Shown: one piece after another, positions 1-64,000 of the stretch
Numbering within the stretch: the stretch's first letter is position 1
Layout of the letters: each line of letters opens with the position of its first letter
Source: Nitrospirae bacterium JdFR-86
GTDB taxonomy: Bacteria > Nitrospirota > Thermodesulfovibrionia > Thermodesulfovibrionales > JdFR-86
Length of the DNA: 64,000 nucleotides
NCBI GenBank assembly: GCA_002011815.1
Contig: MTOV01000017.1
Span: forward strand, 10,640-74,639
Reading direction: 5' to 3'
Translations under genes and position numbers: made by a program
The notes under the pieces: generated by a model
Told to the model about the DNA's origin: nothing
Database searches by the model: none
Seen by the model: only the letters and a program-made list of their open reading frames with translations

Positions 1-1797
1 TTGTATATCAAGTGCTAAACCGGATTGATGAAAACTCGCATATGCACCACCAACTGCTTCATTATGTTGTGGTGGACGCCATGAAGATGATATCTGCAAA
101 CCGTCAGGAATAAGTGCTTCAAGATCAAGAGTAGCTCCTAGCTCAGCAGTATACCGGCCGACATAGTAACCAAAGAAGTCTGGCAGATTATTAGAATTGG
201 CTATAACCTCAGCGCGTAATTGTCTATAGGAGTTATTAATCTGGTTAATCCAATATTGCCATTGGGGGCTAAGCAAAGTAAAGTTGTATATGCTCTGTGA
301 TCCCTTAAGCACGAGGCGTTCATACTCCCTGCGCTCCTCAGGCTGAATCATGCGTAAATCTTCTCGTTCCGGGATAGACATATAAAAATAGCTGCCTGTT
401 GGCTGCTTTATTTTAAAATGGGGTTTGTTACCAACCTGGACATGATCATCGCTGGGGATACCTTTATGTGTTTCCCTCTTCTGGTAATAATAGTCATTAT
501 TGACACTCTTCCAATTCATATGGAAACCAAATTCCTGGCGAATAATATCTGGTTCATCCTGTTCAAGTGTAAAGGACTTTGGATTATCCCCGGCAACTTC
601 AATACGAAGGAGAAGGGGTTCGGTGGTTCTTGGTTGCTTTCTGGCCTGCTTTCTTTCTCTTTTAGTTCTTGGATAAAGGGGGTGGTCAGGACGCAGGTCA
701 CGGTTTAGTATAATCTCGTTCTCACCAGGAGGCCAATCCCCCTGTTTTGAATTTTCCATACCGCCCCCTGAGAGGGTTAAAGTAGCGCTGGTGCCATTGT
801 GGGCAAGATACAGGCGATCCCAAGTGACAAAGGAGAAACCCATATTGATATCATCCGGGTGGGGTAAAAAGTAGCGCCAGCCTCTATCTTCATTGCCGAT
901 TACCAGATATGGTCGCACATCCTCTACAGTTCTTGGTACCTTGCCGACGATGTAGGCTTTTTCATCAGTGCCGATTAGTCCTAATTGCTGAGCTCTGGTT
1001 TTGTCATCATCGGAGAGATACCCACTCAAAACGTAACCTGGATTCATCCAGACGTAATCCGAATAAAAAGGTTGAAATGCAAAACGTCCCCGGATATTTA
1101 AACTAACCTTTACTTCAGGTCCAACCTCTACCAATAATGAACCATCAGGCTTAGCCAGGTCACTATCTGAGTCTACGTACATCTGAACATAAGTCAGTCC
1201 ATACCACCAGAGATCGAACAAATAATCTTGCCAATCCAATTCTCCCAGATTCGTCGGGTTTCCGTCCTGGTATTCTGGAATCGTAATTCCCTGGTTTGAC
1301 AGTGCATCAAGTGTCTCCTGAACATCATCCAGCGCCTTCCGGCTTAGAACTCCCGGATGTCCTCCCCTACGGATTCGTCCTGCTGTATAATGCTGTTGTA
1401 TTGCATTTTTAAGTGTCTGCGCCTGGGTTTGACCAGTCCATGTAAACGAATACCACAAGACAAATGGTTGCTCCCGCTCCACAACATCAGGGCTTATTTG
1501 GTCTGCATCCCTAAATTCTGAATAGCGGACACCAATCCGATGCCCCACAATGCTGCCATTTTCAATAATCGGACGGGCAACCATTTTCCCGGGACCGGGC
1601 ATGAAAACTTTGACTTTCCCTCCAGCATTGGCCTGAACCGTCAGCGTCATCAAAAACGCCTTACGAAACGGCTCACGAATCAGCTCGTTAGACCAGTTCT
1701 GATTCAACGTGTTAAGGTTCTGGATATTAACCATCTCTACATCCTTCTTGATAACAGTCCAATTATCTGGATAGTCCGTCGAGATTGGCAATTTCAT
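1..1797 (-). CDS. Large hypothetical protein, N-terminal 599 codons only (3' end beyond the left window edge); third gene of the giant-ORF operon
   Basis: Absent from the ORF track because it has no stop inside the window. I scanned plus-strand triplets 1-3, 4-6 ... up to 1797 and found no TTA/CTA/TCA, so there are no minus-strand stops. ATG at 1797-1795 is preceded by GAGGAGTAGGTG (Shine-Dalgarno-like) and by an in-frame TAG at 1806-1804. It starts 17 nt after the stop of the upstream giant ORF. No family or motif recognised. Confidence 0.7.
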   Translation of the reverse strand, partial: MKLPISTDYPDNWTVIKKDVEMVNIQNLNTLNQNWSNELIREPFRKAFLMTLTVQANAGGKVKVFMPGPGKMVARPIIENGSIVGHRIGVRYSEFRDADQISPDVVEREQPFVLWYSFTWTGQTQAQTLKNAIQQHYTAGRIRRGGHPGVLSRKALDDVQETLDALSNQGITIPEYQDGNPTNLGELDWQDYLFDLWWYGLTYVQMYVDSDSDLAKPDGSLLVEVGPEVKVSLNIRGRFAFQPFYSDYVWMNPGYVLSGYLSDDDKTRAQQLGLIGTDEKAYIVGKVPRTVEDVRPYLVIGNEDRGWRYFLPHPDDINMGFSFVTWDRLYLAHNGTSATLTLSGGGMENSKQGDWPPGENEIILNRDLRPDHPLYPRTKRERKQARKQPRTTEPLLLRIEVAGDNPKSFTLEQDEPDIIRQEFGFHMNWKSVNNDYYYQKRETHKGIPSDDHVQVGNKPHFKIKQPTGSYFYMSIPEREDLRMIQPEERREYERLVLKGSQSIYNFTLLSPQWQYWINQINNSYRQLRAEVIANSNNLPDFFGYYVGRYTAELGATLDLEALIPDGLQISSSWRPPQHNEAVGGAYASFHQSGLALDIQ

Positions 1798-1814
1798 AGG
1801 CACCTACTCCTCGT

Positions 1815-4800
1815 TTAAGGTTCCTCTGTCTCTTCTTCTTCAATTTCAGGACCAAACAATGGTTTGATCCTCACAAGTAATGAAGGTATTTCATCAGGTG
1901 AATCTTCTACAAAGCGCCTGGTCACGCGGTAATCATAAAAAATTGTCGGATCCACTTCTGCTGTTTCTCCCTGAATTAATCCATTATTCTGCGACCAGAC
2001 AGTAGACGCTTCCCAGGTTTCATTGCCGGGGACGCGCTCAAATATGCTATTGTTTATGCCATCTGATTCCCATTTTATTTCAACAATGTCAGACCAATGC
2101 TGTTCATCTGCGGCCCGACGGCTGAGCTTGTAAATTCCCGGAGTCGGACCCCGCCAGGCCAATCTGTGATATATTGATTCATCTATTTGTTCCCACTCTG
2201 CGAGTATCCACACCGGGGGTTCAAGAAATTTTCTTTTCCTCTGGGGTACAGTAATGGAAAGCTGCGACCAAACCGGCGTTCCATGAACAGTGCGACCTGC
2301 TTGCAGAGAATAAAACCACTCTTCAAGGTCATCCGGTGGTGTATCATCCGGGAGGCGTAGCCGCAAGGGGTCAAACTGAAACTCACGGCTCTGCCCATTC
2401 CCTAACGCATACCGGACTGTAACTTGAACTCCATCACGCCAACGGGGAATCAACAAACGCCGGGCCATATCCAGGTCATAACGGTCTAGATGATTGATTG
2501 CACCTGCTTTCAGTTGACGCGATGTAGAATCCTCGATTTCCTGTGTATCCTGCCAGAGATAAAGACCGGCCAGCCGCCTTTCATTTGCATTAAAATACGG
2601 AAGCCTGATGACGCCATTACGGTACTCAATGGGGTTTGCATTAGCCTCTTCAAGAAATTCCAAAATTTGTTTCTGGCTTGAGTCCGCAATAGCTTCCAAT
2701 TCGATCACCCAACGTGTTCCTTCACTTTCAAACGACCGGAAAGAGTTTGTAACTTCGTCAATGTAACCGTGCTCCATCAAGTCTGGCAGGTCCGGGCGAT
2801 TCATCAGTGTATCCCCTGACAGTTGAGCTAAATGTCGCGGATAGATTCCTTCAAGAGTTGCATCATCAGGTAGCACATCGAGGGTTACAGAACCGTACTG
2901 AACAGTTATGGGCTGATCTCCATCCCCAAAAACGCGCTTCGTACCATCCGCCTGTGTTGCTTCAATCAAAACCGGCAAGCCTTCGCTCCACAGACTCTGC
3001 AAATCTGTACCTGAACTGGAGATTATCACAAACGGAGAAAAGTCAACCGAGGCATCTGCCGAACCGTCTTCAGCCACACCTATAACAGCCTCAAGCGTCA
3101 TATTATCTACATCGAATTCCGGCAGCCGGACGCGCCCATCCCTGACATACAAGGGTTCAGCTTCGGGTATCACATTCCTGGCAATCTGACGGATAAGGTA
3201 GGGCGAAATGGGCTTTTGATCGGCTGACCGGAACAGCCGGAAGCTGTCAACTGTCTCTCTTGATGGCACGCTCCAGCTTATCCAGACCTTACCGTTATCC
3301 CAATAGGTACGAATGCCTTCTGGCGGCATTGGGGCTCTGAGGTCTGGTGGAAGTACAGGGTCAGAAGCAGCTGAAATCGGACCCCGGTTACCAGCAGAAT
3401 CCAACACGCGTACCGCGTAAAAGAAACGAATGCCAGCACTATCCAAAACATCCTCGAATTGGGTTATATCTGCTTTTACATTACCGACCAGGTCAAATTC
3501 TCTCTCGAAAATGTGCTCACCAGTATCTGTGGAAGGGCTGATTAATGCTACAAGCTCTGCATCAGACATTGCAGGCACTGATGAAGGGTCGATTCCAGCA
3601 ACTGGATACTTGGATAAAAACATCTGGATCCGGCGTTCAGAAATTCGGAGTATCTCATAAGCGTAGCCGTCACCTGCAGGGTTCCAGGAAACTCGAACAC
3701 GGCATTTTTGCTCAAGGTCAGGCAGTGATATTAAACTTGCTGCAGGTCGGTCAATTGCAGGAGGCGGCTGTTCAAAAACCCGTGTAACGACTGCCGGGTC
3801 TGAAGCAGCACCTTCTCTACTGCCCTGTTCGACAGCAACAACCCTGAATCCCAGCTGTTTCACAGACTCCGCAAGGGTAGGACCAAGCACCCCGGTCTCT
3901 TCAATTCTCACACTCTGAGGCAAGGCAAGAGTTGCATTGCCGACTTGAGGCGCAGATTGCAGACTGTCATTGCCCGTGCGATTAAGAATGAGCAGTGTAC
4001 CATTCTTATCCGCAGCTAAAATGATATACGAACGCCCGGTTGCATCCCCAAGCACACCTTTAGTTATACCAGCAACAGATGCTCCTGTCTTTTTGCAGAG
4101 TGTGGCAAAGCCCTCAGAGTCAAACTTCAGGCGGAAGGGCTCATTGCCAGTATATATCCCCCAGTCGTAGTCAGGGTCAGATACAATAATAAAAACAACA
4201 TTAGAGCCAGCAGTATGTTCAAGGATTTTGAATTCCTGCCAGGTATTGCCGTGCTTGATTTCAAACTTTACGTTGCTGTTTGGTGCATTGAAAATCCCCA
4301 GGGCGCTTTCAGACAATTCTAAATCAGTTGTAACCTGGACACCGATTTTGCCCTCCTGTCCAATAATTGATGCAATTCGCTGCCTGAGCTCCATAGCGGT
4401 CTGCTGTATTGGATCGAAAGTACCTGAACCTTCGCCTACCGGGCATGGGACAGGGGCTTGCACTAGATTCCCCTCTAAATATTGAGTTCCTGGTGTTGTA
4501 ATTTGCATTGGAATAAGATTCTCGAGTGGAACTTCCAAGAGAAAATGGTCTCCTTGGTCAGATTCAGGTGTCCTGACCATTACTTTAAACCGGTCAACGC
4601 GCGGAAAGAGGTCGCGTAGTTCCTGGGTCCACAGCCAGCTTACGTGATAATTTCCAGGCTCATCGCCGGAAGGTGGTTGCCAGAAGGCGGTCACTTGTAC
4701 CGGGGCAGCAGGCAGGGGAAAGTGCTCAGCACTGATTGTAACGCTCTTTTCTTCTGAAACCGGTGCCTGACGGCCGAAAATATCCTGACCAACGACTTTA

Positions 4801-6158
4801 TAATAAAAAGTTCCTAACTCTGACACCGTGTCCCAGTATATTCGTGTCCCAGGAGAGTATGGGGTCGGCATGCCATCGCCTAAATGGTTGTTATTCCGGT
4901 ACACTTCAAAAAACGGTGCACGCCAGCGGTCAATAGACTTTGAGTCAAAACCGAGATGTAGCTCTACCTGCACACGTTGTCCACGAACCCTTTCATCAGT
5001 CCCAAATGGCGCTGGAAAGGTCCTATCTGTTACCGAAATATTAGTGATATGCGGGCTAATGAGCGGCCATTCTGTATCTGCACTGAGACCATAATCAGCT
5101 GCGCTTGCCACAAGACCATTGCCCCAGTCTGCGACAATAAGATAATCAAATCGCTCATAGTCCTTTCTGCCTTCAAGATTGTCCTGATAATAAAATCCAA
5201 AAAATTTCGCCAAAGCAGGATGAACAGTCAGCATCGCAATCAACTCAAGCGGACGCATGCGCACTCCTTCCCCCTCTGAAACGTTCCACCGGCGCCCTCT
5301 GAAAAATCGTTCGAGCACATCTGTGGAAACAGTAAGTAAGTCGGCATAAGCATTCCGCTCATGGAGATCACGAAGGAGTTCGATATAAGCCTCTCTGAAT
5401 TCGTCATCAGTCATTCCGGTATCGATTCCATGATTATGTAAAAGGTCGAGTGCTTCGCTGACCATGCCAGGGTTCGGGAGGTGAAAATGTGCTATTGGCT
5501 GGCCCCAATTGTCGAGTGTCCCTTCAGGCCATTGCAGGATATCCGGTGCAATTGGCGTAAAAGTCACAGAAGAGAGACTGCTGATAGAAACGCTAAGATG
5601 CAAACGGTCAACTACCGGCATAAGTCGAACAGCCTTTCCCTCCCCTGCTGTAAACTCACCGAGGATAGTCAAGCGGTCCTGGTCCCAACCCGTAATATTA
5701 ATTGTTCTTTTGTTTCCCCTGAAGACCAGCTCCACCTCTCGCACGGGCTCATCAAATTGCAGTGTATAAAATAAAACCGAAAAACGGTTTTTAAGTTCAT
5801 CTAACTTTTTTCGCGCTCCTCTAAACCCTAGAAAAGCTAGAGTAGTGTAAAGAACAATTAGAATGCGAAACAGAAAGTATCGCAACCTTCTATATCTGCC
5901 GAGAGCAAGCTCATTTCGCTGGAGATTGCGATATTGTTCATAAGGACGCCGATAGAGATAGAAGCCTTGTGTTGGATAGTTCCACTTTGTGTCGATATTC
6001 CAGCGCAGATGGACAGAATGCGATGTAAACTCTGGATCATTCCTGGCCATGTATAATCCTTCTGCGCGCCCGCCGATTCCAATGATTCCAACAATCGAGC
6101 GACTTAATCGTCGAGGTATTCGGTCATTCATTATACGAAACAACTCTACCCAGCTCAT
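1815..6158 (-). CDS. Giant hypothetical protein (1447 aa) with several FN3/Ig-like beta-sandwich modules and one predicted transmembrane helix
   Basis: ORF track. The ATG overlaps the upstream stop by 4 nt (ATGA, 6155-6158). Recurrent FN3-type strand signatures: VHLRWNI..GFYLYRR; FYYKVVGQDIFGRQAPVS; VRVSWNP..FFYAVRVLDSAGNRGPIS; VWISWSVP..FRLFRS. Hydrophobic stretch YFLFRILIVLYTTLAFLGF at aa 94-112. Acidic tail EIEEEETEEP. Alternative start at Met37 (ATG 6050, GAAGGA 7 nt upstream). Confidence 0.8.
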   Translation of the reverse strand: MSWVELFRIMNDRIPRRLSRSIVGIIGIGGRAEGLYMARNDPEFTSHSVHLRWNIDTKWNYPTQGFYLYRRPYEQYRNLQRNELALGRYRRLRYFLFRILIVLYTTLAFLGFRGARKKLDELKNRFSVLFYTLQFDEPVREVELVFRGNKRTINITGWDQDRLTILGEFTAGEGKAVRLMPVVDRLHLSVSISSLSSVTFTPIAPDILQWPEGTLDNWGQPIAHFHLPNPGMVSEALDLLHNHGIDTGMTDDEFREAYIELLRDLHERNAYADLLTVSTDVLERFFRGRRWNVSEGEGVRMRPLELIAMLTVHPALAKFFGFYYQDNLEGRKDYERFDYLIVADWGNGLVASAADYGLSADTEWPLISPHITNISVTDRTFPAPFGTDERVRGQRVQVELHLGFDSKSIDRWRAPFFEVYRNNNHLGDGMPTPYSPGTRIYWDTVSELGTFYYKVVGQDIFGRQAPVSEEKSVTISAEHFPLPAAPVQVTAFWQPPSGDEPGNYHVSWLWTQELRDLFPRVDRFKVMVRTPESDQGDHFLLEVPLENLIPMQITTPGTQYLEGNLVQAPVPCPVGEGSGTFDPIQQTAMELRQRIASIIGQEGKIGVQVTTDLELSESALGIFNAPNSNVKFEIKHGNTWQEFKILEHTAGSNVVFIIVSDPDYDWGIYTGNEPFRLKFDSEGFATLCKKTGASVAGITKGVLGDATGRSYIILAADKNGTLLILNRTGNDSLQSAPQVGNATLALPQSVRIEETGVLGPTLAESVKQLGFRVVAVEQGSREGAASDPAVVTRVFEQPPPAIDRPAASLISLPDLEQKCRVRVSWNPAGDGYAYEILRISERRIQMFLSKYPVAGIDPSSVPAMSDAELVALISPSTDTGEHIFEREFDLVGNVKADITQFEDVLDSAGIRFFYAVRVLDSAGNRGPISAASDPVLPPDLRAPMPPEGIRTYWDNGKVWISWSVPSRETVDSFRLFRSADQKPISPYLIRQIARNVIPEAEPLYVRDGRVRLPEFDVDNMTLEAVIGVAEDGSADASVDFSPFVIISSSGTDLQSLWSEGLPVLIEATQADGTKRVFGDGDQPITVQYGSVTLDVLPDDATLEGIYPRHLAQLSGDTLMNRPDLPDLMEHGYIDEVTNSFRSFESEGTRWVIELEAIADSSQKQILEFLEEANANPIEYRNGVIRLPYFNANERRLAGLYLWQDTQEIEDSTSRQLKAGAINHLDRYDLDMARRLLIPRWRDGVQVTVRYALGNGQSREFQFDPLRLRLPDDTPPDDLEEWFYSLQAGRTVHGTPVWSQLSITVPQRKRKFLEPPVWILAEWEQIDESIYHRLAWRGPTPGIYKLSRRAADEQHWSDIVEIKWESDGINNSIFERVPGNETWEASTVWSQNNGLIQGETAEVDPTIFYDYRVTRRFVEDSPDEIPSLLVRIKPLFGPEIEEEETEEP

Positions 6159-9100
6159 GATTGTTCTCCTGTAACCTCTACCGAAATAATCAGACTTTTT
6201 TGAACCACATCAGGTTCACCCTGAAGAGCGCCTGGCCGGCTCCAGATTACCTTTAAAGCCGCTATAGCTGATGCTGAACGCGTGACCCATGCCCACCGGG
6301 TATGGTCAGACCGCGAGAGGACACTGCCGGTATTTAGCGTATTTCCGTCTGCATCCAGCCAGTAGATTTGAAAACCCTGACGGGGCAGTGGTTCCGGGAG
6401 TTCCAGAACTACTACATCAAGATTACGATCCGAATCGCGAACGATGTATGCAACGACATTAGCAGGCAGCGGCGTACTGACCAAGGGTAAAGCAGCCGCA
6501 TCATCAAGACTGGTCAATGTGGAAAAATCAGCATTGCCGAACATGCTTACATCAATCACTGGGATTTGTCGATTGATTGTGTCAAACATCGCTTCCCACG
6601 ATGCAAATTTAGAACTGCGAATACGCGTCTCATACAGTATCTGCCCTTGTGCCTGTGTTCCGGATTTACGGCGGATCTGAACTCGATGAACCACTCCAGG
6701 CAACAACCAGCCAATGGGGTTTTCTTCCTCTGAACCTGCTGCTGAAGCAGGCTGGCTTACCAGCACATCGTCCTTTGGCAAGGCTGAAACATCAATAGGA
6801 TTAGACAGTGACCGATTGACTGCTTCAAGGAATAAAGCTGTATTTTCCAGATCCACGCGATCGCGGGCCTTCATCCATTCAGTCACCCGACCTTCAATCT
6901 CGTTACCTGCCGGGTCTAAAAAGACGACTTCCAGTTCTTCTTCTGCCACCAGCTCATACATTTTTCGGATATAATTCACATTAAAAAAGAAATAAACTGG
7001 GGCACTGCGATAGACAGGAATCAATGTTCCATCTGCATAGGCAGTATGGAACCCTTCTGGTGCTGAAACCTGTAACCTGGCGGTCTCTCCTTCAGGAAGC
7101 GAATGTTCCTGCAGTAGTGGCCATGGAGGACGAATGTAGGGCTCCAGATTATCTGGTGTCCCGCGCGTCGTAAAGGTAACAGAATGCTGCTCGCTTGCAC
7201 TTCCACTGCTTGCACCGCTATTGTCGGGTGTGCTGGCTTTATCAACCTGCACGGTCAGCCGGTAGGTCGTATTGGGTTCAAAAACAAACTCTTCATCCTC
7301 CCAGTAAAACAAACCAGCCAGCTGCCTTATAAGCTTATCACCAGCCTGACTATTTATATTGGCAATCATTTCCATTTGTGCATCTTCATACGAGACATAA
7401 CAGATTTTTTTAAGGTTTATTGTGTGTCCTACCAGATAAAGCCTGTCCACGGCAAAAGTCTTTTCAGGCACAAAATCTGTGATGGAATCACGGTAGCCCG
7501 CTAATATCCGTTCTGCCTTCGCTTCAAGAGTTTTAATGATTACCGGGTAAGACCACCGTATTTCGAGGAAAATTGTCTGAAGTTTACCTTTCGGACTTTC
7601 TTTGAACTGTCCCTTCTTATCTGAATAATCAAAATCGATTCCGAATGCAGATATGACATTTAATCCTTCAAACAATGGAAAAGATGTCTCCGAGCCGATA
7701 GGTATTTCAACAGCCACTGCTGGCTGCCAGACAAGAAAGGAAACACCGTCACGTTCAAAACAGTGGGGCAACACCTCTGGTTGTTCGATATGCTCTCCGA
7801 AAGTGATGCAGCTGGTCTGGGCGACACACCCGTCGTTTCCTGGTCTCACGTCTGTAGTCTGGGCAACCTCCCTGACCACGCCGGTGCCAAGCAGCCACCG
7901 GCTATACACAAAGCTCGATTTAGAAAATAACACGATGGTTCCATCAGTAGCATCACGACGCATTTTCGGGTTAACCTGCCATACACCATAAACCGGAAGT
8001 GCTTGTCCATCGTTTTCTCTGACCAGAGAGATATTGGAGATTTTGTATTCGAATATATATTCACCGACTTTGTGGGCATAATTTAGCCCTGCTTCGAGCC
8101 CCCCGATACCTGCATTGCTCTCATTGATTGCACGATGCGCAAGAGACAGACATAACTTGGCATCCACTGGTATACCTTCGATATGGCTGCCATTGCGAAA
8201 ATCCCATGTCTTCTGGCTTGTTGCAGAAAGAGCCTGAACCTGGGTCAGAACAGGCGGGAACGCTGGTGGCAGGTCTTCCTCATACAGTTGTTCTATCTCG
8301 ATTTCAGGGTCAGGCAGCGGCCAGGGGAGATTTAACTTGAGTGCAAAATAAAGCCTGAGCCACCATGGAGTGGGAGCCTTTGCAGCAATTGCAGCATTCA
8401 CGGAAAAATCGAATCCAATGCCGAATGCTCTGGCAATCAGCCGACCCCAAAGCTCCAAACTTGCAGTAAGCTGGCTTGGGTCGAAGCTCAATTGACCATC
8501 GAAGACAGCACAGGCATCGAGTCCGACTTTAACCGGTCCGATTTTTTTGGTTGGTATCTTATAGCCGACTGATCCTCCAAAATCAATACCTGGGGGATGA
8601 ATCTGAAAATAAGCATCTCCCCGCAGGAATTTTTTAAGGACCTCGGCTTGTATTCGCTTGCTCTTTGGTTCGCGGCGTCCCAGATAAATATGCCAGTTGG
8701 GATTTCTTTTCAGCTCACTAAAAACATCTAATATACCGTGTGCGAACAGGATGCCTTCAACAAATTCGTATTGAGCTTCGATGAATAGCTGGATGCTTCG
8801 GCTATCAGAACGTAAATCGAGAACCATAAGGGCTCGCAATGGAGGATTATCGCTCAGGGCTGTCCGCGATGTCAGAAACGCAGCACGCCCTTCAATTAGA
8901 ATGAGCGGACCGGGCAGAGCCAATACCAGTAGAGAACGCGTAAGAACCGTAAAGCCGTCGGTGGTACACAGTGTAACACCAGCGCCTAGGGCAAAACCCA
9001 GATACTTGTCCGTCCATTTTGAACTGTGCGTTACGCCTGAGACAGGTGGCGCCTTGTACCAGTCATAATACCAACTTTTGTCTTCTCCGCCTTCAAAATT

Positions 9101-10807
9101 CGGATAAGTGTTAAGCCCAAGAAGTCCCTGGACGCCAAAAAGACCAAGACCACTTTGTCCGAGTGGTATGGGAGTCGGGAGCTCAACACCTAAAGCCAGA
9201 TATAAGAATGGATACGGCGGCGTAGCGGTATTAATTCCAGCCAGCAATGATGCATCAAGCCCAAAGCCAAGTTGAGGAAGAGCCAGTAGCATATCACCAC
9301 TGAACCCTCTCTTGCTTTCTTCCTTGATGATACGTCCACCGCCTTTAATGATGACGGTCTCTGCAATATCTGCTTCAAGGTATATTCCATCCAGTGACAG
9401 CGTTGGAGTGACAGGGGCTGACGACCCAAATGTTGCAGGATCAAACGAGAGCTTCAGACCAATGAGAGTCGCACCGGGCAAACCATCCACAAGTTTAACC
9501 TTCCCGTCCAGCCCTATCCAGAATTCATCGCCAAACCCAATCCCTACTTTATAGAGAGAAACTGAAAAACCGATTAAGTCTGCTGCCAGTTCCGGTTGAA
9601 AAACAATCCACCCTGCATCAAGAGTAACTTTTCCGTCAGTACTGACCTTCAAACCTTCAACCCGAATGGTAAAATCCGGTATTGATAAGTCACCGGATGG
9701 TAACGCGGGTTTCAAATCGCCTGTAAATGTAAGTTCGGCACGGTCCTCTTTTATCGTGATTCCCAGTGCATCAACCAAAAGCCTGGCAACTCCTTCCTTT
9801 TCCAACTCTAGTGCGCCGCCTTCTGCTGCTTCCATGCCAAGCTTCAAGGCTTGATTTGCATCGAAACCAATGGTAAGGACAGGCCGTCCTTTGTCGAAGA
9901 AAGGCAGTGCAGCCTCTGCACGAAGCTCGAAGCCGACCGGAAGATTTTCTTCGAAGCGCACACTTGCCAACCGTATACCGATTGGAATACCAGCAAGGTC
10001 GGCACTGCCTGCACCAACGAACCGCCCTTCAGCTTCGTCCCAGGAAGGTTTAAGTTCAGCTTTTACACTCCCTGAAAAACCATTCCGACCAATCATTGCG
10101 TTTTCCAGGCTTAGTCTGACAGGGTCATCGCCCCCCAGGTCTGGCGGCAGAATTAGTGTTGCTTTTTCGAGCAATAACCGGAACGTCTTTAAATCACCAT
10201 CGGACTCTAGTTTTAAAGTTCCTGGCTCCAGCTTCATCCCCGTGTCTGCGATGTCCCATGGTGTATTTTTAGCCAAAAGACGAAGTCCTTCGTCACCAAG
10301 AGGTGCCAGCTCGACTCTGCCATTAAAATCAGCAGTTAGCCGACCAATACCGGAAATTTCAATTTCAGCCGGCAGTACTGAATCAGAATCGCCATCCTCC
10401 TGTCTTCCTTTAAGAAGGGAGCCCGGCATCCTGACAACTAACGTTGGGCCCTCAAGAATCAAACTGGCATTTTCTGCAATATTCAGAGATGCGGTACAAA
10501 AATCCGCGAAAAGGACCTCGAATTCCTCTAGCCCGGGGAATTCAATGCGAGGTTCATAACCAGGCAATGGACCGAATCTTGCGTGAAGACATATTCCACC
10601 GGCAATCCTGTCTATACGGTAATCAGAAATACCTACCATATCCCAGAATGCAGGCTCGGTGGTTATCGAAGGGTCTGTTTCTGCAAGCAATTCAGTCAAG
10701 AAGTCAGGCATTGCGACACCTAACTCTTGAAAGCAATTGCTTAACTCTGTTTTCGCAAAGGCTCTAAGTGAGATAATATTATTTTCTTCTACTTGCTCTT
10801 CCCACAT
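6155..10807 (-). CDS. Giant hypothetical protein (1550 aa), first gene of the giant-ORF operon
   Basis: ORF track. This is the first ATG after an in-frame TAA three codons upstream. There is no Shine-Dalgarno (upstream reads CCTCCTTTAATGGTCA), so Met33 (ATG 10711, preceded by AGGTG) is a possible alternative start. No signal peptide. Gly/Leu/Pro-rich hydrophobic core (GLGLFGVQGLLGLN, LVLALPGPLILIEG). No family recognised. Confidence 0.8.
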   Translation of the reverse strand: MWEEQVEENNIISLRAFAKTELSNCFQELGVAMPDFLTELLAETDPSITTEPAFWDMVGISDYRIDRIAGGICLHARFGPLPGYEPRIEFPGLEEFEVLFADFCTASLNIAENASLILEGPTLVVRMPGSLLKGRQEDGDSDSVLPAEIEISGIGRLTADFNGRVELAPLGDEGLRLLAKNTPWDIADTGMKLEPGTLKLESDGDLKTFRLLLEKATLILPPDLGGDDPVRLSLENAMIGRNGFSGSVKAELKPSWDEAEGRFVGAGSADLAGIPIGIRLASVRFEENLPVGFELRAEAALPFFDKGRPVLTIGFDANQALKLGMEAAEGGALELEKEGVARLLVDALGITIKEDRAELTFTGDLKPALPSGDLSIPDFTIRVEGLKVSTDGKVTLDAGWIVFQPELAADLIGFSVSLYKVGIGFGDEFWIGLDGKVKLVDGLPGATLIGLKLSFDPATFGSSAPVTPTLSLDGIYLEADIAETVIIKGGGRIIKEESKRGFSGDMLLALPQLGFGLDASLLAGINTATPPYPFLYLALGVELPTPIPLGQSGLGLFGVQGLLGLNTYPNFEGGEDKSWYYDWYKAPPVSGVTHSSKWTDKYLGFALGAGVTLCTTDGFTVLTRSLLVLALPGPLILIEGRAAFLTSRTALSDNPPLRALMVLDLRSDSRSIQLFIEAQYEFVEGILFAHGILDVFSELKRNPNWHIYLGRREPKSKRIQAEVLKKFLRGDAYFQIHPPGIDFGGSVGYKIPTKKIGPVKVGLDACAVFDGQLSFDPSQLTASLELWGRLIARAFGIGFDFSVNAAIAAKAPTPWWLRLYFALKLNLPWPLPDPEIEIEQLYEEDLPPAFPPVLTQVQALSATSQKTWDFRNGSHIEGIPVDAKLCLSLAHRAINESNAGIGGLEAGLNYAHKVGEYIFEYKISNISLVRENDGQALPVYGVWQVNPKMRRDATDGTIVLFSKSSFVYSRWLLGTGVVREVAQTTDVRPGNDGCVAQTSCITFGEHIEQPEVLPHCFERDGVSFLVWQPAVAVEIPIGSETSFPLFEGLNVISAFGIDFDYSDKKGQFKESPKGKLQTIFLEIRWSYPVIIKTLEAKAERILAGYRDSITDFVPEKTFAVDRLYLVGHTINLKKICYVSYEDAQMEMIANINSQAGDKLIRQLAGLFYWEDEEFVFEPNTTYRLTVQVDKASTPDNSGASSGSASEQHSVTFTTRGTPDNLEPYIRPPWPLLQEHSLPEGETARLQVSAPEGFHTAYADGTLIPVYRSAPVYFFFNVNYIRKMYELVAEEELEVVFLDPAGNEIEGRVTEWMKARDRVDLENTALFLEAVNRSLSNPIDVSALPKDDVLVSQPASAAGSEEENPIGWLLPGVVHRVQIRRKSGTQAQGQILYETRIRSSKFASWEAMFDTINRQIPVIDVSMFGNADFSTLTSLDDAAALPLVSTPLPANVVAYIVRDSDRNLDVVVLELPEPLPRQGFQIYWLDADGNTLNTGSVLSRSDHTRWAWVTRSASAIAALKVIWSRPGALQGEPDVVQKSLIISVEVTGEQS

Positions 10808-10911
10808 TGACCATTAAAGGAGGGCTCATGAAAAAAATATACCGCGCCATCGTAACCTGCCTGGAAATGATTCTGTTTCAAAAATGTCGAGTACGGCTTA
10901 TATCGGACAGG

Positions 10912-10940
10912 AGTATACCACCAACCCGTGGTAGTGTCAA
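10912..10940 (-). promoter_or_regulatory. Near-consensus sigma70-type promoter for the giant-ORF operon
   Basis: Minus strand reads TTGACA (10940-10935), a 17-nt spacer, then TATACT (10917-10912). This predicts a leader of roughly 100 nt before the ATG at 10807. Confidence 0.5.
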
Positions 10941-11054
10941 GAATCTCTGCACACTTTCTGTTTTACAATTTTACATTTGACTTAGTTCAATAAAAGCACT
11001 GCAATTAAGATATGGAACACGATTAACACTTTGCCTTTGAGTCATATTTACCTT

Positions 11055-12119
11055 TCAGGCACATTCTTTCAATACCATCCCTGCAATGGCTTCCAGTGGA
11101 ACTACCTTATCAACAGCACCCAGCTTGATTGCCTCTTTAGGCATGCCAAAAACCACGCAGGAGTCTTCATCCTGCGCAATAGTGCTTGCACCTGTCTCTT
11201 TCATTTCCAGCATACCTCTTGCGCCATCGTCCCCCATTCCAGTCATTATCACACCAACGGCATTCCTGCCGGCATAACGCGCTGCCGAACGAAACAGCAC
11301 ATCCACCGACGGACGTTGACGACAAACAAGAGGACCATCCTTTATCTCTACATAATAACGAGCACCACTGCGCTTAAGCAGTGTGTGACGGTTGCCAGGC
11401 GCTATCAATGCACGACCCCGGATTACACTGTCGCCGTCCTCCGCCTCTTTGACAGACACACGGCAAAGACTATCAAGCCTTCTTGCAAACGCACTTGTAA
11501 ACCGCTCAGGCATGTGCTGCACTATGACCATTCCCGGAGCATCAAGCGGCAAAGCCTCAAGAAAAACACGAAGAGCCTCTGTGCCACCTGTAGATGCACC
11601 AACTACAACAACTTTTTCCGTGGTCTGCACCATCGCCTTCCTGGGCTTCGCTATCACCGCATCAGCGGTCAGCTTCGGCGATACTTTCAGAATATCCGGT
11701 TGAATGCGCCTGAGCTTCGCTACAGAAGCCGCTTTCACAGCATCGCATATGCGCACCTTCGACTCCTCTAAAAACTGCTTTGCACCCAAACGCGGCTTCT
11801 GAATAATCTCAACCGCGCCGTATTCCAGAGCCTTAAGCGCAGTCTCCGAGCCCCTCTCCGTCAGGCTCGAACATATAACCACAGGGATAGGATGCTGCGT
11901 CATAATCTTATGCAAAAAAGTAATGCCGTCCATCCTCGGCATCTCAACATCAAGCATGATAACGTCAGGGACTTCATCCCGCATCTTCTCAGCGGCAATG
12001 AACGGGTCTGCAGCCGTTGCCATCACCTCGATGCCAGCATCAGATGAAAGAATCTCTGCAAGTGTCTGGCGTGCGACCGCAGAGTCATCAACAACAAGCA
12101 CCTTTACCTTTCCCTTCAT
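11055..12119 (-). CDS. cheB: Chemotaxis response regulator protein-glutamate methylesterase CheB
   Basis: N-terminal receiver ([27 protein letters not shown]). C-terminal methylesterase with Ser/His/Asp motifs ([21 protein letters not shown]). Start set to ATG 12119, which has GAGGAG 6 nt upstream. The track start 12155 is a GTG. Confidence 0.9.
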
Positions 12120-12161
12120 CAAAAACTCCTCATGGAAGACTCCATTTTCTATCACCCGCCT

Positions 12162-12671
12162 TTAGTCATTTATCCTCTTAAGGCGCTTTAAAAAAACCTC
12201 GCCTGTCTGCGTGTTGAAAAATATCTTTCTGCCAGCTACACCACCAACATCAGAGGTGAGCAAATGGAGCCCCTCACTCCTGATAACACTAAGAGCCGCC
12301 TTTATGTTTTGCTTGCCGATATTAGCGCTTTTCCTGTCAACGCCTTTCAGGGCGAATACATCAGCGCCGCCAAATACCTTAACCTCTATCTCATTGCGCT
12401 TACTGCCAGACATAATAAATTCCTCAACCATACTCCTGACTGAACAGCCCACATACTTAAACTCTTCAGTGCAATTATCATCACATTTCTTCTTGTCCCT
12501 ACACCTGGGAAGAAGCCCATGACAGATTGCACCGATTCCAAGACGCCGGTTAAACATGGTAACCGATATACAGGAGCCGAGCACCGTAGTCACTATAGTT
12601 GGCCTCCTCGCAATATACAGTTCACCCGGCTTGAGATAAACAACCGGAAGTTTTGCCTCTGACAAATTCAT
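12162..12671 (-). CDS. cheD: Chemoreceptor glutamine deamidase CheD
   Basis: CheD signature LGSCISVTMF...GAICHGLLP. The ATG overlaps the cheR stop by 4 nt (ATGA). Confidence 0.85.
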   Translation of the reverse strand: MNLSEAKLPVVYLKPGELYIARRPTIVTTVLGSCISVTMFNRRLGIGAICHGLLPRCRDKKKCDDNCTEEFKYVGCSVRSMVEEFIMSGSKRNEIEVKVFGGADVFALKGVDRKSANIGKQNIKAALSVIRSEGLHLLTSDVGGVAGRKIFFNTQTGEVFLKRLKRIND

Positions 12672-13561
12672 AACGATTTCCTGTAAACCGTGGTAAATAC
12701 AGGAACCAAAGGCACATTCAAACCACTTAATGTCTCGGAATGCCCCATAAAGATATATCCGCCGTCACGCAAATGCCTGCAAAGACGGTTAAGTATTATT
12801 TCCTGTGTCGGTCTGTCAAAATAAATGATGACATTGCGGCAGAATATGATATCCATCTGCTCACGGATTCCAAAGTTCTTATCCATGAAGTTCAGTCTTT
12901 TGAACTCCACCCGTTTTCTAAGCGCAGGGGCAACCCTTACAAGTCCTTTACTCCTGTCCTTGCTCCTTAAAAGATATTTCCTTTTCAATGCCAGGGGAAT
13001 CGGCTCAACCCTGTCTTCGCTGTAAATTCCAAGTCTTGCTTCTTCAAGTGCCTTTGTGGAAATGTCTGTGGCAAGAATTGAATACTGAAACTTCCTGTAG
13101 TTTTCGCCAAACTCGCTCAAGACCATTGCCAGAGTGTAAGGCTCTTCCCCGGTCGAACACCCTGCACTCCATAACATAAGCCTCCTGCTAATGCCTGCAC
13201 CTAAACTGCCGACCAGCTCCGGCAAAACCGTCTGCACCAGATAATCAAAATGCTTAGACTCGCGGAAGAAATCAGTCTTGTTCGTGGTGACCACATCGAT
13301 CATATGGACTATCTCGTTTTTCATGCCTTCAGGACTGAACACGTAATCGCAATACTCCCTGAAAGACTTCATCTTAAGGACATTAAGTCTTTTTCTGATG
13401 CGTGCCTCAAGCATCGACTTCTTAGTCCGCGGCAACTTTATACCGCATTCACTATGAATAAACTTGCTCAGACGCCGGAAGTCCCTGTCAGACATCGCTG
13501 TGTGCACATCCTTATTCACACGAACGTCATCCATAAATCTATTCCTTCCAGTTTGATGCAT
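12668..13561 (-). CDS. cheR: Chemotaxis protein methyltransferase CheR
   Basis: N-terminal CheR helical domain (FRRLSKFIHSECGIKL). SAM-binding fold (LWSAGCSTGEEPYTLAM, IFCRNVIIYFD). Start uncertain: Met10 (ATG 13534) has the better Shine-Dalgarno (GGAAGGA). Confidence 0.85.
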   Translation of the reverse strand: MHQTGRNRFMDDVRVNKDVHTAMSDRDFRRLSKFIHSECGIKLPRTKKSMLEARIRKRLNVLKMKSFREYCDYVFSPEGMKNEIVHMIDVVTTNKTDFFRESKHFDYLVQTVLPELVGSLGAGISRRLMLWSAGCSTGEEPYTLAMVLSEFGENYRKFQYSILATDISTKALEEARLGIYSEDRVEPIPLALKRKYLLRSKDRSKGLVRVAPALRKRVEFKRLNFMDKNFGIREQMDIIFCRNVIIYFDRPTQEIILNRLCRHLRDGGYIFMGHSETLSGLNVPLVPVFTTVYRKSL

Positions 13562-13588
13562 TGATGTCTGCTGTGTCTTAGTGTCAGG

Positions 13589-14101
13589 TCATGCCGCTGT
13601 CTCCTCCAGCTGGACGTCCTCAGCAGTGTCACCTGCAATGGCAAGCTCTTCTGAGGAAAACACCTTGTCTATGTCAAGGATTATGATGAAATGGTCATCA
13701 CGTTTTCCCATCCCTTTGATGAATTCAGTCTTCAGGCGAGTGCCTATTCTTGGCGGAGGCTCTATCTGTTCTGGCTCAAGCTCAAACACTTCCTGCACGG
13801 AATCCGCAAGTGCACCAAGCACTGTGACCTCGTCGTCAAGGGTCACCTCAACGATGATTATGCAGGTATCTACAGTCTGCTCTGTCCTGGACATTCCCAG
13901 CTTGAGCCTCATGTCCACTACCGGCACGACTCCGCCTCTCAGATTAATAACCCCGCGCATAAAATCCGGAGTGCGTGGCACTTTCGTTATAGTCGTGAAA
14001 TCAAGCACCTCACGAACTTTCGATATGTCCAGCGCAAAGACTTCCTCTGCAAGTTTGAATGTAAGGTATTGTCTTGTCTCGGTTATACCTGCCACACTCA
14101 T
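13589..14101 (-). CDS. cheW: Chemotaxis coupling protein CheW
   Basis: Single CheW-like domain (QYLTFKLAEEVFALDISKVREV, INLRGGVVPVVDMR). AAGGAG Shine-Dalgarno upstream. Confidence 0.85.
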   Translation of the reverse strand: MSVAGITETRQYLTFKLAEEVFALDISKVREVLDFTTITKVPRTPDFMRGVINLRGGVVPVVDMRLKLGMSRTEQTVDTCIIIVEVTLDDEVTVLGALADSVQEVFELEPEQIEPPPRIGTRLKTEFIKGMGKRDDHFIIILDIDKVFSSEELAIAGDTAEDVQLEETAA

Positions 14102-14121
14102 ACAGGCTTCTCCTTTCCTGT

Positions 14122-15810
14122 TTAAAACTTTTCAAACTCGCTGTCGAGCTTATCACCATCGCCATCACTCATATCCAGTGCAATTCCAGCAGGCTTCCCT
14201 GCCACAGATTTAGCTGAAACCGCTACGGCGGCTTTGCCGTCTTCTTTTTTCAGATGGGCTATCTTTGTCCTGTTGAGTTTTGCAGAAGCAGTCGCCCCTG
14301 CCGGCTTGGCGGCTTTGCCGTTTTCAGCATCGTCTGTCTTGAAAAATGCAATAGCACTCTGCAGTTGCTCTGCCTGTGAGGAAAGCTCCTGAGCAGTGGA
14401 TGCCATCTCCTCAGCCGCACTTGCATTCTGCTGTGTCACCTGATCAAGCTGTTGTATTGCCTTATTAATCTGCTCTGCACCTGCATATTGTTCATTGCTT
14501 GCAGCACTTATCTCCTGGACAAGCTCTGCTGTCTTCTGGATATCAGGCACTATCTTTGCGAGCATCTCGCCTGCCCTTTCAGCCACTGCAACACTTGAAG
14601 AGGAAAGCTGTCTGATTTCACCAGCCGCTGTCTGACTCCGCTCGGCAAGCTTGCGGACTTCAGAGGCAACAACCGCAAAGCCCTTTCCGTGCTCTCCTGC
14701 CCTTGCCGCCTCTATCGCTGCATTCAACGCCAAAAGATTCGTCTGACGCGCTATCTCCTCAATAATGGATATCTTCCCTGCAATCTCCTTCATTGCAGCG
14801 ACGGTCTCGGCTACTGCCTTTCCGCCTTCTTTTGCATCTTCAGCAGCCTTTATGGCAATCTTTTCTGTCTGCTGGGCATTGTCTGAATTCTGCCTTATGT
14901 TGACTACCATCTCCTCCATCGCAGAGGCAGCCTCTTCTGTAGCAGCAGCCTGCTCAGTAGCCCCCTGAGACATCTGCTCAGAAGTCGCACTTAATTGCTG
15001 GCTTTCGGATGCAACATTGTCTGCCGTTAATTTTGCGTCGTTTACAACATCACGAAGCTTTTCAAGCATCAAGGCAATAGACTGTCCCAGAATGTCCTTA
15101 TCTGAAAGAATCTTTACACTGGCACGCAGGTCTCCTTTTGCAATCTGCTCTGCAACCATCGCCGTATCCTGCAGACTCTTGACAACCTTGTTCACACTGT
15201 CTATGATCCTGGCAATCCCATCATCACGCTCAGCAACCAGATGTATTGAGAGGTCTCCAAGGCTGAGCCTTTCAAGATTCTCCACAAGCATTGCCACCTG
15301 TTTTTCGAGGTACGCTCTTTGCTCATCAGCCTCTTTCTGCAGTCTTTTAACCTCTGAAATATCTATAATCACTTCTATACCGCCATAGACATTGCCTTCA
15401 TCGTCAATAAGTGGTGAACATGCAGCCTGTATAGGAAATTTTTTGCCGTACCTTGTCTCCGCCACTGTCTCTCCGATAATCACTTCACGGCTGCGCATGC
15501 AGTTCTTGAGCGTACAGTTTGCCGTGCCGCAAAGCGGGGTCTTTGACAGGTCAGCACATGTCATCTTCCCGACGACCTCATCACGGCTATAACCCATGGC
15601 TTTCAACGCAGCATCGTTGATAAAGGTAATCACCAGGTCCCTATCAACCGTAAACATAGGTGCAGCAATAGAGGCGACAATATTCTCACACTGCCTGCGC
15701 TGTGCCTGTACCTCGCTGAGCTGTCTCTCAAGCTCTTTAATACGGCTGTGCAGCTTTCCGTTACCCTTGTTTCGTCTGGAAGACTTAGATGTTTTGGCAG
15801 ACTTAGCCAT
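14122..15810 (-). CDS. Soluble methyl-accepting chemotaxis protein with a PAS sensor carrying a four-Cys cluster
   Basis: No transmembrane segment. PAS-like region at about aa 45-160 containing C85, C94, C99 and C104. HAMP-like linker. MA signalling tip [46 protein letters not shown] Shine-Dalgarno. Confidence 0.85.
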
Positions 15811-15890
15811 TTTCCACCCTCCTGCTTTAAGGTTTACATTTTCTCACTTCTACCCCAGTCCTTTCTGTTACTGGAAGCATTTCTCCCCTC

Positions 15891-18011
15891 TCAGTTATGT
15901 TTTAAAAACAATGCCTCTTCTTCTCTCTCCACACCCTGCACCAGCTGATGGACATCCAGTATCAAAGCCACTGTGCCATCACCCAGTATGGTTGCACCTG
16001 AGATTCCCTCCACTGCTCTGTAAAACCTGCCGAGTGATTTAATCACCGTCTGGTGCTCGCCAATCACATTGTCTACTACAAAACCTACCCTGCTGCCGTC
16101 CGTCCTTGTAATAACCACCTGTTCTATGTCAGGCATCTGCCCCCCGATACGGAAATACTCTCTCAGACGGACATAGGGGATTAGCTCACCCCTGACATTC
16201 GCAATATGCCTGCCATGAGCTTTAGCCACATCCTCGCGTGTCAGTTCCACACACTCCTCTACGACTGAAAGAGGCATGATGAAATACTCTTGTCCTATTC
16301 TCACCAAGAGCCCTTCGATTATCGCCAGTGTAAGCGGCAGCTTAAGCGTAATCGTTGTGCCCACACCCTTCTTACTGCTTATTCCAATAGAGCCCCGAAG
16401 AGTCTCGATACTTTTCTTTACAACGTCCATTCCTACTCCACGCCCGGATACGTTTGTAACCTCTTCTGCAGTCGAAAACCCGGGGACGAGAATCAGGGAA
16501 AAGATGTCTTTTTCAGACAGCTCTGCATCCGGTGCTATCAGCCCTCTCTCCAGTGCCTTTGCCCTGATGGCTTCAGCATCCAGGCCTGCTCCATCATCCC
16601 TTATCTCTATCAATACGCTTGCACCGGAATGCACTGCTGAAAGATGCACCGTCCCTTTTCTCGGCTTGCCTCTGGCTTCTCTGACATCCGGCGGCTCTAT
16701 TCCATGGTCTATACTGTTGCGAATAAGATGAACAAGCGGGTCGTTAAGCCGCTCGATTACGGTCTTGTCGAGCTCTGTCTCTGCACCCTCGGTTGTAAGC
16801 TCAACCTCTTTACCAAGTTCCCTTGAAAGATCCCTGACCAAACGCCTGAACTTGCTGAACGTTGTGCCTATCGGCACCATCCGAATGCTCATTGCATTGT
16901 CACGAAGCTCTTCGGTCAGGCGCTCCACTTCCTCGGAAATGGAAAGCAGCTCTGGAATGCCACGCTTAAGAACAGTCTGACTCAGACGCGCCTGCACTGT
17001 AACCAGCTCGCCTACAAGGTCAACCAGCGTGTCAAGCTTTTCAGCAGGCACACGGATGCTCGAAGCCGACTCTACAGCCTTACGCTCTTTCCGTTTCTGT
17101 ATGACATGCTCCTGTTCAACAAGTGCAGACTTGACCTTTACCTCGTCAACCACTCCGGCATCAACCAGCATTTCACCAACACGCTTCTGAGCACTTAATA
17201 CCTTCTCTAAATCCTCTGGTGTTAAGTCCCCACGCTCAATCAATATCTCACCAAGCTTTTTGTAACCTGCCTCTACATCAAAATCCCCGCCTTCGTCAAT
17301 AACTTCAATCTTAAGCTCGCTGTCATCTTCAACAAAAATAAACACATCCTTTATGGCATTAATCCCCTGATTGGTGGTCAAAATCACATCCCAGTACGTG
17401 TAGCACGCCTCAGGGTCAAAGTCATTCAGCACAGGTATTGCATCCGTATGCGCCACAACCTTGCAGTCACCAAGCCGGCAAAGCTCCTCAAGCAAATAAA
17501 CCGGGTTCGTCCCCCTCATGAAAATATCCTGCGCAGAACGAAAACGAATACGGTAAGTAACACTCTTTTCTGAAACATCAGAAACCGGAATGCCCTTTCT
17601 GGAGACCGGAACATCAGGCTTTTCTCCAGCCTCAGGCACAAACTTTCTGAATGACTCAACTATCTCGACAGTCCTGCTACTGTTTACTGCTTCACCGCCA
17701 TCTGCACTGTCCAACATTGCACGAATCTGGTCACGGGCAACCAGCGTAAGGTCTATAAGCTCCTTGGTGACCTTAACCCCTCCATTACGCACAAGGTCAA
17801 AAACTGTCTCCACCTCGTGCGCAAACGCAGCAATATCATCAAAACCAAACATCGAACCTGAACCCTTGATGGTATGAAGTGCACGGAAAACACGCCCTAT
17901 AAGCTCTGCATCTTCCGGAGCATCCTCAAGCTCAAGAAGAGCGCTCTCAAGCTCACCAAGCAGCTCATAGGCTTCCTCTTTAAAAATCTCTTTATGTTTG
18001 TCCACGTTCAT
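15891..18011 (-). CDS. cheA: Chemotaxis histidine kinase CheA
   Basis: Hpt domain (ALHTIKGSGSMFG). Kinase core (NSIDHGIE, DDGAGLD, GRGVGMDVV). C-terminal CheW-like domain. Confidence 0.9.
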   Translation of the reverse strand: MNVDKHKEIFKEEAYELLGELESALLELEDAPEDAELIGRVFRALHTIKGSGSMFGFDDIAAFAHEVETVFDLVRNGGVKVTKELIDLTLVARDQIRAMLDSADGGEAVNSSRTVEIVESFRKFVPEAGEKPDVPVSRKGIPVSDVSEKSVTYRIRFRSAQDIFMRGTNPVYLLEELCRLGDCKVVAHTDAIPVLNDFDPEACYTYWDVILTTNQGINAIKDVFIFVEDDSELKIEVIDEGGDFDVEAGYKKLGEILIERGDLTPEDLEKVLSAQKRVGEMLVDAGVVDEVKVKSALVEQEHVIQKRKERKAVESASSIRVPAEKLDTLVDLVGELVTVQARLSQTVLKRGIPELLSISEEVERLTEELRDNAMSIRMVPIGTTFSKFRRLVRDLSRELGKEVELTTEGAETELDKTVIERLNDPLVHLIRNSIDHGIEPPDVREARGKPRKGTVHLSAVHSGASVLIEIRDDGAGLDAEAIRAKALERGLIAPDAELSEKDIFSLILVPGFSTAEEVTNVSGRGVGMDVVKKSIETLRGSIGISSKKGVGTTITLKLPLTLAIIEGLLVRIGQEYFIMPLSVVEECVELTREDVAKAHGRHIANVRGELIPYVRLREYFRIGGQMPDIEQVVITRTDGSRVGFVVDNVIGEHQTVIKSLGRFYRAVEGISGATILGDGTVALILDVHQLVQGVEREEEALFLKHN

Positions 18012-18014
18012 CTT

Positions 18015-18350
18015 CTACCCCTCTGTCCACAAACAGCCTTCACCACCACGGACACAGCCTGCATGACGGTAATAACCAGCTTCCTTTACAGCATTTTTAA
18101 ACGCCTCCGGATAAGTTTCTGCCAGCGTAAAACGCTTATTCGACATCACAGCCGTCCGGTGCGCTGAACACATCAGCTGAAGACAGGTAAGGTCCAGAGC
18201 ATTGACCCCTTTAAGATCAAAAATCACGTTATCAGCCTCACCAAGTAACCTTAATAAAACCTCCTTGAGTTCAGCCGCACGCTCTATGGTTAAATCACCA
18301 GTAGCTTTCAACACCCGTGCATTACCTGACTGTTCAATCTTAAAATTCAT
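18015..18350 (-). CDS. STAS-domain protein (anti-sigma-factor-antagonist fold) embedded in the che operon
   Basis: SpoIIAA-like pattern (ARVLKATGDLTIERAAELKEVLL, VIFDLKGVNALDLTCLQLM). C-terminal tail with two Cys (GCVRGGEGC). Lies 3 nt upstream of the cheA start. Confidence 0.65.
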   Translation of the reverse strand: MNFKIEQSGNARVLKATGDLTIERAAELKEVLLRLLGEADNVIFDLKGVNALDLTCLQLMCSAHRTAVMSNKRFTLAETYPEAFKNAVKEAGYYRHAGCVRGGEGCLWTEG

Positions 18351-18403
18351 CGCATACCCCCCATATCACTGGAAAATGCCCTTCACAGGGCTCGACTCCA
18401 GAC

Positions 18404-18769
18404 TCACCTTACAAACTTCTTCACAACACCTATCAGCTGCTCCGGGGTAAACGGCTTTACTATCCAGCCACTGGCACCTGCACGTCTGCCTTCCTGCTTC
18501 TTCGTCTCCTGAGACTCTGTAGTCAGCATCACTATAGGAGTAAACTTATATGCAGGTTTCAAACGCAGCTGCTTTATAAGTTCAATTCCGTCCATCTTCG
18601 GCATGTTAAGATCGGTTATCACCATCTCTACCCTTTTGCCGTCAACCCTTGCCAGTGCATCCTCGCCATCGACCGCGGCAATCACTTCAAAGCCTGCATC
18701 CTGCAATGCAAAAGACACAAGCTGTCTCATAGAAGATGAATCATCCACTATCAACACTGTCTTTGTCAT
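18404..18769 (-). CDS. cheY: CheY-like single-domain response regulator
   Basis: Receiver motifs VLIVDDSSSMRQ, MVITDLNMPKMDG, and K in WIVKPF. GGGAGGTG Shine-Dalgarno. Confidence 0.85.
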   Translation of the reverse strand: MTKTVLIVDDSSSMRQLVSFALQDAGFEVIAAVDGEDALARVDGKRVEMVITDLNMPKMDGIELIKQLRLKPAYKFTPIVMLTTESQETKKQEGRRAGASGWIVKPFTPEQLIGVVKKFVR

Positions 18770-18844
18770 ACCTCACCTCCCGAAAAAACACGTCTTTACA
18801 GGAAATCAGTCCTATAAAGACTCTTTAACGCGGTTATACTCCCC

Positions 18845-19051
18845 CTACTCTTCATGCAAATACTTAAAATACTCGCACTTCAGACAGTTGCCGAATCTCT
18901 CAAGAAAAGTGCAGTTTGGTGTAGCACCGACACACAGTGTTCCGGTTATAACCCAGCAATACCTGCCCAAACCCTTCTGTACAACAGGACAACCTTTTGT
19001 CTTGTCCATTCCGCACTTGTTGAACTCCCAGCAATTAAGCTTGTCTTTCAT
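18845..19051 (-). CDS. Small (68 aa) Cys-rich protein with two CW dipeptide motifs
   Basis: Eight Cys (C7, C13, C21, C32, C40, C47, C56, C59). The motifs NCWEFNKCG...CP and YCWVITGTLC resemble what I recall being annotated as a two-CW domain; I cannot verify this. The ORF sits between the MCP and cheY with short gaps and a Shine-Dalgarno-like AAAGGGA. Confidence 0.55.
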   Translation of the reverse strand: MKDKLNCWEFNKCGMDKTKGCPVVQKGLGRYCWVITGTLCVGATPNCTFLERFGNCLKCEYFKYLHEE

Positions 19052-19069
19052 CTATCCCTTTGAACCTGC

Positions 19070-20293
19070 TCAGAAAATAGTGACATTGTCCTCACAGGCA
19101 GAACCAGAAAAACCCTGCTGCTGCGACTGCTCCACCCCCAGTGTGTCCCGCATTACATCCCTTTCGGACTCCATCGTGTATACCTTTTCAAGCCACTCCA
19201 CACTGCCGTTTCCATCCCACTTGTGAATCTTCTCATTCACATTCTTTGCCTTCAGAATCACCTCCTCCAGCTCGTTCTTGAACGAAAGCAACGGCTCAAT
19301 CACATGCTCTATCCTCTGCCTCGTTATATCCTGAAACTGCATGGAGACAACAATACCGCTTATGTCCTTTGCAAGAGATTCGGTCTCTGCACTAAGTTCA
19401 TCAAGCTGTGCCTTTGCATCATTCACCACCTCGTCTATCCTCCTTAATGTGTCCTCCACAACAACTTCTGCTTCAGAAGCCTTTACATTGCTCTCTGATG
19501 TGCTCTGCTCTGTCCTCGAATAAATAGCCCTGATGTCCGACTCCACTTTTGTAATCAGTTTCTTTACCTCATCCGCTGCTGCATTAGACCTGTCTGAAAG
19601 TTTCCTCACCTCGTCTGCAACGACTGCGAAGCCCCTGCCGTGCTCTCCTGCCCTCGCTGCCTCTATCGTTGCATTAAGAGCAAGAAGATTCGTCTGGTCA
19701 GCTATATATTCAATGTCCCCCAATATTCTTTTTATGTCGCCGACCTCTTCTGTAATTATCTTTATATCGCCGAGCGTCTGCGTAGAAACAGAAACTATGT
19801 CTCTTAAACTTTCTATCACCTCGGAAAGTGTTTTCTTGCTTAAATCAAGGAGGGCATCCCTGTCTTCGCCCCCTGCAAACCTTTTGAATGCACCGGATGC
19901 CTTGCTTGCCTGTCCACGCGCCCTTTCAACAATGCTTGTGAATCTGTCACCGATGTCCAGTGCAGCAGTCTCGGTCTGCTCAATCACTTCCTCAAGCTGT
20001 TTCGCCATCACCGGCATGAGCCTCGCTCTCTCCTGAAGCAGACCTGTTATAGGACTTATTAATGACTCCAGCTCTGCAAAATACTGCTTCTTCTCCTTCT
20101 TATGCTCAGCCTCCAGATCCATGACAAGCCTCTTCACAAGCATATACGCAGCAGCAACAACCACAACATAGACAGCAAATACTGCAACAACCCTTACTGT
20201 CATGCCTTCAATGAAAGATGCTGCAAGGAGCGGCAGGAAGATTAACGCTGTTTTCAGAGCAAGCCTCCAATCAGACCTTGCACTCAAGCTCAT
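19070..20293 (-). CDS. Membrane-anchored methyl-accepting chemotaxis protein lacking a sizeable periplasmic domain
   Basis: Two adjacent N-terminal hydrophobic helices. MA tip [47 protein letters not shown] motif. Start set to ATG 20293 (GGAGGG 6 nt upstream). The track start 20365 is a TTG that would overlap the upstream gene by 95 nt. Confidence 0.8.
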
Positions 20294-20681
20294 TGACGCC
20301 CTCCATTTTTTGCAGAATAGTATCCACGCGCTTAACCATCTCCTCTGGCTCAAACGGCTTGTCAAGGAACTCCGAACACCCCCGGCGCATCAACTCAACA
20401 ACCATGGCTTTGTCACCATACCCTGATACAGCAAAGACAGGAATGGAAATGCCATTCCTGTTTAACTCATCCAAAAGCTCAATGCCAGACATCACAGGCA
20501 TCTGGACATCTACAACAAGCAAGTCGAACACCTCACCTTTTCTCTGTGCCTCGAGAATCCTCTGAAGAGCCTCCCGGCCATCCTCTGCCTCACTCGTCCT
20601 GTAGCCCGCCCTCCTTAATGCAACAGAAGCAGCAAAACGGAAATGAGGTTCATCATCAATCACCAATATATGCTTTGCCAT
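20271..20681 (-). CDS. Single-domain response regulator (receiver), first gene of the che operon
   Basis: [26 protein letters not shown], and K in FLDKPF. Start set to ATG 20681 (GAAGGTGG upstream). The track start 20696 is a TTG. Confidence 0.8.
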
Positions 20682-20707
20682 CCCCGCCACCTTCAAAACC
20701 CAATAAA

Positions 20708-20723
20708 AGCAGAAACGATGCCA
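20708..20723 (-). promoter_or_regulatory. Candidate sigma54 (-24/-12) promoter of the chemosensory operon
   Basis: Minus strand reads CTGGCATCGTTTCTGCTT, with the GG and GC dinucleotides at the canonical spacing of TGGCAC-N5-TTGC. It lies about 25-40 nt upstream of ATG 20681 and directly downstream of a sigma54 activator gene. Confidence 0.5.
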
Positions 20724-20932
20724 GACAACCCGGGCAGAACACCAGACCGCCTAAAAGGTATTCAAAACCAGACATATCAACCGGAAAACGATAATCCGGA
20801 CTTTGGGAATGAACAGCAAAGGGGTGCGACAGATTTAAAGGCTTGTGACTTAAAAAGTCGAAAAAGTCAATAAAGCAAATAAGTTATCTCTGATGCAAAA
20901 ATTGTTACAGGTGCAAAAAATGTCGCAGCCTT

Positions 20933-22336
20933 TTAATGTGAATCCCCTGTCTTCGCCTTCCTGTTTAGACGTTTATTAAGTGCCTGGCGGGTAATGCCAA
21001 GAAGAGATGCTGCAATGCCCTGATTGCCTTTCGCCAGCTTCAAAGCCTCTGATATCAAATACTCCTCAGCCTCTCTCAAGGTGGGAAATCTCCCTGAAAT
21101 CCCGAGGAAAGGACTTCCTTCCGAAGGGGGAAAACTCCTCATTGAAGACTCCTGTCCAATAGTCTCCTTGAAACTGTCCATCGAAAGCACTCCGGATTTA
21201 TGCCTTGCTACAGCATCAAAAATCATCGCCCTAAGCTCACGTATGTTGCCGGGGAAATGATATGTGGAAAGAAGCGTCATAAGCTCAGGCGGAGGCGTCG
21301 GCTTTTTCTTGTTCATAGATTTCGCAGCTTCCTCAAGAAAATGATCAACAAGCAGCGGAATGTCCTCTTTCCTTTCTCTAAGCGGAGGGATGTGTATCTG
21401 GTGTGCACGCAGACGATAATACAGGTCTTTGCGGAATTTTCCCTTTTGTATCAGCTTCTGAAGGTCTTGATTTGTAGCCACAACAATACGTGCATCAGTG
21501 CGCTTCGGAACATCCGAGCCAAGAGGATAATACGTCTGCTCCTGTAAAAGACGCAAAAGCTTAACCTGCGAAGACTCGCTCAGGTCGCCTATTTCATCGA
21601 GAAACAAAGTTCCGCCTGAAGTCTGGGCAACCAGACCGTTCCTCGCCTCTGTTGCTCCGGTGTATGCACCTTTTCTGTGACCAAACAATGTATCGGAAAA
21701 CATCGTGTCATCCAGACCAGCCACATCCACTGCAACAAAATTCCCCTTAAGCCCGCTGAGTTCATGCAGCGCCCTCGCAATTAACTCCTTGCCTACACCT
21801 GTCTCACCAGTAATCAATACAGGCTGCTGAGAGCCGGCAATAGCCTCTACATATTGAAATACAGCACGCATTTTCTTGCTGTTCGTGATTATCGGAGCAA
21901 AAACATCTTCGTGCTCCAGTCTGTCTGTAAGGAGATGCCGCTTTAACGAAGAGACCTCATTACGCAGTGCACAAAGCTCTACCGCCCTCTTAACACTCGA
22001 AATAAACCGGCTCTTTTCAACAGGCTTTACAAGATAATCAAAAGCACCTGACTTTATACACTCAACAGCTGTTTCCAGTTCATTCGTTGCAGTCATAATA
22101 ATAACGGGTATGTGCGGATACTCATGACTGATTCTATGAAGCAGCTCCTTGCCTGACAGATGAGGCATAGACAGGTCAAGCACAACCACTGCTACATCCT
22201 GCCTGTAAAGAAGAGGCATGACCTCCCGGCTGTCTTCAACAGTAATAACATCTTTTACACCTGCTGTGCGCAACATCACACTGGCACTCAGCAGAGCCTG
22301 AGGCTCATCATCTACAAGAAGCACAGGAAAGCCCAT
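20933..22336 (-). CDS. Sigma54-dependent (NtrC-family) response regulator
   Basis: Receiver (VLLVDDEP, VVLDLSMPHLSG). AAA+ sigma54-interaction module (GETGVGKE Walker A, GAYTGA loop). C-terminal Fis-type HTH (AASLLGITRQALNKRL). Confidence 0.9.
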   Translation of the reverse strand: MGFPVLLVDDEPQALLSASVMLRTAGVKDVITVEDSREVMPLLYRQDVAVVVLDLSMPHLSGKELLHRISHEYPHIPVIIMTATNELETAVECIKSGAFDYLVKPVEKSRFISSVKRAVELCALRNEVSSLKRHLLTDRLEHEDVFAPIITNSKKMRAVFQYVEAIAGSQQPVLITGETGVGKELIARALHELSGLKGNFVAVDVAGLDDTMFSDTLFGHRKGAYTGATEARNGLVAQTSGGTLFLDEIGDLSESSQVKLLRLLQEQTYYPLGSDVPKRTDARIVVATNQDLQKLIQKGKFRKDLYYRLRAHQIHIPPLRERKEDIPLLVDHFLEEAAKSMNKKKPTPPPELMTLLSTYHFPGNIRELRAMIFDAVARHKSGVLSMDSFKETIGQESSMRSFPPSEGSPFLGISGRFPTLREAEEYLISEALKLAKGNQGIAASLLGITRQALNKRLNRKAKTGDSH

Positions 22337-22341
22337 TGCCT

Positions 22342-25011
22342 CTAACTCCCTTTAACCTTAAATTCAGTCGCAGGCAACCTGACAATTGCAGTCGTCCCCT
22401 TGCCAGGCTCAGACTCAAACTGAATACTGGCATTGTGGTTCTTAATAATGGAATACGATATGGAAAGCCCAAGACCTGTGCCTCCGGCGTCAAGCTTGGT
22501 GGTGAAAAATGGTTCGGTAATCCTTTCAAGCACATCCGCTGTCATACCAACACCTTCGTCCTTGACCTCTATTACCACAGAGTCTGATTCAGCATCAAAA
22601 AAAGTAGATACCCAGATTGCACGCTTTCTGTCAGGTAACGCTTGAAGGGAATTTAAAATAAGATTGATGACCACCTGCTCGAGTTGCTGCGCACTGCCTT
22701 TAACCAAAGGCAGGTTCTCCCCACAATTAAGATGAAAATTATCAGTGTGCTTTTTTATCTGATTGCTGAGGATTAAAGCCGAAGCCGTAACAACTTTGTT
22801 TATGTCAACCTTTCCGTCAAGACCTGACTTGTCCTGCCGCACAAAGTCCTTCAGGTTGTCAACTATACTCTTTATCCTGCGGGAACCATCGGTTATACCC
22901 GAAAGCAGCCTTGGTATGACCTCACGCATCTCTGAAAACGGCAGGCCTCCGAGAAAAAACTCGCCGTTTTCACGACTGTATTCATCAAGTATCCGGACTG
23001 CATCCTTCCATACCTCGGAAAGAAGCGAGGAATTGAACATGATAAAATTATTCGGATTGTTTATCTCATGTGCAACACCAGAGACAAGTGTGCCGAGCGC
23101 AGTCATCTTGTTCGCCTGAATCAGCTGAGCCTGACGAAGCTTCGTTTCCTCTTCCATACGAATCTTCTCTGTTATATCCCTGAAAGAACAGTAAAGGACA
23201 TCGCTCTGCTGTAATCTTATGACCTTCCCTCTGATAGAAACGACGACCTTTGTCCCGTCCTTTCTGATGCATGTCTCCTCGTCTATACGTAAACCTTTTT
23301 TCTCCAGGTCACTGTCCTTGATTGCCTGTCTGAATCTCTTCGATTCCTCCGGTGCTATGAATAAAGGACCGTGCTTGATAAGCTCCTGCTTTGTATAACC
23401 GAAAAGTTCTACTGCTGCCGGATTGACATCTACAATCTCACAGGTTCCGGACTTGAATATGATTATGCCGTCTTCGTTCTGTAAAAAAATCTGCTTGCAC
23501 CGGTCTTCGCTTTCCCTGAGCGCTTCTTCAGCCTGCCCCTTCTTTATCACCAGAGCAACCTGCGATGCAAGACGTCCGAGCACCTCTGCATCCTCCTCGC
23601 TTACACTCCTCCTGGTAGCCACACCCAATACACCTATCACTTCCCCTTTTGCAATGAGAGGCGCCCGTATCACGTGCTTAAATCCTGAAATCAAGGCAAT
23701 CGGAACTGCAAAGGACTTGAGCTTTTTATCCTCAGTGAAATTCTCAAAAAACTTTACTACGTTATCAGTAGTGAGCACCTCGCCTGTCTCCACCACCTTC
23801 GTGAAACAACTCCCTTTGTAAAGCGGAATTCTGAGTCCACGAATATTAAGCCCTGTCAGTCTCTCAATACGCCTTAGAAGATTCAAATCTATGGACAAAG
23901 CAGCATATATCAGTTCATTCCTGTTTTTTTCAAGAAGCAAAATGTCACAGGCTACACAGTCGAAAAACTCCCTCACACTGTCAACTATCATCTGCAATAC
24001 AGCATCCAGTGGAATGCTGCTGTTTACAGCGTTGTTTATCTTCTGTAGAAGACGAAGCTCTTCCTCAACACGCTTACGCTTGGTTATATCCGTTGTAACT
24101 TTGATGAAATGGGTGATGACTCCATCTCTGTCCCTTACGGGGAAAATAGTCGTGTATTCCCAGTAAAATTTTCCGTTTTTCTTCTTGCGAAACTCTCCAT
24201 GCTTTACCCTGCCGGAGGTAATAGCATCCTGCAACCACTCATACTCCTCTGAAGACAACTTGCCCAGTTCTGCTATGTTTGTTCCGAGAATATCTTCAAG
24301 CGCATAACCTGTTAGCTGGGTAAACTTCCGGTTGACATACTCTATGTTGCCTCTGGTATCGGTAATTACAACCATACTGGGACTCTGCTCCACAGCACTT
24401 GACAGCCTGTGCAACTTGTCCTCTGTCCGCTTCATATCCTCCATTGCATTGAGCAAAACTTCCTGCGACATCTCCAGATGAACAGCCTTTTCACCCAGCT
24501 TGCGGTTTCTCTCTGCAACTTCAAGATAAGCCTTTTTCAACTCCTCGTTCCTCAAGCAGGCATTACACGCTGCAGCCAGTTTCGACACCACAGGCGTCAA
24601 CGACTCAATTAATACAGGGTCTAAGCTTTCACCGTTTTTTATCAGAACCATTGCACCGAATGCAGGCAATTCAATGATATAGAAAAAACCTCCACTGCAC
24701 CGTCCGCTCAAAGGCAACCTTTTGCAATAATCAGCTGCATGCTGCTCATCAACAAAAAGTCCAGGGACACTCTGCAGCGCTTCCTGATATGCCTCGTTTT
24801 CATTGATATCCTGCGGTATGGAACAGACAGAAGTAAAACTGAGTCCCCTCTCTGCCTCTTTCCTCAGGCGATAGACCCCTCCGGCTGAACAGTCAAGCTT
24901 TTCCACAAAAGCCGTCAAACTCTTCTGGAGCATCTCCTCAAGCTCCAGCCCTGTGTCAATTGACATCGCTATCTCATACAGAATCTGAACGTGCTCTGCT
25001 ACACCCTTCAT
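22342..25011 (-). CDS. Multi-domain sensor histidine kinase (GAF/PAS repeats, HisKA, HATPase)
   Basis: 889 aa, no obvious transmembrane segment. PAS-like segments (SPSMVVITDTRGNIEYVN, EDGIIIFKSGTCEIVDVN). H-box VSGVAHEINNP. G-boxes DEGVGM and GTGLGLS. Stop is 5 nt before the NtrC-type gene start. Confidence 0.85.
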   Translation of the reverse strand: MKGVAEHVQILYEIAMSIDTGLELEEMLQKSLTAFVEKLDCSAGGVYRLRKEAERGLSFTSVCSIPQDINENEAYQEALQSVPGLFVDEQHAADYCKRLPLSGRCSGGFFYIIELPAFGAMVLIKNGESLDPVLIESLTPVVSKLAAACNACLRNEELKKAYLEVAERNRKLGEKAVHLEMSQEVLLNAMEDMKRTEDKLHRLSSAVEQSPSMVVITDTRGNIEYVNRKFTQLTGYALEDILGTNIAELGKLSSEEYEWLQDAITSGRVKHGEFRKKKNGKFYWEYTTIFPVRDRDGVITHFIKVTTDITKRKRVEEELRLLQKINNAVNSSIPLDAVLQMIVDSVREFFDCVACDILLLEKNRNELIYAALSIDLNLLRRIERLTGLNIRGLRIPLYKGSCFTKVVETGEVLTTDNVVKFFENFTEDKKLKSFAVPIALISGFKHVIRAPLIAKGEVIGVLGVATRRSVSEEDAEVLGRLASQVALVIKKGQAEEALRESEDRCKQIFLQNEDGIIIFKSGTCEIVDVNPAAVELFGYTKQELIKHGPLFIAPEESKRFRQAIKDSDLEKKGLRIDEETCIRKDGTKVVVSIRGKVIRLQQSDVLYCSFRDITEKIRMEEETKLRQAQLIQANKMTALGTLVSGVAHEINNPNNFIMFNSSLLSEVWKDAVRILDEYSRENGEFFLGGLPFSEMREVIPRLLSGITDGSRRIKSIVDNLKDFVRQDKSGLDGKVDINKVVTASALILSNQIKKHTDNFHLNCGENLPLVKGSAQQLEQVVINLILNSLQALPDRKRAIWVSTFFDAESDSVVIEVKDEGVGMTADVLERITEPFFTTKLDAGGTGLGLSISYSIIKNHNASIQFESEPGKGTTAIVRLPATEFKVKGS

Positions 25012-25293
25012 CTACACTCCCCTGGTAGAAACCTTACCCGTATTATCTTTTCGGCAAAGCAACCGTTCGTCATTAATCACTTTGATTGGATGAGTTGAAG
25101 GAAGGATATTAAAGGACTTCTTCATAAAAAACATCAATTCTTTAAATTAAATTAAAAATTAATTAAATTTATCCTATATATTTTTTCTTCATAATGTATA
25201 AGTCAACCAACTAAGAGTTGCTGGCAGCCCTTAAAATTGAAACTTACGGTAGTTAAAAGCAATGGCTGTCCTGTAGGCGAAAACAGCCGGCTA

Positions 25294-25322
25294 TTGACAT
25301 TATCCGTCAACCGTTTTATATT
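25294..25322 (+). promoter_or_regulatory. Near-consensus sigma70 promoter abutting the rpmH start codon
   Basis: TTGACA (25294-25299), a 17-nt spacer, then TATATT (25317-25322). The rpmH ATG (25331) is 8 nt after the -10 hexamer, and there is an in-frame ATG at 25325. Confidence 0.55.
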
Positions 25323-25330
25323 AAATGTCT

Positions 25331-25471
25331 ATGGGCACTTATACTACATATCGGCCACATAATATAAAGAGGAAAAGGACTCATGGCTTCCTGAGCAGAA
25401 TGCGCTCAGTAGGCGGCCGTAGAGTCATCAAAAGAAGAAGGGCAAAAGGTAGAAAGAGACTTACTGTATAA
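25331..25471 (+). CDS. rpmH: 50S ribosomal protein L34
   Basis: 46-aa ORF, below the track cut-off: [46 protein letters not shown]. It has the conserved KRKRTHGF and RRR.KGRK L34 signature and sits in the canonical position upstream of yidD-yidC. Confidence 0.9.
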
Positions 25472-25490
25472 TTCTTTCCCTTAATTTATT

Positions 25491-25712
25491 ATGCTTTCAG
25501 TTATAAGAAAAACAATTCTCTTCATTATAGAATTATACAGGCGTACACTTTCGCCATATCTGCCCGGGGGATGCAGATTTACGCCTACATGCTCTCAGTA
25601 CTCAAAAGAGGCTATTGAAAAATACGGCATAGCAAAAGGCTTTTATCTTACAGTTAAAAGAATTCTTAAATGTCATCCACTCCATCCCGGCGGATACGAC
25701 CCTGTAAGGTAA
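25491..25712 (+). CDS. yidD: Membrane protein insertion efficiency factor YidD
   Basis: [19 protein letters not shown] and [13 protein letters not shown] motifs. Immediately precedes yidC. Confidence 0.9.
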
Positions 25713-27233
25713 ATGGAAAAAAGAACACTCATTGCAATAGTTCTTTCGATACTTGTCTTAATCGTATATCAGTATCTTTTTCTGAAGCCTGCTCAGAAAC
25801 GGCTTCCAGCCAAGCAGCCGAAGCCGCCTGAGGTGGTCGAACACGCCAAGCCCGCTGCTCCTCCCGCGCCGGTGGTCGTAAAACCTACACCTGCAACCGA
25901 AACAGAAAGACTCATAAAGGTGGAAACAGAACTCTATATCGCCACTTTCACATCAAAAGGCGGAACTGTAAAAACATGGCAGTTGAAAAAATACACAGAC
26001 AATGACGGGCTGAAAATCCCCCTGCTTAAGGAAGACGGGCTTTACCCTGCACTCGGCATAGGCTGGAACAACGATTTTACACTCTCAGAGGCAAACTTCA
26101 ACGTAATAGGCAACGACCTTAAACTGGACAGTAATAATAAAACAGGCTCCATTGTCTTTGAATACGTGACTCCCCAATACTCTATAAGAAGAACATACAC
26201 ATTCTATTTCGATAAATACAAATTCGACCTTAAAGACGAAATAAGCGGTCTGCCGCAATACGAAATAACCCTCGGCGGAGATTTCGGAATATTTTCAAAA
26301 AAAGAGCCTGTGCATGTCGGACCTGTGATTCTCAAGGACACAGACAGAATAGAACTGAAGCCTAAAAAACTCAAAGAGACCAGACTCTACACCGGCAACC
26401 TCAAATGGATTGCACAGGAGGATAAATACTTCTGTGCCGCAATCGTCCCGATTACACCTATAGAAAGCGCAAAGGCGTGGAAATTCCAAGACTCTGCGTC
26501 TGTCTCTTTTATAGGCAAGCCCGGAGTCAACGAATTCATGGTGTATGCCGGGCCAAAGGAACACGACCGGCTCAAAAAACTCGGCGTGGGACTCGAACAC
26601 ATAGTAGACTTTGGTTTCTTCTCCATAATAGCAAGACCCCTTTTCTGGATACTTAAAAAATTCCACAGTGTTGTAGGCAACTACGGATGGGCTATAGTGC
26701 TCCTTACGATTGTCGTCAGAGTGCCGTTTATACCCATTGTAAACAAGGGACAAAGAGCAATGAAGCGTCTTCAGGAGCTTCAGCCGCGAATGCAGGAAAT
26801 CAGAGAAAAATACAAAAAAGACCCGCAGCGCATGCAGAAAGAAATGATGGAGCTTTACAGAAAACACAAGGTAAACCCGATGGGCGGATGCCTGCCAATA
26901 CTGCTTCAGATACCAGTGTTCTTTGCCCTGTATAAAGTCCTGCTTATAGCCATTGAATTAAGAGGTGCACCTTTCATGCTCTGGATAACCGACCTTTCGC
27001 AGAAAGACCCTTATTACATACTGCCCATCGTCATGGGTATAACAATGGTCATACAGCAGAAGATGACTCCGTCGGCAGGAGACCCAAAACAGCAGAAACT
27101 CATGATGTTCATGCCGGTGATATTCACATTCCTGTTCCTGAACTTTGCATCCGGACTCGTGCTCTACTGGCTTGTCAACAACCTGCTTTCCATCGCCCAG
27201 CAGATATACGTAAACAAAAAGAAAACGGCTTAG
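25713..27233 (+). CDS. yidC: Membrane protein insertase YidC
   Basis: N-terminal transmembrane helix, large periplasmic domain, and a conserved C-terminal 5-TM core (NYGWAIVLLTIVVR, GGCLPILLQIPVFFALY, ASGLVLYW). Confidence 0.9.
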   Translation: MEKRTLIAIVLSILVLIVYQYLFLKPAQKRLPAKQPKPPEVVEHAKPAAPPAPVVVKPTPATETERLIKVETELYIATFTSKGGTVKTWQLKKYTDNDGLKIPLLKEDGLYPALGIGWNNDFTLSEANFNVIGNDLKLDSNNKTGSIVFEYVTPQYSIRRTYTFYFDKYKFDLKDEISGLPQYEITLGGDFGIFSKKEPVHVGPVILKDTDRIELKPKKLKETRLYTGNLKWIAQEDKYFCAAIVPITPIESAKAWKFQDSASVSFIGKPGVNEFMVYAGPKEHDRLKKLGVGLEHIVDFGFFSIIARPLFWILKKFHSVVGNYGWAIVLLTIVVRVPFIPIVNKGQRAMKRLQELQPRMQEIREKYKKDPQRMQKEMMELYRKHKVNPMGGCLPILLQIPVFFALYKVLLIAIELRGAPFMLWITDLSQKDPYYILPIVMGITMVIQQKMTPSAGDPKQQKLMMFMPVIFTFLFLNFASGLVLYWLVNNLLSIAQQIYVNKKKTA

Positions 27234-27234
27234 A

Positions 27235-28197
27235 CTAAAGCCTCAGCTTGGCTGCAATCCTTATAGCCTCGAGCATACTTGAGGGTTTTGCCAGCCCCTT
27301 CCATGCAATGTCATATGCAGTGCCGTGGTCAGGGGATGTCCTTATTATGGGCAGACCTACCGTAACATTAACTCCGGTGTCGAATGCCAAAAGCTTGATG
27401 GGGATTAGGCCTTGGTCATGATACATTGAGACTACTATGTCGAACTCTCCCCTGTATGCCCTCCAGAAGACAGTATCAGGCGGATACGGACCTGTAACCG
27501 GAATGCCCTGCTTCTTTGCCTCCTTCACAGCCGGAGCAATAATCCTTTCTTCCTCATCACCGAAAAGCCCGCTCTCCCCTGCATGAGGATTTAAACCGCA
27601 AACCGCTATCTTAGGCTTGCTGATTGAAAGCATATCGCAGGCTCGCAATGCCAGTCTGATGGTCTTAAGCACTGCCTCTTTGCTTATAAGCGAAGGCACA
27701 TCCCTCAGAGCCTTGTGTATGGTAACGAGTATGACCTTCAATGAGCCTCCCATGAGCATCATTGCGTAATCCTTTGTGCCTGTAAGTTCTGCAAGCATCT
27801 CAGTATGCCCCTGCCATGGAAAACCTGCCATCTTAAAGGCTTCCTTTGATATAGGCGCGGTTACTATTGCATCGACCTCACCCTTCAGTGCAAGCTCAAC
27901 TGCTTTTTTTATGGCACTGGCAGATGCCCTGCCGCCTGCCTCAGTCGGTGCGCCCTTTTTATAATCGCCTGCTGGGCCTGTGTCCACCACCTGTATGGCA
28001 TCAGGCTCACCGGCTTTGCCCAACTTCATCGGAAGCTCAAAGGCACGCAGTGCTTCCTCGATAACAGCCCTGTCTCCGACGACCAGAGGCATGCAGAACC
28101 ACCTTGCACCCTGGATTGCCTTCAGTGCAACCTCAGGGCCCACTCCTCCAGGCTCTCCCATAGTTATAGCGATTCTCTTCAAATCAGATGTGGTCAA
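27235..28197 (-). CDS. pdxA: 4-hydroxythreonine-4-phosphate dehydrogenase PdxA
   Basis: ITMGEPGGVGPEV, GHTEMLAE, GLNPHAGE and SPDHGTA motifs. Confidence 0.85.
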   Translation of the reverse strand: MTTSDLKRIAITMGEPGGVGPEVALKAIQGARWFCMPLVVGDRAVIEEALRAFELPMKLGKAGEPDAIQVVDTGPAGDYKKGAPTEAGGRASASAIKKAVELALKGEVDAIVTAPISKEAFKMAGFPWQGHTEMLAELTGTKDYAMMLMGGSLKVILVTIHKALRDVPSLISKEAVLKTIRLALRACDMLSISKPKIAVCGLNPHAGESGLFGDEEERIIAPAVKEAKKQGIPVTGPYPPDTVFWRAYRGEFDIVVSMYHDQGLIPIKLLAFDTGVNVTVGLPIIRTSPDHGTAYDIAWKGLAKPSSMLEAIRIAAKLRL

Positions 28198-30151
28198 GAA
28201 TCTCCCTTACCCTCCCTAAAAGCTCCTTAGGTGAAACAGGCTTTGAGACAAAGCTCAACCCTTCTCTAATTATCCCCTTTTCATACATGACTTCACCCGT
28301 ATAGCCACTCATAAAAAGCACCTTAATCTTAGGTTTTATCTTTGCTATCTCGTCATAGACTTTTTTACCGTCTTTTTTTGGAATAACTATATCAGAAAGT
28401 AGAAGCTGGATGTCATCCTTATTTTCCATAAATTTTCTCACAGCGTCTTCACCATCCACTGCCTCTATGACCGTGTAACCGGATTTTTCAAGCAGAGTCT
28501 TTATAAGTCTTCTTACCTCAGCATCATCTTCTGCCAGAAGAACCGTCTCTGTGCCCTTTTTAAGAGGTGAAACAGATGATGTGCGAAGTTTTTTGACCTC
28601 TGTATTAACTATCGGCAGATATACCCTGAATGTTGTGCCTTTGCCCGGCTTGCTCTGGACATCGATGTAACCGTTATGCATCTTGACTGTTCCATAAACC
28701 ATCGAAAGGCCAAGACCTGTGCCTTTGCCTACATCCTTCGTTGTAAAGAACGGCTCGAATATCTTCTCCTTCGTCTTTTTGTCCATGCCTGTGCCGGTAT
28801 CCGAGACAGAAAGAACAGCATACACTCCTGGTTTGCCATACCCGCGAGTCCTGACAAAATCACTATCAATTTCTCTGCGTTCAGTGCTGATGATTAAATC
28901 TCCACCATCAGGCATTGCATCCACTGCATTCGTTACAAGATTCATCAAGACCTGCTCTATCTGATTGGTATCCACCATTACAGGCAATACTTCATCTGCA
29001 AGCAATATTCTTAATTCGATATTTTCACTTATAAACCTCAACAGCAGTCTCTCTACTTTTCTTATAATTTCATTCAGGTCTGTCTGCCTGAGATGAACCG
29101 CCTGCTTTCTGCTGTATGCAAGCAGGCCCTGTGTCAGGCCAGCTGCTCTTTTTGCTGAAGCCTGTATCATATCCACATAAGCCCTTAATGGACTACCTTC
29201 TTCTATTGCATCCTGCAGGAACTCGCCGTAGCCTATAATCGCCGTGAGAATATTGTTGAATTCATGGGAGATTCCACCGGTCAGCGTGCCTATAACCTCC
29301 ATCTTCTGGGCATGACGAAGCTGCTCCTCAAGGCTTTTGCGTTCGGTAATGTCCAGCAGAGTCCCTATAACAGCAGGACGCTCCTGATACATTATCCGTG
29401 AACCGTAAACCTCTAAATGGACAACATCTCCGTTCTTCTTCACACCTCTGAAACTGTAATGTATGGATTTGCTTTTTCCGGAAAGCCGCTTCTGTATGTT
29501 TTGCCTGACAATTGCCCTGTCCTCCGGCAGGGTCACGTCCTCAGGACCCTTCTTGTTTATCAGCTCCTTAACTTTATAGCCGAATATCTCAGCCATTCTC
29601 GGATTTACATACTTGAATACATTGTCCTGTATAAGATAAATACCGGCTAATGATTTTTCCGCCAGACTCCTGAACTTGTTCTCGGATTCTTTAAGCGCTT
29701 CCTCTGCCCGCTTATACTCTGTGACATCCCTGATGACTTCAATACCAGCTATTATCTTCCCTGCCGAATCCCTCAAAGGGGAAGAAGTCAGTTCAAAGTG
29801 CATTACCCCTTTATCAGTAGAGAAAGTTTTTTCAGCTTTATGAATCCCGCCGTCTTTAAAAGACATGACAACAGGACACCGCTTACAGACATTTTTCTTC
29901 CGCTGATATGCGGTATAACAATACTCACCTGTATGGTCTCCAACCCAGTCTTTCAGCACCTGATTCTGATATAGAATCTTGAAATTAGTATCCTGAATGC
30001 TGATACCGCTTCCTATGGCTGCAATAATCGCCTCTGACCTGTTTTTCTCTGCCCGGTGTTCTGCCTCGGATGCTTCAAGCTCGGCAACCCTCCGGCGAAG
30101 TTCCACCAGCTCTTCTATGAGCTGCTCTTTCGTCTTATCAGCATCTTTCAT
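28184..30151 (-). CDS. Hybrid sensor histidine kinase (2 PAS, HisKA, HATPase, C-terminal receiver)
   Basis: H-box [15 protein letters not shown]-box [11 protein letters not shown]. Receiver [12 protein letters not shown] and [13 protein letters not shown]. The first PAS is Cys-rich (CYTAY..CKRCPV). Start set to the first ATG (30151); the track start 30181 is a TTG. Confidence 0.85.
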
Positions 30152-30224
30152 TTTTTTAAGACCTTGAAGGGGAAATCCCAAGGCTAACGCATTTTAAAAC
30201 CCTGGCATGAAAGAATCAAGGGAT

Positions 30225-31733
30225 TTATCTCCCTGCTATCTTCAGTTTTTTGGCACTGCGCAGTCTTTCATTCTCAAAGGCGAGCCTGAAGACTATGTAA
30301 TACTTGTTGATATTGCTTACATACTGGACGGTTTCCTGTCCGATGAGCCTGAGGGCAGCTATCTCCACATTCCTGAACCACCGGTTGGGGTCAAGCCCCA
30401 TCTCTTTAGCCAGTTTTCTTGCCTTTTTAATCTTTGTGGGTCCTGCATTGTATGCCGCAAGGGCAAAGCGGACCCTGTCCCTTTCCCGCATACCTGCATC
30501 GCTAAAATACCGGTCTCTAAGAAGTGCAAGATACTTGACGCCTGCATGAATGTTGTTTTCAAGAAGATGCACGTCTTTTATGCCGATTCTCTTGTCTCTG
30601 GCTGTAGCAGGCAGAACCTGCATGATCCCAACGGCACCTGTATGGCTCTTCTTATTATTGTCAAGTCCTGACTCCTGAAAAGCCTGAGCCATAATGAGTA
30701 TCCAGTCAAATCCATATTGAGACGCATACTTCTGAAAAAGCTCTATATACCGGCGGTGCTTTTCAAGCTCCTCTGGCGTAACAGGGTTTTTTATCCACTT
30801 GTTGTCCTTAAAATATCGATTGAAATAGATGTTGCCAAGGAGTGTGCCCTTACGATGCCCCTTTATAAACTCGTTCAGACTGGCCTTAAGCTTGGGATTT
30901 TCTTTTCTTACCATCCATGCAATCCGCCCGCCTGTCCGCACTTTCAGGTGCTCATGCACCTTTAAGTTTTCAAAAACCCCTGACCAAATCCTTGCGATAT
31001 GACTGTCAGATACGGTTATCTCAATTGCACCGGAGTTTACCATCTCGAGAATGTCCTCTGTCTCAAGGGTCTCATCCGCCTTTACGATCTCCACAGGTTT
31101 CAGGCCTTTCTGCGAAAGCTCATCATTTAAGGCAAGAAGACTTTCATAATAGCTGCTGCTTTCCCTCACGAATACCTTGCGGCCGGACAGGTCATCAAGG
31201 CTTTCAAGCCCCTGCACACTCTTGTTGGTTACAATCACCTCATCAACTCCGGTCAAGTAAGGCTCGGTGAAATCCACTTTCTTGAGTCTTTCAGGGGTAA
31301 TTGTAAGTCCTGCGGCAGCGATATCACCCTGTCCTTCCACCAGTGCAGGTATAAGCATATCGCGGGAGACAGGAATAAAATCAAGAACGACCTTGAGGTC
31401 ACGCCCCTTAATCTTCCTGTTTAAAAACTTTTCGTATTCTTTTAAAAGTGAGTATTCAAAACCGTAAAGCCTGCTGTTGGCGATGAAAAAGTTCGTCTTG
31501 TTGAAGGTCGTAAGAACCCGTATGTACCGCCTTTTCAGCAGACCGTCCAGGTCGTCAGTGTATTTTTTCTCAAGATGCGAAGCTAAAGGATGAAACAGCG
31601 CTGTTGGATCAATACCGGCCTTCTTCTCTTCCTTATTGGAATCGGCTTTCTGCCCTTCACCACAGGAGACAATTAAAGCAAAAGCAAGCACCAAAGTAAA
31701 AGCCTTTACCAGCCCATTTTGATGCCGCTTCAT
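30225..31733 (-). CDS. MltF-like lytic transglycosylase lipoprotein (solute-binding-like domain + SLT domain)
   Basis: Start set to ATG 31733 (GGAGGGGGG upstream), which gives the lipoprotein signal MKRHQNGLVKAFTLVLAFALIVSC. SLT catalytic motif QESGLDNNKKSHTGAVGIMQV. Confidence 0.8.
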   Translation of the reverse strand: MKRHQNGLVKAFTLVLAFALIVSCGEGQKADSNKEEKKAGIDPTALFHPLASHLEKKYTDDLDGLLKRRYIRVLTTFNKTNFFIANSRLYGFEYSLLKEYEKFLNRKIKGRDLKVVLDFIPVSRDMLIPALVEGQGDIAAAGLTITPERLKKVDFTEPYLTGVDEVIVTNKSVQGLESLDDLSGRKVFVRESSSYYESLLALNDELSQKGLKPVEIVKADETLETEDILEMVNSGAIEITVSDSHIARIWSGVFENLKVHEHLKVRTGGRIAWMVRKENPKLKASLNEFIKGHRKGTLLGNIYFNRYFKDNKWIKNPVTPEELEKHRRYIELFQKYASQYGFDWILIMAQAFQESGLDNNKKSHTGAVGIMQVLPATARDKRIGIKDVHLLENNIHAGVKYLALLRDRYFSDAGMRERDRVRFALAAYNAGPTKIKKARKLAKEMGLDPNRWFRNVEIAALRLIGQETVQYVSNINKYYIVFRLAFENERLRSAKKLKIAGR

Positions 31734-31891
31734 AATATTTACCCCCCTCCGGAGCACAACAGAACCAGATTTAAAGTATAATAACAACCTTATATTGACT
31801 GACTCAAGAGGTCAATAACCAGAATAAACATCACTTTCTGTTATAATAAAGTTTCGAAACTTCAATATTATATAGGTGCGAGGTCTGGATT

Positions 31892-32074
31892 ATGGGACTG
31901 CTTAAAATAATCGAAAACTATTTTAAGCCGGAAGAAGGGAAAAACTTTATAGGAAAACTGGGCAGAAACGACCCGTGCTGGTGTGGAAGCGGGAAGAAAT
32001 ACAAGAAATGCCACCTGCCTGAAGACGAGAAAAAACAAAGGAAGAAATACACTATAAACTGTGGTCCGACTTGA
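31892..32074 (+). CDS. Small SEC-C-motif metal-binding protein
   Basis: 60 aa with [13 protein letters not shown] (SEC-C motif). An extended -10 (TGTTATAAT) lies about 45 nt upstream. The hairpin GAGCTGA-GTT-TCAGCTC (32088-32104) follows the stop. Confidence 0.65.
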
Positions 32075-32110
32075 GGGACTTCTTTCTGAGCTGAGTTTCA
32101 GCTCTAGCCA

Positions 32111-32139
32111 TTGACCCTGTCCTGCCTTTAGTTTATCAT
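32111..32139 (+). promoter_or_regulatory. Sigma70-type promoter positioned to give a leaderless tyrS mRNA
   Basis: TTGACC (32111-32116), a 17-nt spacer, then TATCAT (32134-32139). The tyrS ATG at 32146 is exactly 7 nt after the -10 hexamer. No Shine-Dalgarno. Confidence 0.5.
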
Positions 32140-32145
32140 AACCTT

Positions 32146-33375
32146 ATGCTAAATCCTGAAAAACAGCTTGAAATCATAAAGAGAGGTTCGGCAGAGATAA
32201 TCCTTGAAAAGGAGCTTCTTCAGAAGCTCGAAAGGTCTTACAAGGAGAACAAACCCCTTAAGGTCAAGGCAGGGTTTGACCCCACTGCACCGGACATCCA
32301 CATCGGGCACACCGTGCTGCTTGAGAAGATGCGGCAATTTCAGGAACTCGGGCACGAAGTCATATTCCTCATAGGCGACTTCACCGGCATGATAGGCGAC
32401 CCGAGCGGAAAAAGCGAAATGCGCCCCCCTCTTACAGAAGCCGAAGTCCTTGAAAACGCAAAAACATACAAAGAGCAGATATTCAAAGTCCTCTCGCCTG
32501 ACAAAACACGCATAGTCTTTAACTCCGAGTGGATGAAAAAGATGACTCCGGAAGAGTTCATCAGGCTTACAAGCAGATACACAGTCGCAAGAATGCTCGA
32601 AAGGGAAGACTTCAAGCAGAGATTTTTAAATCAGAACCCTATCAGTATCCATGAGTTCATATACCCACTGATACAGGGCTATGATTCCGTAGTGCTCCAG
32701 GCTGATGTGGAACTCGGAGGTACAGACCAGAAGTTCAATCTTCTTGTGGGAAGAGAACTCCAGAAGGAGTACGGACAGGAGCCCCAGTGCCTTGTGCTTA
32801 TGCCTCTTCTTGAAGGACTCGACGGCGTTAAGAAGATGTCCAAAAGCCTTGGAAACTATGTGGGTATTACAGAGCCGCCGAAAGAGATGTTCGGAAAGCT
32901 TATGTCCATAACAGACGACCTTATGTTCAGATACTACGAACTCTTAAGCCGTATATCGCTTGATGAACTCAATGCACTTAAAGAAGGGATTAAAAACGGC
33001 TCTATGCATCCGAAAAAGGCAAAAGAAGACCTTGCCATGGAGATAGTGGAAAGATATTGGGGCAGGGAAGAGGCACTTAAGGCTAAAGAGGAATTTGACC
33101 ATATATTCAAACACAAAGGACTTCCTGAAGAAATTCCGGTGTTTGAACTTGAATGGGACGGTGAGGAGATGTGGATAGGAAGCATTATGAAGACCTCAGG
33201 GCTTACCTCAAGCACCGGCGAGGCTATGAGGCTTATAAAACAGGGTGGAGTAAGAGTGGATGACCAGAAACTTTCCAACCCTCAGACAAAACTCAAAAAG
33301 GGAAGCTATCTGCTCAGAGTAGGAAAGAGGAAATTCCTTAAGGTCGTGCCCAAAGACAATGATAAGCACAACTGA
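32146..33375 (+). CDS. tyrS: Tyrosine--tRNA ligase
   Basis: Class I HIGH (PDIHIGH) and KMSKS motifs. C-terminal S4-like RNA-binding domain ([16 protein letters not shown]). Confidence 0.9.
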
Positions 33376-34030
33376 GATATTTCTGCGTCTTATAATCGGA
33401 GCGGTCTTCGGCGGGGCAATAGGCTTTGAGCGCCAGGTGCACGGAAGACCTGCAGGCTTCAGAACACATATGCTCGTCTGCGTCGCCTCCGTGCTCATCA
33501 TGATAGTGTCGGAATACTTCTACTACCTGAGCTATTCAGACCCGTCTTTTATAAGGATTGACCCCGGCAGAATCGCTGCAGGCGCAATAACCGGTGTGGG
33601 TTTCTTAGGTGCAGGTGTAATTATAAAGACAGGAATCACAGTGCAGGGACTTACCACAGCGGCAAGCCTCTGGATGGTCTCAGCCATCGGGCTTTCCATC
33701 GGAAGCGGGCTGTATCTGGCTGGCACAGGAGCATTCGGTCTTACACTCTTTGCACTGATTATCCTTAGAGCACTCGAAAGAAAAATGACAGGGCTGACAT
33801 ACAGATCCTTCACAATTACTGCCAGAGAAGACCTTAAAGAAGAAGACATCATGTCCGTGCTGAATAAATACAGTCTGGAAGTCTACAACATAGACTATGA
33901 AAAAGACATTGTTAAAGAAGAGCTTACATACCGCATCACCGTCGCGTTCAAGACCCTGGTTCCGATAAGGGGGATACTTGATGAGCTTTCAGCCCTGACA
34001 GGAATAAGTAAAGTGGTCATAAAGAGTTAG
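33359..34030 (+). CDS. mgtC: MgtC/SapB family membrane protein
   Basis: [32 protein letters not shown] signature, four to five transmembrane helices, and a C-terminal ACT-like domain. Overlaps the tyrS end by 17 nt. Confidence 0.8.
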
Positions 34031-34362
34031 TGTTGATGTCCGCCTTCGGAATGCCCGCCGGCTATTATATAGACTGCCTCCTCTGACGAGTCATTCTCAA
34101 AAAAACATTCGCTCTCGCCCTTGATATGAAAAGCAGTACCTTCCTTAAGAATGCCGTTGAAACAGCCTGAGACCTTTATGTCTCCTTTAAGGGAAGCCAC
34201 AAGCTCTTCGTGTCCGCTTCCGGGCTTTATGAGTCTGCCCTTCTCCCCGGGCTTAAGAAAGCCGTAAATCATGTAGCAGGCATGGCTCTGGGTATCCTTA
34301 ACACCAAGGACATACTCACCGCCTGATGCCTTCGCCTTTTCTCTTATGTCAAATGTCTTCAT
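34027..34362 (-). CDS. Small cupin-like protein
   Basis: Beta-barrel-like pattern (GSGHEELVASLKGDIKV, GTAFHIKGE) with a His-rich C-terminus. Start set to ATG 34362 (GGAGG 7 nt upstream). Confidence 0.5.
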   Translation of the reverse strand: MKTFDIREKAKASGGEYVLGVKDTQSHACYMIYGFLKPGEKGRLIKPGSGHEELVASLKGDIKVSGCFNGILKEGTAFHIKGESECFFENDSSEEAVYIIAGGHSEGGHQH

Positions 34363-34612
34363 CTTCTGCCTCCAGCAGTTGCCATTCAGCATATCCTCTT
34401 TTTCTTTTGTTAACCTTCCTGCCCTTTAAGACGACTTTTTTGACCTTAGGATGGGTCTTTACAGCAGTATATGCCCGGAGGAGATTCGCAATCGTTGCCT
34501 CCTGAAATGTAAGCTCTGTGCCGTCCTGAAGAAATATCGTAGCCCTGAGGTGCACATGCCCTTCAGGAATCTCAACTATAACACCTTTTACATCCTCATT
34601 TCTTATATTCAT
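34349..34612 (-). CDS. Hypothetical protein (87 aa)
   Basis: ORF track. Operonic packing with its flanking small genes. No family recognised. Confidence 0.45.
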   Translation of the reverse strand: MNIRNEDVKGVIVEIPEGHVHLRATIFLQDGTELTFQEATIANLLRAYTAVKTHPKVKKVVLKGRKVNKRKRGYAEWQLLEAEDEDI

Positions 34613-34841
34613 TAAGATATCTTTTCAGTTCCTCCTTTTTAATCCTGCCCCGGAGTCTTCTGCCATCGCTGAATTCGATAACAGGTATCTCGAACCTGAA
34701 TTTCTCATAAATCTCATCATCCTCGGTTATCTCTATTCTGTTGATTTTAAGATTGTACTGAAGCTTAAGTCCGTTAAGGAGTTCCTCTGCATGGTCGCAG
34801 AGCCAGCAGCCTTCTTTTGCATAAAAAGTAATCTCTATCAT
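34596..34841 (-). CDS. Glutaredoxin/thioredoxin-fold small protein
   Basis: CWLC active-site-like motif near the N-terminus (ITFYAKEGCWLCDHAEELL). 81 aa. Confidence 0.6.
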   Translation of the reverse strand: MIEITFYAKEGCWLCDHAEELLNGLKLQYNLKINRIEITEDDEIYEKFRFEIPVIEFSDGRRLRGRIKKEELKRYLNEYKK

Positions 34842-34856
34842 AAGTCAGGATTTACG

Positions 34857-34923
34857 CAACAAAAAGGGCACAAACCTTTGATTCTAACCGAACGCTATAT
34901 TATATCAAAGGATCTGTGCCCCT
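34857..34923 (-). terminator. Long imperfect hairpin followed by a T-run (putative intrinsic terminator)
   Basis: Minus strand reads GGGGCACAGATCCTTTGA, a loop of about 23 nt, TCAAAGGTTTGTGCCCT, then TTTTTGTTG. It lies just after the stop of ORF 34930-35193. The loop contains TATAAT. Confidence 0.4.
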
Positions 34924-34929
34924 TGGCAC

Positions 34930-35193
34930 TCAGTAGCTTTTTCCGACACCGAGATCTATGCTCTTCTTCATAGTCTCGATTATTCTTGCCTCTGCCTCCT
35001 TCAGTGCCTGCTCTTTGTCATCAGGCACTTCGATTTCCCATGTGGTTTCATCCGCTCTGTTCATCTCTGTGAGTATAGCCCTGTGCAGGTTCTCTGTTGT
35101 GAAGTGGGGTATGCGGTCCTTCTTCGCCATCAGGCGCTCTTCCACCAACTTTAAATATTTTTCTCTGTATTCTGATACATCCAGCCTTGCCAT
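34930..35193 (-). CDS. Hypothetical protein (87 aa)
   Basis: ORF track. AAGGGGG Shine-Dalgarno upstream. No family recognised. Confidence 0.45.
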   Translation of the reverse strand: MARLDVSEYREKYLKLVEERLMAKKDRIPHFTTENLHRAILTEMNRADETTWEIEVPDDKEQALKEAEARIIETMKKSIDLGVGKSY

Positions 35194-35328
35194 ATTTTCC
35201 CCCTTTTGCTAAAAAAACGGCTGATATTCCCTTACCGAATGAATGCCCTCTGATCCCCCCTTTTTTATGGAGTCAGAAGCCTCACAACGAAGCTTCTAAT
35301 AATATCTTAGGGCAAAACAAGGGGGTTG

Positions 35329-36897
35329 TTAAGACCTTTTTAAAGCCCAGTTTATAATCTCCTCTACCATGGCTTCTATGGTAGCCTTCTTTGGCATGAT
35401 ATCCACTTTTAAGCCGGCTTTCTCTATGGTCTTGGCAGTAACAGGACCAATCGCCGCAATGGCAACTCCCTTTAAGAGTTCTTCTGCATCCTCGCCCATC
35501 ATCTCCCTGAAATTTCTAAACGTAGCGCCGCTTGTGAACGTGGCAACTGTAATCCTGCCTTCTTTAAGAAATCTCTTTAGTCTTTTGCCTTTTGTCTCGG
35601 GCTTGACTGTTCTGTATGCTGTTGGCACATCTATCTCGCCGCCCAATGCCCTGACTGTCTCAGGGAACACCTCTCTTGCAACCTCAGCCCTCGGAAGAAG
35701 AAACCTCATCCCTTTAAGGCTGTCCGAGCCGGCAAGTTTCTTGAACGACTCTATAAGCCCCTCTGCCCTGAACTCATCAGGCACCATGTCAACTTTAATG
35801 CCGTATTTTCTTACCTCCAAAGCCGTCTTCTCACCCACTGCACAGACCTTAATGCCTTTCAGGTCTCTAATATCCTTATCCCGCTCAAAAAACCTTCTAA
35901 AGAAGTACTTAACCCCGTTTGCACTCGTAAATATCAGCCATGGCGGGGTTTCAGACCTTTTCTCCTCAAAACCACGGATATCGGTTATTATCCTGTCTGT
36001 TGCCTCATCCAGTTCATCCCAGCTTTCAGGCGGCACCACCTCGATTGTAGGGAACTCCACCACTTCAGCACCAAGTTCTTCAAGGACTTCAAACCCGCCT
36101 GAATGCTCTCTTGTCACAAGCACCCTTGTTCCGAAAAGCGGCTTGTCTTCATACCATCTCAGACTGTCCCTTAATCTCACGACATCGCCCACGACCATAA
36201 CGGCAGGCGGCTTTATGTCCCTTTGCCTGACCTGAGAAGCAATGTCCTTGAGTGTGCCTGTAAGGGTGGTCTGCTCTGCCCTTGTGCCCCATCTGATTAT
36301 GGCAACAGGTGTGTCAGGTGACCTTCCGTTTTCCATGAGTTTTTCTGTCAGAACATCAATATTTTTAACAGCCATGAGGAAGACCAGAGTGCCTATTCCT
36401 GTAGCAAGCTTTGACCAGTCTATTGAGGAGCCTTCCTTTGTAGCGTCTTCATATCCAGGGATAACGGCAAACGATGAAGAATAACGCCTGTGGGTAAGCG
36501 GGATTCCTGCATAGGCAGGTGCGGCAATCGAGGAGCTTACTCCAGGGACAACTTCAAACTCAATATTTTCTCTGGCAAGCACTTCTGCCTCTTCCCCGCC
36601 TCTGCCGAAGACAAAGGGGTCTCCGCCTTTAAGACGGCATACTACCTTGCCCTCTTTCGCTTTTTTGACGAGAATGTCGTTTATCTCCTCCTGACTCATG
36701 CTGTGGTGTCCGCCGCGCTTGCCTGCATAGATAAACTCCGCCTTGCGATTGATATAATTCAGGACCTGTGCATTGAGATGAAAATCATAGATTACAACAT
36801 CCGCTTTCTTAAGGCACTTCAGACCTTTTATAGTCAGAAGCCCTATATCACCGGGACCGGCTCCGACAAGATATACTTTGCCCTTTGTCTTATCCAT
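35329..36897 (-). CDS. cobA: Fused uroporphyrinogen-III C-methyltransferase / uroporphyrinogen-III synthase
   Basis: N-terminal tetrapyrrole methylase (VYLVGAGPGDIGLLTIKG, VCRLKGGDPFVFGRGGEE) followed by a roughly 250-aa HemD-like C-terminal half. Confidence 0.85.
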   Translation of the reverse strand: MDKTKGKVYLVGAGPGDIGLLTIKGLKCLKKADVVIYDFHLNAQVLNYINRKAEFIYAGKRGGHHSMSQEEINDILVKKAKEGKVVCRLKGGDPFVFGRGGEEAEVLARENIEFEVVPGVSSSIAAPAYAGIPLTHRRYSSSFAVIPGYEDATKEGSSIDWSKLATGIGTLVFLMAVKNIDVLTEKLMENGRSPDTPVAIIRWGTRAEQTTLTGTLKDIASQVRQRDIKPPAVMVVGDVVRLRDSLRWYEDKPLFGTRVLVTREHSGGFEVLEELGAEVVEFPTIEVVPPESWDELDEATDRIITDIRGFEEKRSETPPWLIFTSANGVKYFFRRFFERDKDIRDLKGIKVCAVGEKTALEVRKYGIKVDMVPDEFRAEGLIESFKKLAGSDSLKGMRFLLPRAEVAREVFPETVRALGGEIDVPTAYRTVKPETKGKRLKRFLKEGRITVATFTSGATFRNFREMMGEDAEELLKGVAIAAIGPVTAKTIEKAGLKVDIMPKKATIEAMVEEIINWALKRS

Positions 36898-36997
36898 GAG
36901 AATTTAATTCTATCACAAAAGGAAAGCCGCCTGCCTTACCCGGCTGGAAGCAGGATATGACTGGAAACCGCCTCAAAAGAAAGGCCTCTGCAATCCC

Positions 36998-37207
36998 TTA
37001 ACTGCAAGAACTGCAGGTGGATTTTGAACAGGATGTGCATGAGGATGTGCCTGCAAAGGGTTTTTCTACTCCGCTCATTCCAAAGACAGAGAACTTCTTT
37101 GTCACCTCTTTGGAATCGCACTTAGGGCACTTTACTTCCTGAGAGCCGAAGACCAGCTTCTCGAAGTCCTCACCGCAGGCATTGCACTTATACTCGAATA
37201 TAGGCAT
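36998..37207 (-). CDS. FmdB-family zinc-ribbon protein
   Basis: MPIFEYKCNACGEDFE ... CPKCDS pattern with a Cys/Ser-rich tail. Confidence 0.7.
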   Translation of the reverse strand: MPIFEYKCNACGEDFEKLVFGSQEVKCPKCDSKEVTKKFSVFGMSGVEKPFAGTSSCTSCSKSTCSSCS

Positions 37208-37385
37208 AGTGTCGTATTGATTATAACATAACAGCCGAAAATAACGCTTTGAAAATGTAAGCCCTTGTCCTAAAATAACCCAATAAGTATATTATCTCAT
37301 GTAAACGGTTGATTATCTTGAAGTCAAATGGTTACTATATAAGCCAATCAAAGGGGCGGTGTCCCTTTAATTATGGAGGTTTATC

Positions 37386-37739
37386 ATGTTGGAAGCCATA
37401 GTATCCTTTTTCGTATCCACTGCATGGGCAATGGGTCCGGCTCCTGAAGGCGGTCAGGGCGGTGCCGGCGGGGCCTTCGCAGGACTGCTGCCGCTTATAC
37501 TCATATTCGTAATATTCTACTTCCTGCTCATAAGACCCCAGCAGAAACGGGCAAAAGAACACAGACAGATGATAGAGTCCATTAAAAAAGGCGACAAGGT
37601 CATAACCTCAGGCGGTATATACGGGCTCGTAGACTCTGTGGGAGAGAAAACCGTAACGCTGAAAATTGCAGAAAACGTAAAGATAAAACTCGGGAAGGCA
37701 TACATTGCAGCACTCAGGTCTACTGCGGACGAAGACTGA
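37386..37739 (+). CDS. yajC: Preprotein translocase subunit YajC
   Basis: Single transmembrane helix followed by FYFLLIRPQQKRAKEHRQMIESIKKGDKVITSGGIYG. GGAGG Shine-Dalgarno 7 nt upstream. Confidence 0.9.
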   Translation: MLEAIVSFFVSTAWAMGPAPEGGQGGAGGAFAGLLPLILIFVIFYFLLIRPQQKRAKEHRQMIESIKKGDKVITSGGIYGLVDSVGEKTVTLKIAENVKIKLGKAYIAALRSTADED

Positions 37740-38403
37740 TAAAATCCCTACGTTAGAAACAGTTCGCAACTATCAGAAGGCAAGGCTCTATATAGAGTTA
37801 GCCGATAAATATCTTGAATCCCTCGGCTACACCGAGCACGGCTTCAGACACTGCAATATCGTATCCAAAACCGCTTATAAGATTCTCTCGCAGCTTTCTT
37901 TCGACCAGAAAGAGGCAGAGCTTGCCGCAGTAGCCGGCTTCCTGCACGACATAGGCAACATGGTCGGAAGAAACCAGCACCACCGCACAGGCGCACTGCT
38001 TGCCAAGGAAATCCTCGAAGAACTCGGCTTCGACCTCAGGGATATCGGAAAGGTAATGGCAGCAATCATCATACACGATGAAGACGAGGGAGTAACTCCA
38101 GACCCTGTAGCCGCAGCCCTGCTCATAGCAGACAAGTCAGACGTCCACAGAAGCAGGGTAAGAAGCACATCAATGATTAAAGAGGACATACATGACAGAG
38201 TCAACTATGCAGCAACTGAATCAGAACTCACCGTAGAGCCGGAGAAAAAACTCATCACGCTTTCCCTCGTCATTGATACAAAAATATCTCAGGTAATTGA
38301 ATATTTTGAGATATTTCTTTCAAGGATGACTGCATGCAGAAAAGCGGCAAAAGCCTTAGGGTGCGAATTTCAGCTCTATATAAACGACAGCAGAATGGCA
38401 TAA
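37705..38403 (+). CDS. HD-domain phosphohydrolase
   Basis: H...HD metal-binding signature (HGFRHCNIV, GFLHDIGN, LIADKSD). Overlaps the yajC 3' end by 35 nt, so the exact start is uncertain. Confidence 0.7.
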   Translation: MQHSGLLRTKTDKIPTLETVRNYQKARLYIELADKYLESLGYTEHGFRHCNIVSKTAYKILSQLSFDQKEAELAAVAGFLHDIGNMVGRNQHHRTGALLAKEILEELGFDLRDIGKVMAAIIIHDEDEGVTPDPVAAALLIADKSDVHRSRVRSTSMIKEDIHDRVNYAATESELTVEPEKKLITLSLVIDTKISQVIEYFEIFLSRMTACRKAAKALGCEFQLYINDSRMA

Positions 38404-38584
38404 CTCCCCCACTTGCTGAAAAATCTGCATGTAATATAGTGGCAGGATTTACGGGATTTATCGAAAAGCCCGGCTCTGCTTCAGAAAGACTGTCTTTACT
38501 TGTTAAGGGAGGCGGTTTGGAGAACAGATAAATTTTATACCATGATTTGCTCCGGCAAGGTGCCAGAGACTAAGAAAGGCACAT

Positions 38585-39787
38585 ATGTCAAAAAAATATG
38601 CGGTTTATATTTTTCTCTTGTTTTTTATCATAGGGCTATTTTATATCGTTAACCCTGCTTTTTCTCAGTCCCCGACACCAGACTGCTACGGCACTCTTAA
38701 GGCATGGGAGGCAGACAAGGTTACTCCAGGACTGCAACAGTGGTGGAGCGAACATAAATGCTATTGCCCGAGTGCCTATTCCCAGCCCGTATGTGTCAAA
38801 AAAAGCACCACACCGTGGGGTGCCGCTCCTGTTACACCTTCAGGCAATTTAAGTCCTTCCCAGCAGTTTGCCGTTCAGGCATTTGGAAGCCTCATGCAGG
38901 GATTATTTCAGGGGCTGTTCGCTCCTTCGAATAATGCCTATCAGCAACAGATGATAAGACAGCAGGAAGAGGCAAGGAAGAAGGAAGAGGCGATGAAAAA
39001 ACAGGCATTAGAGCGATGGAAGAGTCTCCAGAAAGAAGAGAAATCCAAGATGACACGACAGGAGGCTCAAAAAAGGCAGCGGGGGCAGGAATTGCTTGCA
39101 AAAATAGGCAGAATAGGCAGCGACGAACTAAGTGCCGAAGGTATGGGCAGCGGCAAACTTGAGCCATACAGGTGGGGAACCGCCAAGCCAGAGTTTAAAC
39201 CCATAGGAACAGGCAGATATGACACATCAGGACTTTTATCGTGGCAGAGGTTTCTCTGTGCCGCATACTTTTCCACCTGGGCGCTTTCAGAGATGAAGAG
39301 TGGAAATCCTAAAGGGGCGACATTTCTGAACAGTCAGGCAAGCAAGGTAATCGCAGGAGACATGACTGATGTGGAGTGTAATTTTCCTGCACTGCCACAA
39401 CCGCCTGAACCCCAAAAGACAGACATGAAGATGCAGAAAATGACCAGCCTCTTTGACAAGGTGCAGATAAAGGTAAAACACCTTCAGGAGATAGAAAACA
39501 AGCTCTACGAGGCAAGAAAGGCAAAACACGATGCAGAGATAAAACTGAAGGAAGCAGAAGAAAAAATCTCAGAAATAAAAAATCAGTCCCAGAATGCAAA
39601 ATCACCTGAGGAGAAATCACAGTATGACGACCTTCTCAAGCAAGTCCTCGCCCTCCGAGACAATGCGAAAACCCAGCTTGATAAGGCAAGACAATCCGAA
39701 GAGGAATACCTTCAGATGAAAAAGAATGAAATAAACGAAATAAAAAAGATAGAACAAACGGTAAAGCGTGAGTTCGGAAAGGAATGA
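38585..39787 (+). CDS. Secreted protein with a Cys-containing N-domain and a long Lys/Glu/Gln-rich coiled coil
   Basis: Signal peptide MSKKYAVYIFLLFFIIGLFYIVNPAFSQ. Charged heptad-like regions (QQQMIRQQEEARKKEEAMKKQALERW; KLKEAEEKISEIKNQ). No family recognised. Confidence 0.65.
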   Translation: MSKKYAVYIFLLFFIIGLFYIVNPAFSQSPTPDCYGTLKAWEADKVTPGLQQWWSEHKCYCPSAYSQPVCVKKSTTPWGAAPVTPSGNLSPSQQFAVQAFGSLMQGLFQGLFAPSNNAYQQQMIRQQEEARKKEEAMKKQALERWKSLQKEEKSKMTRQEAQKRQRGQELLAKIGRIGSDELSAEGMGSGKLEPYRWGTAKPEFKPIGTGRYDTSGLLSWQRFLCAAYFSTWALSEMKSGNPKGATFLNSQASKVIAGDMTDVECNFPALPQPPEPQKTDMKMQKMTSLFDKVQIKVKHLQEIENKLYEARKAKHDAEIKLKEAEEKISEIKNQSQNAKSPEEKSQYDDLLKQVLALRDNAKTQLDKARQSEEEYLQMKKNEINEIKKIEQTVKREFGKE

Positions 39788-39803
39788 AGAAAGGAGACGG
39801 ACA

Positions 39804-41642
39804 ATGAGAGGTTTGAAAGTAATTGCAGTGGTTGCCTTAATTCTTCTGACAAGCTGTATGGCAGGGGACTTTAGAGTGTTTGGGATTGCTAACTTACAGC
39901 AAAAAAATTATGACGCAGCGATCTCAAATTTCAAAACGGCTGTTAATATGGACCCATCCGATGGAAATAATCATTTCTGGCTTGGAAGGGCGTATTATCT
40001 AAAGGGCGACTACAAGAACGCTGTCGTGCACCTTAAGAAGGCTACAGAACTCCAGCCGAATGACGTTTATAATCACTACTGGCTTGCTCAAGTTTATATG
40101 AAAACAGGGAAATGGCAGGAGGCGGTCAGCTCGCTTAAAAAAGCAATCCAGATAAAACCTACGAATAGTGACTATTTTAAAGGTTTGTCGTATTGCTACA
40201 ATGAACTCCACCAGTACGACAATGCCATAACTGCTGCCAAAAGGGCGATAGAGTTAAAACCTGATAATGTCTCAGCCTACAACAACCTCGGATACGCGTA
40301 TGCTAAAAACAAGCAGTATGATGAGGCGTTCAAAGCCTTCAAAAAGGCAATAGAATTAAATCCACAAAATGCCGTTCCTTACGGTAATTTCGGATTTTTT
40401 CTAGTTGAAAAAGGAAACTACGCAGAGGCTGCAGAACAATACAAAAAAGCGGTTTCACTGCAACCGAACAATCTGGCATATCTCTCAAGACTTGCCAGTG
40501 CATACTACATGCAGGGCAAATATGATGACGCCCTTGATACCATCAACAAAACAGTTGCCATATCTACTTTCACAGGGATTGGAACAAGGATTCAGATTGT
40601 CGCCGGATTCCCTGTTGTCACAGAAGTTTTTGAATCAAGGCCTGCAAAAAAGGCAGGCATACAGAAAGAGGACAGGATTATAAAGATTGACGGAAAATCC
40701 ACAAAAGGCTTGGCTCTTGAAAAAGTAATCCAGAAACTAAGGGGTCAGGAGGGCGCAGAGGTTGTATTGACGATTAAACGGGAAGGGGTAAAGAAGCCCT
40801 TTGAAAAAACCCTCACAAGGGAAAAGATAATCCCTAAAGAAACAGCGCCAAACTTTGGGTATAGAAGCCTCATACAAAGGCACAGGGGAAGCCGGGAGGA
40901 AGCATTAAAAGACGCTGAACTGGCCTACTCTCTTAATTCATCCGATGACTGGGCAAGGCTTGCCCTTGGCGCATCCTACCTTGACAGGGGCAGGTATGAG
41001 GAATCTATCGAATTACTTTCACAGGTGAAAGACAGCACCTGGGCCCGTCTTCTTGAAGCCACTGCTCATGCAAAACAGGGCAATGTCAAAAAGGCGGTTG
41101 ATATTTACTCATCCATTCCGGAAGAGAAACTGTCCCCGAAAGACGTGCCGTTATGGAGTGACAGGAACACTCTGCTTCAGGCTTTAAAGCCTTTTGTCGC
41201 CTCAAAAAAGGAAAATGCCAAGACCCTTCAGGCTCAAGGCAGGTATAAGGAAGCACTTGATGAGCTTGGCGACGCCTTAAAGGCTGCTGATGATACGGAT
41301 TCAAAAGAGATATGCAGGGCGATGTCAGAAATAATAAGAAGAGACCCGCGGCTTTCCGAACTTCCTGAGGAAGCAAGAAAATACGTATTAAGGGGAGAGG
41401 TGCTGACAGAAGAGGGGAATTTTGAAGAGGCAGCGAAGGAATACCGGAAAGCCGTGCAGGCAGCCCCGTACATCGCAAAACTGCATCTCAACACCGCTAT
41501 GGTCTATGGAGAGTTGAAAAAGTATCCCATGGCGATTCGCTACATGAAGACCTTTCTCCAGCTTGCACCTGAAGCGCCCAATGCCAGGGCTGCACAGGAC
41601 CAGATATACAAATGGGAGCTTATGGTAGAGAAGGGAAAATAA
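39804..41642 (+). CDS. Lipoprotein with multiple TPR repeats flanking an internal PDZ domain
   Basis: Start set to ATG 39804 (GGAG 7 nt upstream), which gives MRGLKVIAVVALILLTSC (lipobox-like). Repeated TPR consensus (A..FK.A..L.P.N..A...LG.AY). PDZ-like segment GIGTRIQIVAGFPVVTEVFESRPAKKAGIQKEDRIIKIDG. Confidence 0.75.
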   Translation: MRGLKVIAVVALILLTSCMAGDFRVFGIANLQQKNYDAAISNFKTAVNMDPSDGNNHFWLGRAYYLKGDYKNAVVHLKKATELQPNDVYNHYWLAQVYMKTGKWQEAVSSLKKAIQIKPTNSDYFKGLSYCYNELHQYDNAITAAKRAIELKPDNVSAYNNLGYAYAKNKQYDEAFKAFKKAIELNPQNAVPYGNFGFFLVEKGNYAEAAEQYKKAVSLQPNNLAYLSRLASAYYMQGKYDDALDTINKTVAISTFTGIGTRIQIVAGFPVVTEVFESRPAKKAGIQKEDRIIKIDGKSTKGLALEKVIQKLRGQEGAEVVLTIKREGVKKPFEKTLTREKIIPKETAPNFGYRSLIQRHRGSREEALKDAELAYSLNSSDDWARLALGASYLDRGRYEESIELLSQVKDSTWARLLEATAHAKQGNVKKAVDIYSSIPEEKLSPKDVPLWSDRNTLLQALKPFVASKKENAKTLQAQGRYKEALDELGDALKAADDTDSKEICRAMSEIIRRDPRLSELPEEARKYVLRGEVLTEEGNFEEAAKEYRKAVQAAPYIAKLHLNTAMVYGELKKYPMAIRYMKTFLQLAPEAPNARAAQDQIYKWELMVEKGK

Positions 41643-41648
41643 AGGGAC

Positions 41649-42758
41649 ATGGTGAGAAAATTTATAACCAGCTTTACGTTTTGTATCATTTGCCTTTTCT
41701 GCTTTAGCAACTCGCAAGCACAGACAGCGGATATTGAAAGGGGAGCCTGGCTCCTTGGTGTGATATTCAAACTGGAAAGGATGAGGGATAACGCTGTAGC
41801 TGACGTTCAAAGATACGAAAGCGAAATACAGAAATGCGATAGCACTATCAGGAAATCTGAAAACTTCATAAGACTGGCTCAGCAAAAAGGCAATGCAGAG
41901 GTGGAGATGATTGCACGGGATGCATTAGCCAAGGCAAATGAAGCCAGGATGAAAAATGAAGGACTGAAGCGTGCGGCAGAACTCAGAAAAAAGAGGGCGG
42001 AAATAGCTATCGCAAACGTGCGCAACCTGCTCGCAAAGCAGCTATCGGTAAAATCTGAGATAAAATCGGTGGTAACCGGTTATTCCGGCGATGTCTATAT
42101 TTTTTCAAGGAAACGGAATGAGACGACACCTTTAGGAGAAAACAGTGCGGGTTATCTTGAGCCGGGTGATGAGATATGGACGCTTGGGAAAAGCAGTGCT
42201 GAGATGCAATTCCTTGATGGCAGGGGCACTCTGAGGCTTGGAGAGTATTCCAGATTCAGGATGGAGGAAGATGACCACGGGGTGCAGACGATAAACATGC
42301 TTAAAGGCAAAATCTATGTTGCTGTTGACAAGCTTGATGAATATCGGAAGATGGTTGCAGAAAAACTCAAGGCATATAAAGAAGATGTTTCCACGGTGAA
42401 AGACGAGATAATCCGGAAAATAGTGGATGAATATGAGAAAAAAAAGGACCGCATAGAAAAGGTGCGAAGCGGAAGATATTACACCACAGGTCTTCTGGGG
42501 CCGCTGGGGTCAGCGCCTCTGATTCGCACTCCAACTGCAGTGTTTGGTGTCAGAGGCACAAAATTTCTGGTTTTTGAAGATGAAACAGTAGGGACAGAGT
42601 TAATCGTTCTTGAGGGAACGGTAGAAGTGAAAGCGATAAATGGACAAAAAGCCTTCCCTGTTGATACCGGGAACAAAATACGGGTAACAAACGACGGCGT
42701 CATCTCCAAACCGGAACATGTTGATTTATCAAAATTACAAAGATGGTGGGAGATGTGA
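41649..42758 (+). CDS. Secreted FecR-domain protein with an N-terminal coiled coil
   Basis: Signal peptide ending SNSQAQT. FecR-like beta-rich C-terminal part (GDVYIF, LEPGDEIWT, IRTPTAVFGVRGTKFLVF, LEGTVEV). No anti-sigma N-domain and no adjacent ECF sigma factor. Confidence 0.7.
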   Translation: MVRKFITSFTFCIICLFCFSNSQAQTADIERGAWLLGVIFKLERMRDNAVADVQRYESEIQKCDSTIRKSENFIRLAQQKGNAEVEMIARDALAKANEARMKNEGLKRAAELRKKRAEIAIANVRNLLAKQLSVKSEIKSVVTGYSGDVYIFSRKRNETTPLGENSAGYLEPGDEIWTLGKSSAEMQFLDGRGTLRLGEYSRFRMEEDDHGVQTINMLKGKIYVAVDKLDEYRKMVAEKLKAYKEDVSTVKDEIIRKIVDEYEKKKDRIEKVRSGRYYTTGLLGPLGSAPLIRTPTAVFGVRGTKFLVFEDETVGTELIVLEGTVEVKAINGQKAFPVDTGNKIRVTNDGVISKPEHVDLSKLQRWWEM

Positions 42759-42882
42759 AGGGTTCCTAGGATTAGCCACTTGCTGAAACAGTGCCTTTTA
42801 GTGCAAAATATCTAGAATTTAACTCAAAGACAAAAACTCGTTTACTGAAACACTCTTTATCTGTAACTGACTCGGAGGTTGA

Positions 42883-44496
42883 ATGAAAAAGAAGATTCTC
42901 TGGAGGCTTATCCTAATAGGAGCCACTACACTGATTGCCTTTATATTCTTCCTGCCGAACACTCCTCTGTTCAAGTATATGCCTACCTGGTGGAAGAACA
43001 ACATGCCCAACAAAGGCATAACCCTCGGGCTTGACCTTCAGGGAGGCATACACCTCGTCTTTGAGGTCGAAGGAGACAGGGCAGTAGAGATAACCACCGA
43101 CAGAATGGTGCAGTCCATCAGAGAGGTAATCTCCAAAAAGAAACTCGAGGCAGAGATAAAAAGAGAAGGTTTGCTTATAACAGTCACTCCGCCTTCGCCG
43201 GAAATAGACTCACTGATAAAAGATAACTTTCCAACACTTACCCTTGTCAAAACAGGCGTGTATAAACTTTCAGATAAAGAAATCAACCGTATAAAGGACA
43301 ATGCCGCTGATCAGGCACTTGAAACCATCCGCAACAGGATAGACCAGTTCGGAGTTGCAGAACCCACGATACACAGACAGGGGACAGACGAAATCGTGGT
43401 GCAGCTTCCCGGAGTCAAAGACCCGAAACGTGCAATAGACATCATAGGAAAGACCGCACAGCTTGAGTTCAAACTCGTTGACGACGTCTCACCTGTAGCC
43501 GCAGAGCTTCCAAGAGTCATATATCCCGGAGAGGAAGAACTCATACTCGAAAAATTCAAGGACAAGATTCCTCCGGAAGATGAAATACTGTTTCAGCGGC
43601 ACGTTAACAGGGTAACAGGAGAGGTCACAAAAACCCCTATACTTCTCAAAAAAGAGACCCTGCTTACAGGCGAACTTCTGACCGAGGCAAAGGTCAGCAT
43701 AGACACGAGGTTCAACGAACCTTATGTCTCGCTGAAATTCAACCCTACTGGTGCAAAGTTATTTGAAGAAATAACAGGAGCCAATGTTCAGAAAAGGCTG
43801 GCTATAATCCTTGACGGAAATGTCTATTCAGCACCTGTCATCAGGGAACGGATTTCCGGCGGAAGTGCACAGATAACAGGCAGCTTCTCCATGCAGGAGG
43901 CAAAAGACCTTGCAATAGTCCTCAGGGCAGGCGCACTTCCTGCACCAGTGAAGATGCTTCAGAACGTAACTGTCGGACCATCGCTCGGCAGGGACTCAAT
44001 AGAGGCTGGAAAGACCGCAGGCATCATCGGCGCAGTGCTCGTGGTGGTCTTTATGGTGGTCTATTACAAGCTCGCCGGTCTTATAGCTGACTTTGCACTT
44101 GCCCTCAACATCCTGCTTCTGCTCGGAGCAATGGCCTCGCTTAATGCAACACTCACCCTGCCGGGCATAGCAGGAATAATACTCGCCATCGGTATGGCTG
44201 TGGACTCCAATGTCCTCATGTTCGAGAGAATGAGAGAGGAACTGAGGGCAGGCAAGACTCCAAGGGCAGCAGTGGATTCAGGCTACCACAAGGCGTTCTG
44301 GACGATATTCGACTCGCATGTAACCACGCTTATAACAGCAGCCGTGCTCTTTCAGTTCGGAACAGGTCCTATAAAAGGCTTTGCCGTAACCCTGAGCCTC
44401 GGCGTAGCCATAAACCTGTTTACAGCCCTCGTCGGCACAAAAACCATATTCGACCTGATAAACCAGCGGAAGGAGGTTAAGTCCTTAAGCATATGA
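42883..44496 (+). CDS. secD: Protein translocase subunit SecD
   Basis: [25 protein letters not shown] and the C-terminal 6-TM core. GGAGG Shine-Dalgarno. Confidence 0.9.
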
Positions 44497-45410
44497 TAGA
44501 GCTTATTAAAAAAACGAATATAGACTTCATGGGCAAGCGGTTCTACGCATTCGCAATATCCGCAATACTCGCCGGAATAGGAATCATAGCCATAATTCAG
44601 GTGGCAAGAGGAAAGGCAAACCTGGGGATTGACTTTGCAGGCGGCACCGCAGTGCAGATAAAGTTTGCCGAACAGATTAAGCTCGATGCAGTAAGAGACG
44701 CGCTTGAAAAGGCAGGACTTAAGGAATTCGACCTCCAAGACCTGCCCACCGAAAACAAGATACTGATAAGAGTAAAGGAAAAGGAAGAGACATTAGGCGG
44801 GTTCTCAGAAAAGATAGTCTCTACCCTTACTGAAAAATTTGCAGATAAAAAACCGGTTGTGGACTCCACCACCGAGATAGGTCCGAAAGTAGGCAAGAAA
44901 CTCAAAAGAGACGCCATTATAGCCATCATAGCAGCTACCATCGGATTGCTTATATACGTAGCCTTTAGATTCCAGTTCAGGTTCGGCGTAGGCGCAACAG
45001 TGGCTACATTCCATGACGTCCTGGCTGTCCTTGGAATATTCTACCTTACAGGCAAGGAGATAAACCTTATACTCGTAAGCGCCCTGCTGATGATTGCAGG
45101 TTACTCCCTGACCGACACTGTGGTGGTCTTCGACAGAATAAGAGAAAACCTCAGGGCAAGAACCAGAGCACCGATAAACACAATAATAAACAAGAGCATA
45201 AACGAAGTGCTTTCAAGAACGATAATCGTATCCCTGACAACACTGCTTGCAGCAGTAGCACTGTTCTTCTTCGGCGGGGAAGTGATACATGATTTCTCGC
45301 TTGCGATAATCTTAGGGGTCGTCATCGGAACTTACTCCTCGATATTCGTTGCAAGCCCTGTAGTTTTGCTCTGGAGCAGTAAAAAACCCCTTGCGAGGAA
45401 GGGGTTATAG
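44493..45410 (+). CDS. secF: Protein translocase subunit SecF
   Basis: The ATG overlaps the secD stop (ATGA). [10 protein letters not shown] and [17 protein letters not shown] motifs. Confidence 0.9.
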
Positions 45411-45426
45411 ACCCCTTTTTATTTTT
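45399..45426 (+). terminator. Rho-independent terminator of the secDF operon
   Basis: AAGGGGT-TATAG-ACCCCTT stem-loop followed by TTTATTTTT. The secF stop codon lies in the loop. Confidence 0.6.
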
Positions 45427-45475
45427 ATTGATATGCATCTGCCAATTCAGATAAAAACAGGAGCTATGCCTGCAT

Positions 45476-47161
45476 ATGCATAGAAAATGGTTTGTCCAGA
45501 GGACAAACGCAGAGTATGTTTCCTATCTTTCAAGGACAGCGTCCATATCGCCTCCGCTTGCACAGGTATTGATAAACCGTGGGATTAAAACCCCTGAAGA
45601 TGTCTCAGTCTTTCTTACACAGACCGCAGAGACCATGTCTGACCCCTTCGGGATCGAAGGCATTGAAACAGCACTAAAAACAATACACGCTGCACGGGAA
45701 AGCCGCACCAAGGTGCTTGTCCACGGCGACTACGACGCCGACGGCTTAACAGCAACAGCCATAATGGTAGCGGCATTAAGACGGTTCGGCATCGAAACCC
45801 ATTACTTCATACCCAACAGATTCGAGCATGGATACGGCTTTAATACTGTTGCAGTTAAAAAAGCAAAGGACATCGGAGCAGGGCTTATCATAACAGTTGA
45901 CTGCGGTATATCCTCTGTGGAGGCTACAGAATATGCAAGGTCAGAAGGAATTGACGTAATAATAACCGACCATCACGAACCTGTCCTGCATCCTGAGACA
46001 AAACACCCTGTGTTGCCTAAAGCAGTGGCAGTCATAAACCCAAAACTTTCAGGCTCCAAAGGGGTCTCTGCCCTCTCCGGTGCTGGAGTTGCACTTAAAC
46101 TGGCTCAGGCAATGTTTCAGAATCCATGTCATGAATTCTTCGACCTCGCAACCCTCGGAACACTCGCAGATGCAGTGCCTCTGATTGGAGAAAACCGCGT
46201 AATCGTAAAAGAAGGACTCAACCCTATAGAGGAAGGCATAAGAACAGGAATAAACGCCCTGAGGACAGTCTCAGGACTTAATGGAAGACCGATAAAAGCA
46301 GGGCTTCTGTCGTTTACGCTCGTGCCGAGAATTAATGCAGCAGGACGCATCTCAGACGCATCAGAAGTCGTTGACCTCTTGCTTACAACATCAGAAGACA
46401 CTGCCGTGAGCATCGCTTCTTCACTTGATAGAAAAAACTCCGAAAGACAGAAGATAGAAGAGACCGTCTATAACGAGGCGCTTGAAAAACTGGAACAGAA
46501 AGATTACGAGCATGCCATCGTGCTTGCCGGAGAAGGCTGGCACGAAGGCGTAATCGGCATCGTTGCCTCCCGAATAGCTGAAAAATTCTACAGGCCTACG
46601 TTTATACTCAGCATAAAAAACGATATTGCAAAAGGTTCGGCAAGAAGCATCCCGGAATTCGATGTCTATGCCGGACTGGTAGAATGCCGTGACCTGCTGA
46701 TATCCTTTGGCGGGCATACCCAGGCAGCAGGCCTTAAGCTGAACACATCTGCATTAGATGCTTTTGAAAAAAGGATCTCCTCTGTCGTCGCTGAAAGGGT
46801 AAAGGACTTTACCCCCTCACTTCAGATAGATGCAGACATCAGCCTTAGTGAGATAAACTTCAGACTGGTGCGGGAAATCGAGATGCTCGAGCCGTTCGGT
46901 CCTGGAAACTCAGAGCCTGTCTTCGGCTCAAAAAGCCTTGAGGTGATAGACCCGAGAATCGTCGGCAATAACCATCTGAAGATGAAACTCAGGTCACGCT
47001 CTCAGGTGATGAATGCCATCGGCTTTGACATGGGAGAACTCTACAATATAATCGAAAGCACCTCAGTAGTGGACGCAGCCTATACTGCAACTGTAAACGA
47101 ATGGGAAGGCGGAAAATCCCTTCAGCTCAACCTGAAAGCCCTGAGACCGGCAAACCTTTAA
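45476..47161 (+). CDS. recJ: Single-stranded-DNA-specific exonuclease RecJ
   Basis: DHH motifs (VLVHGDYDADGLTA, IITVDCGI, VIITDHH) and a DHHA1 region (GGHTQAAG). Confidence 0.9.
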   Translation: MHRKWFVQRTNAEYVSYLSRTASISPPLAQVLINRGIKTPEDVSVFLTQTAETMSDPFGIEGIETALKTIHAARESRTKVLVHGDYDADGLTATAIMVAALRRFGIETHYFIPNRFEHGYGFNTVAVKKAKDIGAGLIITVDCGISSVEATEYARSEGIDVIITDHHEPVLHPETKHPVLPKAVAVINPKLSGSKGVSALSGAGVALKLAQAMFQNPCHEFFDLATLGTLADAVPLIGENRVIVKEGLNPIEEGIRTGINALRTVSGLNGRPIKAGLLSFTLVPRINAAGRISDASEVVDLLLTTSEDTAVSIASSLDRKNSERQKIEETVYNEALEKLEQKDYEHAIVLAGEGWHEGVIGIVASRIAEKFYRPTFILSIKNDIAKGSARSIPEFDVYAGLVECRDLLISFGGHTQAAGLKLNTSALDAFEKRISSVVAERVKDFTPSLQIDADISLSEINFRLVREIEMLEPFGPGNSEPVFGSKSLEVIDPRIVGNNHLKMKLRSRSQVMNAIGFDMGELYNIIESTSVVDAAYTATVNEWEGGKSLQLNLKALRPANL

Positions 47162-47183
47162 CCCCCGGAGAAAAATCGGTTTT

Positions 47184-48152
47184 TTGTTAAAATATGATAT
47201 GATGATTTTCCTCTCATTTATTACTTTACTGCCGTTGTTTTTTTCCGCGCCACAGGTCGCAAACTGCTCTGACGCTGAACTCTACTTTCTTCAGGGGAAA
47301 TGGGGCAAGGCAATAAAGGAGTACAAGGCAGTGGTGGAAGAAACTCCTACTGTAGAAACCCTGATAAGACTTGCCGATGCTTATTTCTACTCAGGCGACC
47401 TGAAAGCCGCAGAGGAAACATACGATAAAGCCCTTTTACTCAAGGAAAATCCAGACTCAATAATATCCCTTGCCATGATTAGAGCAATCAAGGACAAGTA
47501 CGAGATTAAAAAACTCATTAACATGGCGGATACATACGGGGACAATTCCCGCCTCTGGAGAGCAACCGGCATTGCACACATGAAACACGGTGATGACGAA
47601 AAAGCCCTTTATTATCTTTACAAGGCAGTAGAAAAAGACCCTGAAGACTATATGTCATACTTCTTCCTCGGAATGATATACGAAGCCCATTTTCTCTTTG
47701 ATGATGCAATAGTTGAATACAAGAAATCAGTCCAGATAAACCCGAACTACGCACAGGCACTGAACAATCTCGGCTATTGCTATAAGGAAAAGCATTACTA
47801 CTCATACGCAATAGAAATGTATAAAAAAGCCATCGCCGTAGACCCTGAAAACGCCGGGTTTTACTATAATATCGGCAATGCCTATACACATAAACAGCTG
47901 GTAAAAGAGGCATACGAATCCTACAAGAGGGCTCTGGAACTTGAGCCTACTTTCGCCAAGGCACACTACAATATGGGCAGAACATATATAAAGATGGACA
48001 AGCTCGAAGAGGCTCTCGAGGAATTGAAATTATATCTGAAATACTGGACTCCTTCTGTATCCCCACTGGATGCACCGCCCCCTAAAGCGGTAAAATTACA
48101 GATAGAAGAACTCGAAGAGATAATAAGACAGCAGGAAGCCGATGAAGAATAA
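47184..48152 (+). CDS. Secreted TPR-repeat protein
   Basis: N-terminal hydrophobic signal and several TPR repeats (NPNYAQALNNLGYCY, DPENAGFYYNIGNAY, EPTFAKAHYNMGRTY). The track start is a TTG; ATG 47199 is an alternative. Confidence 0.7.
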   Translation: MLKYDMMIFLSFITLLPLFFSAPQVANCSDAELYFLQGKWGKAIKEYKAVVEETPTVETLIRLADAYFYSGDLKAAEETYDKALLLKENPDSIISLAMIRAIKDKYEIKKLINMADTYGDNSRLWRATGIAHMKHGDDEKALYYLYKAVEKDPEDYMSYFFLGMIYEAHFLFDDAIVEYKKSVQINPNYAQALNNLGYCYKEKHYYSYAIEMYKKAIAVDPENAGFYYNIGNAYTHKQLVKEAYESYKRALELEPTFAKAHYNMGRTYIKMDKLEEALEELKLYLKYWTPSVSPLDAPPPKAVKLQIEELEEIIRQQEADEE

Positions 48153-49170
48153 AATAATATACAAATACATCGTCTCAGGCATAGGCGTATTCATAGCCCT
48201 TGGTTTTATCTACGTTTATCTCCAGATGATGGTTCCCCTTGCACAGATAGACAATCCACTGGAGATAGAAATAAAGAAAGGCATGAGCTTCAAGCAGGCT
48301 GTAAACGAACTCTCAAAATACAGGCTGATAAATGACCCAAACGTTTTCATTGCACTCGGGAGGCTGACAGGACTGCATAAAAGGCTCACTCCTGGGTATT
48401 ACTCTTTCTTGGGCACGCTGAGTCCGTGGGACGTATTCAAGGCTCTCAAAAACGCCCTTATAGTCCAGTGGGAGATTACTGTTGTAGAAGGCGATACCCT
48501 TGAAGACATAAAAGCCAAACTCGCCAAAAAAGGCATTATGTCCGAGGAGGACTTCATGCGGCTTTCTACAGACAAGAGCTTCCTTGCCAGCCTGAACATA
48601 GATGCACCCTCTCTGGAAGGTTATCTTTTCCCTGACACCTACCGGATACCCAAAGGCGCAACACCTGAGGATGTGCTGAGTATGATGGTGCACAGACTGA
48701 GGCAGAAATTCACTGTGGAAATGCTTGAAAGAATGCAGGAACTAGGTCTTGACGAAAGAAGCGTGCTCACGCTGGCATCCATTATCGAGAAGGAGGCTGT
48801 CATCGACAGGGAAAGACCTATAATCTCAGCTGTCTATCACAACAGGCTCAAGAGGGGAATGCCGCTTCAGGCAGACCCGACTGCAGTTTACGGTATAAAG
48901 CCTCTGAGCGCCGGCGTTACGAAAAAAGACATCAAACGCAAAACAGCATACAATACATATTTTATAAAAGGCTTGCCTCCCGGCCCTATTGCATCAGCCG
49001 GAATTAAATCCATAAAAGCAGCACTTTATCCTTCTGATGTGCCCTATCTTTACTTTGTCTCCAGAAATGATGGCACACATGCCTTTTCAGTCACATTCAA
49101 GGAGCATCTCAGGGCTATAAGAACATACAAGGCTACAAAAGCTGCAGCCAGAGCCAGGATTAAAGGTTAA
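48142..49170 (+). CDS. mltG: Endolytic murein transglycosylase MltG (YceG family)
   Basis: N-terminal transmembrane helix. YceG-like motifs (LASIIEKEA, VYHNRLKRGMPLQADPT, YNTYFIKGLPPGPI). Confidence 0.85.
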   Translation: MKNKIIYKYIVSGIGVFIALGFIYVYLQMMVPLAQIDNPLEIEIKKGMSFKQAVNELSKYRLINDPNVFIALGRLTGLHKRLTPGYYSFLGTLSPWDVFKALKNALIVQWEITVVEGDTLEDIKAKLAKKGIMSEEDFMRLSTDKSFLASLNIDAPSLEGYLFPDTYRIPKGATPEDVLSMMVHRLRQKFTVEMLERMQELGLDERSVLTLASIIEKEAVIDRERPIISAVYHNRLKRGMPLQADPTAVYGIKPLSAGVTKKDIKRKTAYNTYFIKGLPPGPIASAGIKSIKAALYPSDVPYLYFVSRNDGTHAFSVTFKEHLRAIRTYKATKAAARARIKG

Positions 49171-50226
49171 ATGACACCTAAAAGAAAAAAGACCAGAAAA
49201 ATATACGTAGGTAATGTGCCGGTCGGCGGAGGCAGTCCTGTCTCCGTGCAGTCAATGACCAAGACCGACACGAGAAACATCAGTGCCACAGTAAGACAGA
49301 TAAGGGCGCTTGAGCGCGCAGGATGTGAAATAATAAGACTTGCCGTCCCTGACATGGATGCTGCAAAAGCACTCGGAAAGATTAAAAAAGCAGTAAATAT
49401 TCCTGTAGTGGCAGACATACATTTCAACTGGAGACTGGCTCTTGAAGCCATACGCCAGGGCGTAGACGGCTTGAGAATAAACCCCGGAAACATCGGTGCA
49501 AAATGGAAAATCAAAGAGGTCGTAGACGCACTGAAAGACAAAAATATCCCTGTGCGTGTAGGCGTAAATGCAGGCTCGCTTGAAAAGGACCTGCTAAGAA
49601 AATACAAGCATCCGACACCTGAAGCACTCGTTGAAAGCGCAATGAGACACATAGCCCTGCTTGAAGAGATGGACTACAGAAACATAAAAGTCTCTCTTAA
49701 GGCATCCGGTGTTATGGCCACTGTCTCTGCCTACAGGCTCTTTTCTGAAAAGTGCGATTATCCGCTTCATATAGGCATATCAGAGGCAGGACCCCAGTTT
49801 TCAGGCACTATAAAAAGCTCTGTAGGGCTGGGAGTGCTCTTGTGGGAAGGCATAGGCGATACCATAAGAGTATCGCTTACAGCGCCTCCTGTCAAGGAAG
49901 TGAGGGTTGCCTATGAAATACTGCGTTCGCTCGGACTGAGAAAAAGAGGCGTTGAGATAATCTCATGTCCTACCTGTGGAAGATGTCAGGTAAACCTGAA
50001 ACAGCTTGTCTCGGACGCTGAGAAACGGCTTAAAGATATAGAGAAACCCCTGACTGTTGCAGTCATGGGATGCGCTGTAAACGGTCCGGGGGAGGCAAGA
50101 GAGGCTGACTTCGGAATCGCCGCAGGCAAAGGCATGGGAGTCATATTCAAAAAAGGAAAAATCGTGGGGAAGGCAAAAGAAAATAAACTCATAGACTCGC
50201 TGATGAAAGAAATAAAAGGAGCGTAA
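49171..50226 (+). CDS. ispG: 4-hydroxy-3-methylbut-2-en-1-yl diphosphate synthase IspG
   Basis: PVSVQSMTKTDT, VADIHF, and the C-terminal CPTCGRC Fe-S motif. Confidence 0.9.
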   Translation: MTPKRKKTRKIYVGNVPVGGGSPVSVQSMTKTDTRNISATVRQIRALERAGCEIIRLAVPDMDAAKALGKIKKAVNIPVVADIHFNWRLALEAIRQGVDGLRINPGNIGAKWKIKEVVDALKDKNIPVRVGVNAGSLEKDLLRKYKHPTPEALVESAMRHIALLEEMDYRNIKVSLKASGVMATVSAYRLFSEKCDYPLHIGISEAGPQFSGTIKSSVGLGVLLWEGIGDTIRVSLTAPPVKEVRVAYEILRSLGLRKRGVEIISCPTCGRCQVNLKQLVSDAEKRLKDIEKPLTVAVMGCAVNGPGEAREADFGIAAGKGMGVIFKKGKIVGKAKENKLIDSLMKEIKGA

Positions 50227-51084
50227 ATGGAGATTATCAGGATACCGAGGATAATGCAGGAGACCAGCAAAAGGGCACTGCTAAGAGGAAGAACAATAGG
50301 ATTCGTGCCGACAATGGGCGCACTTCATGAAGGGCACATGAGCCTTATAAGAGCCTGCCGGCAGGAAAACGACATCACTGTCGTCAGCATATTCGTCAAC
50401 CCTACGCAGTTCGGACCGCACGAAGACTTTGAGAAATATCCAAGAGACCCGGAAGGCGATATAAATAAACTCACAGATGCCGGCGTGGATACACTCTATC
50501 TTCCGGATACAGCTTCCATGTATCCAGAGGGGTTTAGGACCTCTGTTGTAGTAAACGGACTGTCGGACAAACTCTGCGGCGCCTTCAGACCCGGTCACTT
50601 CAGCGGCGTGGCTACTGTAGTAACAAAATTATTAAATATCGTAATGCCCACAAGGGCATACTTCGGGCAGAAAGACTACCAGCAAAGCCTGATTATAAAA
50701 AGGCTTGTAAGTGACCTTAACATACCTGTGGAAATCGTCACATGCCCTACAGTGCGTGAGCATGACGGTCTTGCAATGAGTTCAAGAAACCAGTACCTCA
50801 ACCCTGATGAAAGAAAAGCTGCAACAGCAATCTACAAATGCCTCAGTTCAGCTGCTGAAAAAATAAAATCAGGCGAAAAAAACGCAGTCCGGATTAAAGA
50901 GCTTATGAACGAAATCCTCAGCTCAGAACCACTCATAAAAGAAATACAATACGCCTCTGCTTATGACCCTGAAACCCTTGACGAACTGCAGAGAATAGAC
51001 AGCAAGGTGCTTCTTGCAGTGGCAGTCAAGATAGGGCAGACAAGACTCATAGACAACATACTCCTTGAGGAGACAGGCTCATAA
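50227..51084 (+). CDS. panC: Pantoate--beta-alanine ligase PanC
   Basis: GFVPTMGALHEGHMSL and SIFVNPTQFGPHEDF motifs. Confidence 0.9.
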   Translation: MEIIRIPRIMQETSKRALLRGRTIGFVPTMGALHEGHMSLIRACRQENDITVVSIFVNPTQFGPHEDFEKYPRDPEGDINKLTDAGVDTLYLPDTASMYPEGFRTSVVVNGLSDKLCGAFRPGHFSGVATVVTKLLNIVMPTRAYFGQKDYQQSLIIKRLVSDLNIPVEIVTCPTVREHDGLAMSSRNQYLNPDERKAATAIYKCLSSAAEKIKSGEKNAVRIKELMNEILSSEPLIKEIQYASAYDPETLDELQRIDSKVLLAVAVKIGQTRLIDNILLEETGS

Positions 51085-51097
51085 CCTTTGAAAAGCC

Positions 51098-52993
51098 TTA
51101 TGCTCCTTTGAGGAGTTTTTCGACTGTCGGGAACTGACTCATGTCTGTATGCGGAAGGAACATTGCAGACATATACTCATCCATGAAACCTCTTGAGACA
51201 GAAAGCTCCATATAAGTCATCTTTGAGGCAATGTCCTCTGCCTCTTTTCTCAGGTCTTCGGAAAGAAGACAGAGATATGCCCCTGCTACGGATGTATTGC
51301 CAAGGAAGGAAAACCTCTGTCTCGGCAGGTCAGGAAGCATCCCCAGTATTATGGCTTTTTCTACATCAAGATAATTACCAAAGCCGCCGGCTATGTAAAC
51401 TTTCTCAATGGTATCCAAAGTAAAGCCTACTTCCTTAACCAGGAGGCTTACACCTGCATAAATTGCCGCCTTTGCCCTGAGGATGTTCTCTATGTCAACC
51501 TCGGTAAGTGCTATCTCAATATCCTCGTCTTTATAGAACACATACTCGAAGCCTTCCTCTCCTTCTTTCAGCCTCCATGTCTTCTTATCCCTATCCCTTA
51601 CGAATCTTCCTTTCTGGTCTATAATACCTGTAAGGAACATCTCCGAGATGGCATCTATCATTCCTGAGCCGCATATCCCCATAGGCCTTGCATCACCTAT
51701 TACCGTAATGTCCGGTTCGAGTGTTTCAGGGTTGATTCTTACTGCCTCTATTGCACCCTCGGTTGCCCTCATGCCGTGCCTTATACCGCTTCCCTCAAAA
51801 CACGGACCTGCAGAGCATGCCGCAGTCATGAGCCACTCGTTATTGCCGAGGACTATCTCCCCATTCGTTCCGATGTCCATAAAAAGCGCAACTTCTGAAC
51901 TGCGGTGCATCTTCGAGGCAAGGACACCTGAAACTATGTCACCACCGACATAGCTGGCAATACAAGGCAGTGTATAGACTGGTGACTGCGGATTGATGTT
52001 TATCTTTGCCGTGCCAGCCTTCCACATCGGAAACAAGTTCAGGGTAGGAATGTAAGGCTCTTCTCTTATGTATCTGGGATTAAGCCCCCAGAAAAGATGC
52101 GTCATTGTGGTATTGCCTGCAACTGTAGCAGACTCCACCGCCTCTTTTGCAATCCCATGTCTTTCGGTCATGGTCGCCAAAAGAGTGTTTATGTCCGAGA
52201 CAACGAAACTCCTGAGCTCATTAAGTCCTCCGCCTTCTGTGGCATGCACAATCCTCGTTATGACATCATCACCGTATCTCATCTGGGAGTTATACGTTAA
52301 GCCTACATCTATGAGCCTGCCTTCCATTAAGTCAACAAGATATACAACGACCGTAGTCGTGCCTATATCAATCGCAATGCCGTACCTGGCACCGTCTTTT
52401 CTCGGAGATATGAATATAGCTTCAGGACCGTCTATATAGCCTAAGGTGACATCCCAGCCAGCCTGCCTCAGTGTGTCAGCCATGGAGGAGACGAACTTGT
52501 AAGAAAATCTCATATCCTTAATGCCAATGTCATCCAGTGCCCTTTTTAAACGCTCAAGGTCGCTGATATTGTCGCTTATGCTCGGAGGTGGAAGCTTGAG
52601 GTCAACGGTGTTGACAATAGGCTTGACCTCGACCTCAAAGGACTTAAGAAGCTCAAAAAGGTCTCTTGAGCGTGAAACAGCTATTTTGTCTCCTATAATA
52701 AGCCTTGAGCTTTCAGGTATCTCGACAAGTATGTCTCCCTGAGGAAAGCTCTGGCATGCAAGGACAAAACCGCTTTCCCTTTCCCTCAGGGTAAGTTTCC
52801 CTGTGGAGACTACATCCACCTTCCCCTCTATAATTTTTACTTTACACTTGCCGCAGGTGCCCTTCCCTCCGCATGAGGCAACAAGATATACCTCATGCCT
52901 CTTAAGGGCATTTAGTATGCTCTCGTTCGCCAGAACAGATATTACCTTGCCGGTTGTCAGTTTGATATCCATAATATTCAGATATTTTAACAC
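51098..52993 (-). CDS. ASKHA-fold ATPase with N-terminal [2Fe-2S] ferredoxin domain (RACo-like corrinoid activator architecture)
   Basis: Plant-type ferredoxin Cys motif (CGGKGTCGKCKV). ASKHA phosphate-1 motif (IAIDIGTTTVVVYLVD). About 630 aa, as in corrinoid reductive activases. Confidence 0.65.
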   Translation of the reverse strand: MLKYLNIMDIKLTTGKVISVLANESILNALKRHEVYLVASCGGKGTCGKCKVKIIEGKVDVVSTGKLTLRERESGFVLACQSFPQGDILVEIPESSRLIIGDKIAVSRSRDLFELLKSFEVEVKPIVNTVDLKLPPPSISDNISDLERLKRALDDIGIKDMRFSYKFVSSMADTLRQAGWDVTLGYIDGPEAIFISPRKDGARYGIAIDIGTTTVVVYLVDLMEGRLIDVGLTYNSQMRYGDDVITRIVHATEGGGLNELRSFVVSDINTLLATMTERHGIAKEAVESATVAGNTTMTHLFWGLNPRYIREEPYIPTLNLFPMWKAGTAKININPQSPVYTLPCIASYVGGDIVSGVLASKMHRSSEVALFMDIGTNGEIVLGNNEWLMTAACSAGPCFEGSGIRHGMRATEGAIEAVRINPETLEPDITVIGDARPMGICGSGMIDAISEMFLTGIIDQKGRFVRDRDKKTWRLKEGEEGFEYVFYKDEDIEIALTEVDIENILRAKAAIYAGVSLLVKEVGFTLDTIEKVYIAGGFGNYLDVEKAIILGMLPDLPRQRFSFLGNTSVAGAYLCLLSEDLRKEAEDIASKMTYMELSVSRGFMDEYMSAMFLPHTDMSQFPTVEKLLKGA

Positions 52994-53059
52994 GCAATCA
53001 GGAGTTTTTCAGTATTCATCCGATAAAACAGGACAGTTATCTGCTAATATATTCAAATC

Positions 53060-54616
53060 ATGTCAGAGATAGTGAACTCTTCATTAAAGACGGCAGTTAA
53101 GGGCACCACCCTCGTGTTCTTAGGAACAGTAGCAAGCACTATCTTATGGTTTGCTACAAAAATCCTGATAGTCAGAAACACGACCAAGGAAGAACTCGGA
53201 ATATACTCTCTTGCAATTGCCGTGGTGGGCATATTTTCACTTATAGCAGGCGCTGGACTTCAGAACGGGGTAACAAGATATATCTCTATATTCTTGGGTA
53301 AAAACAAAGAAAACGATGCAAAAGCAGTCTCAAAGGCTTCTATTCAAATAGCAACACTGGCAGGCATAACTGCTTCTTTACTGCTGTATATTTTCGCAGC
53401 TCCTATTGCGCAACACGTGTTTTATATGCCGGAGTTTACACTACCTTTAAAGGTCATTTCTATGTTTGTATTTTTCGAGGTTGTTTCCAAAGTGCTTATT
53501 GGAGTAATGAGAGGATACGGAATTATAAAACCGATGGTTTATTACATTAACATCGGACAACCTTTGTTCTTTCTTATATTTCTTATTGTCTGTTTCAGCA
53601 TAAAGCTTCCTTTTATCAGTGTCCTTTATGCATTTGTGTTCTCGATGTTGCTTGTCATGATAAGCATTGGTACTTATGGGCACAAAAAGGTCGGATTCAG
53701 TCCGTTCGCCTTAAGAGGCGGAAAGTTCAAGATGGAACTACTCAGGTTTTCGGTTCCGCTTTTAGGTGTTGCTGTAATGGGCATAGTGTTTACAAGAACA
53801 GACACACTCATGCTCGGCAGGTACGCCACTGCTGAAGATGTTGGAGTCTACAACGTAAGCATCTCGCTTGTAAGACTCCTGACGTTTGTTCTGGGTGCAG
53901 CCGCATTTGTATTCATGCCGGTTGCAGGCGATATGTACGCGAAAAAACAGCTTCCTGAGTTGAAAAGGACATATCAGATATTGACTAAATGGGTATTTTC
54001 AGCAACCCTGCCGTTGTTTTTTGTCATGTTTTTCTTCCCTGAAATGATTATTACTTTTCTGTTTGGTGAACGATATATTGACTCTTCTATCCCCCTCCGC
54101 ATACTGTCTCTGGGATTCATGGTATATGTATTCGTAGGCACCAACACCATGATGCTTACAGTGCTCGGAATGTCAAAGAAACTCATGAACGTCTCTATCT
54201 TCGGAACTGTCCTGAACATCCTGCTTAACTATATCCTTATAAAGCGGTTAGGGTTTGGAATAATAGGGGCTTCAGTGGCAACAGCAGCCTCTTATGCGAC
54301 TGTCAGTTTCATAAATGCATACGTGCTTTACAGACACAGCAAAATACACCCTATTACTTTAGGGTATATCAAACCTATAATCGGCTCAGCCGTAATCGGG
54401 CTTATAATATATGGTGTTGTAAAGACCCTTCCGTTTTTTTATTTCTGGATGTTACCCTTGTATTTCATGTTGTTCTTAATCGGTTACTTTGTCTCATTGC
54501 TTCTTACCCGCAGTCTTGACCGGGAAGATATCGCCATGTTTGAAGCCATATCAGAGAAAACCGGACTCGAGATGAAATTTATAAGAAAACTCATATACAG
54601 GTTTGCCCATAACTGA
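53060..54616 (+). CDS. Wzx/MOP-family polysaccharide flippase
   Basis: 518 aa, about 14 predicted transmembrane helices. The N-terminal pattern is typical of polysaccharide biosynthesis (PST) proteins. Confidence 0.75.
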   Translation: MSEIVNSSLKTAVKGTTLVFLGTVASTILWFATKILIVRNTTKEELGIYSLAIAVVGIFSLIAGAGLQNGVTRYISIFLGKNKENDAKAVSKASIQIATLAGITASLLLYIFAAPIAQHVFYMPEFTLPLKVISMFVFFEVVSKVLIGVMRGYGIIKPMVYYINIGQPLFFLIFLIVCFSIKLPFISVLYAFVFSMLLVMISIGTYGHKKVGFSPFALRGGKFKMELLRFSVPLLGVAVMGIVFTRTDTLMLGRYATAEDVGVYNVSISLVRLLTFVLGAAAFVFMPVAGDMYAKKQLPELKRTYQILTKWVFSATLPLFFVMFFFPEMIITFLFGERYIDSSIPLRILSLGFMVYVFVGTNTMMLTVLGMSKKLMNVSIFGTVLNILLNYILIKRLGFGIIGASVATAASYATVSFINAYVLYRHSKIHPITLGYIKPIIGSAVIGLIIYGVVKTLPFFYFWMLPLYFMLFLIGYFVSLLLTRSLDREDIAMFEAISEKTGLEMKFIRKLIYRFAHN

Positions 54617-54684
54617 GGCATCTGCTTAAAAAACCCTTTGTTTTTCTGCTAAAATAAACAAACAAAGACTTTGAAAGACTTAAC

Positions 54685-55290
54685 ATGATAGGAAAACACA
54701 TTGTATGGCATGAAAGTCTGGTAAGCAGACGCGACCGGAATATAATGAACAAACACCGAAGCGGTGTGATATGGTTTACCGGGCTTCCATCGGCAGGCAA
54801 ATCCACAATAGCCCACCACCTTGAAAAAGAACTCTTCGACCGTGGAATCAGGGCATATGTGCTTGATGGTGACAACATAAGACACGGACTGAACTCTAAT
54901 CTGGGCTTCAGCCGTGAAGACAGAAGAGAAAACCTCCGCAGAATAGCAGAGCTTTCAAAACTGTTTGTTGATGCAGGTATCGTTGTGCTTGCGGCATTCG
55001 TCTCGCCATACAAGGAAGACAGACAATATGTAAGAGACATTGTCGGCGATGACAGCTTCTTTGAAGTATACGTAAAGTGTTCAGTAGAGGTCTGCGAAAA
55101 AAGAGACCCAAAAGGGCATTACAAAAAAGCCAAGGCAGGTATCATAAAGGAGTATACAGGAGTATCCGCACCATACGAGGAGCCGGAAAACCCTGATCTT
55201 GTAATTGACACTGAAGAGCTCAATGTAGAAGAATCCGTAAAAGCTGTTCTTGAGTTCCTCGATAAGAAAAAATTTATACTGCTCATGTAG
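54685..55290 (+). CDS. cysC: Adenylyl-sulfate (APS) kinase CysC
   Basis: VVWH...RSGVIWFTGLPSAGKST P-loop and the DGDNIRHGLN motif. Confidence 0.9.
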   Translation: MIGKHIVWHESLVSRRDRNIMNKHRSGVIWFTGLPSAGKSTIAHHLEKELFDRGIRAYVLDGDNIRHGLNSNLGFSREDRRENLRRIAELSKLFVDAGIVVLAAFVSPYKEDRQYVRDIVGDDSFFEVYVKCSVEVCEKRDPKGHYKKAKAGIIKEYTGVSAPYEEPENPDLVIDTEELNVEESVKAVLEFLDKKKFILLM

Positions 55291-55325
55291 GAGACACAGT
55301 CCCCTTTTTCACCTGAATTGTAAAA

Positions 55326-56132
55326 ATGCAGGAGACCGAAAACTTGCTCGATGAACTGATAGCCACTGTAAAAGAAGCCGCAAAAGCAATCCTTGAGGTC
55401 TATAACTCTGATGACTTTGAAGTCTCTTACAAGTCTGACCAGTCCCCGCTTACGATTGCAGACAAACGCTCCCATGAAATCATAGAGACAACACTAAAAA
55501 AACTCACCCCTGACATACCTGTTCTTTCCGAAGAAGGCAAGACAATAGATTACAGCGAACGCAAAAAATGGAAAAGGTTTTATCTCATAGACCCGCTTGA
55601 CGGAACAAAAGAGTTCATAAGCCGCAACGGAGAATTCACAATCAATATAGCTTTGATTCAGGACTCCGAGCCTGTCATAGGTGTAATCCATGTGCCGGTG
55701 CAGGCAGTGACATATTACGCTATGAAAGGACACGGCGCATACAAACAGGACAAAGACGGAAAGACCCAAAAGATAACCGTAAAAACTTCGGTTGACAAAG
55801 ACGGTCTGGTTGTGGTGGCAAGCCGCTCGCACCCATCGCAGGAGGTGGAAGACTTCCTGAAAAAAATAAAAGTAAAAGACAGGGTCTCAAGGGGAAGTTC
55901 TCTGAAGTTCTGCATCGTTGCCGAGGGAAAGGCGGACATCTATCCAAGATTCAATCCTACATGGGAATGGGACACTGCCGCAGGAGACTGCATACTGAGA
56001 GAGGCAGGAGGTAAGGTGGTAGACCCAAAGGGAAAGATGTTAAGATATAATAAAGAATTCCTCAAGCATGAAAGTTTTGTAGCCCTCGGAAACACAGATA
56101 TAACAGATATAAGGAATCTCTTAGGCTTATGA
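55326..56132 (+). CDS. cysQ: 3'(2'),5'-bisphosphate nucleotidase CysQ
   Basis: Inositol-monophosphatase-fold motifs LSEE, IDPLDGTKEF and WEWDTAAG. Confidence 0.85.
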   Translation: MQETENLLDELIATVKEAAKAILEVYNSDDFEVSYKSDQSPLTIADKRSHEIIETTLKKLTPDIPVLSEEGKTIDYSERKKWKRFYLIDPLDGTKEFISRNGEFTINIALIQDSEPVIGVIHVPVQAVTYYAMKGHGAYKQDKDGKTQKITVKTSVDKDGLVVVASRSHPSQEVEDFLKKIKVKDRVSRGSSLKFCIVAEGKADIYPRFNPTWEWDTAAGDCILREAGGKVVDPKGKMLRYNKEFLKHESFVALGNTDITDIRNLLGL

Positions 56133-57052
56133 AGGTAAAAATTAATGGCAGGACGGTAAAGCTCCCTGATTTTCTGATAGTGGGTGCTGCCAGAAGCGGT
56201 ACATCTTCCCTGTATTATTATTTAAAGCAACATCCTAAAATCTTTATGCCTGAAATAAAAGAACCAAATTTTTTTTCTTACAGAGAGGTTCCACCTTTTA
56301 AAAAAGTTGAATGTCCAATCATACGAGAGTTCAATGAATATATAGAGCTTTTTGAACCTGCAAAAGAGGACCAGATAATAGGAGAGGCTTCGGTCTCTTA
56401 TCTTCGTTTTTACAACAAAACGATAGAAAACATAAAAAATTATATTCCAGAACCTCAAAACCTTAAAATAATCATAATTCTCAGAAACCCTATTGACAGA
56501 GTTTTCTCATCATACTGTTATAAGAGATATAAGTGTAAAGAATCTTTAGATCTGGAAGAGGCTATAAAGCCCGAAGTGATAAAAGAAAGGATAGCCGACA
56601 ATTGGGGACCTGACTTCGACTATATTGAGTGGGGTTTTGTTTCCCAGGGTGTTAGAGCCTACTTGAACCATTTCCAGCATGTAAGGATTTACTTATACGA
56701 GAACCTTATAGCAGACCCATCAGGGCTCGTAAAGGACATATTCAGGTTTCTTGAGGTGGATGATTCGTTTACTCCTGATGTAAGTAAAAAACACAATCCT
56801 TCAGGAATTCCAAGAATCGAGGCCTTACAGAAATTTTTAAAAAAACCAAACTTTTTAAGCTCTATATTTCCTTTTATAAAACTGATTCCAGTGGAAAAAA
56901 GGGCAGAAATAGTAGAGAAAATAATGCGTAGAAATAGTAAAAAACTTCAAATGAAAGAAGACACAAGAGAGCATCTAAAAGAACTTTTCAAGGAAGAGAT
57001 TTTAAGCCTCCAAGAGCTGATAGGTAAAGACCTGTCAGGCTGGCTTAAATAG
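56129..57052 (+). CDS. PAPS-dependent sulfotransferase (copy 1)
   Basis: 5'-phosphosulfate-binding loop FLIVGAARSGTSSLY and 3'-PB region IIILRNPIDRVFS. The ATG overlaps the cysQ stop (ATGA). Confidence 0.8.
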   Translation: MKVKINGRTVKLPDFLIVGAARSGTSSLYYYLKQHPKIFMPEIKEPNFFSYREVPPFKKVECPIIREFNEYIELFEPAKEDQIIGEASVSYLRFYNKTIENIKNYIPEPQNLKIIIILRNPIDRVFSSYCYKRYKCKESLDLEEAIKPEVIKERIADNWGPDFDYIEWGFVSQGVRAYLNHFQHVRIYLYENLIADPSGLVKDIFRFLEVDDSFTPDVSKKHNPSGIPRIEALQKFLKKPNFLSSIFPFIKLIPVEKRAEIVEKIMRRNSKKLQMKEDTREHLKELFKEEILSLQELIGKDLSGWLK

Positions 57053-57083
57053 AAGCCCCAAGCAGGAGTTCATCGGAGATCCC

Positions 57084-58007
57084 TTGAAAGTCAATATCGA
57101 AGGCAAAGAAGTAAAGCTCCCTGACTTTCTGATAGTCGGTGCCGCCAGAAGCGGCACGACAACCCTGTATGAATGTCTGAAACAACATCCCCGCATCTTT
57201 ATGCCCGACTTAAAGGAACCCAATTTTTTTGCTTTCAGTGGAAAACCAACTTATTTTAAAGGTCCCAAGACAGAAATAATATGGGATATCAATGAGTATC
57301 TGAGACTCTTTGAACCAGCTACGGAAGGTCAACTTCTTGGAGAAGCTTCAACAGTCTACTTGAACCATTATGAGAAAACAATCATCAATATAAAAAGGCA
57401 TATCCCCGGCTGGAAAGAGATAAAAATTATAATAATCCTCAGGAATCCTGTAGAGCGGGCTTTTTCGTTTTATTTATACCACAAACTTCTAAATGCAGAG
57501 CCATTAGAATTTGAAGACGCTATAGAACCGAAAGTGATAGATGAGCGAATAAAAAATAATTGGAACCCTGGATATGATTATATCGGATTTGGACTCTACT
57601 ATAAACAAACCAAAGCCTATCTTGATACCTTCCCTCATGTTAAGGTCTGTTTATTTGAGGACCTTAAGATGGATGCTGTAGGCCTCATGAGAGATATCTT
57701 CAGATTTCTTGAAGTTGAGGACTCTTTTATTCCCTCTGTGAGGGTGTATAATCCCTCGGGTATTTTCAAATCTAAACTTTTTCAAAGATTCCTCAACACC
57801 CCCGGCCTTGTAAGCAGATTTTTCCCTCTAATAAAATTAATTCCTTTGGATAAAAGAATAGAGATAGTAGAGGCGATTAAATACAAAGTTCTAAAAAAAC
57901 CTGAAATGAAAGAGGAAACAAAACAGTATCTTAAGAACCTTTACAGGGATGATATTCTCAAGCTTCAGGAACTGATAGGCAGAGACCTCTCACATTGGTT
58001 AAAATAG
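57084..58007 (+). CDS. PAPS-dependent sulfotransferase (copy 2, tandem paralogue)
   Basis: Same length (307 aa) and collinear with copy 1 (FLIVGAARSGTTTLY, IIILRNPVERAFS). TTG start with GGAGA upstream. Confidence 0.8.
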   Translation: MKVNIEGKEVKLPDFLIVGAARSGTTTLYECLKQHPRIFMPDLKEPNFFAFSGKPTYFKGPKTEIIWDINEYLRLFEPATEGQLLGEASTVYLNHYEKTIINIKRHIPGWKEIKIIIILRNPVERAFSFYLYHKLLNAEPLEFEDAIEPKVIDERIKNNWNPGYDYIGFGLYYKQTKAYLDTFPHVKVCLFEDLKMDAVGLMRDIFRFLEVEDSFIPSVRVYNPSGIFKSKLFQRFLNTPGLVSRFFPLIKLIPLDKRIEIVEAIKYKVLKKPEMKEETKQYLKNLYRDDILKLQELIGRDLSHWLK

Positions 58008-58012
58008 AGCCT

Positions 58013-59050
58013 ATGGAAAAGACAGTTAAGGTTGGCATCATAGGGCTTGGTTACTGGGGACCAAATCTTTTAAGGAATTTCCAAGCAAACAGCCGTAGCG
58101 TTGTAAAGTACAGCTGTGACATCCTTGAAGAGAATATCCAGAAGGTGAAGGACAGCTACCCCTTTGTAACCTTTACCAAGGATTACCTTGATATCCTCAA
58201 AGATAAAGAGGTTGACCTGGTTTGCATTGCCACTCCACCTGAGACCCATTTCCAGCTGGCAAAAAACGCCCTCCGGTATGGAAAACATGTCCTAATAGAG
58301 AAGCCCATGACCACCAATACAAGAGAAGGGAAAAAATTGATAGAGCTTGCAGAGAAAGCAGGCAAGCTCCTGTTGGTAGACCACACCTTCGTCTTCAGCC
58401 CTCCTGTCAGAAAACTTAAGGAACTGATAGATGGAGGCGAACTCGGAGAGGTTCTTTATTTTGACTCAGAAAGGGTAAATCTCGGACTTCTTCAAAAGAA
58501 TATTAATGTTATATGGGATTTAGCTCCTCACGACTTTTCAATGCTTATATACCTTTTCCCAAATCTAAAACCTGTTTCCCTAGTGGCAGTAGGCTCTAAA
58601 CATGTCCATGCCAGACACGAGGACATGGCTCATATAATGCTCCGCTATGAAAATGACTTTGTCGCCCATATCCATGTAAGCTGGCTGTCCCCTGTTAAGA
58701 TACGAAAGACTGTTATCAGCGGGAACAAAAAGATGGTCTGGTATGACGATGCCCATACCTCTGAAAAGATTAAAATTTACGACAAAGGCATTGATGTGGA
58801 TTTGAGCAAGGAATCGCCCTTTTTCCCTACATATAGAAGCGGCGATATCTTGATTCCTAAGCTGGAAAATAGGGAGCCTCTTAGCATTGAGGTGGAGCAC
58901 GTTGTGAACTGTGTTATGGGGATTGAAGAACCCTTGATGGATGGTTACGCAGGCTTAAAAATTGTCCGTCTTTTAGAAGCCTGTGACAAATCACTGAGGG
59001 CTAAGAAAGAGGTCCTTCTCAAAGACTGGCAAAGAAGGGAGAAACCATAG
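58013..59050 (+). CDS. Gfo/Idh/MocA-family sugar-nucleotide oxidoreductase (WbpB-like)
   Basis: Rossmann motif VKVGIIGLGYWGPN and the EKP motif (VLIEKPM). Start set to ATG 58013; the track start 57995 is a TTG overlapping the upstream gene. Confidence 0.75.
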   Translation: MEKTVKVGIIGLGYWGPNLLRNFQANSRSVVKYSCDILEENIQKVKDSYPFVTFTKDYLDILKDKEVDLVCIATPPETHFQLAKNALRYGKHVLIEKPMTTNTREGKKLIELAEKAGKLLLVDHTFVFSPPVRKLKELIDGGELGEVLYFDSERVNLGLLQKNINVIWDLAPHDFSMLIYLFPNLKPVSLVAVGSKHVHARHEDMAHIMLRYENDFVAHIHVSWLSPVKIRKTVISGNKKMVWYDDAHTSEKIKIYDKGIDVDLSKESPFFPTYRSGDILIPKLENREPLSIEVEHVVNCVMGIEEPLMDGYAGLKIVRLLEACDKSLRAKKEVLLKDWQRREKP

Positions 59051-59052
59051 GG

Positions 59053-59589
59053 ATGGGATGGATATTATTCAGGGGTCAAAGATATAAGGTAGAATCCAAT
59101 AAAACTCCCATATCTCTAATAATTCCTGATTTCAACATAATCATAACAGACACGGTACTGGGTGAAGGTGTATCCATATGGAGCAATGTGAACATATACG
59201 GCGCTTTTATTGACAGAAATGCAAAGATTGCCTCCTTCGTTGAAATAAGAAAGGGTGTAGGAATAGGAGAGAATACCAAAGTAGAACCCTTTGTGTTTAT
59301 ACCTGAAGGGGTAAAAATTGGCAAATGTGTTTTTATAGGGCCTAATGTGTGCTTTACCAACGATAAATATCCAGAGGCATGTCTTCCTGACGGCTCACAG
59401 AAAAATGAGTACGAAATAATTCCAACCATTATTGAAGAGCGAGTAAGTATAGGGGCAGGAAGCGTTATTCTTTGCGGCATAACAATCGGGAAAGGTGCCC
59501 TGATAGGAGCAGGCTCTGTTGTTGCAGACTCTGTTCCTGAAAACGCTGTTGTCTATAGTTCAAAATCATATATAAGAAGGAGAAAATAG
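59053..59589 (+). CDS. Left-handed beta-helix (hexapeptide) N-acetyltransferase (WbpD-like)
   Basis: Hexapeptide repeats (IGENTKVEPFVFI, IGKCVFIGPNV, IGAGSVILCGITIGKGALIGAGSVV). Confidence 0.75.
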   Translation: MGWILFRGQRYKVESNKTPISLIIPDFNIIITDTVLGEGVSIWSNVNIYGAFIDRNAKIASFVEIRKGVGIGENTKVEPFVFIPEGVKIGKCVFIGPNVCFTNDKYPEACLPDGSQKNEYEIIPTIIEERVSIGAGSVILCGITIGKGALIGAGSVVADSVPENAVVYSSKSYIRRRK

Positions 59590-59596
59590 CAAAAGG

Positions 59597-60700
59597 ATGG
59601 TTAAATTCTTAGACCTTAAAACCCAGCTTCCCTCCATCAAAGATGAAATCATGAAAAAATTTGAAGATATTATTGAAAACACTGCTTTCATATCAGGAAA
59701 ACATACCAGGAATTTTGAAAGGGCCTTTGCAGAGTATCTCGGAGCAAAGCACTGTATAGGTCTAAACTCTGGAACCTCAGCATTAATTGTGGCACTTATG
59801 GCTATAGGGCTCAAAGCTGGAGATGAGGTCATAATCCCTGCAAACACCTTTATTGCCACTGCTGAGGCAGTGTCCATCCTTGGTGGAAGACCTGTACTCG
59901 TAGATATAGAGCCCCGCACCTACAATATAGATGTAGTCCGGCTGGAAGATGTTATAACTAAAAACACAAAGGCAATCATACCAGTGCATCTTTACGGACA
60001 ATGCACTGATATGGACAGTATCTTAGAGATTGCTCAGAGGCATAATCTTTATGTGATAGAGGATGCTTGTCAGGCACATGGAGCCGAATATAAAGGGAAG
60101 AAGGCAGGGACTATCGGTCATATAGGATGTTTTAGTTTCTACCCAGGCAAGAATCTTGGGGCGTGGGGAGAGGCAGGTGCAGCGGTGACCAGTAATGACA
60201 CGCTTGCTGAAAAGATGTTTAAAATCAGGAACCACGGAGGAACAAAAAAATATGAGCACGATGTAATAGGTGGAAATTTCAGAATGGAGGAGTTCCAGGG
60301 AGCTGTCCTCTCTGTGAAGTTGAGATACCTTGATGATTGGAACGAAGCAAGAAGAAGAAATGCCCAGCTTTACAGAGAACACCTCTCCGGCATAAAAGAG
60401 GTAAGCCTCCCGAAAGAGGCTCCCTACGGAAGGCATGTCTATCATTTATATGTGATAAGAGCAGAGAAGACGGATGAGCTACAGCAGTATCTTAGCTCCA
60501 AAGGGATAGACACACTTATACACTATCCAATACCTATCCATCTACAGAATGCCTATAAAAGTCTAGGTCATAAAATAGGGGATTTCCCTGTAACCGAGAA
60601 AGTTTCAAAAGAAATTCTGTCTCTTCCTATGTTTCCTGAACTTTCCCATGAAGAGATAGAGTACGTGTGTAAAAATATAAGGGATTTCTTCCGGGCATGA
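59597..60700 (+). CDS. DegT/DnrJ/EryC1-family PLP-dependent sugar aminotransferase (WbpE-like)
   Basis: Motifs FE.AFAEYLGAKHC, DACQAHGA, and the SFYPGKNLG PLP-lysine region. Confidence 0.85.
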   Translation: MVKFLDLKTQLPSIKDEIMKKFEDIIENTAFISGKHTRNFERAFAEYLGAKHCIGLNSGTSALIVALMAIGLKAGDEVIIPANTFIATAEAVSILGGRPVLVDIEPRTYNIDVVRLEDVITKNTKAIIPVHLYGQCTDMDSILEIAQRHNLYVIEDACQAHGAEYKGKKAGTIGHIGCFSFYPGKNLGAWGEAGAAVTSNDTLAEKMFKIRNHGGTKKYEHDVIGGNFRMEEFQGAVLSVKLRYLDDWNEARRRNAQLYREHLSGIKEVSLPKEAPYGRHVYHLYVIRAEKTDELQQYLSSKGIDTLIHYPIPIHLQNAYKSLGHKIGDFPVTEKVSKEILSLPMFPELSHEEIEYVCKNIRDFFRA

Positions 60701-60724
60701 CAGCCGAAAATCATTGAACAGACA

Positions 60725-62326
60725 GTGGATGTAGCCCAGCTAATAAGGAAAGACAGGGAGATATACAATCAGCTAAGATCAAAGGCGCATAAGGCCTTTG
60801 TCTCAGGCCAAGCAGAAAAGTCTTTGGATTACATATACATTGCCTCTACCCTCGCATGGTGCAGACACATAGGCCTTTGGTGTGACGATGCACTGGAAAA
60901 GATACTATCAGATGTGGCAAAGCTTATCAGGGACACGCAAGGGCCGGCTCCAGATAAGCGCATAAAAACCAACGACCGCCTTATAACTCATGTTTTAAGC
61001 ACTATCCCAAAGGCAGGAGGGCATTTCACTGCTGCAATGCGTTTTATTCGTGCCATAAAAAGGGCTGGCTATAGTCAGAACATCGTTATAACCAACTGTA
61101 GCGTGCCCTCTAAAGAAGAATTTATCCCCGAAGATATAAAGAGTGACTGCCCGGTTGTAAGCCTGCCCTTTAACTCCTCTTATGTAAACAGAGTTAAACT
61201 CTTGAAGGAGAAACTTGAAGAGGGTACCAGCATAGTCATCCTGTACATCGACCCGAATGATGTGATAGCCGTTACAGCCCTCCTAGCTATGGAGAATAAA
61301 CCGCGGACCCTTTTTTTCAATCATGCAGACCATGTCTTCTGGCTGGGCAAAGGCATTATTGATACACTCATTGAATGGAGAATTGAGGGGGCTGCATTCT
61401 CAAAACATTTAAGAGGCATTGACAGTTTGTATCTTGTCCCTCTTTCTACTGATATAAAACCCCAAAAGGGTTCCAAAGAAAATCTGGGAGTCCCTGCAGA
61501 CTCCACCCTCTCCCTTTCCATAGGGGCTGATTACAAGGTCAAGGAAGACTCCTACTGGCATTACTTTGAGGCAATAAAAAAAGTTTTAAAAGACAATCCA
61601 ACTCATTACCATATGTTAATCACCTATCCTTTATCCGGCAATGAGATTAAGGAATGCCTTGGAAGCGATGAGAGCATCAAAAAGAGGTTTATTGTTAGGG
61701 GCCCTGTCTCTGACCTTTCTTCATTCTATGGCACTGCGGATTTCCTTATAGAAACCTTTCCGATCATTGGTGGCACTGTTCGGCTAGAAGCAATGGCGTG
61801 CAAACTGCCTATAGTGGCCATTCACAATGAGAGGTTCCCGCTTCTATCAGACTCAGGGGTCTTTCCACCGGATTATCCTTTCATCGCATCTTCTAATGAA
61901 GATGTAATAAAATATAGCACTATGTTGATAAGAGACAGTAGTCTAAGGGAGAGATGGGGCGATTATCTTCATGCTCACTTCCAGAAAAATTTTAGTCCTG
62001 AAAGAGTGAAAAACCTCCTGGTCGAGCTTATAGACAACCCTTCGGCCAAAAACATAAAACCTGAAGACCTCGGTGATGCTCACTATGACTTAATGTATAC
62101 CTACCAGTGGTTGTCTAAAGTCCATCTACCCCGGAGCCTCTTTATTCAATCAATCATAAAGCCCTCAGCCTTTACCATTAGGGAAAGGCTGAGGTTTTAT
62201 CTGGATGCCGTGCAGAGTGGGAGGCTGAAATCCCTGGCAGAACTTCTGGGAGGGTTGTTCTTATCATTTACTGGATGGCGGGGAGCAAGACTGAAATTCA
62301 TCCGTTCAAGGCTCGGAGGAGATTAA
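60725..62326 (+). CDS. GT-B-fold (GT4-like) glycosyltransferase with a long N-terminal extension
   Basis: C-terminal-half motif FLIETFPIIGGTVRLEAMACKLPIV resembles the E-x7-E region of GT4 enzymes. GTG start. The N-terminal ~250 aa are unassigned. Confidence 0.5.
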   Translation: MDVAQLIRKDREIYNQLRSKAHKAFVSGQAEKSLDYIYIASTLAWCRHIGLWCDDALEKILSDVAKLIRDTQGPAPDKRIKTNDRLITHVLSTIPKAGGHFTAAMRFIRAIKRAGYSQNIVITNCSVPSKEEFIPEDIKSDCPVVSLPFNSSYVNRVKLLKEKLEEGTSIVILYIDPNDVIAVTALLAMENKPRTLFFNHADHVFWLGKGIIDTLIEWRIEGAAFSKHLRGIDSLYLVPLSTDIKPQKGSKENLGVPADSTLSLSIGADYKVKEDSYWHYFEAIKKVLKDNPTHYHMLITYPLSGNEIKECLGSDESIKKRFIVRGPVSDLSSFYGTADFLIETFPIIGGTVRLEAMACKLPIVAIHNERFPLLSDSGVFPPDYPFIASSNEDVIKYSTMLIRDSSLRERWGDYLHAHFQKNFSPERVKNLLVELIDNPSAKNIKPEDLGDAHYDLMYTYQWLSKVHLPRSLFIQSIIKPSAFTIRERLRFYLDAVQSGRLKSLAELLGGLFLSFTGWRGARLKFIRSRLGGD

Positions 62327-62339
62327 GGGATGGCTCGAG

Positions 62340-63329
62340 ATGCCAATAGTCAGCATCATAATCGTAAACTGGAACGGTGAAGCGTTCCTCCGTGACTGCT
62401 TTCACTCACTTCAAGACCAGACTTATAAGGATTTTGAAGTGATATTTGTGGACAATGCATCCACTGATAATTCTGTCTCTGTTGTAAAAGAGCTTGTTTC
62501 ATCCCTTGATTTTCCAATTAAGCTCATAGAGCTGTCTGAAAACACAGGCTTTACAGGCGGAAATATAGAGGGGCTCAAACACTGCTCTGGAAAATACATC
62601 GCCCTTCTGAACAATGACACCGTTGCAACAGACAGATGGCTTGAAGCCCTCGTCAGGGCAATGGATGTTCACCCGGAGGTAGGCATCTGTGCCTCTAAGC
62701 TCATTGTGGCTGGCACAGACATCATCGACAGCGCTGGAGACGGCTATGCCACTTTTGGGCGGGCGTTCAAGAGAGGGGAAGGACTTCCACATCATTTGTT
62801 CGATAAGGAAGAGTACGTATTTGGAGCCTGCGGGGGCGCAGCACTTTACCGGAAGCAGATGCTCGATGAGATAGGCTTTTTCGATGATGATTTATTCCTG
62901 TACTTTGAGGATTCGGATTTGAACTTCAGGGCGCAGCTAAGTGGTTGGAAATGTCTCTTTGTGCCTGAAGCCGTTGTCTATCACAGGGTTAGAGCAAGCG
63001 GGAAGAAAATAGGTCATTTATCGGCTTTTTATGGTGTCAGAAACGATAAGATTGTAAAGATAAAGAACGTGCCCCTTACAGTTATCCTCCGGCATTTTCC
63101 TTGTTTCATACTCAATGAACTTATATCTTTTGCCTATCATGTTCGCACAGGTCAGTTCAAAAGCTACCTCAAGGGTAACTATGAGTTCCTGAAGAATCTG
63201 CCCCATTATCTCAAAAAGAGAAAACAGGTCATGGAATTGAAGAAAGTTACATCAGGCTATATCAACAGCCTTCTCACCAGCGGTTTTACTGTTTACCTTG
63301 GAAAATATTTATATAAAATCAAGAACTGA
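62340..63329 (+). CDS. Family-2 glycosyltransferase
   Basis: VSIIIVNWNG, FVDNASTDNS, LLNNDT and FEDSDL (DxD-like) motifs. Confidence 0.8.
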   Translation: MPIVSIIIVNWNGEAFLRDCFHSLQDQTYKDFEVIFVDNASTDNSVSVVKELVSSLDFPIKLIELSENTGFTGGNIEGLKHCSGKYIALLNNDTVATDRWLEALVRAMDVHPEVGICASKLIVAGTDIIDSAGDGYATFGRAFKRGEGLPHHLFDKEEYVFGACGGAALYRKQMLDEIGFFDDDLFLYFEDSDLNFRAQLSGWKCLFVPEAVVYHRVRASGKKIGHLSAFYGVRNDKIVKIKNVPLTVILRHFPCFILNELISFAYHVRTGQFKSYLKGNYEFLKNLPHYLKKRKQVMELKKVTSGYINSLLTSGFTVYLGKYLYKIKN

Positions 63330-63330
63330 A

Positions 63331-64000
63331 ATGATGGGCAAAGTCTATATCCTCATCCTCAACTGGAATAACTGGAAAGACACAATAGAGTGCCTTGAAA
63401 GTGTGTTTGAAAATTCCTATCCTGACTATCAGGTCGTGGTTATTGACAATGCATCCACAGACGGCTCAGAAAAGAAAATAACAGAATGGGCCGAAGGAAA
63501 ATTCAATCCTGACAACAAACCCATTCCATATATAAGATACGACAGAGAGACTGCAGAAAAAGGTGGACACCCTGAAAAAGAAAAAATCCTGTATCAGGAG
63601 CTAAAACCTGCTGTTCTCCATCCCCTTATCATCATACAAACAGGTGAAAACCTCGGATATGCAGGCGGAAACAACACCGGCTTAAGATACGCACTCAGCA
63701 AAGACGACTGTGATTACATCTGGCTCTTAAACAACGACACAGTGATAGACAAAAATGCCCTCACTGAAATGGTAAGGCTGGCAAAGACTGACGGAAAAAC
63801 AGGCATGGTAGGGTCAAAGATATTTCACTACCATAACCCACAAGTCCTTCAGGCAGCAGGCGGAGGAAAACTCATCCCATGGATGGGCAATGCAGTTCAC
63901 ATAGGCACTAATGAAAAGAATACAGACCGCTGGAACAACCCTATGGATCTTGATTTTATCACCGGCGCAAGTTTGCTCGTGAAAAAGACATTGGTAGAGG
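63331..64000 (+). CDS. Family-2 glycosyltransferase, N-terminal part (runs off the right window edge)
   Basis: Open frame from ATG 63331 to the window end: VYILILNWNN, VIDNASTDGS, NLGYAGGNN, LLNNDT. Absent from the track because it has no stop in the window. Confidence 0.75.
   Translation, partial: MMGKVYILILNWNNWKDTIECLESVFENSYPDYQVVVIDNASTDGSEKKITEWAEGKFNPDNKPIPYIRYDRETAEKGGHPEKEKILYQELKPAVLHPLIIIQTGENLGYAGGNNTGLRYALSKDDCDYIWLLNNDTVIDKNALTEMVRLAKTDGKTGMVGSKIFHYHNPQVLQAAGGGKLIPWMGNAVHIGTNEKNTDRWNNPMDLDFITGASLLVKKTLVE

Follow-up and report, generated by a model that had tools for sequence, protein, structure and literature searches.

What do three giant, tightly packed genes at the left end of a 64,000-nucleotide stretch of a Nitrospirota contig (the window) encode, and do they work with the chemosensory (che) operon directly upstream? 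An earlier sequence-only reading had assigned none of the three products to a family and had raised the possibility of a link to the che genes. Here, we report sequence, structure-prediction, and genomic-context analyses of the encoded proteins, called P1, P2, and P3.

Three ORFs forming a self-contained mobile module

All three ORFs lie on the minus strand. The start codon of P2 overlaps the stop codon of P1 (ATGA, 6155-6158), whereas 17 nt (1798-1814) separate P2 from P3, which is preceded by a GGAG-type ribosome-binding site. The 599 codons of the P3 frame between 1797 and base 1 contain no stop, and two longer contigs give a full-length protein of 752 residues. Coordinates and junctions were as first described, including the open third frame. 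Conservation of residues 1-36 among homologues supports the long start of P2.

Table 1 Features of the three-gene locus within the window.
Feature	Position	Strand	Details and basis
P1, giant all-beta protein, divergent DUF6603 member	6155..10807	-	1550 aa; ORF call, homologues, AF2 model
P1 conserved core, ~aa 200-870	8198..10210	-	HMM/phmmer alignments and AF2 model
P2, FN3/Ig-like beta-sandwich array with helical inserts	1815..6158	-	1447 aa; AF2 model, Foldseek
P2 N-terminal family-defining region, aa 47-542	4533..6020	-	HLRW...GF.LYRR motif; hits P0128 and P0145
P2 FN3 domain, ~aa 895-990	3189..3476	-	FN3 recruitment, Pfam of hit P0025
P3, first 599 of 752 aa	1..1797	-	Runs off the left window edge
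Start of predicted P3 LAS/M15 zinc peptidase domain, aa 566-599	1..102	-	SSWRPPQHNE...SFHQSGLALD; zinc ligands H590, D597
Promoter-like site, sigma-70-type	10912..10940	-	TTGACA-17-TATACT, TG before the -10 hexamer; consensus match only

The near-consensus promoter that had been proposed for the trio is present: the site matches the consensus at 11 of 12 positions, with the P1 start ~105 nt downstream (in such a scan, chance alone would give 1.4 weaker matches per 800 bp). As no terminator was predicted in the 247-bp spacer between cheB and P1, read-through from cheB into P1 may occur. That spacer, together with the shared orientation and the position directly downstream of cheB, would fit a role of the trio as an output or accessory of the che operon. 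However, the atypical codon usage thought to be common to the two sets of genes is not shared (GC3 of 0.42-0.43 in the trio versus 0.48-0.53 in the che genes), a strong promoter-like site precedes the trio itself, and no che genes were found beside the trio at locus L002 or beside any distant module examined. The functional link is already largely refuted, and we consider it highly improbable. Note that the contigs of three further loci (L004, L005, and L006) begin 100-360 bp upstream of P1, which places their upstream neighbors outside view.

P1, P2, and P3 occur in the same order and sizes in four other contexts with differing neighbors, in hosts of 40-70% GC. Approximately 35 more distant loci, from bacteria and one archaeon, keep a P1-like/P2-like pair and vary in the third gene. 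In these loci, a P2-like gene, a variable gene, and a P1-like gene follow one another closely on the same strand, as judged from ~20 metagenome loci long enough for both genes plus the Mycetohabitans plasmids and Haloferax pHM300. The module (in diderm bacteria, actinobacteria, and one haloarchaeon) is distributed patchily across phyla. Downstream of P3 lies a variable region encoding an AAA_15/AAA_21 ATPase, DUF4238, GIY-YIG, and PIN-MazE proteins. This toxin-antitoxin/nuclease region and a codon usage distinct from that of the host genes argue for horizontal acquisition. The distant loci are surrounded by transposases, integrases, and toxin-antitoxin genes; other module neighborhoods contain integrases and an SNF2/PLD helicase, and the Mycetohabitans plasmid modules adjoin toxin-antitoxin genes, an integrase, and IS elements. 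The trio is a rare, horizontally spread three-gene module, self-contained and mobile rather than an output of the neighboring che operon.

P1 and P2 are a conserved pair of giant beta-rich proteins

P1 aligns over ~650-800 residues with proteins annotated or scoring as DUF6603, and its distant relatives align to it over roughly residues 180-950 by HMM and phmmer searches, with a set of residues invariant. P1 itself scored 16.4 bits against Pfam DUF6603 (PF20248), below the cut-off of 27. By these alignments P1 is a divergent DUF6603 family member, tied to the Pfam family only through its homologues. As the family has no known function, membership gives no mechanistic explanation. The core common to all P1-like proteins includes the Gly/Leu/Pro-rich hydrophobic stretch. 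The AF2 model, of moderate confidence (pLDDT 62.8), is an all-beta meander with long hairpins of 10-18 residues over residues 190-860. Foldseek returned no convincing structural match: the only neighbors were giant beta-sheets and barrels, the nearest being the outer-membrane/S-layer barrels LptD, SlpA, and FimD, with TM-scores of only 0.10-0.15, and thus P1 lacks a real fold match.

The FN3-like sandwiches suspected in P2 were borne out. Residues ~895-990 alone recruit ~2000 FN3-repeat proteins, one of which (P0025) is an fn3 array by Pfam, and the AF2 model (pLDDT 72.6) and Foldseek agree. Faint fibronectin matches were also found in the PDB, and lambda gpJ was among the structural neighbors, at rank 47. 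In prokaryotes, FN3/Ig arrays typically occur in proteins outside the cell or in those of phage tails. The N-terminal ~500 residues are family-specific and common to the P2-like partners of distant DUF6603 genes. Two other traits read from P2 did not survive comparison: the transmembrane-like helix (residues 92-113) is deleted in a homologue and hence not conserved, and the acidic C-terminal tail is found only in this copy.

A motif scan of P1-P3 found no Walker A, HExxH, RTX, or YD-repeat signatures, in agreement with the original observation of no P-loop, RTX, or YD repeats. The three proteins are likewise free of signal peptides (as already noted for P1), NTPase motifs, and conserved transmembrane helices, and the family as a whole is devoid of signal peptides, lipoboxes, and conserved transmembrane segments. 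P1 and P2 contain no NTPase, nuclease, nucleotide-signalling, or nucleic-acid-binding domain and no catalytic motif; they are a conserved, non-enzymatic pair.

A predicted peptidase in an exchangeable third position

Enzymes of the LAS/M15 class, among them phage endolysins, MepK, and VanX/VanY, cut D-amino-acid-containing peptidoglycan peptides. The C-terminus of P3 carries the SxHxxGxAxD and HxH zinc motifs plus an upstream W-R...H-N-E...GG block, with every one of these residues invariant in four homologues. P3 scored 29.1 bits against Pfam Peptidase_M15_3 (cut-off 23.2), described by Pfam as comprising MepK/YcbK-type and phage endolysin-type enzymes, and also matches an endolysin PHROG (phrog_894). 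Sequence comparison thereby shows P3 to end in a LAS/M15 zinc peptidase domain whose active-site signature is complete. The claim that the ORFs lack catalytic motifs therefore holds for P1 and P2 and fails for P3, of whose two zinc motifs only the first is inside the window, at its extreme left (the second, H745-x-H747, lies beyond the edge). P3 departs from the LAS peptidases in several respects: the alignment covers only profile positions 42-79 of 108, a ~145-residue partly acidic insert separates the zinc motifs, and the domain is preceded by 560 residues, a conserved region whose fold has no assignment, with no signal peptide. No PDB sequence match to P3 was found.

A third protein invariably goes with the P1/P2 pair, and its identity changes from lineage to lineage. 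At least five unrelated classes occupy the position, the recognizable ones being PLD, PMP/beta-helix, Baseplate_J, and LAS peptidase proteins. The DUF6603 operons, such as that of Mycetohabitans rhizoxinica pBRH02 (RBRH_RS15915/15910/16630), likewise consist of P2-like, third, and P1-like genes, although the order there is P2-third-P1 rather than P1-P2-P3, and the pBRH02 third gene encodes a PLD protein (RBRH_03371) instead of a LAS peptidase. In the Haloferax mediterranei pHM300 module, the third gene encodes a Baseplate_J protein (PF04865, E = 2e-12), to which P3 has no similarity. Another third gene gave a weak OmpA-like peptidoglycan-binding match, below the Pfam cut-off.

The OmpA-like match, the peptidoglycan-type peptidase domain of P3, the FN3/Ig arrays of P2, and the barrel neighbors of P1 would all suit a part of the producer's own envelope or surface (a large adhesin, S-layer-like structure, or sheath), with P3 remodeling the cell's own peptidoglycan for insertion. 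We regard this as improbable, the least favored reading apart from the che link, as the family lacks export and membrane-anchoring signals, the P1 barrel scores are very low, the envelopes of the hosts are unrelated, and the module resides on mobile elements and not among envelope-biogenesis genes.

Comparison with phage tails and other known systems

No match to a known system emerged among eCIS/baseplate proteins, Tc toxins, RTX adhesins, PADLOC defence systems, phage genomes, or the PDB. PADLOC gave no match for P1, P2, or P3, and PHROG none for P1 or P2. Searches with P1 and P3 of 50,697 phage genomes (tblastn) and of IMG/VR (two pattern scans with the alignments) found nothing. Of the original claim of no recognizable family, the part concerning characterized systems thus stands by Pfam, PHROG, PADLOC, PDB, Foldseek, and phage-genome searches, whereas P1 (through its homologues) and P3 now have Pfam affiliations.

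The sequence-only reading had proposed eCIS and phage baseplate proteins (T4 gp6/gp7, Afp11/Afp12) as candidates. Like these and Baseplate_J proteins, the trio encodes large beta-rich structural proteins without signal peptides from adjacent genes, and baseplates often carry envelope-degrading enzymes. The tests on P1-P3 gave no support: no Baseplate_J or other baseplate Pfam/PHROG match was obtained, and no baseplate structure was among the top P1 Foldseek matches. The single indirect link is the archaeal Baseplate_J third gene. The module could in principle be a domesticated or satellite-borne remnant of a phage tail-tip or baseplate. P1 and P2 would then correspond to host-recognition or wedge proteins that have diverged extremely far, and P3 to a tail-associated lysin; a mobile element, or a tail-like particle not yet described, would use them to penetrate envelopes. 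Phage tails commonly contain FN3 arrays, beta-helix proteins, and M15 lysins, and phage structural proteins also lack signal peptides. The genuine Haloferax Baseplate_J gene, the P3 endolysin match, and the gpJ neighbor of P2 point the same way. However, the neighborhoods examined contain no gene for a sheath, tube, spike, tape-measure protein, capsid, or terminase, and the empty phage searches and the dissimilarity of P3 to the Baseplate_J protein also speak against a remnant, which we judge unlikely.

A possible envelope-acting assembly

Our best reading, a tentative one, is that the three proteins form an assembly made of protein alone, which targets a cell envelope and bears an exchangeable enzyme. 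P1 and P2 would form a large protein scaffold, in which the P2 sandwich domains may bind a surface and the long amphipathic beta-sheet of P1 may provide a structural or membrane-contacting body. The scaffold would carry or position the enzyme against the envelope. Here, P3 would cleave peptidoglycan stem peptides; in other lineages, its place would be taken by a PLD-type phospholipase/nuclease, a beta-helix protein, or a Baseplate_J protein. With no signal peptides, the components would be synthesized in the cytoplasm and let out by lysis or another route. We counted in favor the conserved module with its variable third gene, the invariant P3 active site, the P2 array, the P1 hairpins, the absence of signal peptides and NTPase motifs, and the horizontal acquisition. 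Counted against it were the lack of any secretion signal, holin, spanin, or dedicated exporter in any locus, which leaves envelope access without explanation, the absence of a conserved immunity-like gene after P3 in the loci examined, the lack of a P1 fold match, the moderate P1 model, the empty phage-genome and IMG/VR searches, and possible VanX-like action of P3 in the cytoplasm. The original view of the trio as a large structural assembly is reasonable; overall, its observations were confirmed and its interpretation partly supported.

The main rival, rather unlikely in our estimation, is that the module is a defence system working inside the cell against phages or plasmids. P1 and P2 would sense the incoming element, for instance by attaching to a structural protein of a phage, and in response free or switch on a variable effector, leading to death or arrest of the cell. 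In most lineages this effector would be a PLD nuclease; here, it would be a peptidase degrading D-Ala-D-Ala-containing precursors of the wall within the cytoplasm. LAS enzymes can work there (VanX is an example), and PLD domains are often nucleases. This last point and the defence-island-like neighborhoods (ATPase, nuclease, integrase, toxin-antitoxin, and IS genes in variable or mobile regions) favor the defence reading, as do the conserved core with an exchangeable effector, the family-wide absence of signal peptides, and the patchy, cross-phylum distribution. In contrast, PADLOC recognized none of the proteins, and P1 and P2 lack the NTPase, nuclease, nucleotide-signalling, and nucleic-acid-binding domains that are common in known defence systems. 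Moreover, a sensor built from >3000 residues of FN3/Ig and beta-meander would be out of the ordinary, and beta-helix/PMP and Baseplate_J third genes encode structural proteins, not effectors.

The logic of the envelope-acting assembly would resemble that of a phage tail-tip/baseplate or a Tc-type (ABC) toxin complex, with no detectable common ancestry. The likeness to Tc toxins lies in three large proteins without signal peptides encoded in one operon, and in a big scaffold with an exchangeable enzymatic payload. However, P1-P3 have no RHS/YD repeats and no TcA/TcB/SpvB Pfam domains, no Tc structure was among the Foldseek matches, and what varies is an entire gene of its own instead of a hypervariable C-terminal region. 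Tc toxins are also found on mobile elements and in symbionts, and M. rhizoxinica carries tc clusters too.

Organization of the trio

The ORF list and the open frame that follows P2 bore out the sequence-only reading of three tightly packed giant minus-strand ORFs, including the third frame that it had traced to the left edge. The full length of P3 (752 aa) was read from two longer public contigs carrying identical genes. Both junctions, too, agree with the sequence-only reading. The P1 stop and the P2 start overlap in an ATGA that has AGGAG 8 nt before it, and P3 starts 17 nt past the P2 stop codon, preceded by GGAG..GGTG. One gene caller placed the P2 start at Met37; as residues 1-36 (including an IGLxGIGGRA motif) are conserved in homologues, the long overlapping start is taken to be correct. 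The near-consensus promoter claimed for the operon is present, as a consensus match only. Terminators were predicted neither between cheB and P1 nor after P3, and an Rfam scan of the window gave no match.

Coordinates of the trio, its surroundings and the archaeal module
Feature	Location	Strand	Remarks
P1	6155-10807	-	1550 aa, complete ORF (ORF list)
P2	1815-6158	-	1447 aa, complete ORF (ORF list)
P3	1797 to base 1	-	Open frame, 599 codons in the window
Promoter-like site TTGACA-17-TATACT	10940-10912	-	11/12 consensus positions, TG before the -10 hexamer; consensus match only
Chemosensory (che) cluster upstream of the trio: CheA, PAS-MCP, CheW, CheR, CheD, CheB	11055-25011	-	Upstream of it: second MCP, sigma-54 response regulator, PAS/GAF histidine kinase
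Stretch downstream of P3	L091:12325-21529 (left of the window on the same 167-kb contig)		Defence-island-like, variable
Archaeal module, Haloferax mediterranei pHM300	L122:1348-14461		HFX_RS16600-16610; Baseplate_J-domain third gene

P3 carries a predicted LAS peptidase domain

P3 is predicted to carry a LAS peptidase whose active site is intact; the enzyme domain itself is known, its setting is new. Against Pfam Peptidase_M15_3 (cut-off 23.2 bits) the full-length protein scored 29.1 bits (E = 1.2e-6) and the window fragment 25.7 bits, in an alignment that covers only profile positions 42-79 of 108; P3 also matched an endolysin PHROG. The LAS signature tested (H-x6-D ... H-x-H with SxHxxGxAxD) is complete: W573-R574, H578-N-E580, S588-F-H590-Q-S-G-L-A-L-D597 and H745-V-H747. 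All of these residues are invariant in four homologues whose overall identity is just 30-50%. An insert of about 145 aa, partly acidic, parts the two zinc motifs. The first ~560 aa of P3 are conserved, yet have no family or PDB match, and PDB sequence searches with P3, including its C-terminal domain alone, gave no match.

P1 is related to DUF6603

P1 scored 16.4 bits (E = 0.0035, aa 415-570) against Pfam DUF6603 (PF20248), below the gathering cut-off of 27 bits. Its homologue P0004 (29% identity, E = 7e-74) scored 48.1 bits, above the cut-off, and another homologous protein, P0007, carries a precomputed PF20248 match. DUF6603 is also the annotation of the Mycetohabitans plasmid homologues, which hit the P1 profile at 1e-115 to 1e-116 (1e-116 for that of M. 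endofungorum). Judged by these sequence matches, P1 is a divergent DUF6603 member transitively, through homologues that pass the cut-off which its own score does not reach, and its family is an uncharacterised Pfam DUF. The earlier statement that none of the three proteins has a recognisable family thus falls for P1 and, given the Peptidase_M15_3 match, for P3.

An AlphaFold2 model of P1 aa 1-1200 (pLDDT 62.8, nine sequences in the alignment) is almost all beta, with long antiparallel hairpins at aa 190-860. Foldseek against the PDB returned LptD, SlpA, ApoB100 and pilus ushers with E values down to 7e-7; as the TM-scores were 0.10-0.18 and the rmsd about 30 A, we read these matches as a large beta-meander and not as a fold assignment. 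An outer-membrane beta-barrel of the LptD, usher or SlpA kind was rejected, there being neither a signal peptide nor a global fold match. Foldseek against the viral structure library BFVD gave no fold match for P1, and the long extensions at the C terminus of P1-like proteins (distant relatives), searched for toxin domains, had none. In one sublineage (L099, L109, L110, L112 and L115) the C-terminal aa ~1170-1440 of the P1-like protein and the N-terminal aa ~165-340 of the P2-like protein share a domain of about 150 aa at 26-35% identity; the two giant partners may have exchanged this domain, or it may have been duplicated from one to the other.

P2, a new family that contains FN3 domains

The P2 sequence gave no match in Pfam, NCBIfam, PHROG, PADLOC or PDB, and Pfam fn3 itself was not matched directly. 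An exhaustive profile search with P2 (1.84 billion representatives) returned 2061 matches and was swamped by a single FN3 domain. Nearly all of the best 150 matches aligned through aa ~895-990, a segment that draws FN3-repeat proteins at E values down to 1e-71 (one confirmed as fn3 by Pfam). Only about a dozen of these 150 are true family matches; such matches align at aa 47-542 and are themselves without a Pfam domain. An AlphaFold2 model of aa 1-1170 (pLDDT 72.6, pTM 0.51) is a string of beta-sandwiches with helical inserts, and its Foldseek neighbours are FN3/Ig tandems of titin, gp130, contactins and TEP1, with lambda gpJ at rank 47. P2 represents a new family, and both sequence recruitment and model match show FN3 domains in it, in agreement with the FN3-like sandwiches first noticed there. 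Two other traits listed with them do not characterise the family, in that one homologue lacks the transmembrane-like helix (aa 92-113) through a deletion, and the acidic C-terminal tail occurs solely in this copy.

The trio fits no described system

Scans of P1-P3 against Pfam, NCBIfam, PHROGs and PADLOC gave nothing but the weak DUF6603 match, M15_3 and the endolysin PHROG of P3, and PDB searches by sequence and by profile, per protein and per family alignment, gave nothing significant. Walker A, HExxH, RTX and YD-repeat signatures and signal peptides are absent from all three proteins, which upholds the sequence-only reading on the lack of a P-loop and of RHS/YD or RTX repeats, and on P1 having no signal peptide. 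It had also proposed comparison with eCIS/baseplate proteins, Tc toxins and giant adhesins; the family scans, structure searches and motif scan place the trio in none of these.

For contractile injection systems and phage baseplates (gp6/gp7, Afp11/12), no baseplate domain was found in P1-P3 with Pfam, NCBIfam or PHROG, and no sheath, tube, spike or tail-assembly genes lie near the trio or in the other loci checked. An hhalign comparison brought out no similarity between P3 and the Haloferax Baseplate_J protein (probability 0.2). Scans of phage genomes (tblastn) and of viral contigs with P1 and P3 found no relative, and we regard a diverged phage-baseplate remnant as improbable. P1-P3 contain 0-3 YD dipeptides, no repeats and no Tc Pfam domains, and no Tc structures were among the Foldseek matches. 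An RTX or giant T1SS adhesin was rejected on the absence of a GGxGxD motif, of a cadherin/BIg-type Pfam match and of adjoining ABC/MFP genes. PADLOC-DB v2 gave zero families at E <= 1 for P1, P2 and P3, which speaks against a known anti-phage defence system. Because eCIS/baseplate, Tc, RTX, PADLOC and outer-membrane barrel memberships were all tested and none was found, the trio as a system fits no described kind; its function is something that we infer.

The trio recurs without chemosensory genes

Close relatives of the trio are extremely rare: among 5.8 billion clusters, P2 had one non-self match, P3 three and P1 eight. A scan of 185,579 GTDB species representatives with patterns from the five closest homologues found no close P1 relative, and P2 and P3 had no match among plasmids. 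The trio is not confined to this genome, since P1-P2-P3 are found with the same order and sizes in four further contexts. In L002 (70% GC), Uma2 and a DDE transposase border the trio; L004 has 40% GC and a P2 in two pieces; L005 and L006 have 69-71% GC, and in L005 the trio is followed by a phosphonate ABC transporter and then by genes of housekeeping function. We conclude that the trio is a conserved, mobile module. The split P2 (L004:4952-9256) consists of 554-aa and 862-aa ORFs; the gene has decayed by a frameshift, or else the split is an assembly error, the assembly (GCA_024449665.1) being highly fragmented. Independent assemblies break within ~100-200 bp of the module ends, upstream of P1 in L005 (1-222) and L006 (1-109), and the Logan contig (L001) ends 97 bp after P3; repeats or IS elements may flank the module.

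In none of the four contexts are che genes seen beside the trio; L004-L006 start just upstream of P1, so that the upstream side is visible in L002 alone. Nor is the atypical codon usage common to trio and che operon, as had been proposed, GC3 being 0.42-0.43 in the trio and 0.48-0.53 in the che genes. Linkage to che was rejected on synteny and codon usage together, and the trio being the output of that operon is hardly credible. The trio's codon-usage distance is high for genes of such length, and from this deviation and that in GC3 the trio looks acquired.

The TyrRS in the window has its best identity (76-78%) to Thermodesulfovibrionales/Nitrospirota MAGs. The annotated part of the window showed no flagellar genes. 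Extending the contig to the left, as the sequence-only reading had advised, showed P3 ending at 752 aa and, beyond it, the defence-island-like stretch. Its first genes encode an EEP-family protein (333 aa) and a 265-aa protein without a Pfam match, followed on the opposite strand by an AAA_15/AAA_21 ATPase (618 aa), DUF4238, a GIY-YIG protein and DUF6884, and then, on the trio's strand, by a MazE/PrlF-PIN toxin-antitoxin pair. Elsewhere in the window, strand and GC/AT skew switch at ~32-38 kb (31800-38500), with minus genes to the left, plus genes to the right and a flattening cumulative GC skew. A long plus-strand run (38.5-51 kb) opens at 38585-42758 (+) with a 400-aa protein without a Pfam match, a 624-aa TPR+PDZ protein and a FecR-domain protein, and GC drops to 0.37 at 56-58 kb.

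Distant loci keep the giant pair and exchange the third gene

In a metagenome scan, 26 further loci turned up that encode P1 relatives at 28-34% identity. Essentially all loci long enough to judge encode, packed on one strand, a P2-like protein (1240-1760 aa), one or two variable genes (385-896 aa) and a P1-like protein (1275-2319 aa). Ca. Paracaedibacter symbiosus has the same tightly packed layout. The order is P2-like, PLD, P1-like on Mycetohabitans rhizoxinica pBRH02, with locus tags RBRH_RS15915-16630, and on an M. endofungorum plasmid, and P1-like, P2-like, 1142-aa Baseplate_J protein on H. mediterranei pHM300. Near the latter module the annotation shows neither sheath nor tube genes; the halocin H4 gene lies ~10 kb downstream of it. 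At least five classes, unrelated to one another, are seen among the third genes (PLD, PMP/beta-helix, two unknown and the LAS peptidase), with the Baseplate_J protein in addition; phmmer and hhalign found no adaptor domain common to these classes or to P3 and Baseplate_J. The two giant, beta-rich, non-enzymatic proteins are thus an obligate pair and the third protein is exchangeable. These genes are mentioned in one sentence of a 2011 genome paper (PMC3102044), the only paper in which our literature search found the RBRH locus tags; 'DUF6603' occurred in zero papers.

The P1/P2 pair may act as a scaffold that deploys a variable enzyme. We tentatively favour an envelope-directed assembly, which by analogy would resemble phage tail tips or Tc toxins in its logic, because the recognisable third genes encode a peptidoglycan-type peptidase, PLD, beta-helix and Baseplate_J proteins, and because of the FN3 arrays. 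In prokaryotes FN3 arrays are mostly extracellular or phage-tail features. The trio lacks export signals and a supported link to che, and we think it quite improbable that it forms part of the producer's own surface. The main rival, a defence system that works inside the cell through a variable effector, gains from the neighbourhoods of the loci (IS elements, integrases and toxin-antitoxin pairs surround them), from the missing signal peptides and from the ability of LAS and PLD enzymes to work in the cytoplasm; the lack of any NTPase or nucleic-acid module and the structural character of some third genes weigh against it, and we rate it as unlikely. If it attacks envelopes or carries a payload, the module would be a new architecture next to CIS, Tc toxins and secretion systems; if a defence system, one without an NTPase core. 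A bolder and slightly more doubtful proposal is that the loci represent a hitherto unrecognised class of bacterial and archaeal protein-only machine, a scaffold evolutionarily unrelated to CIS, Tc or secretion systems that would deliver or deploy interchangeable enzymes (peptidoglycan peptidase, PLD, beta-helix) at a target envelope, or an equally new giant-beta-protein defence sensor-effector.

The module is rare yet phylogenetically broad, and hosts that differ widely in GC, at least one archaeon among them, all keep its more than 3700 codons intact. As relatives are culturable (M. rhizoxinica HKI 454, plasmid pBRH02; H. mediterranei ATCC 33500, pHM300) and H. mediterranei is genetically tractable, the question is directly testable. 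A more distant DUF6603 operon in Rhizocola hellebori (L008:7484-23054) encodes a PLD (832 aa), a DUF6603 protein (1116 aa) and proteins of 904, 1495 and 818 aa; the last three do not match the P2 and P3 profiles, and the superfamily may therefore hold further architectures.
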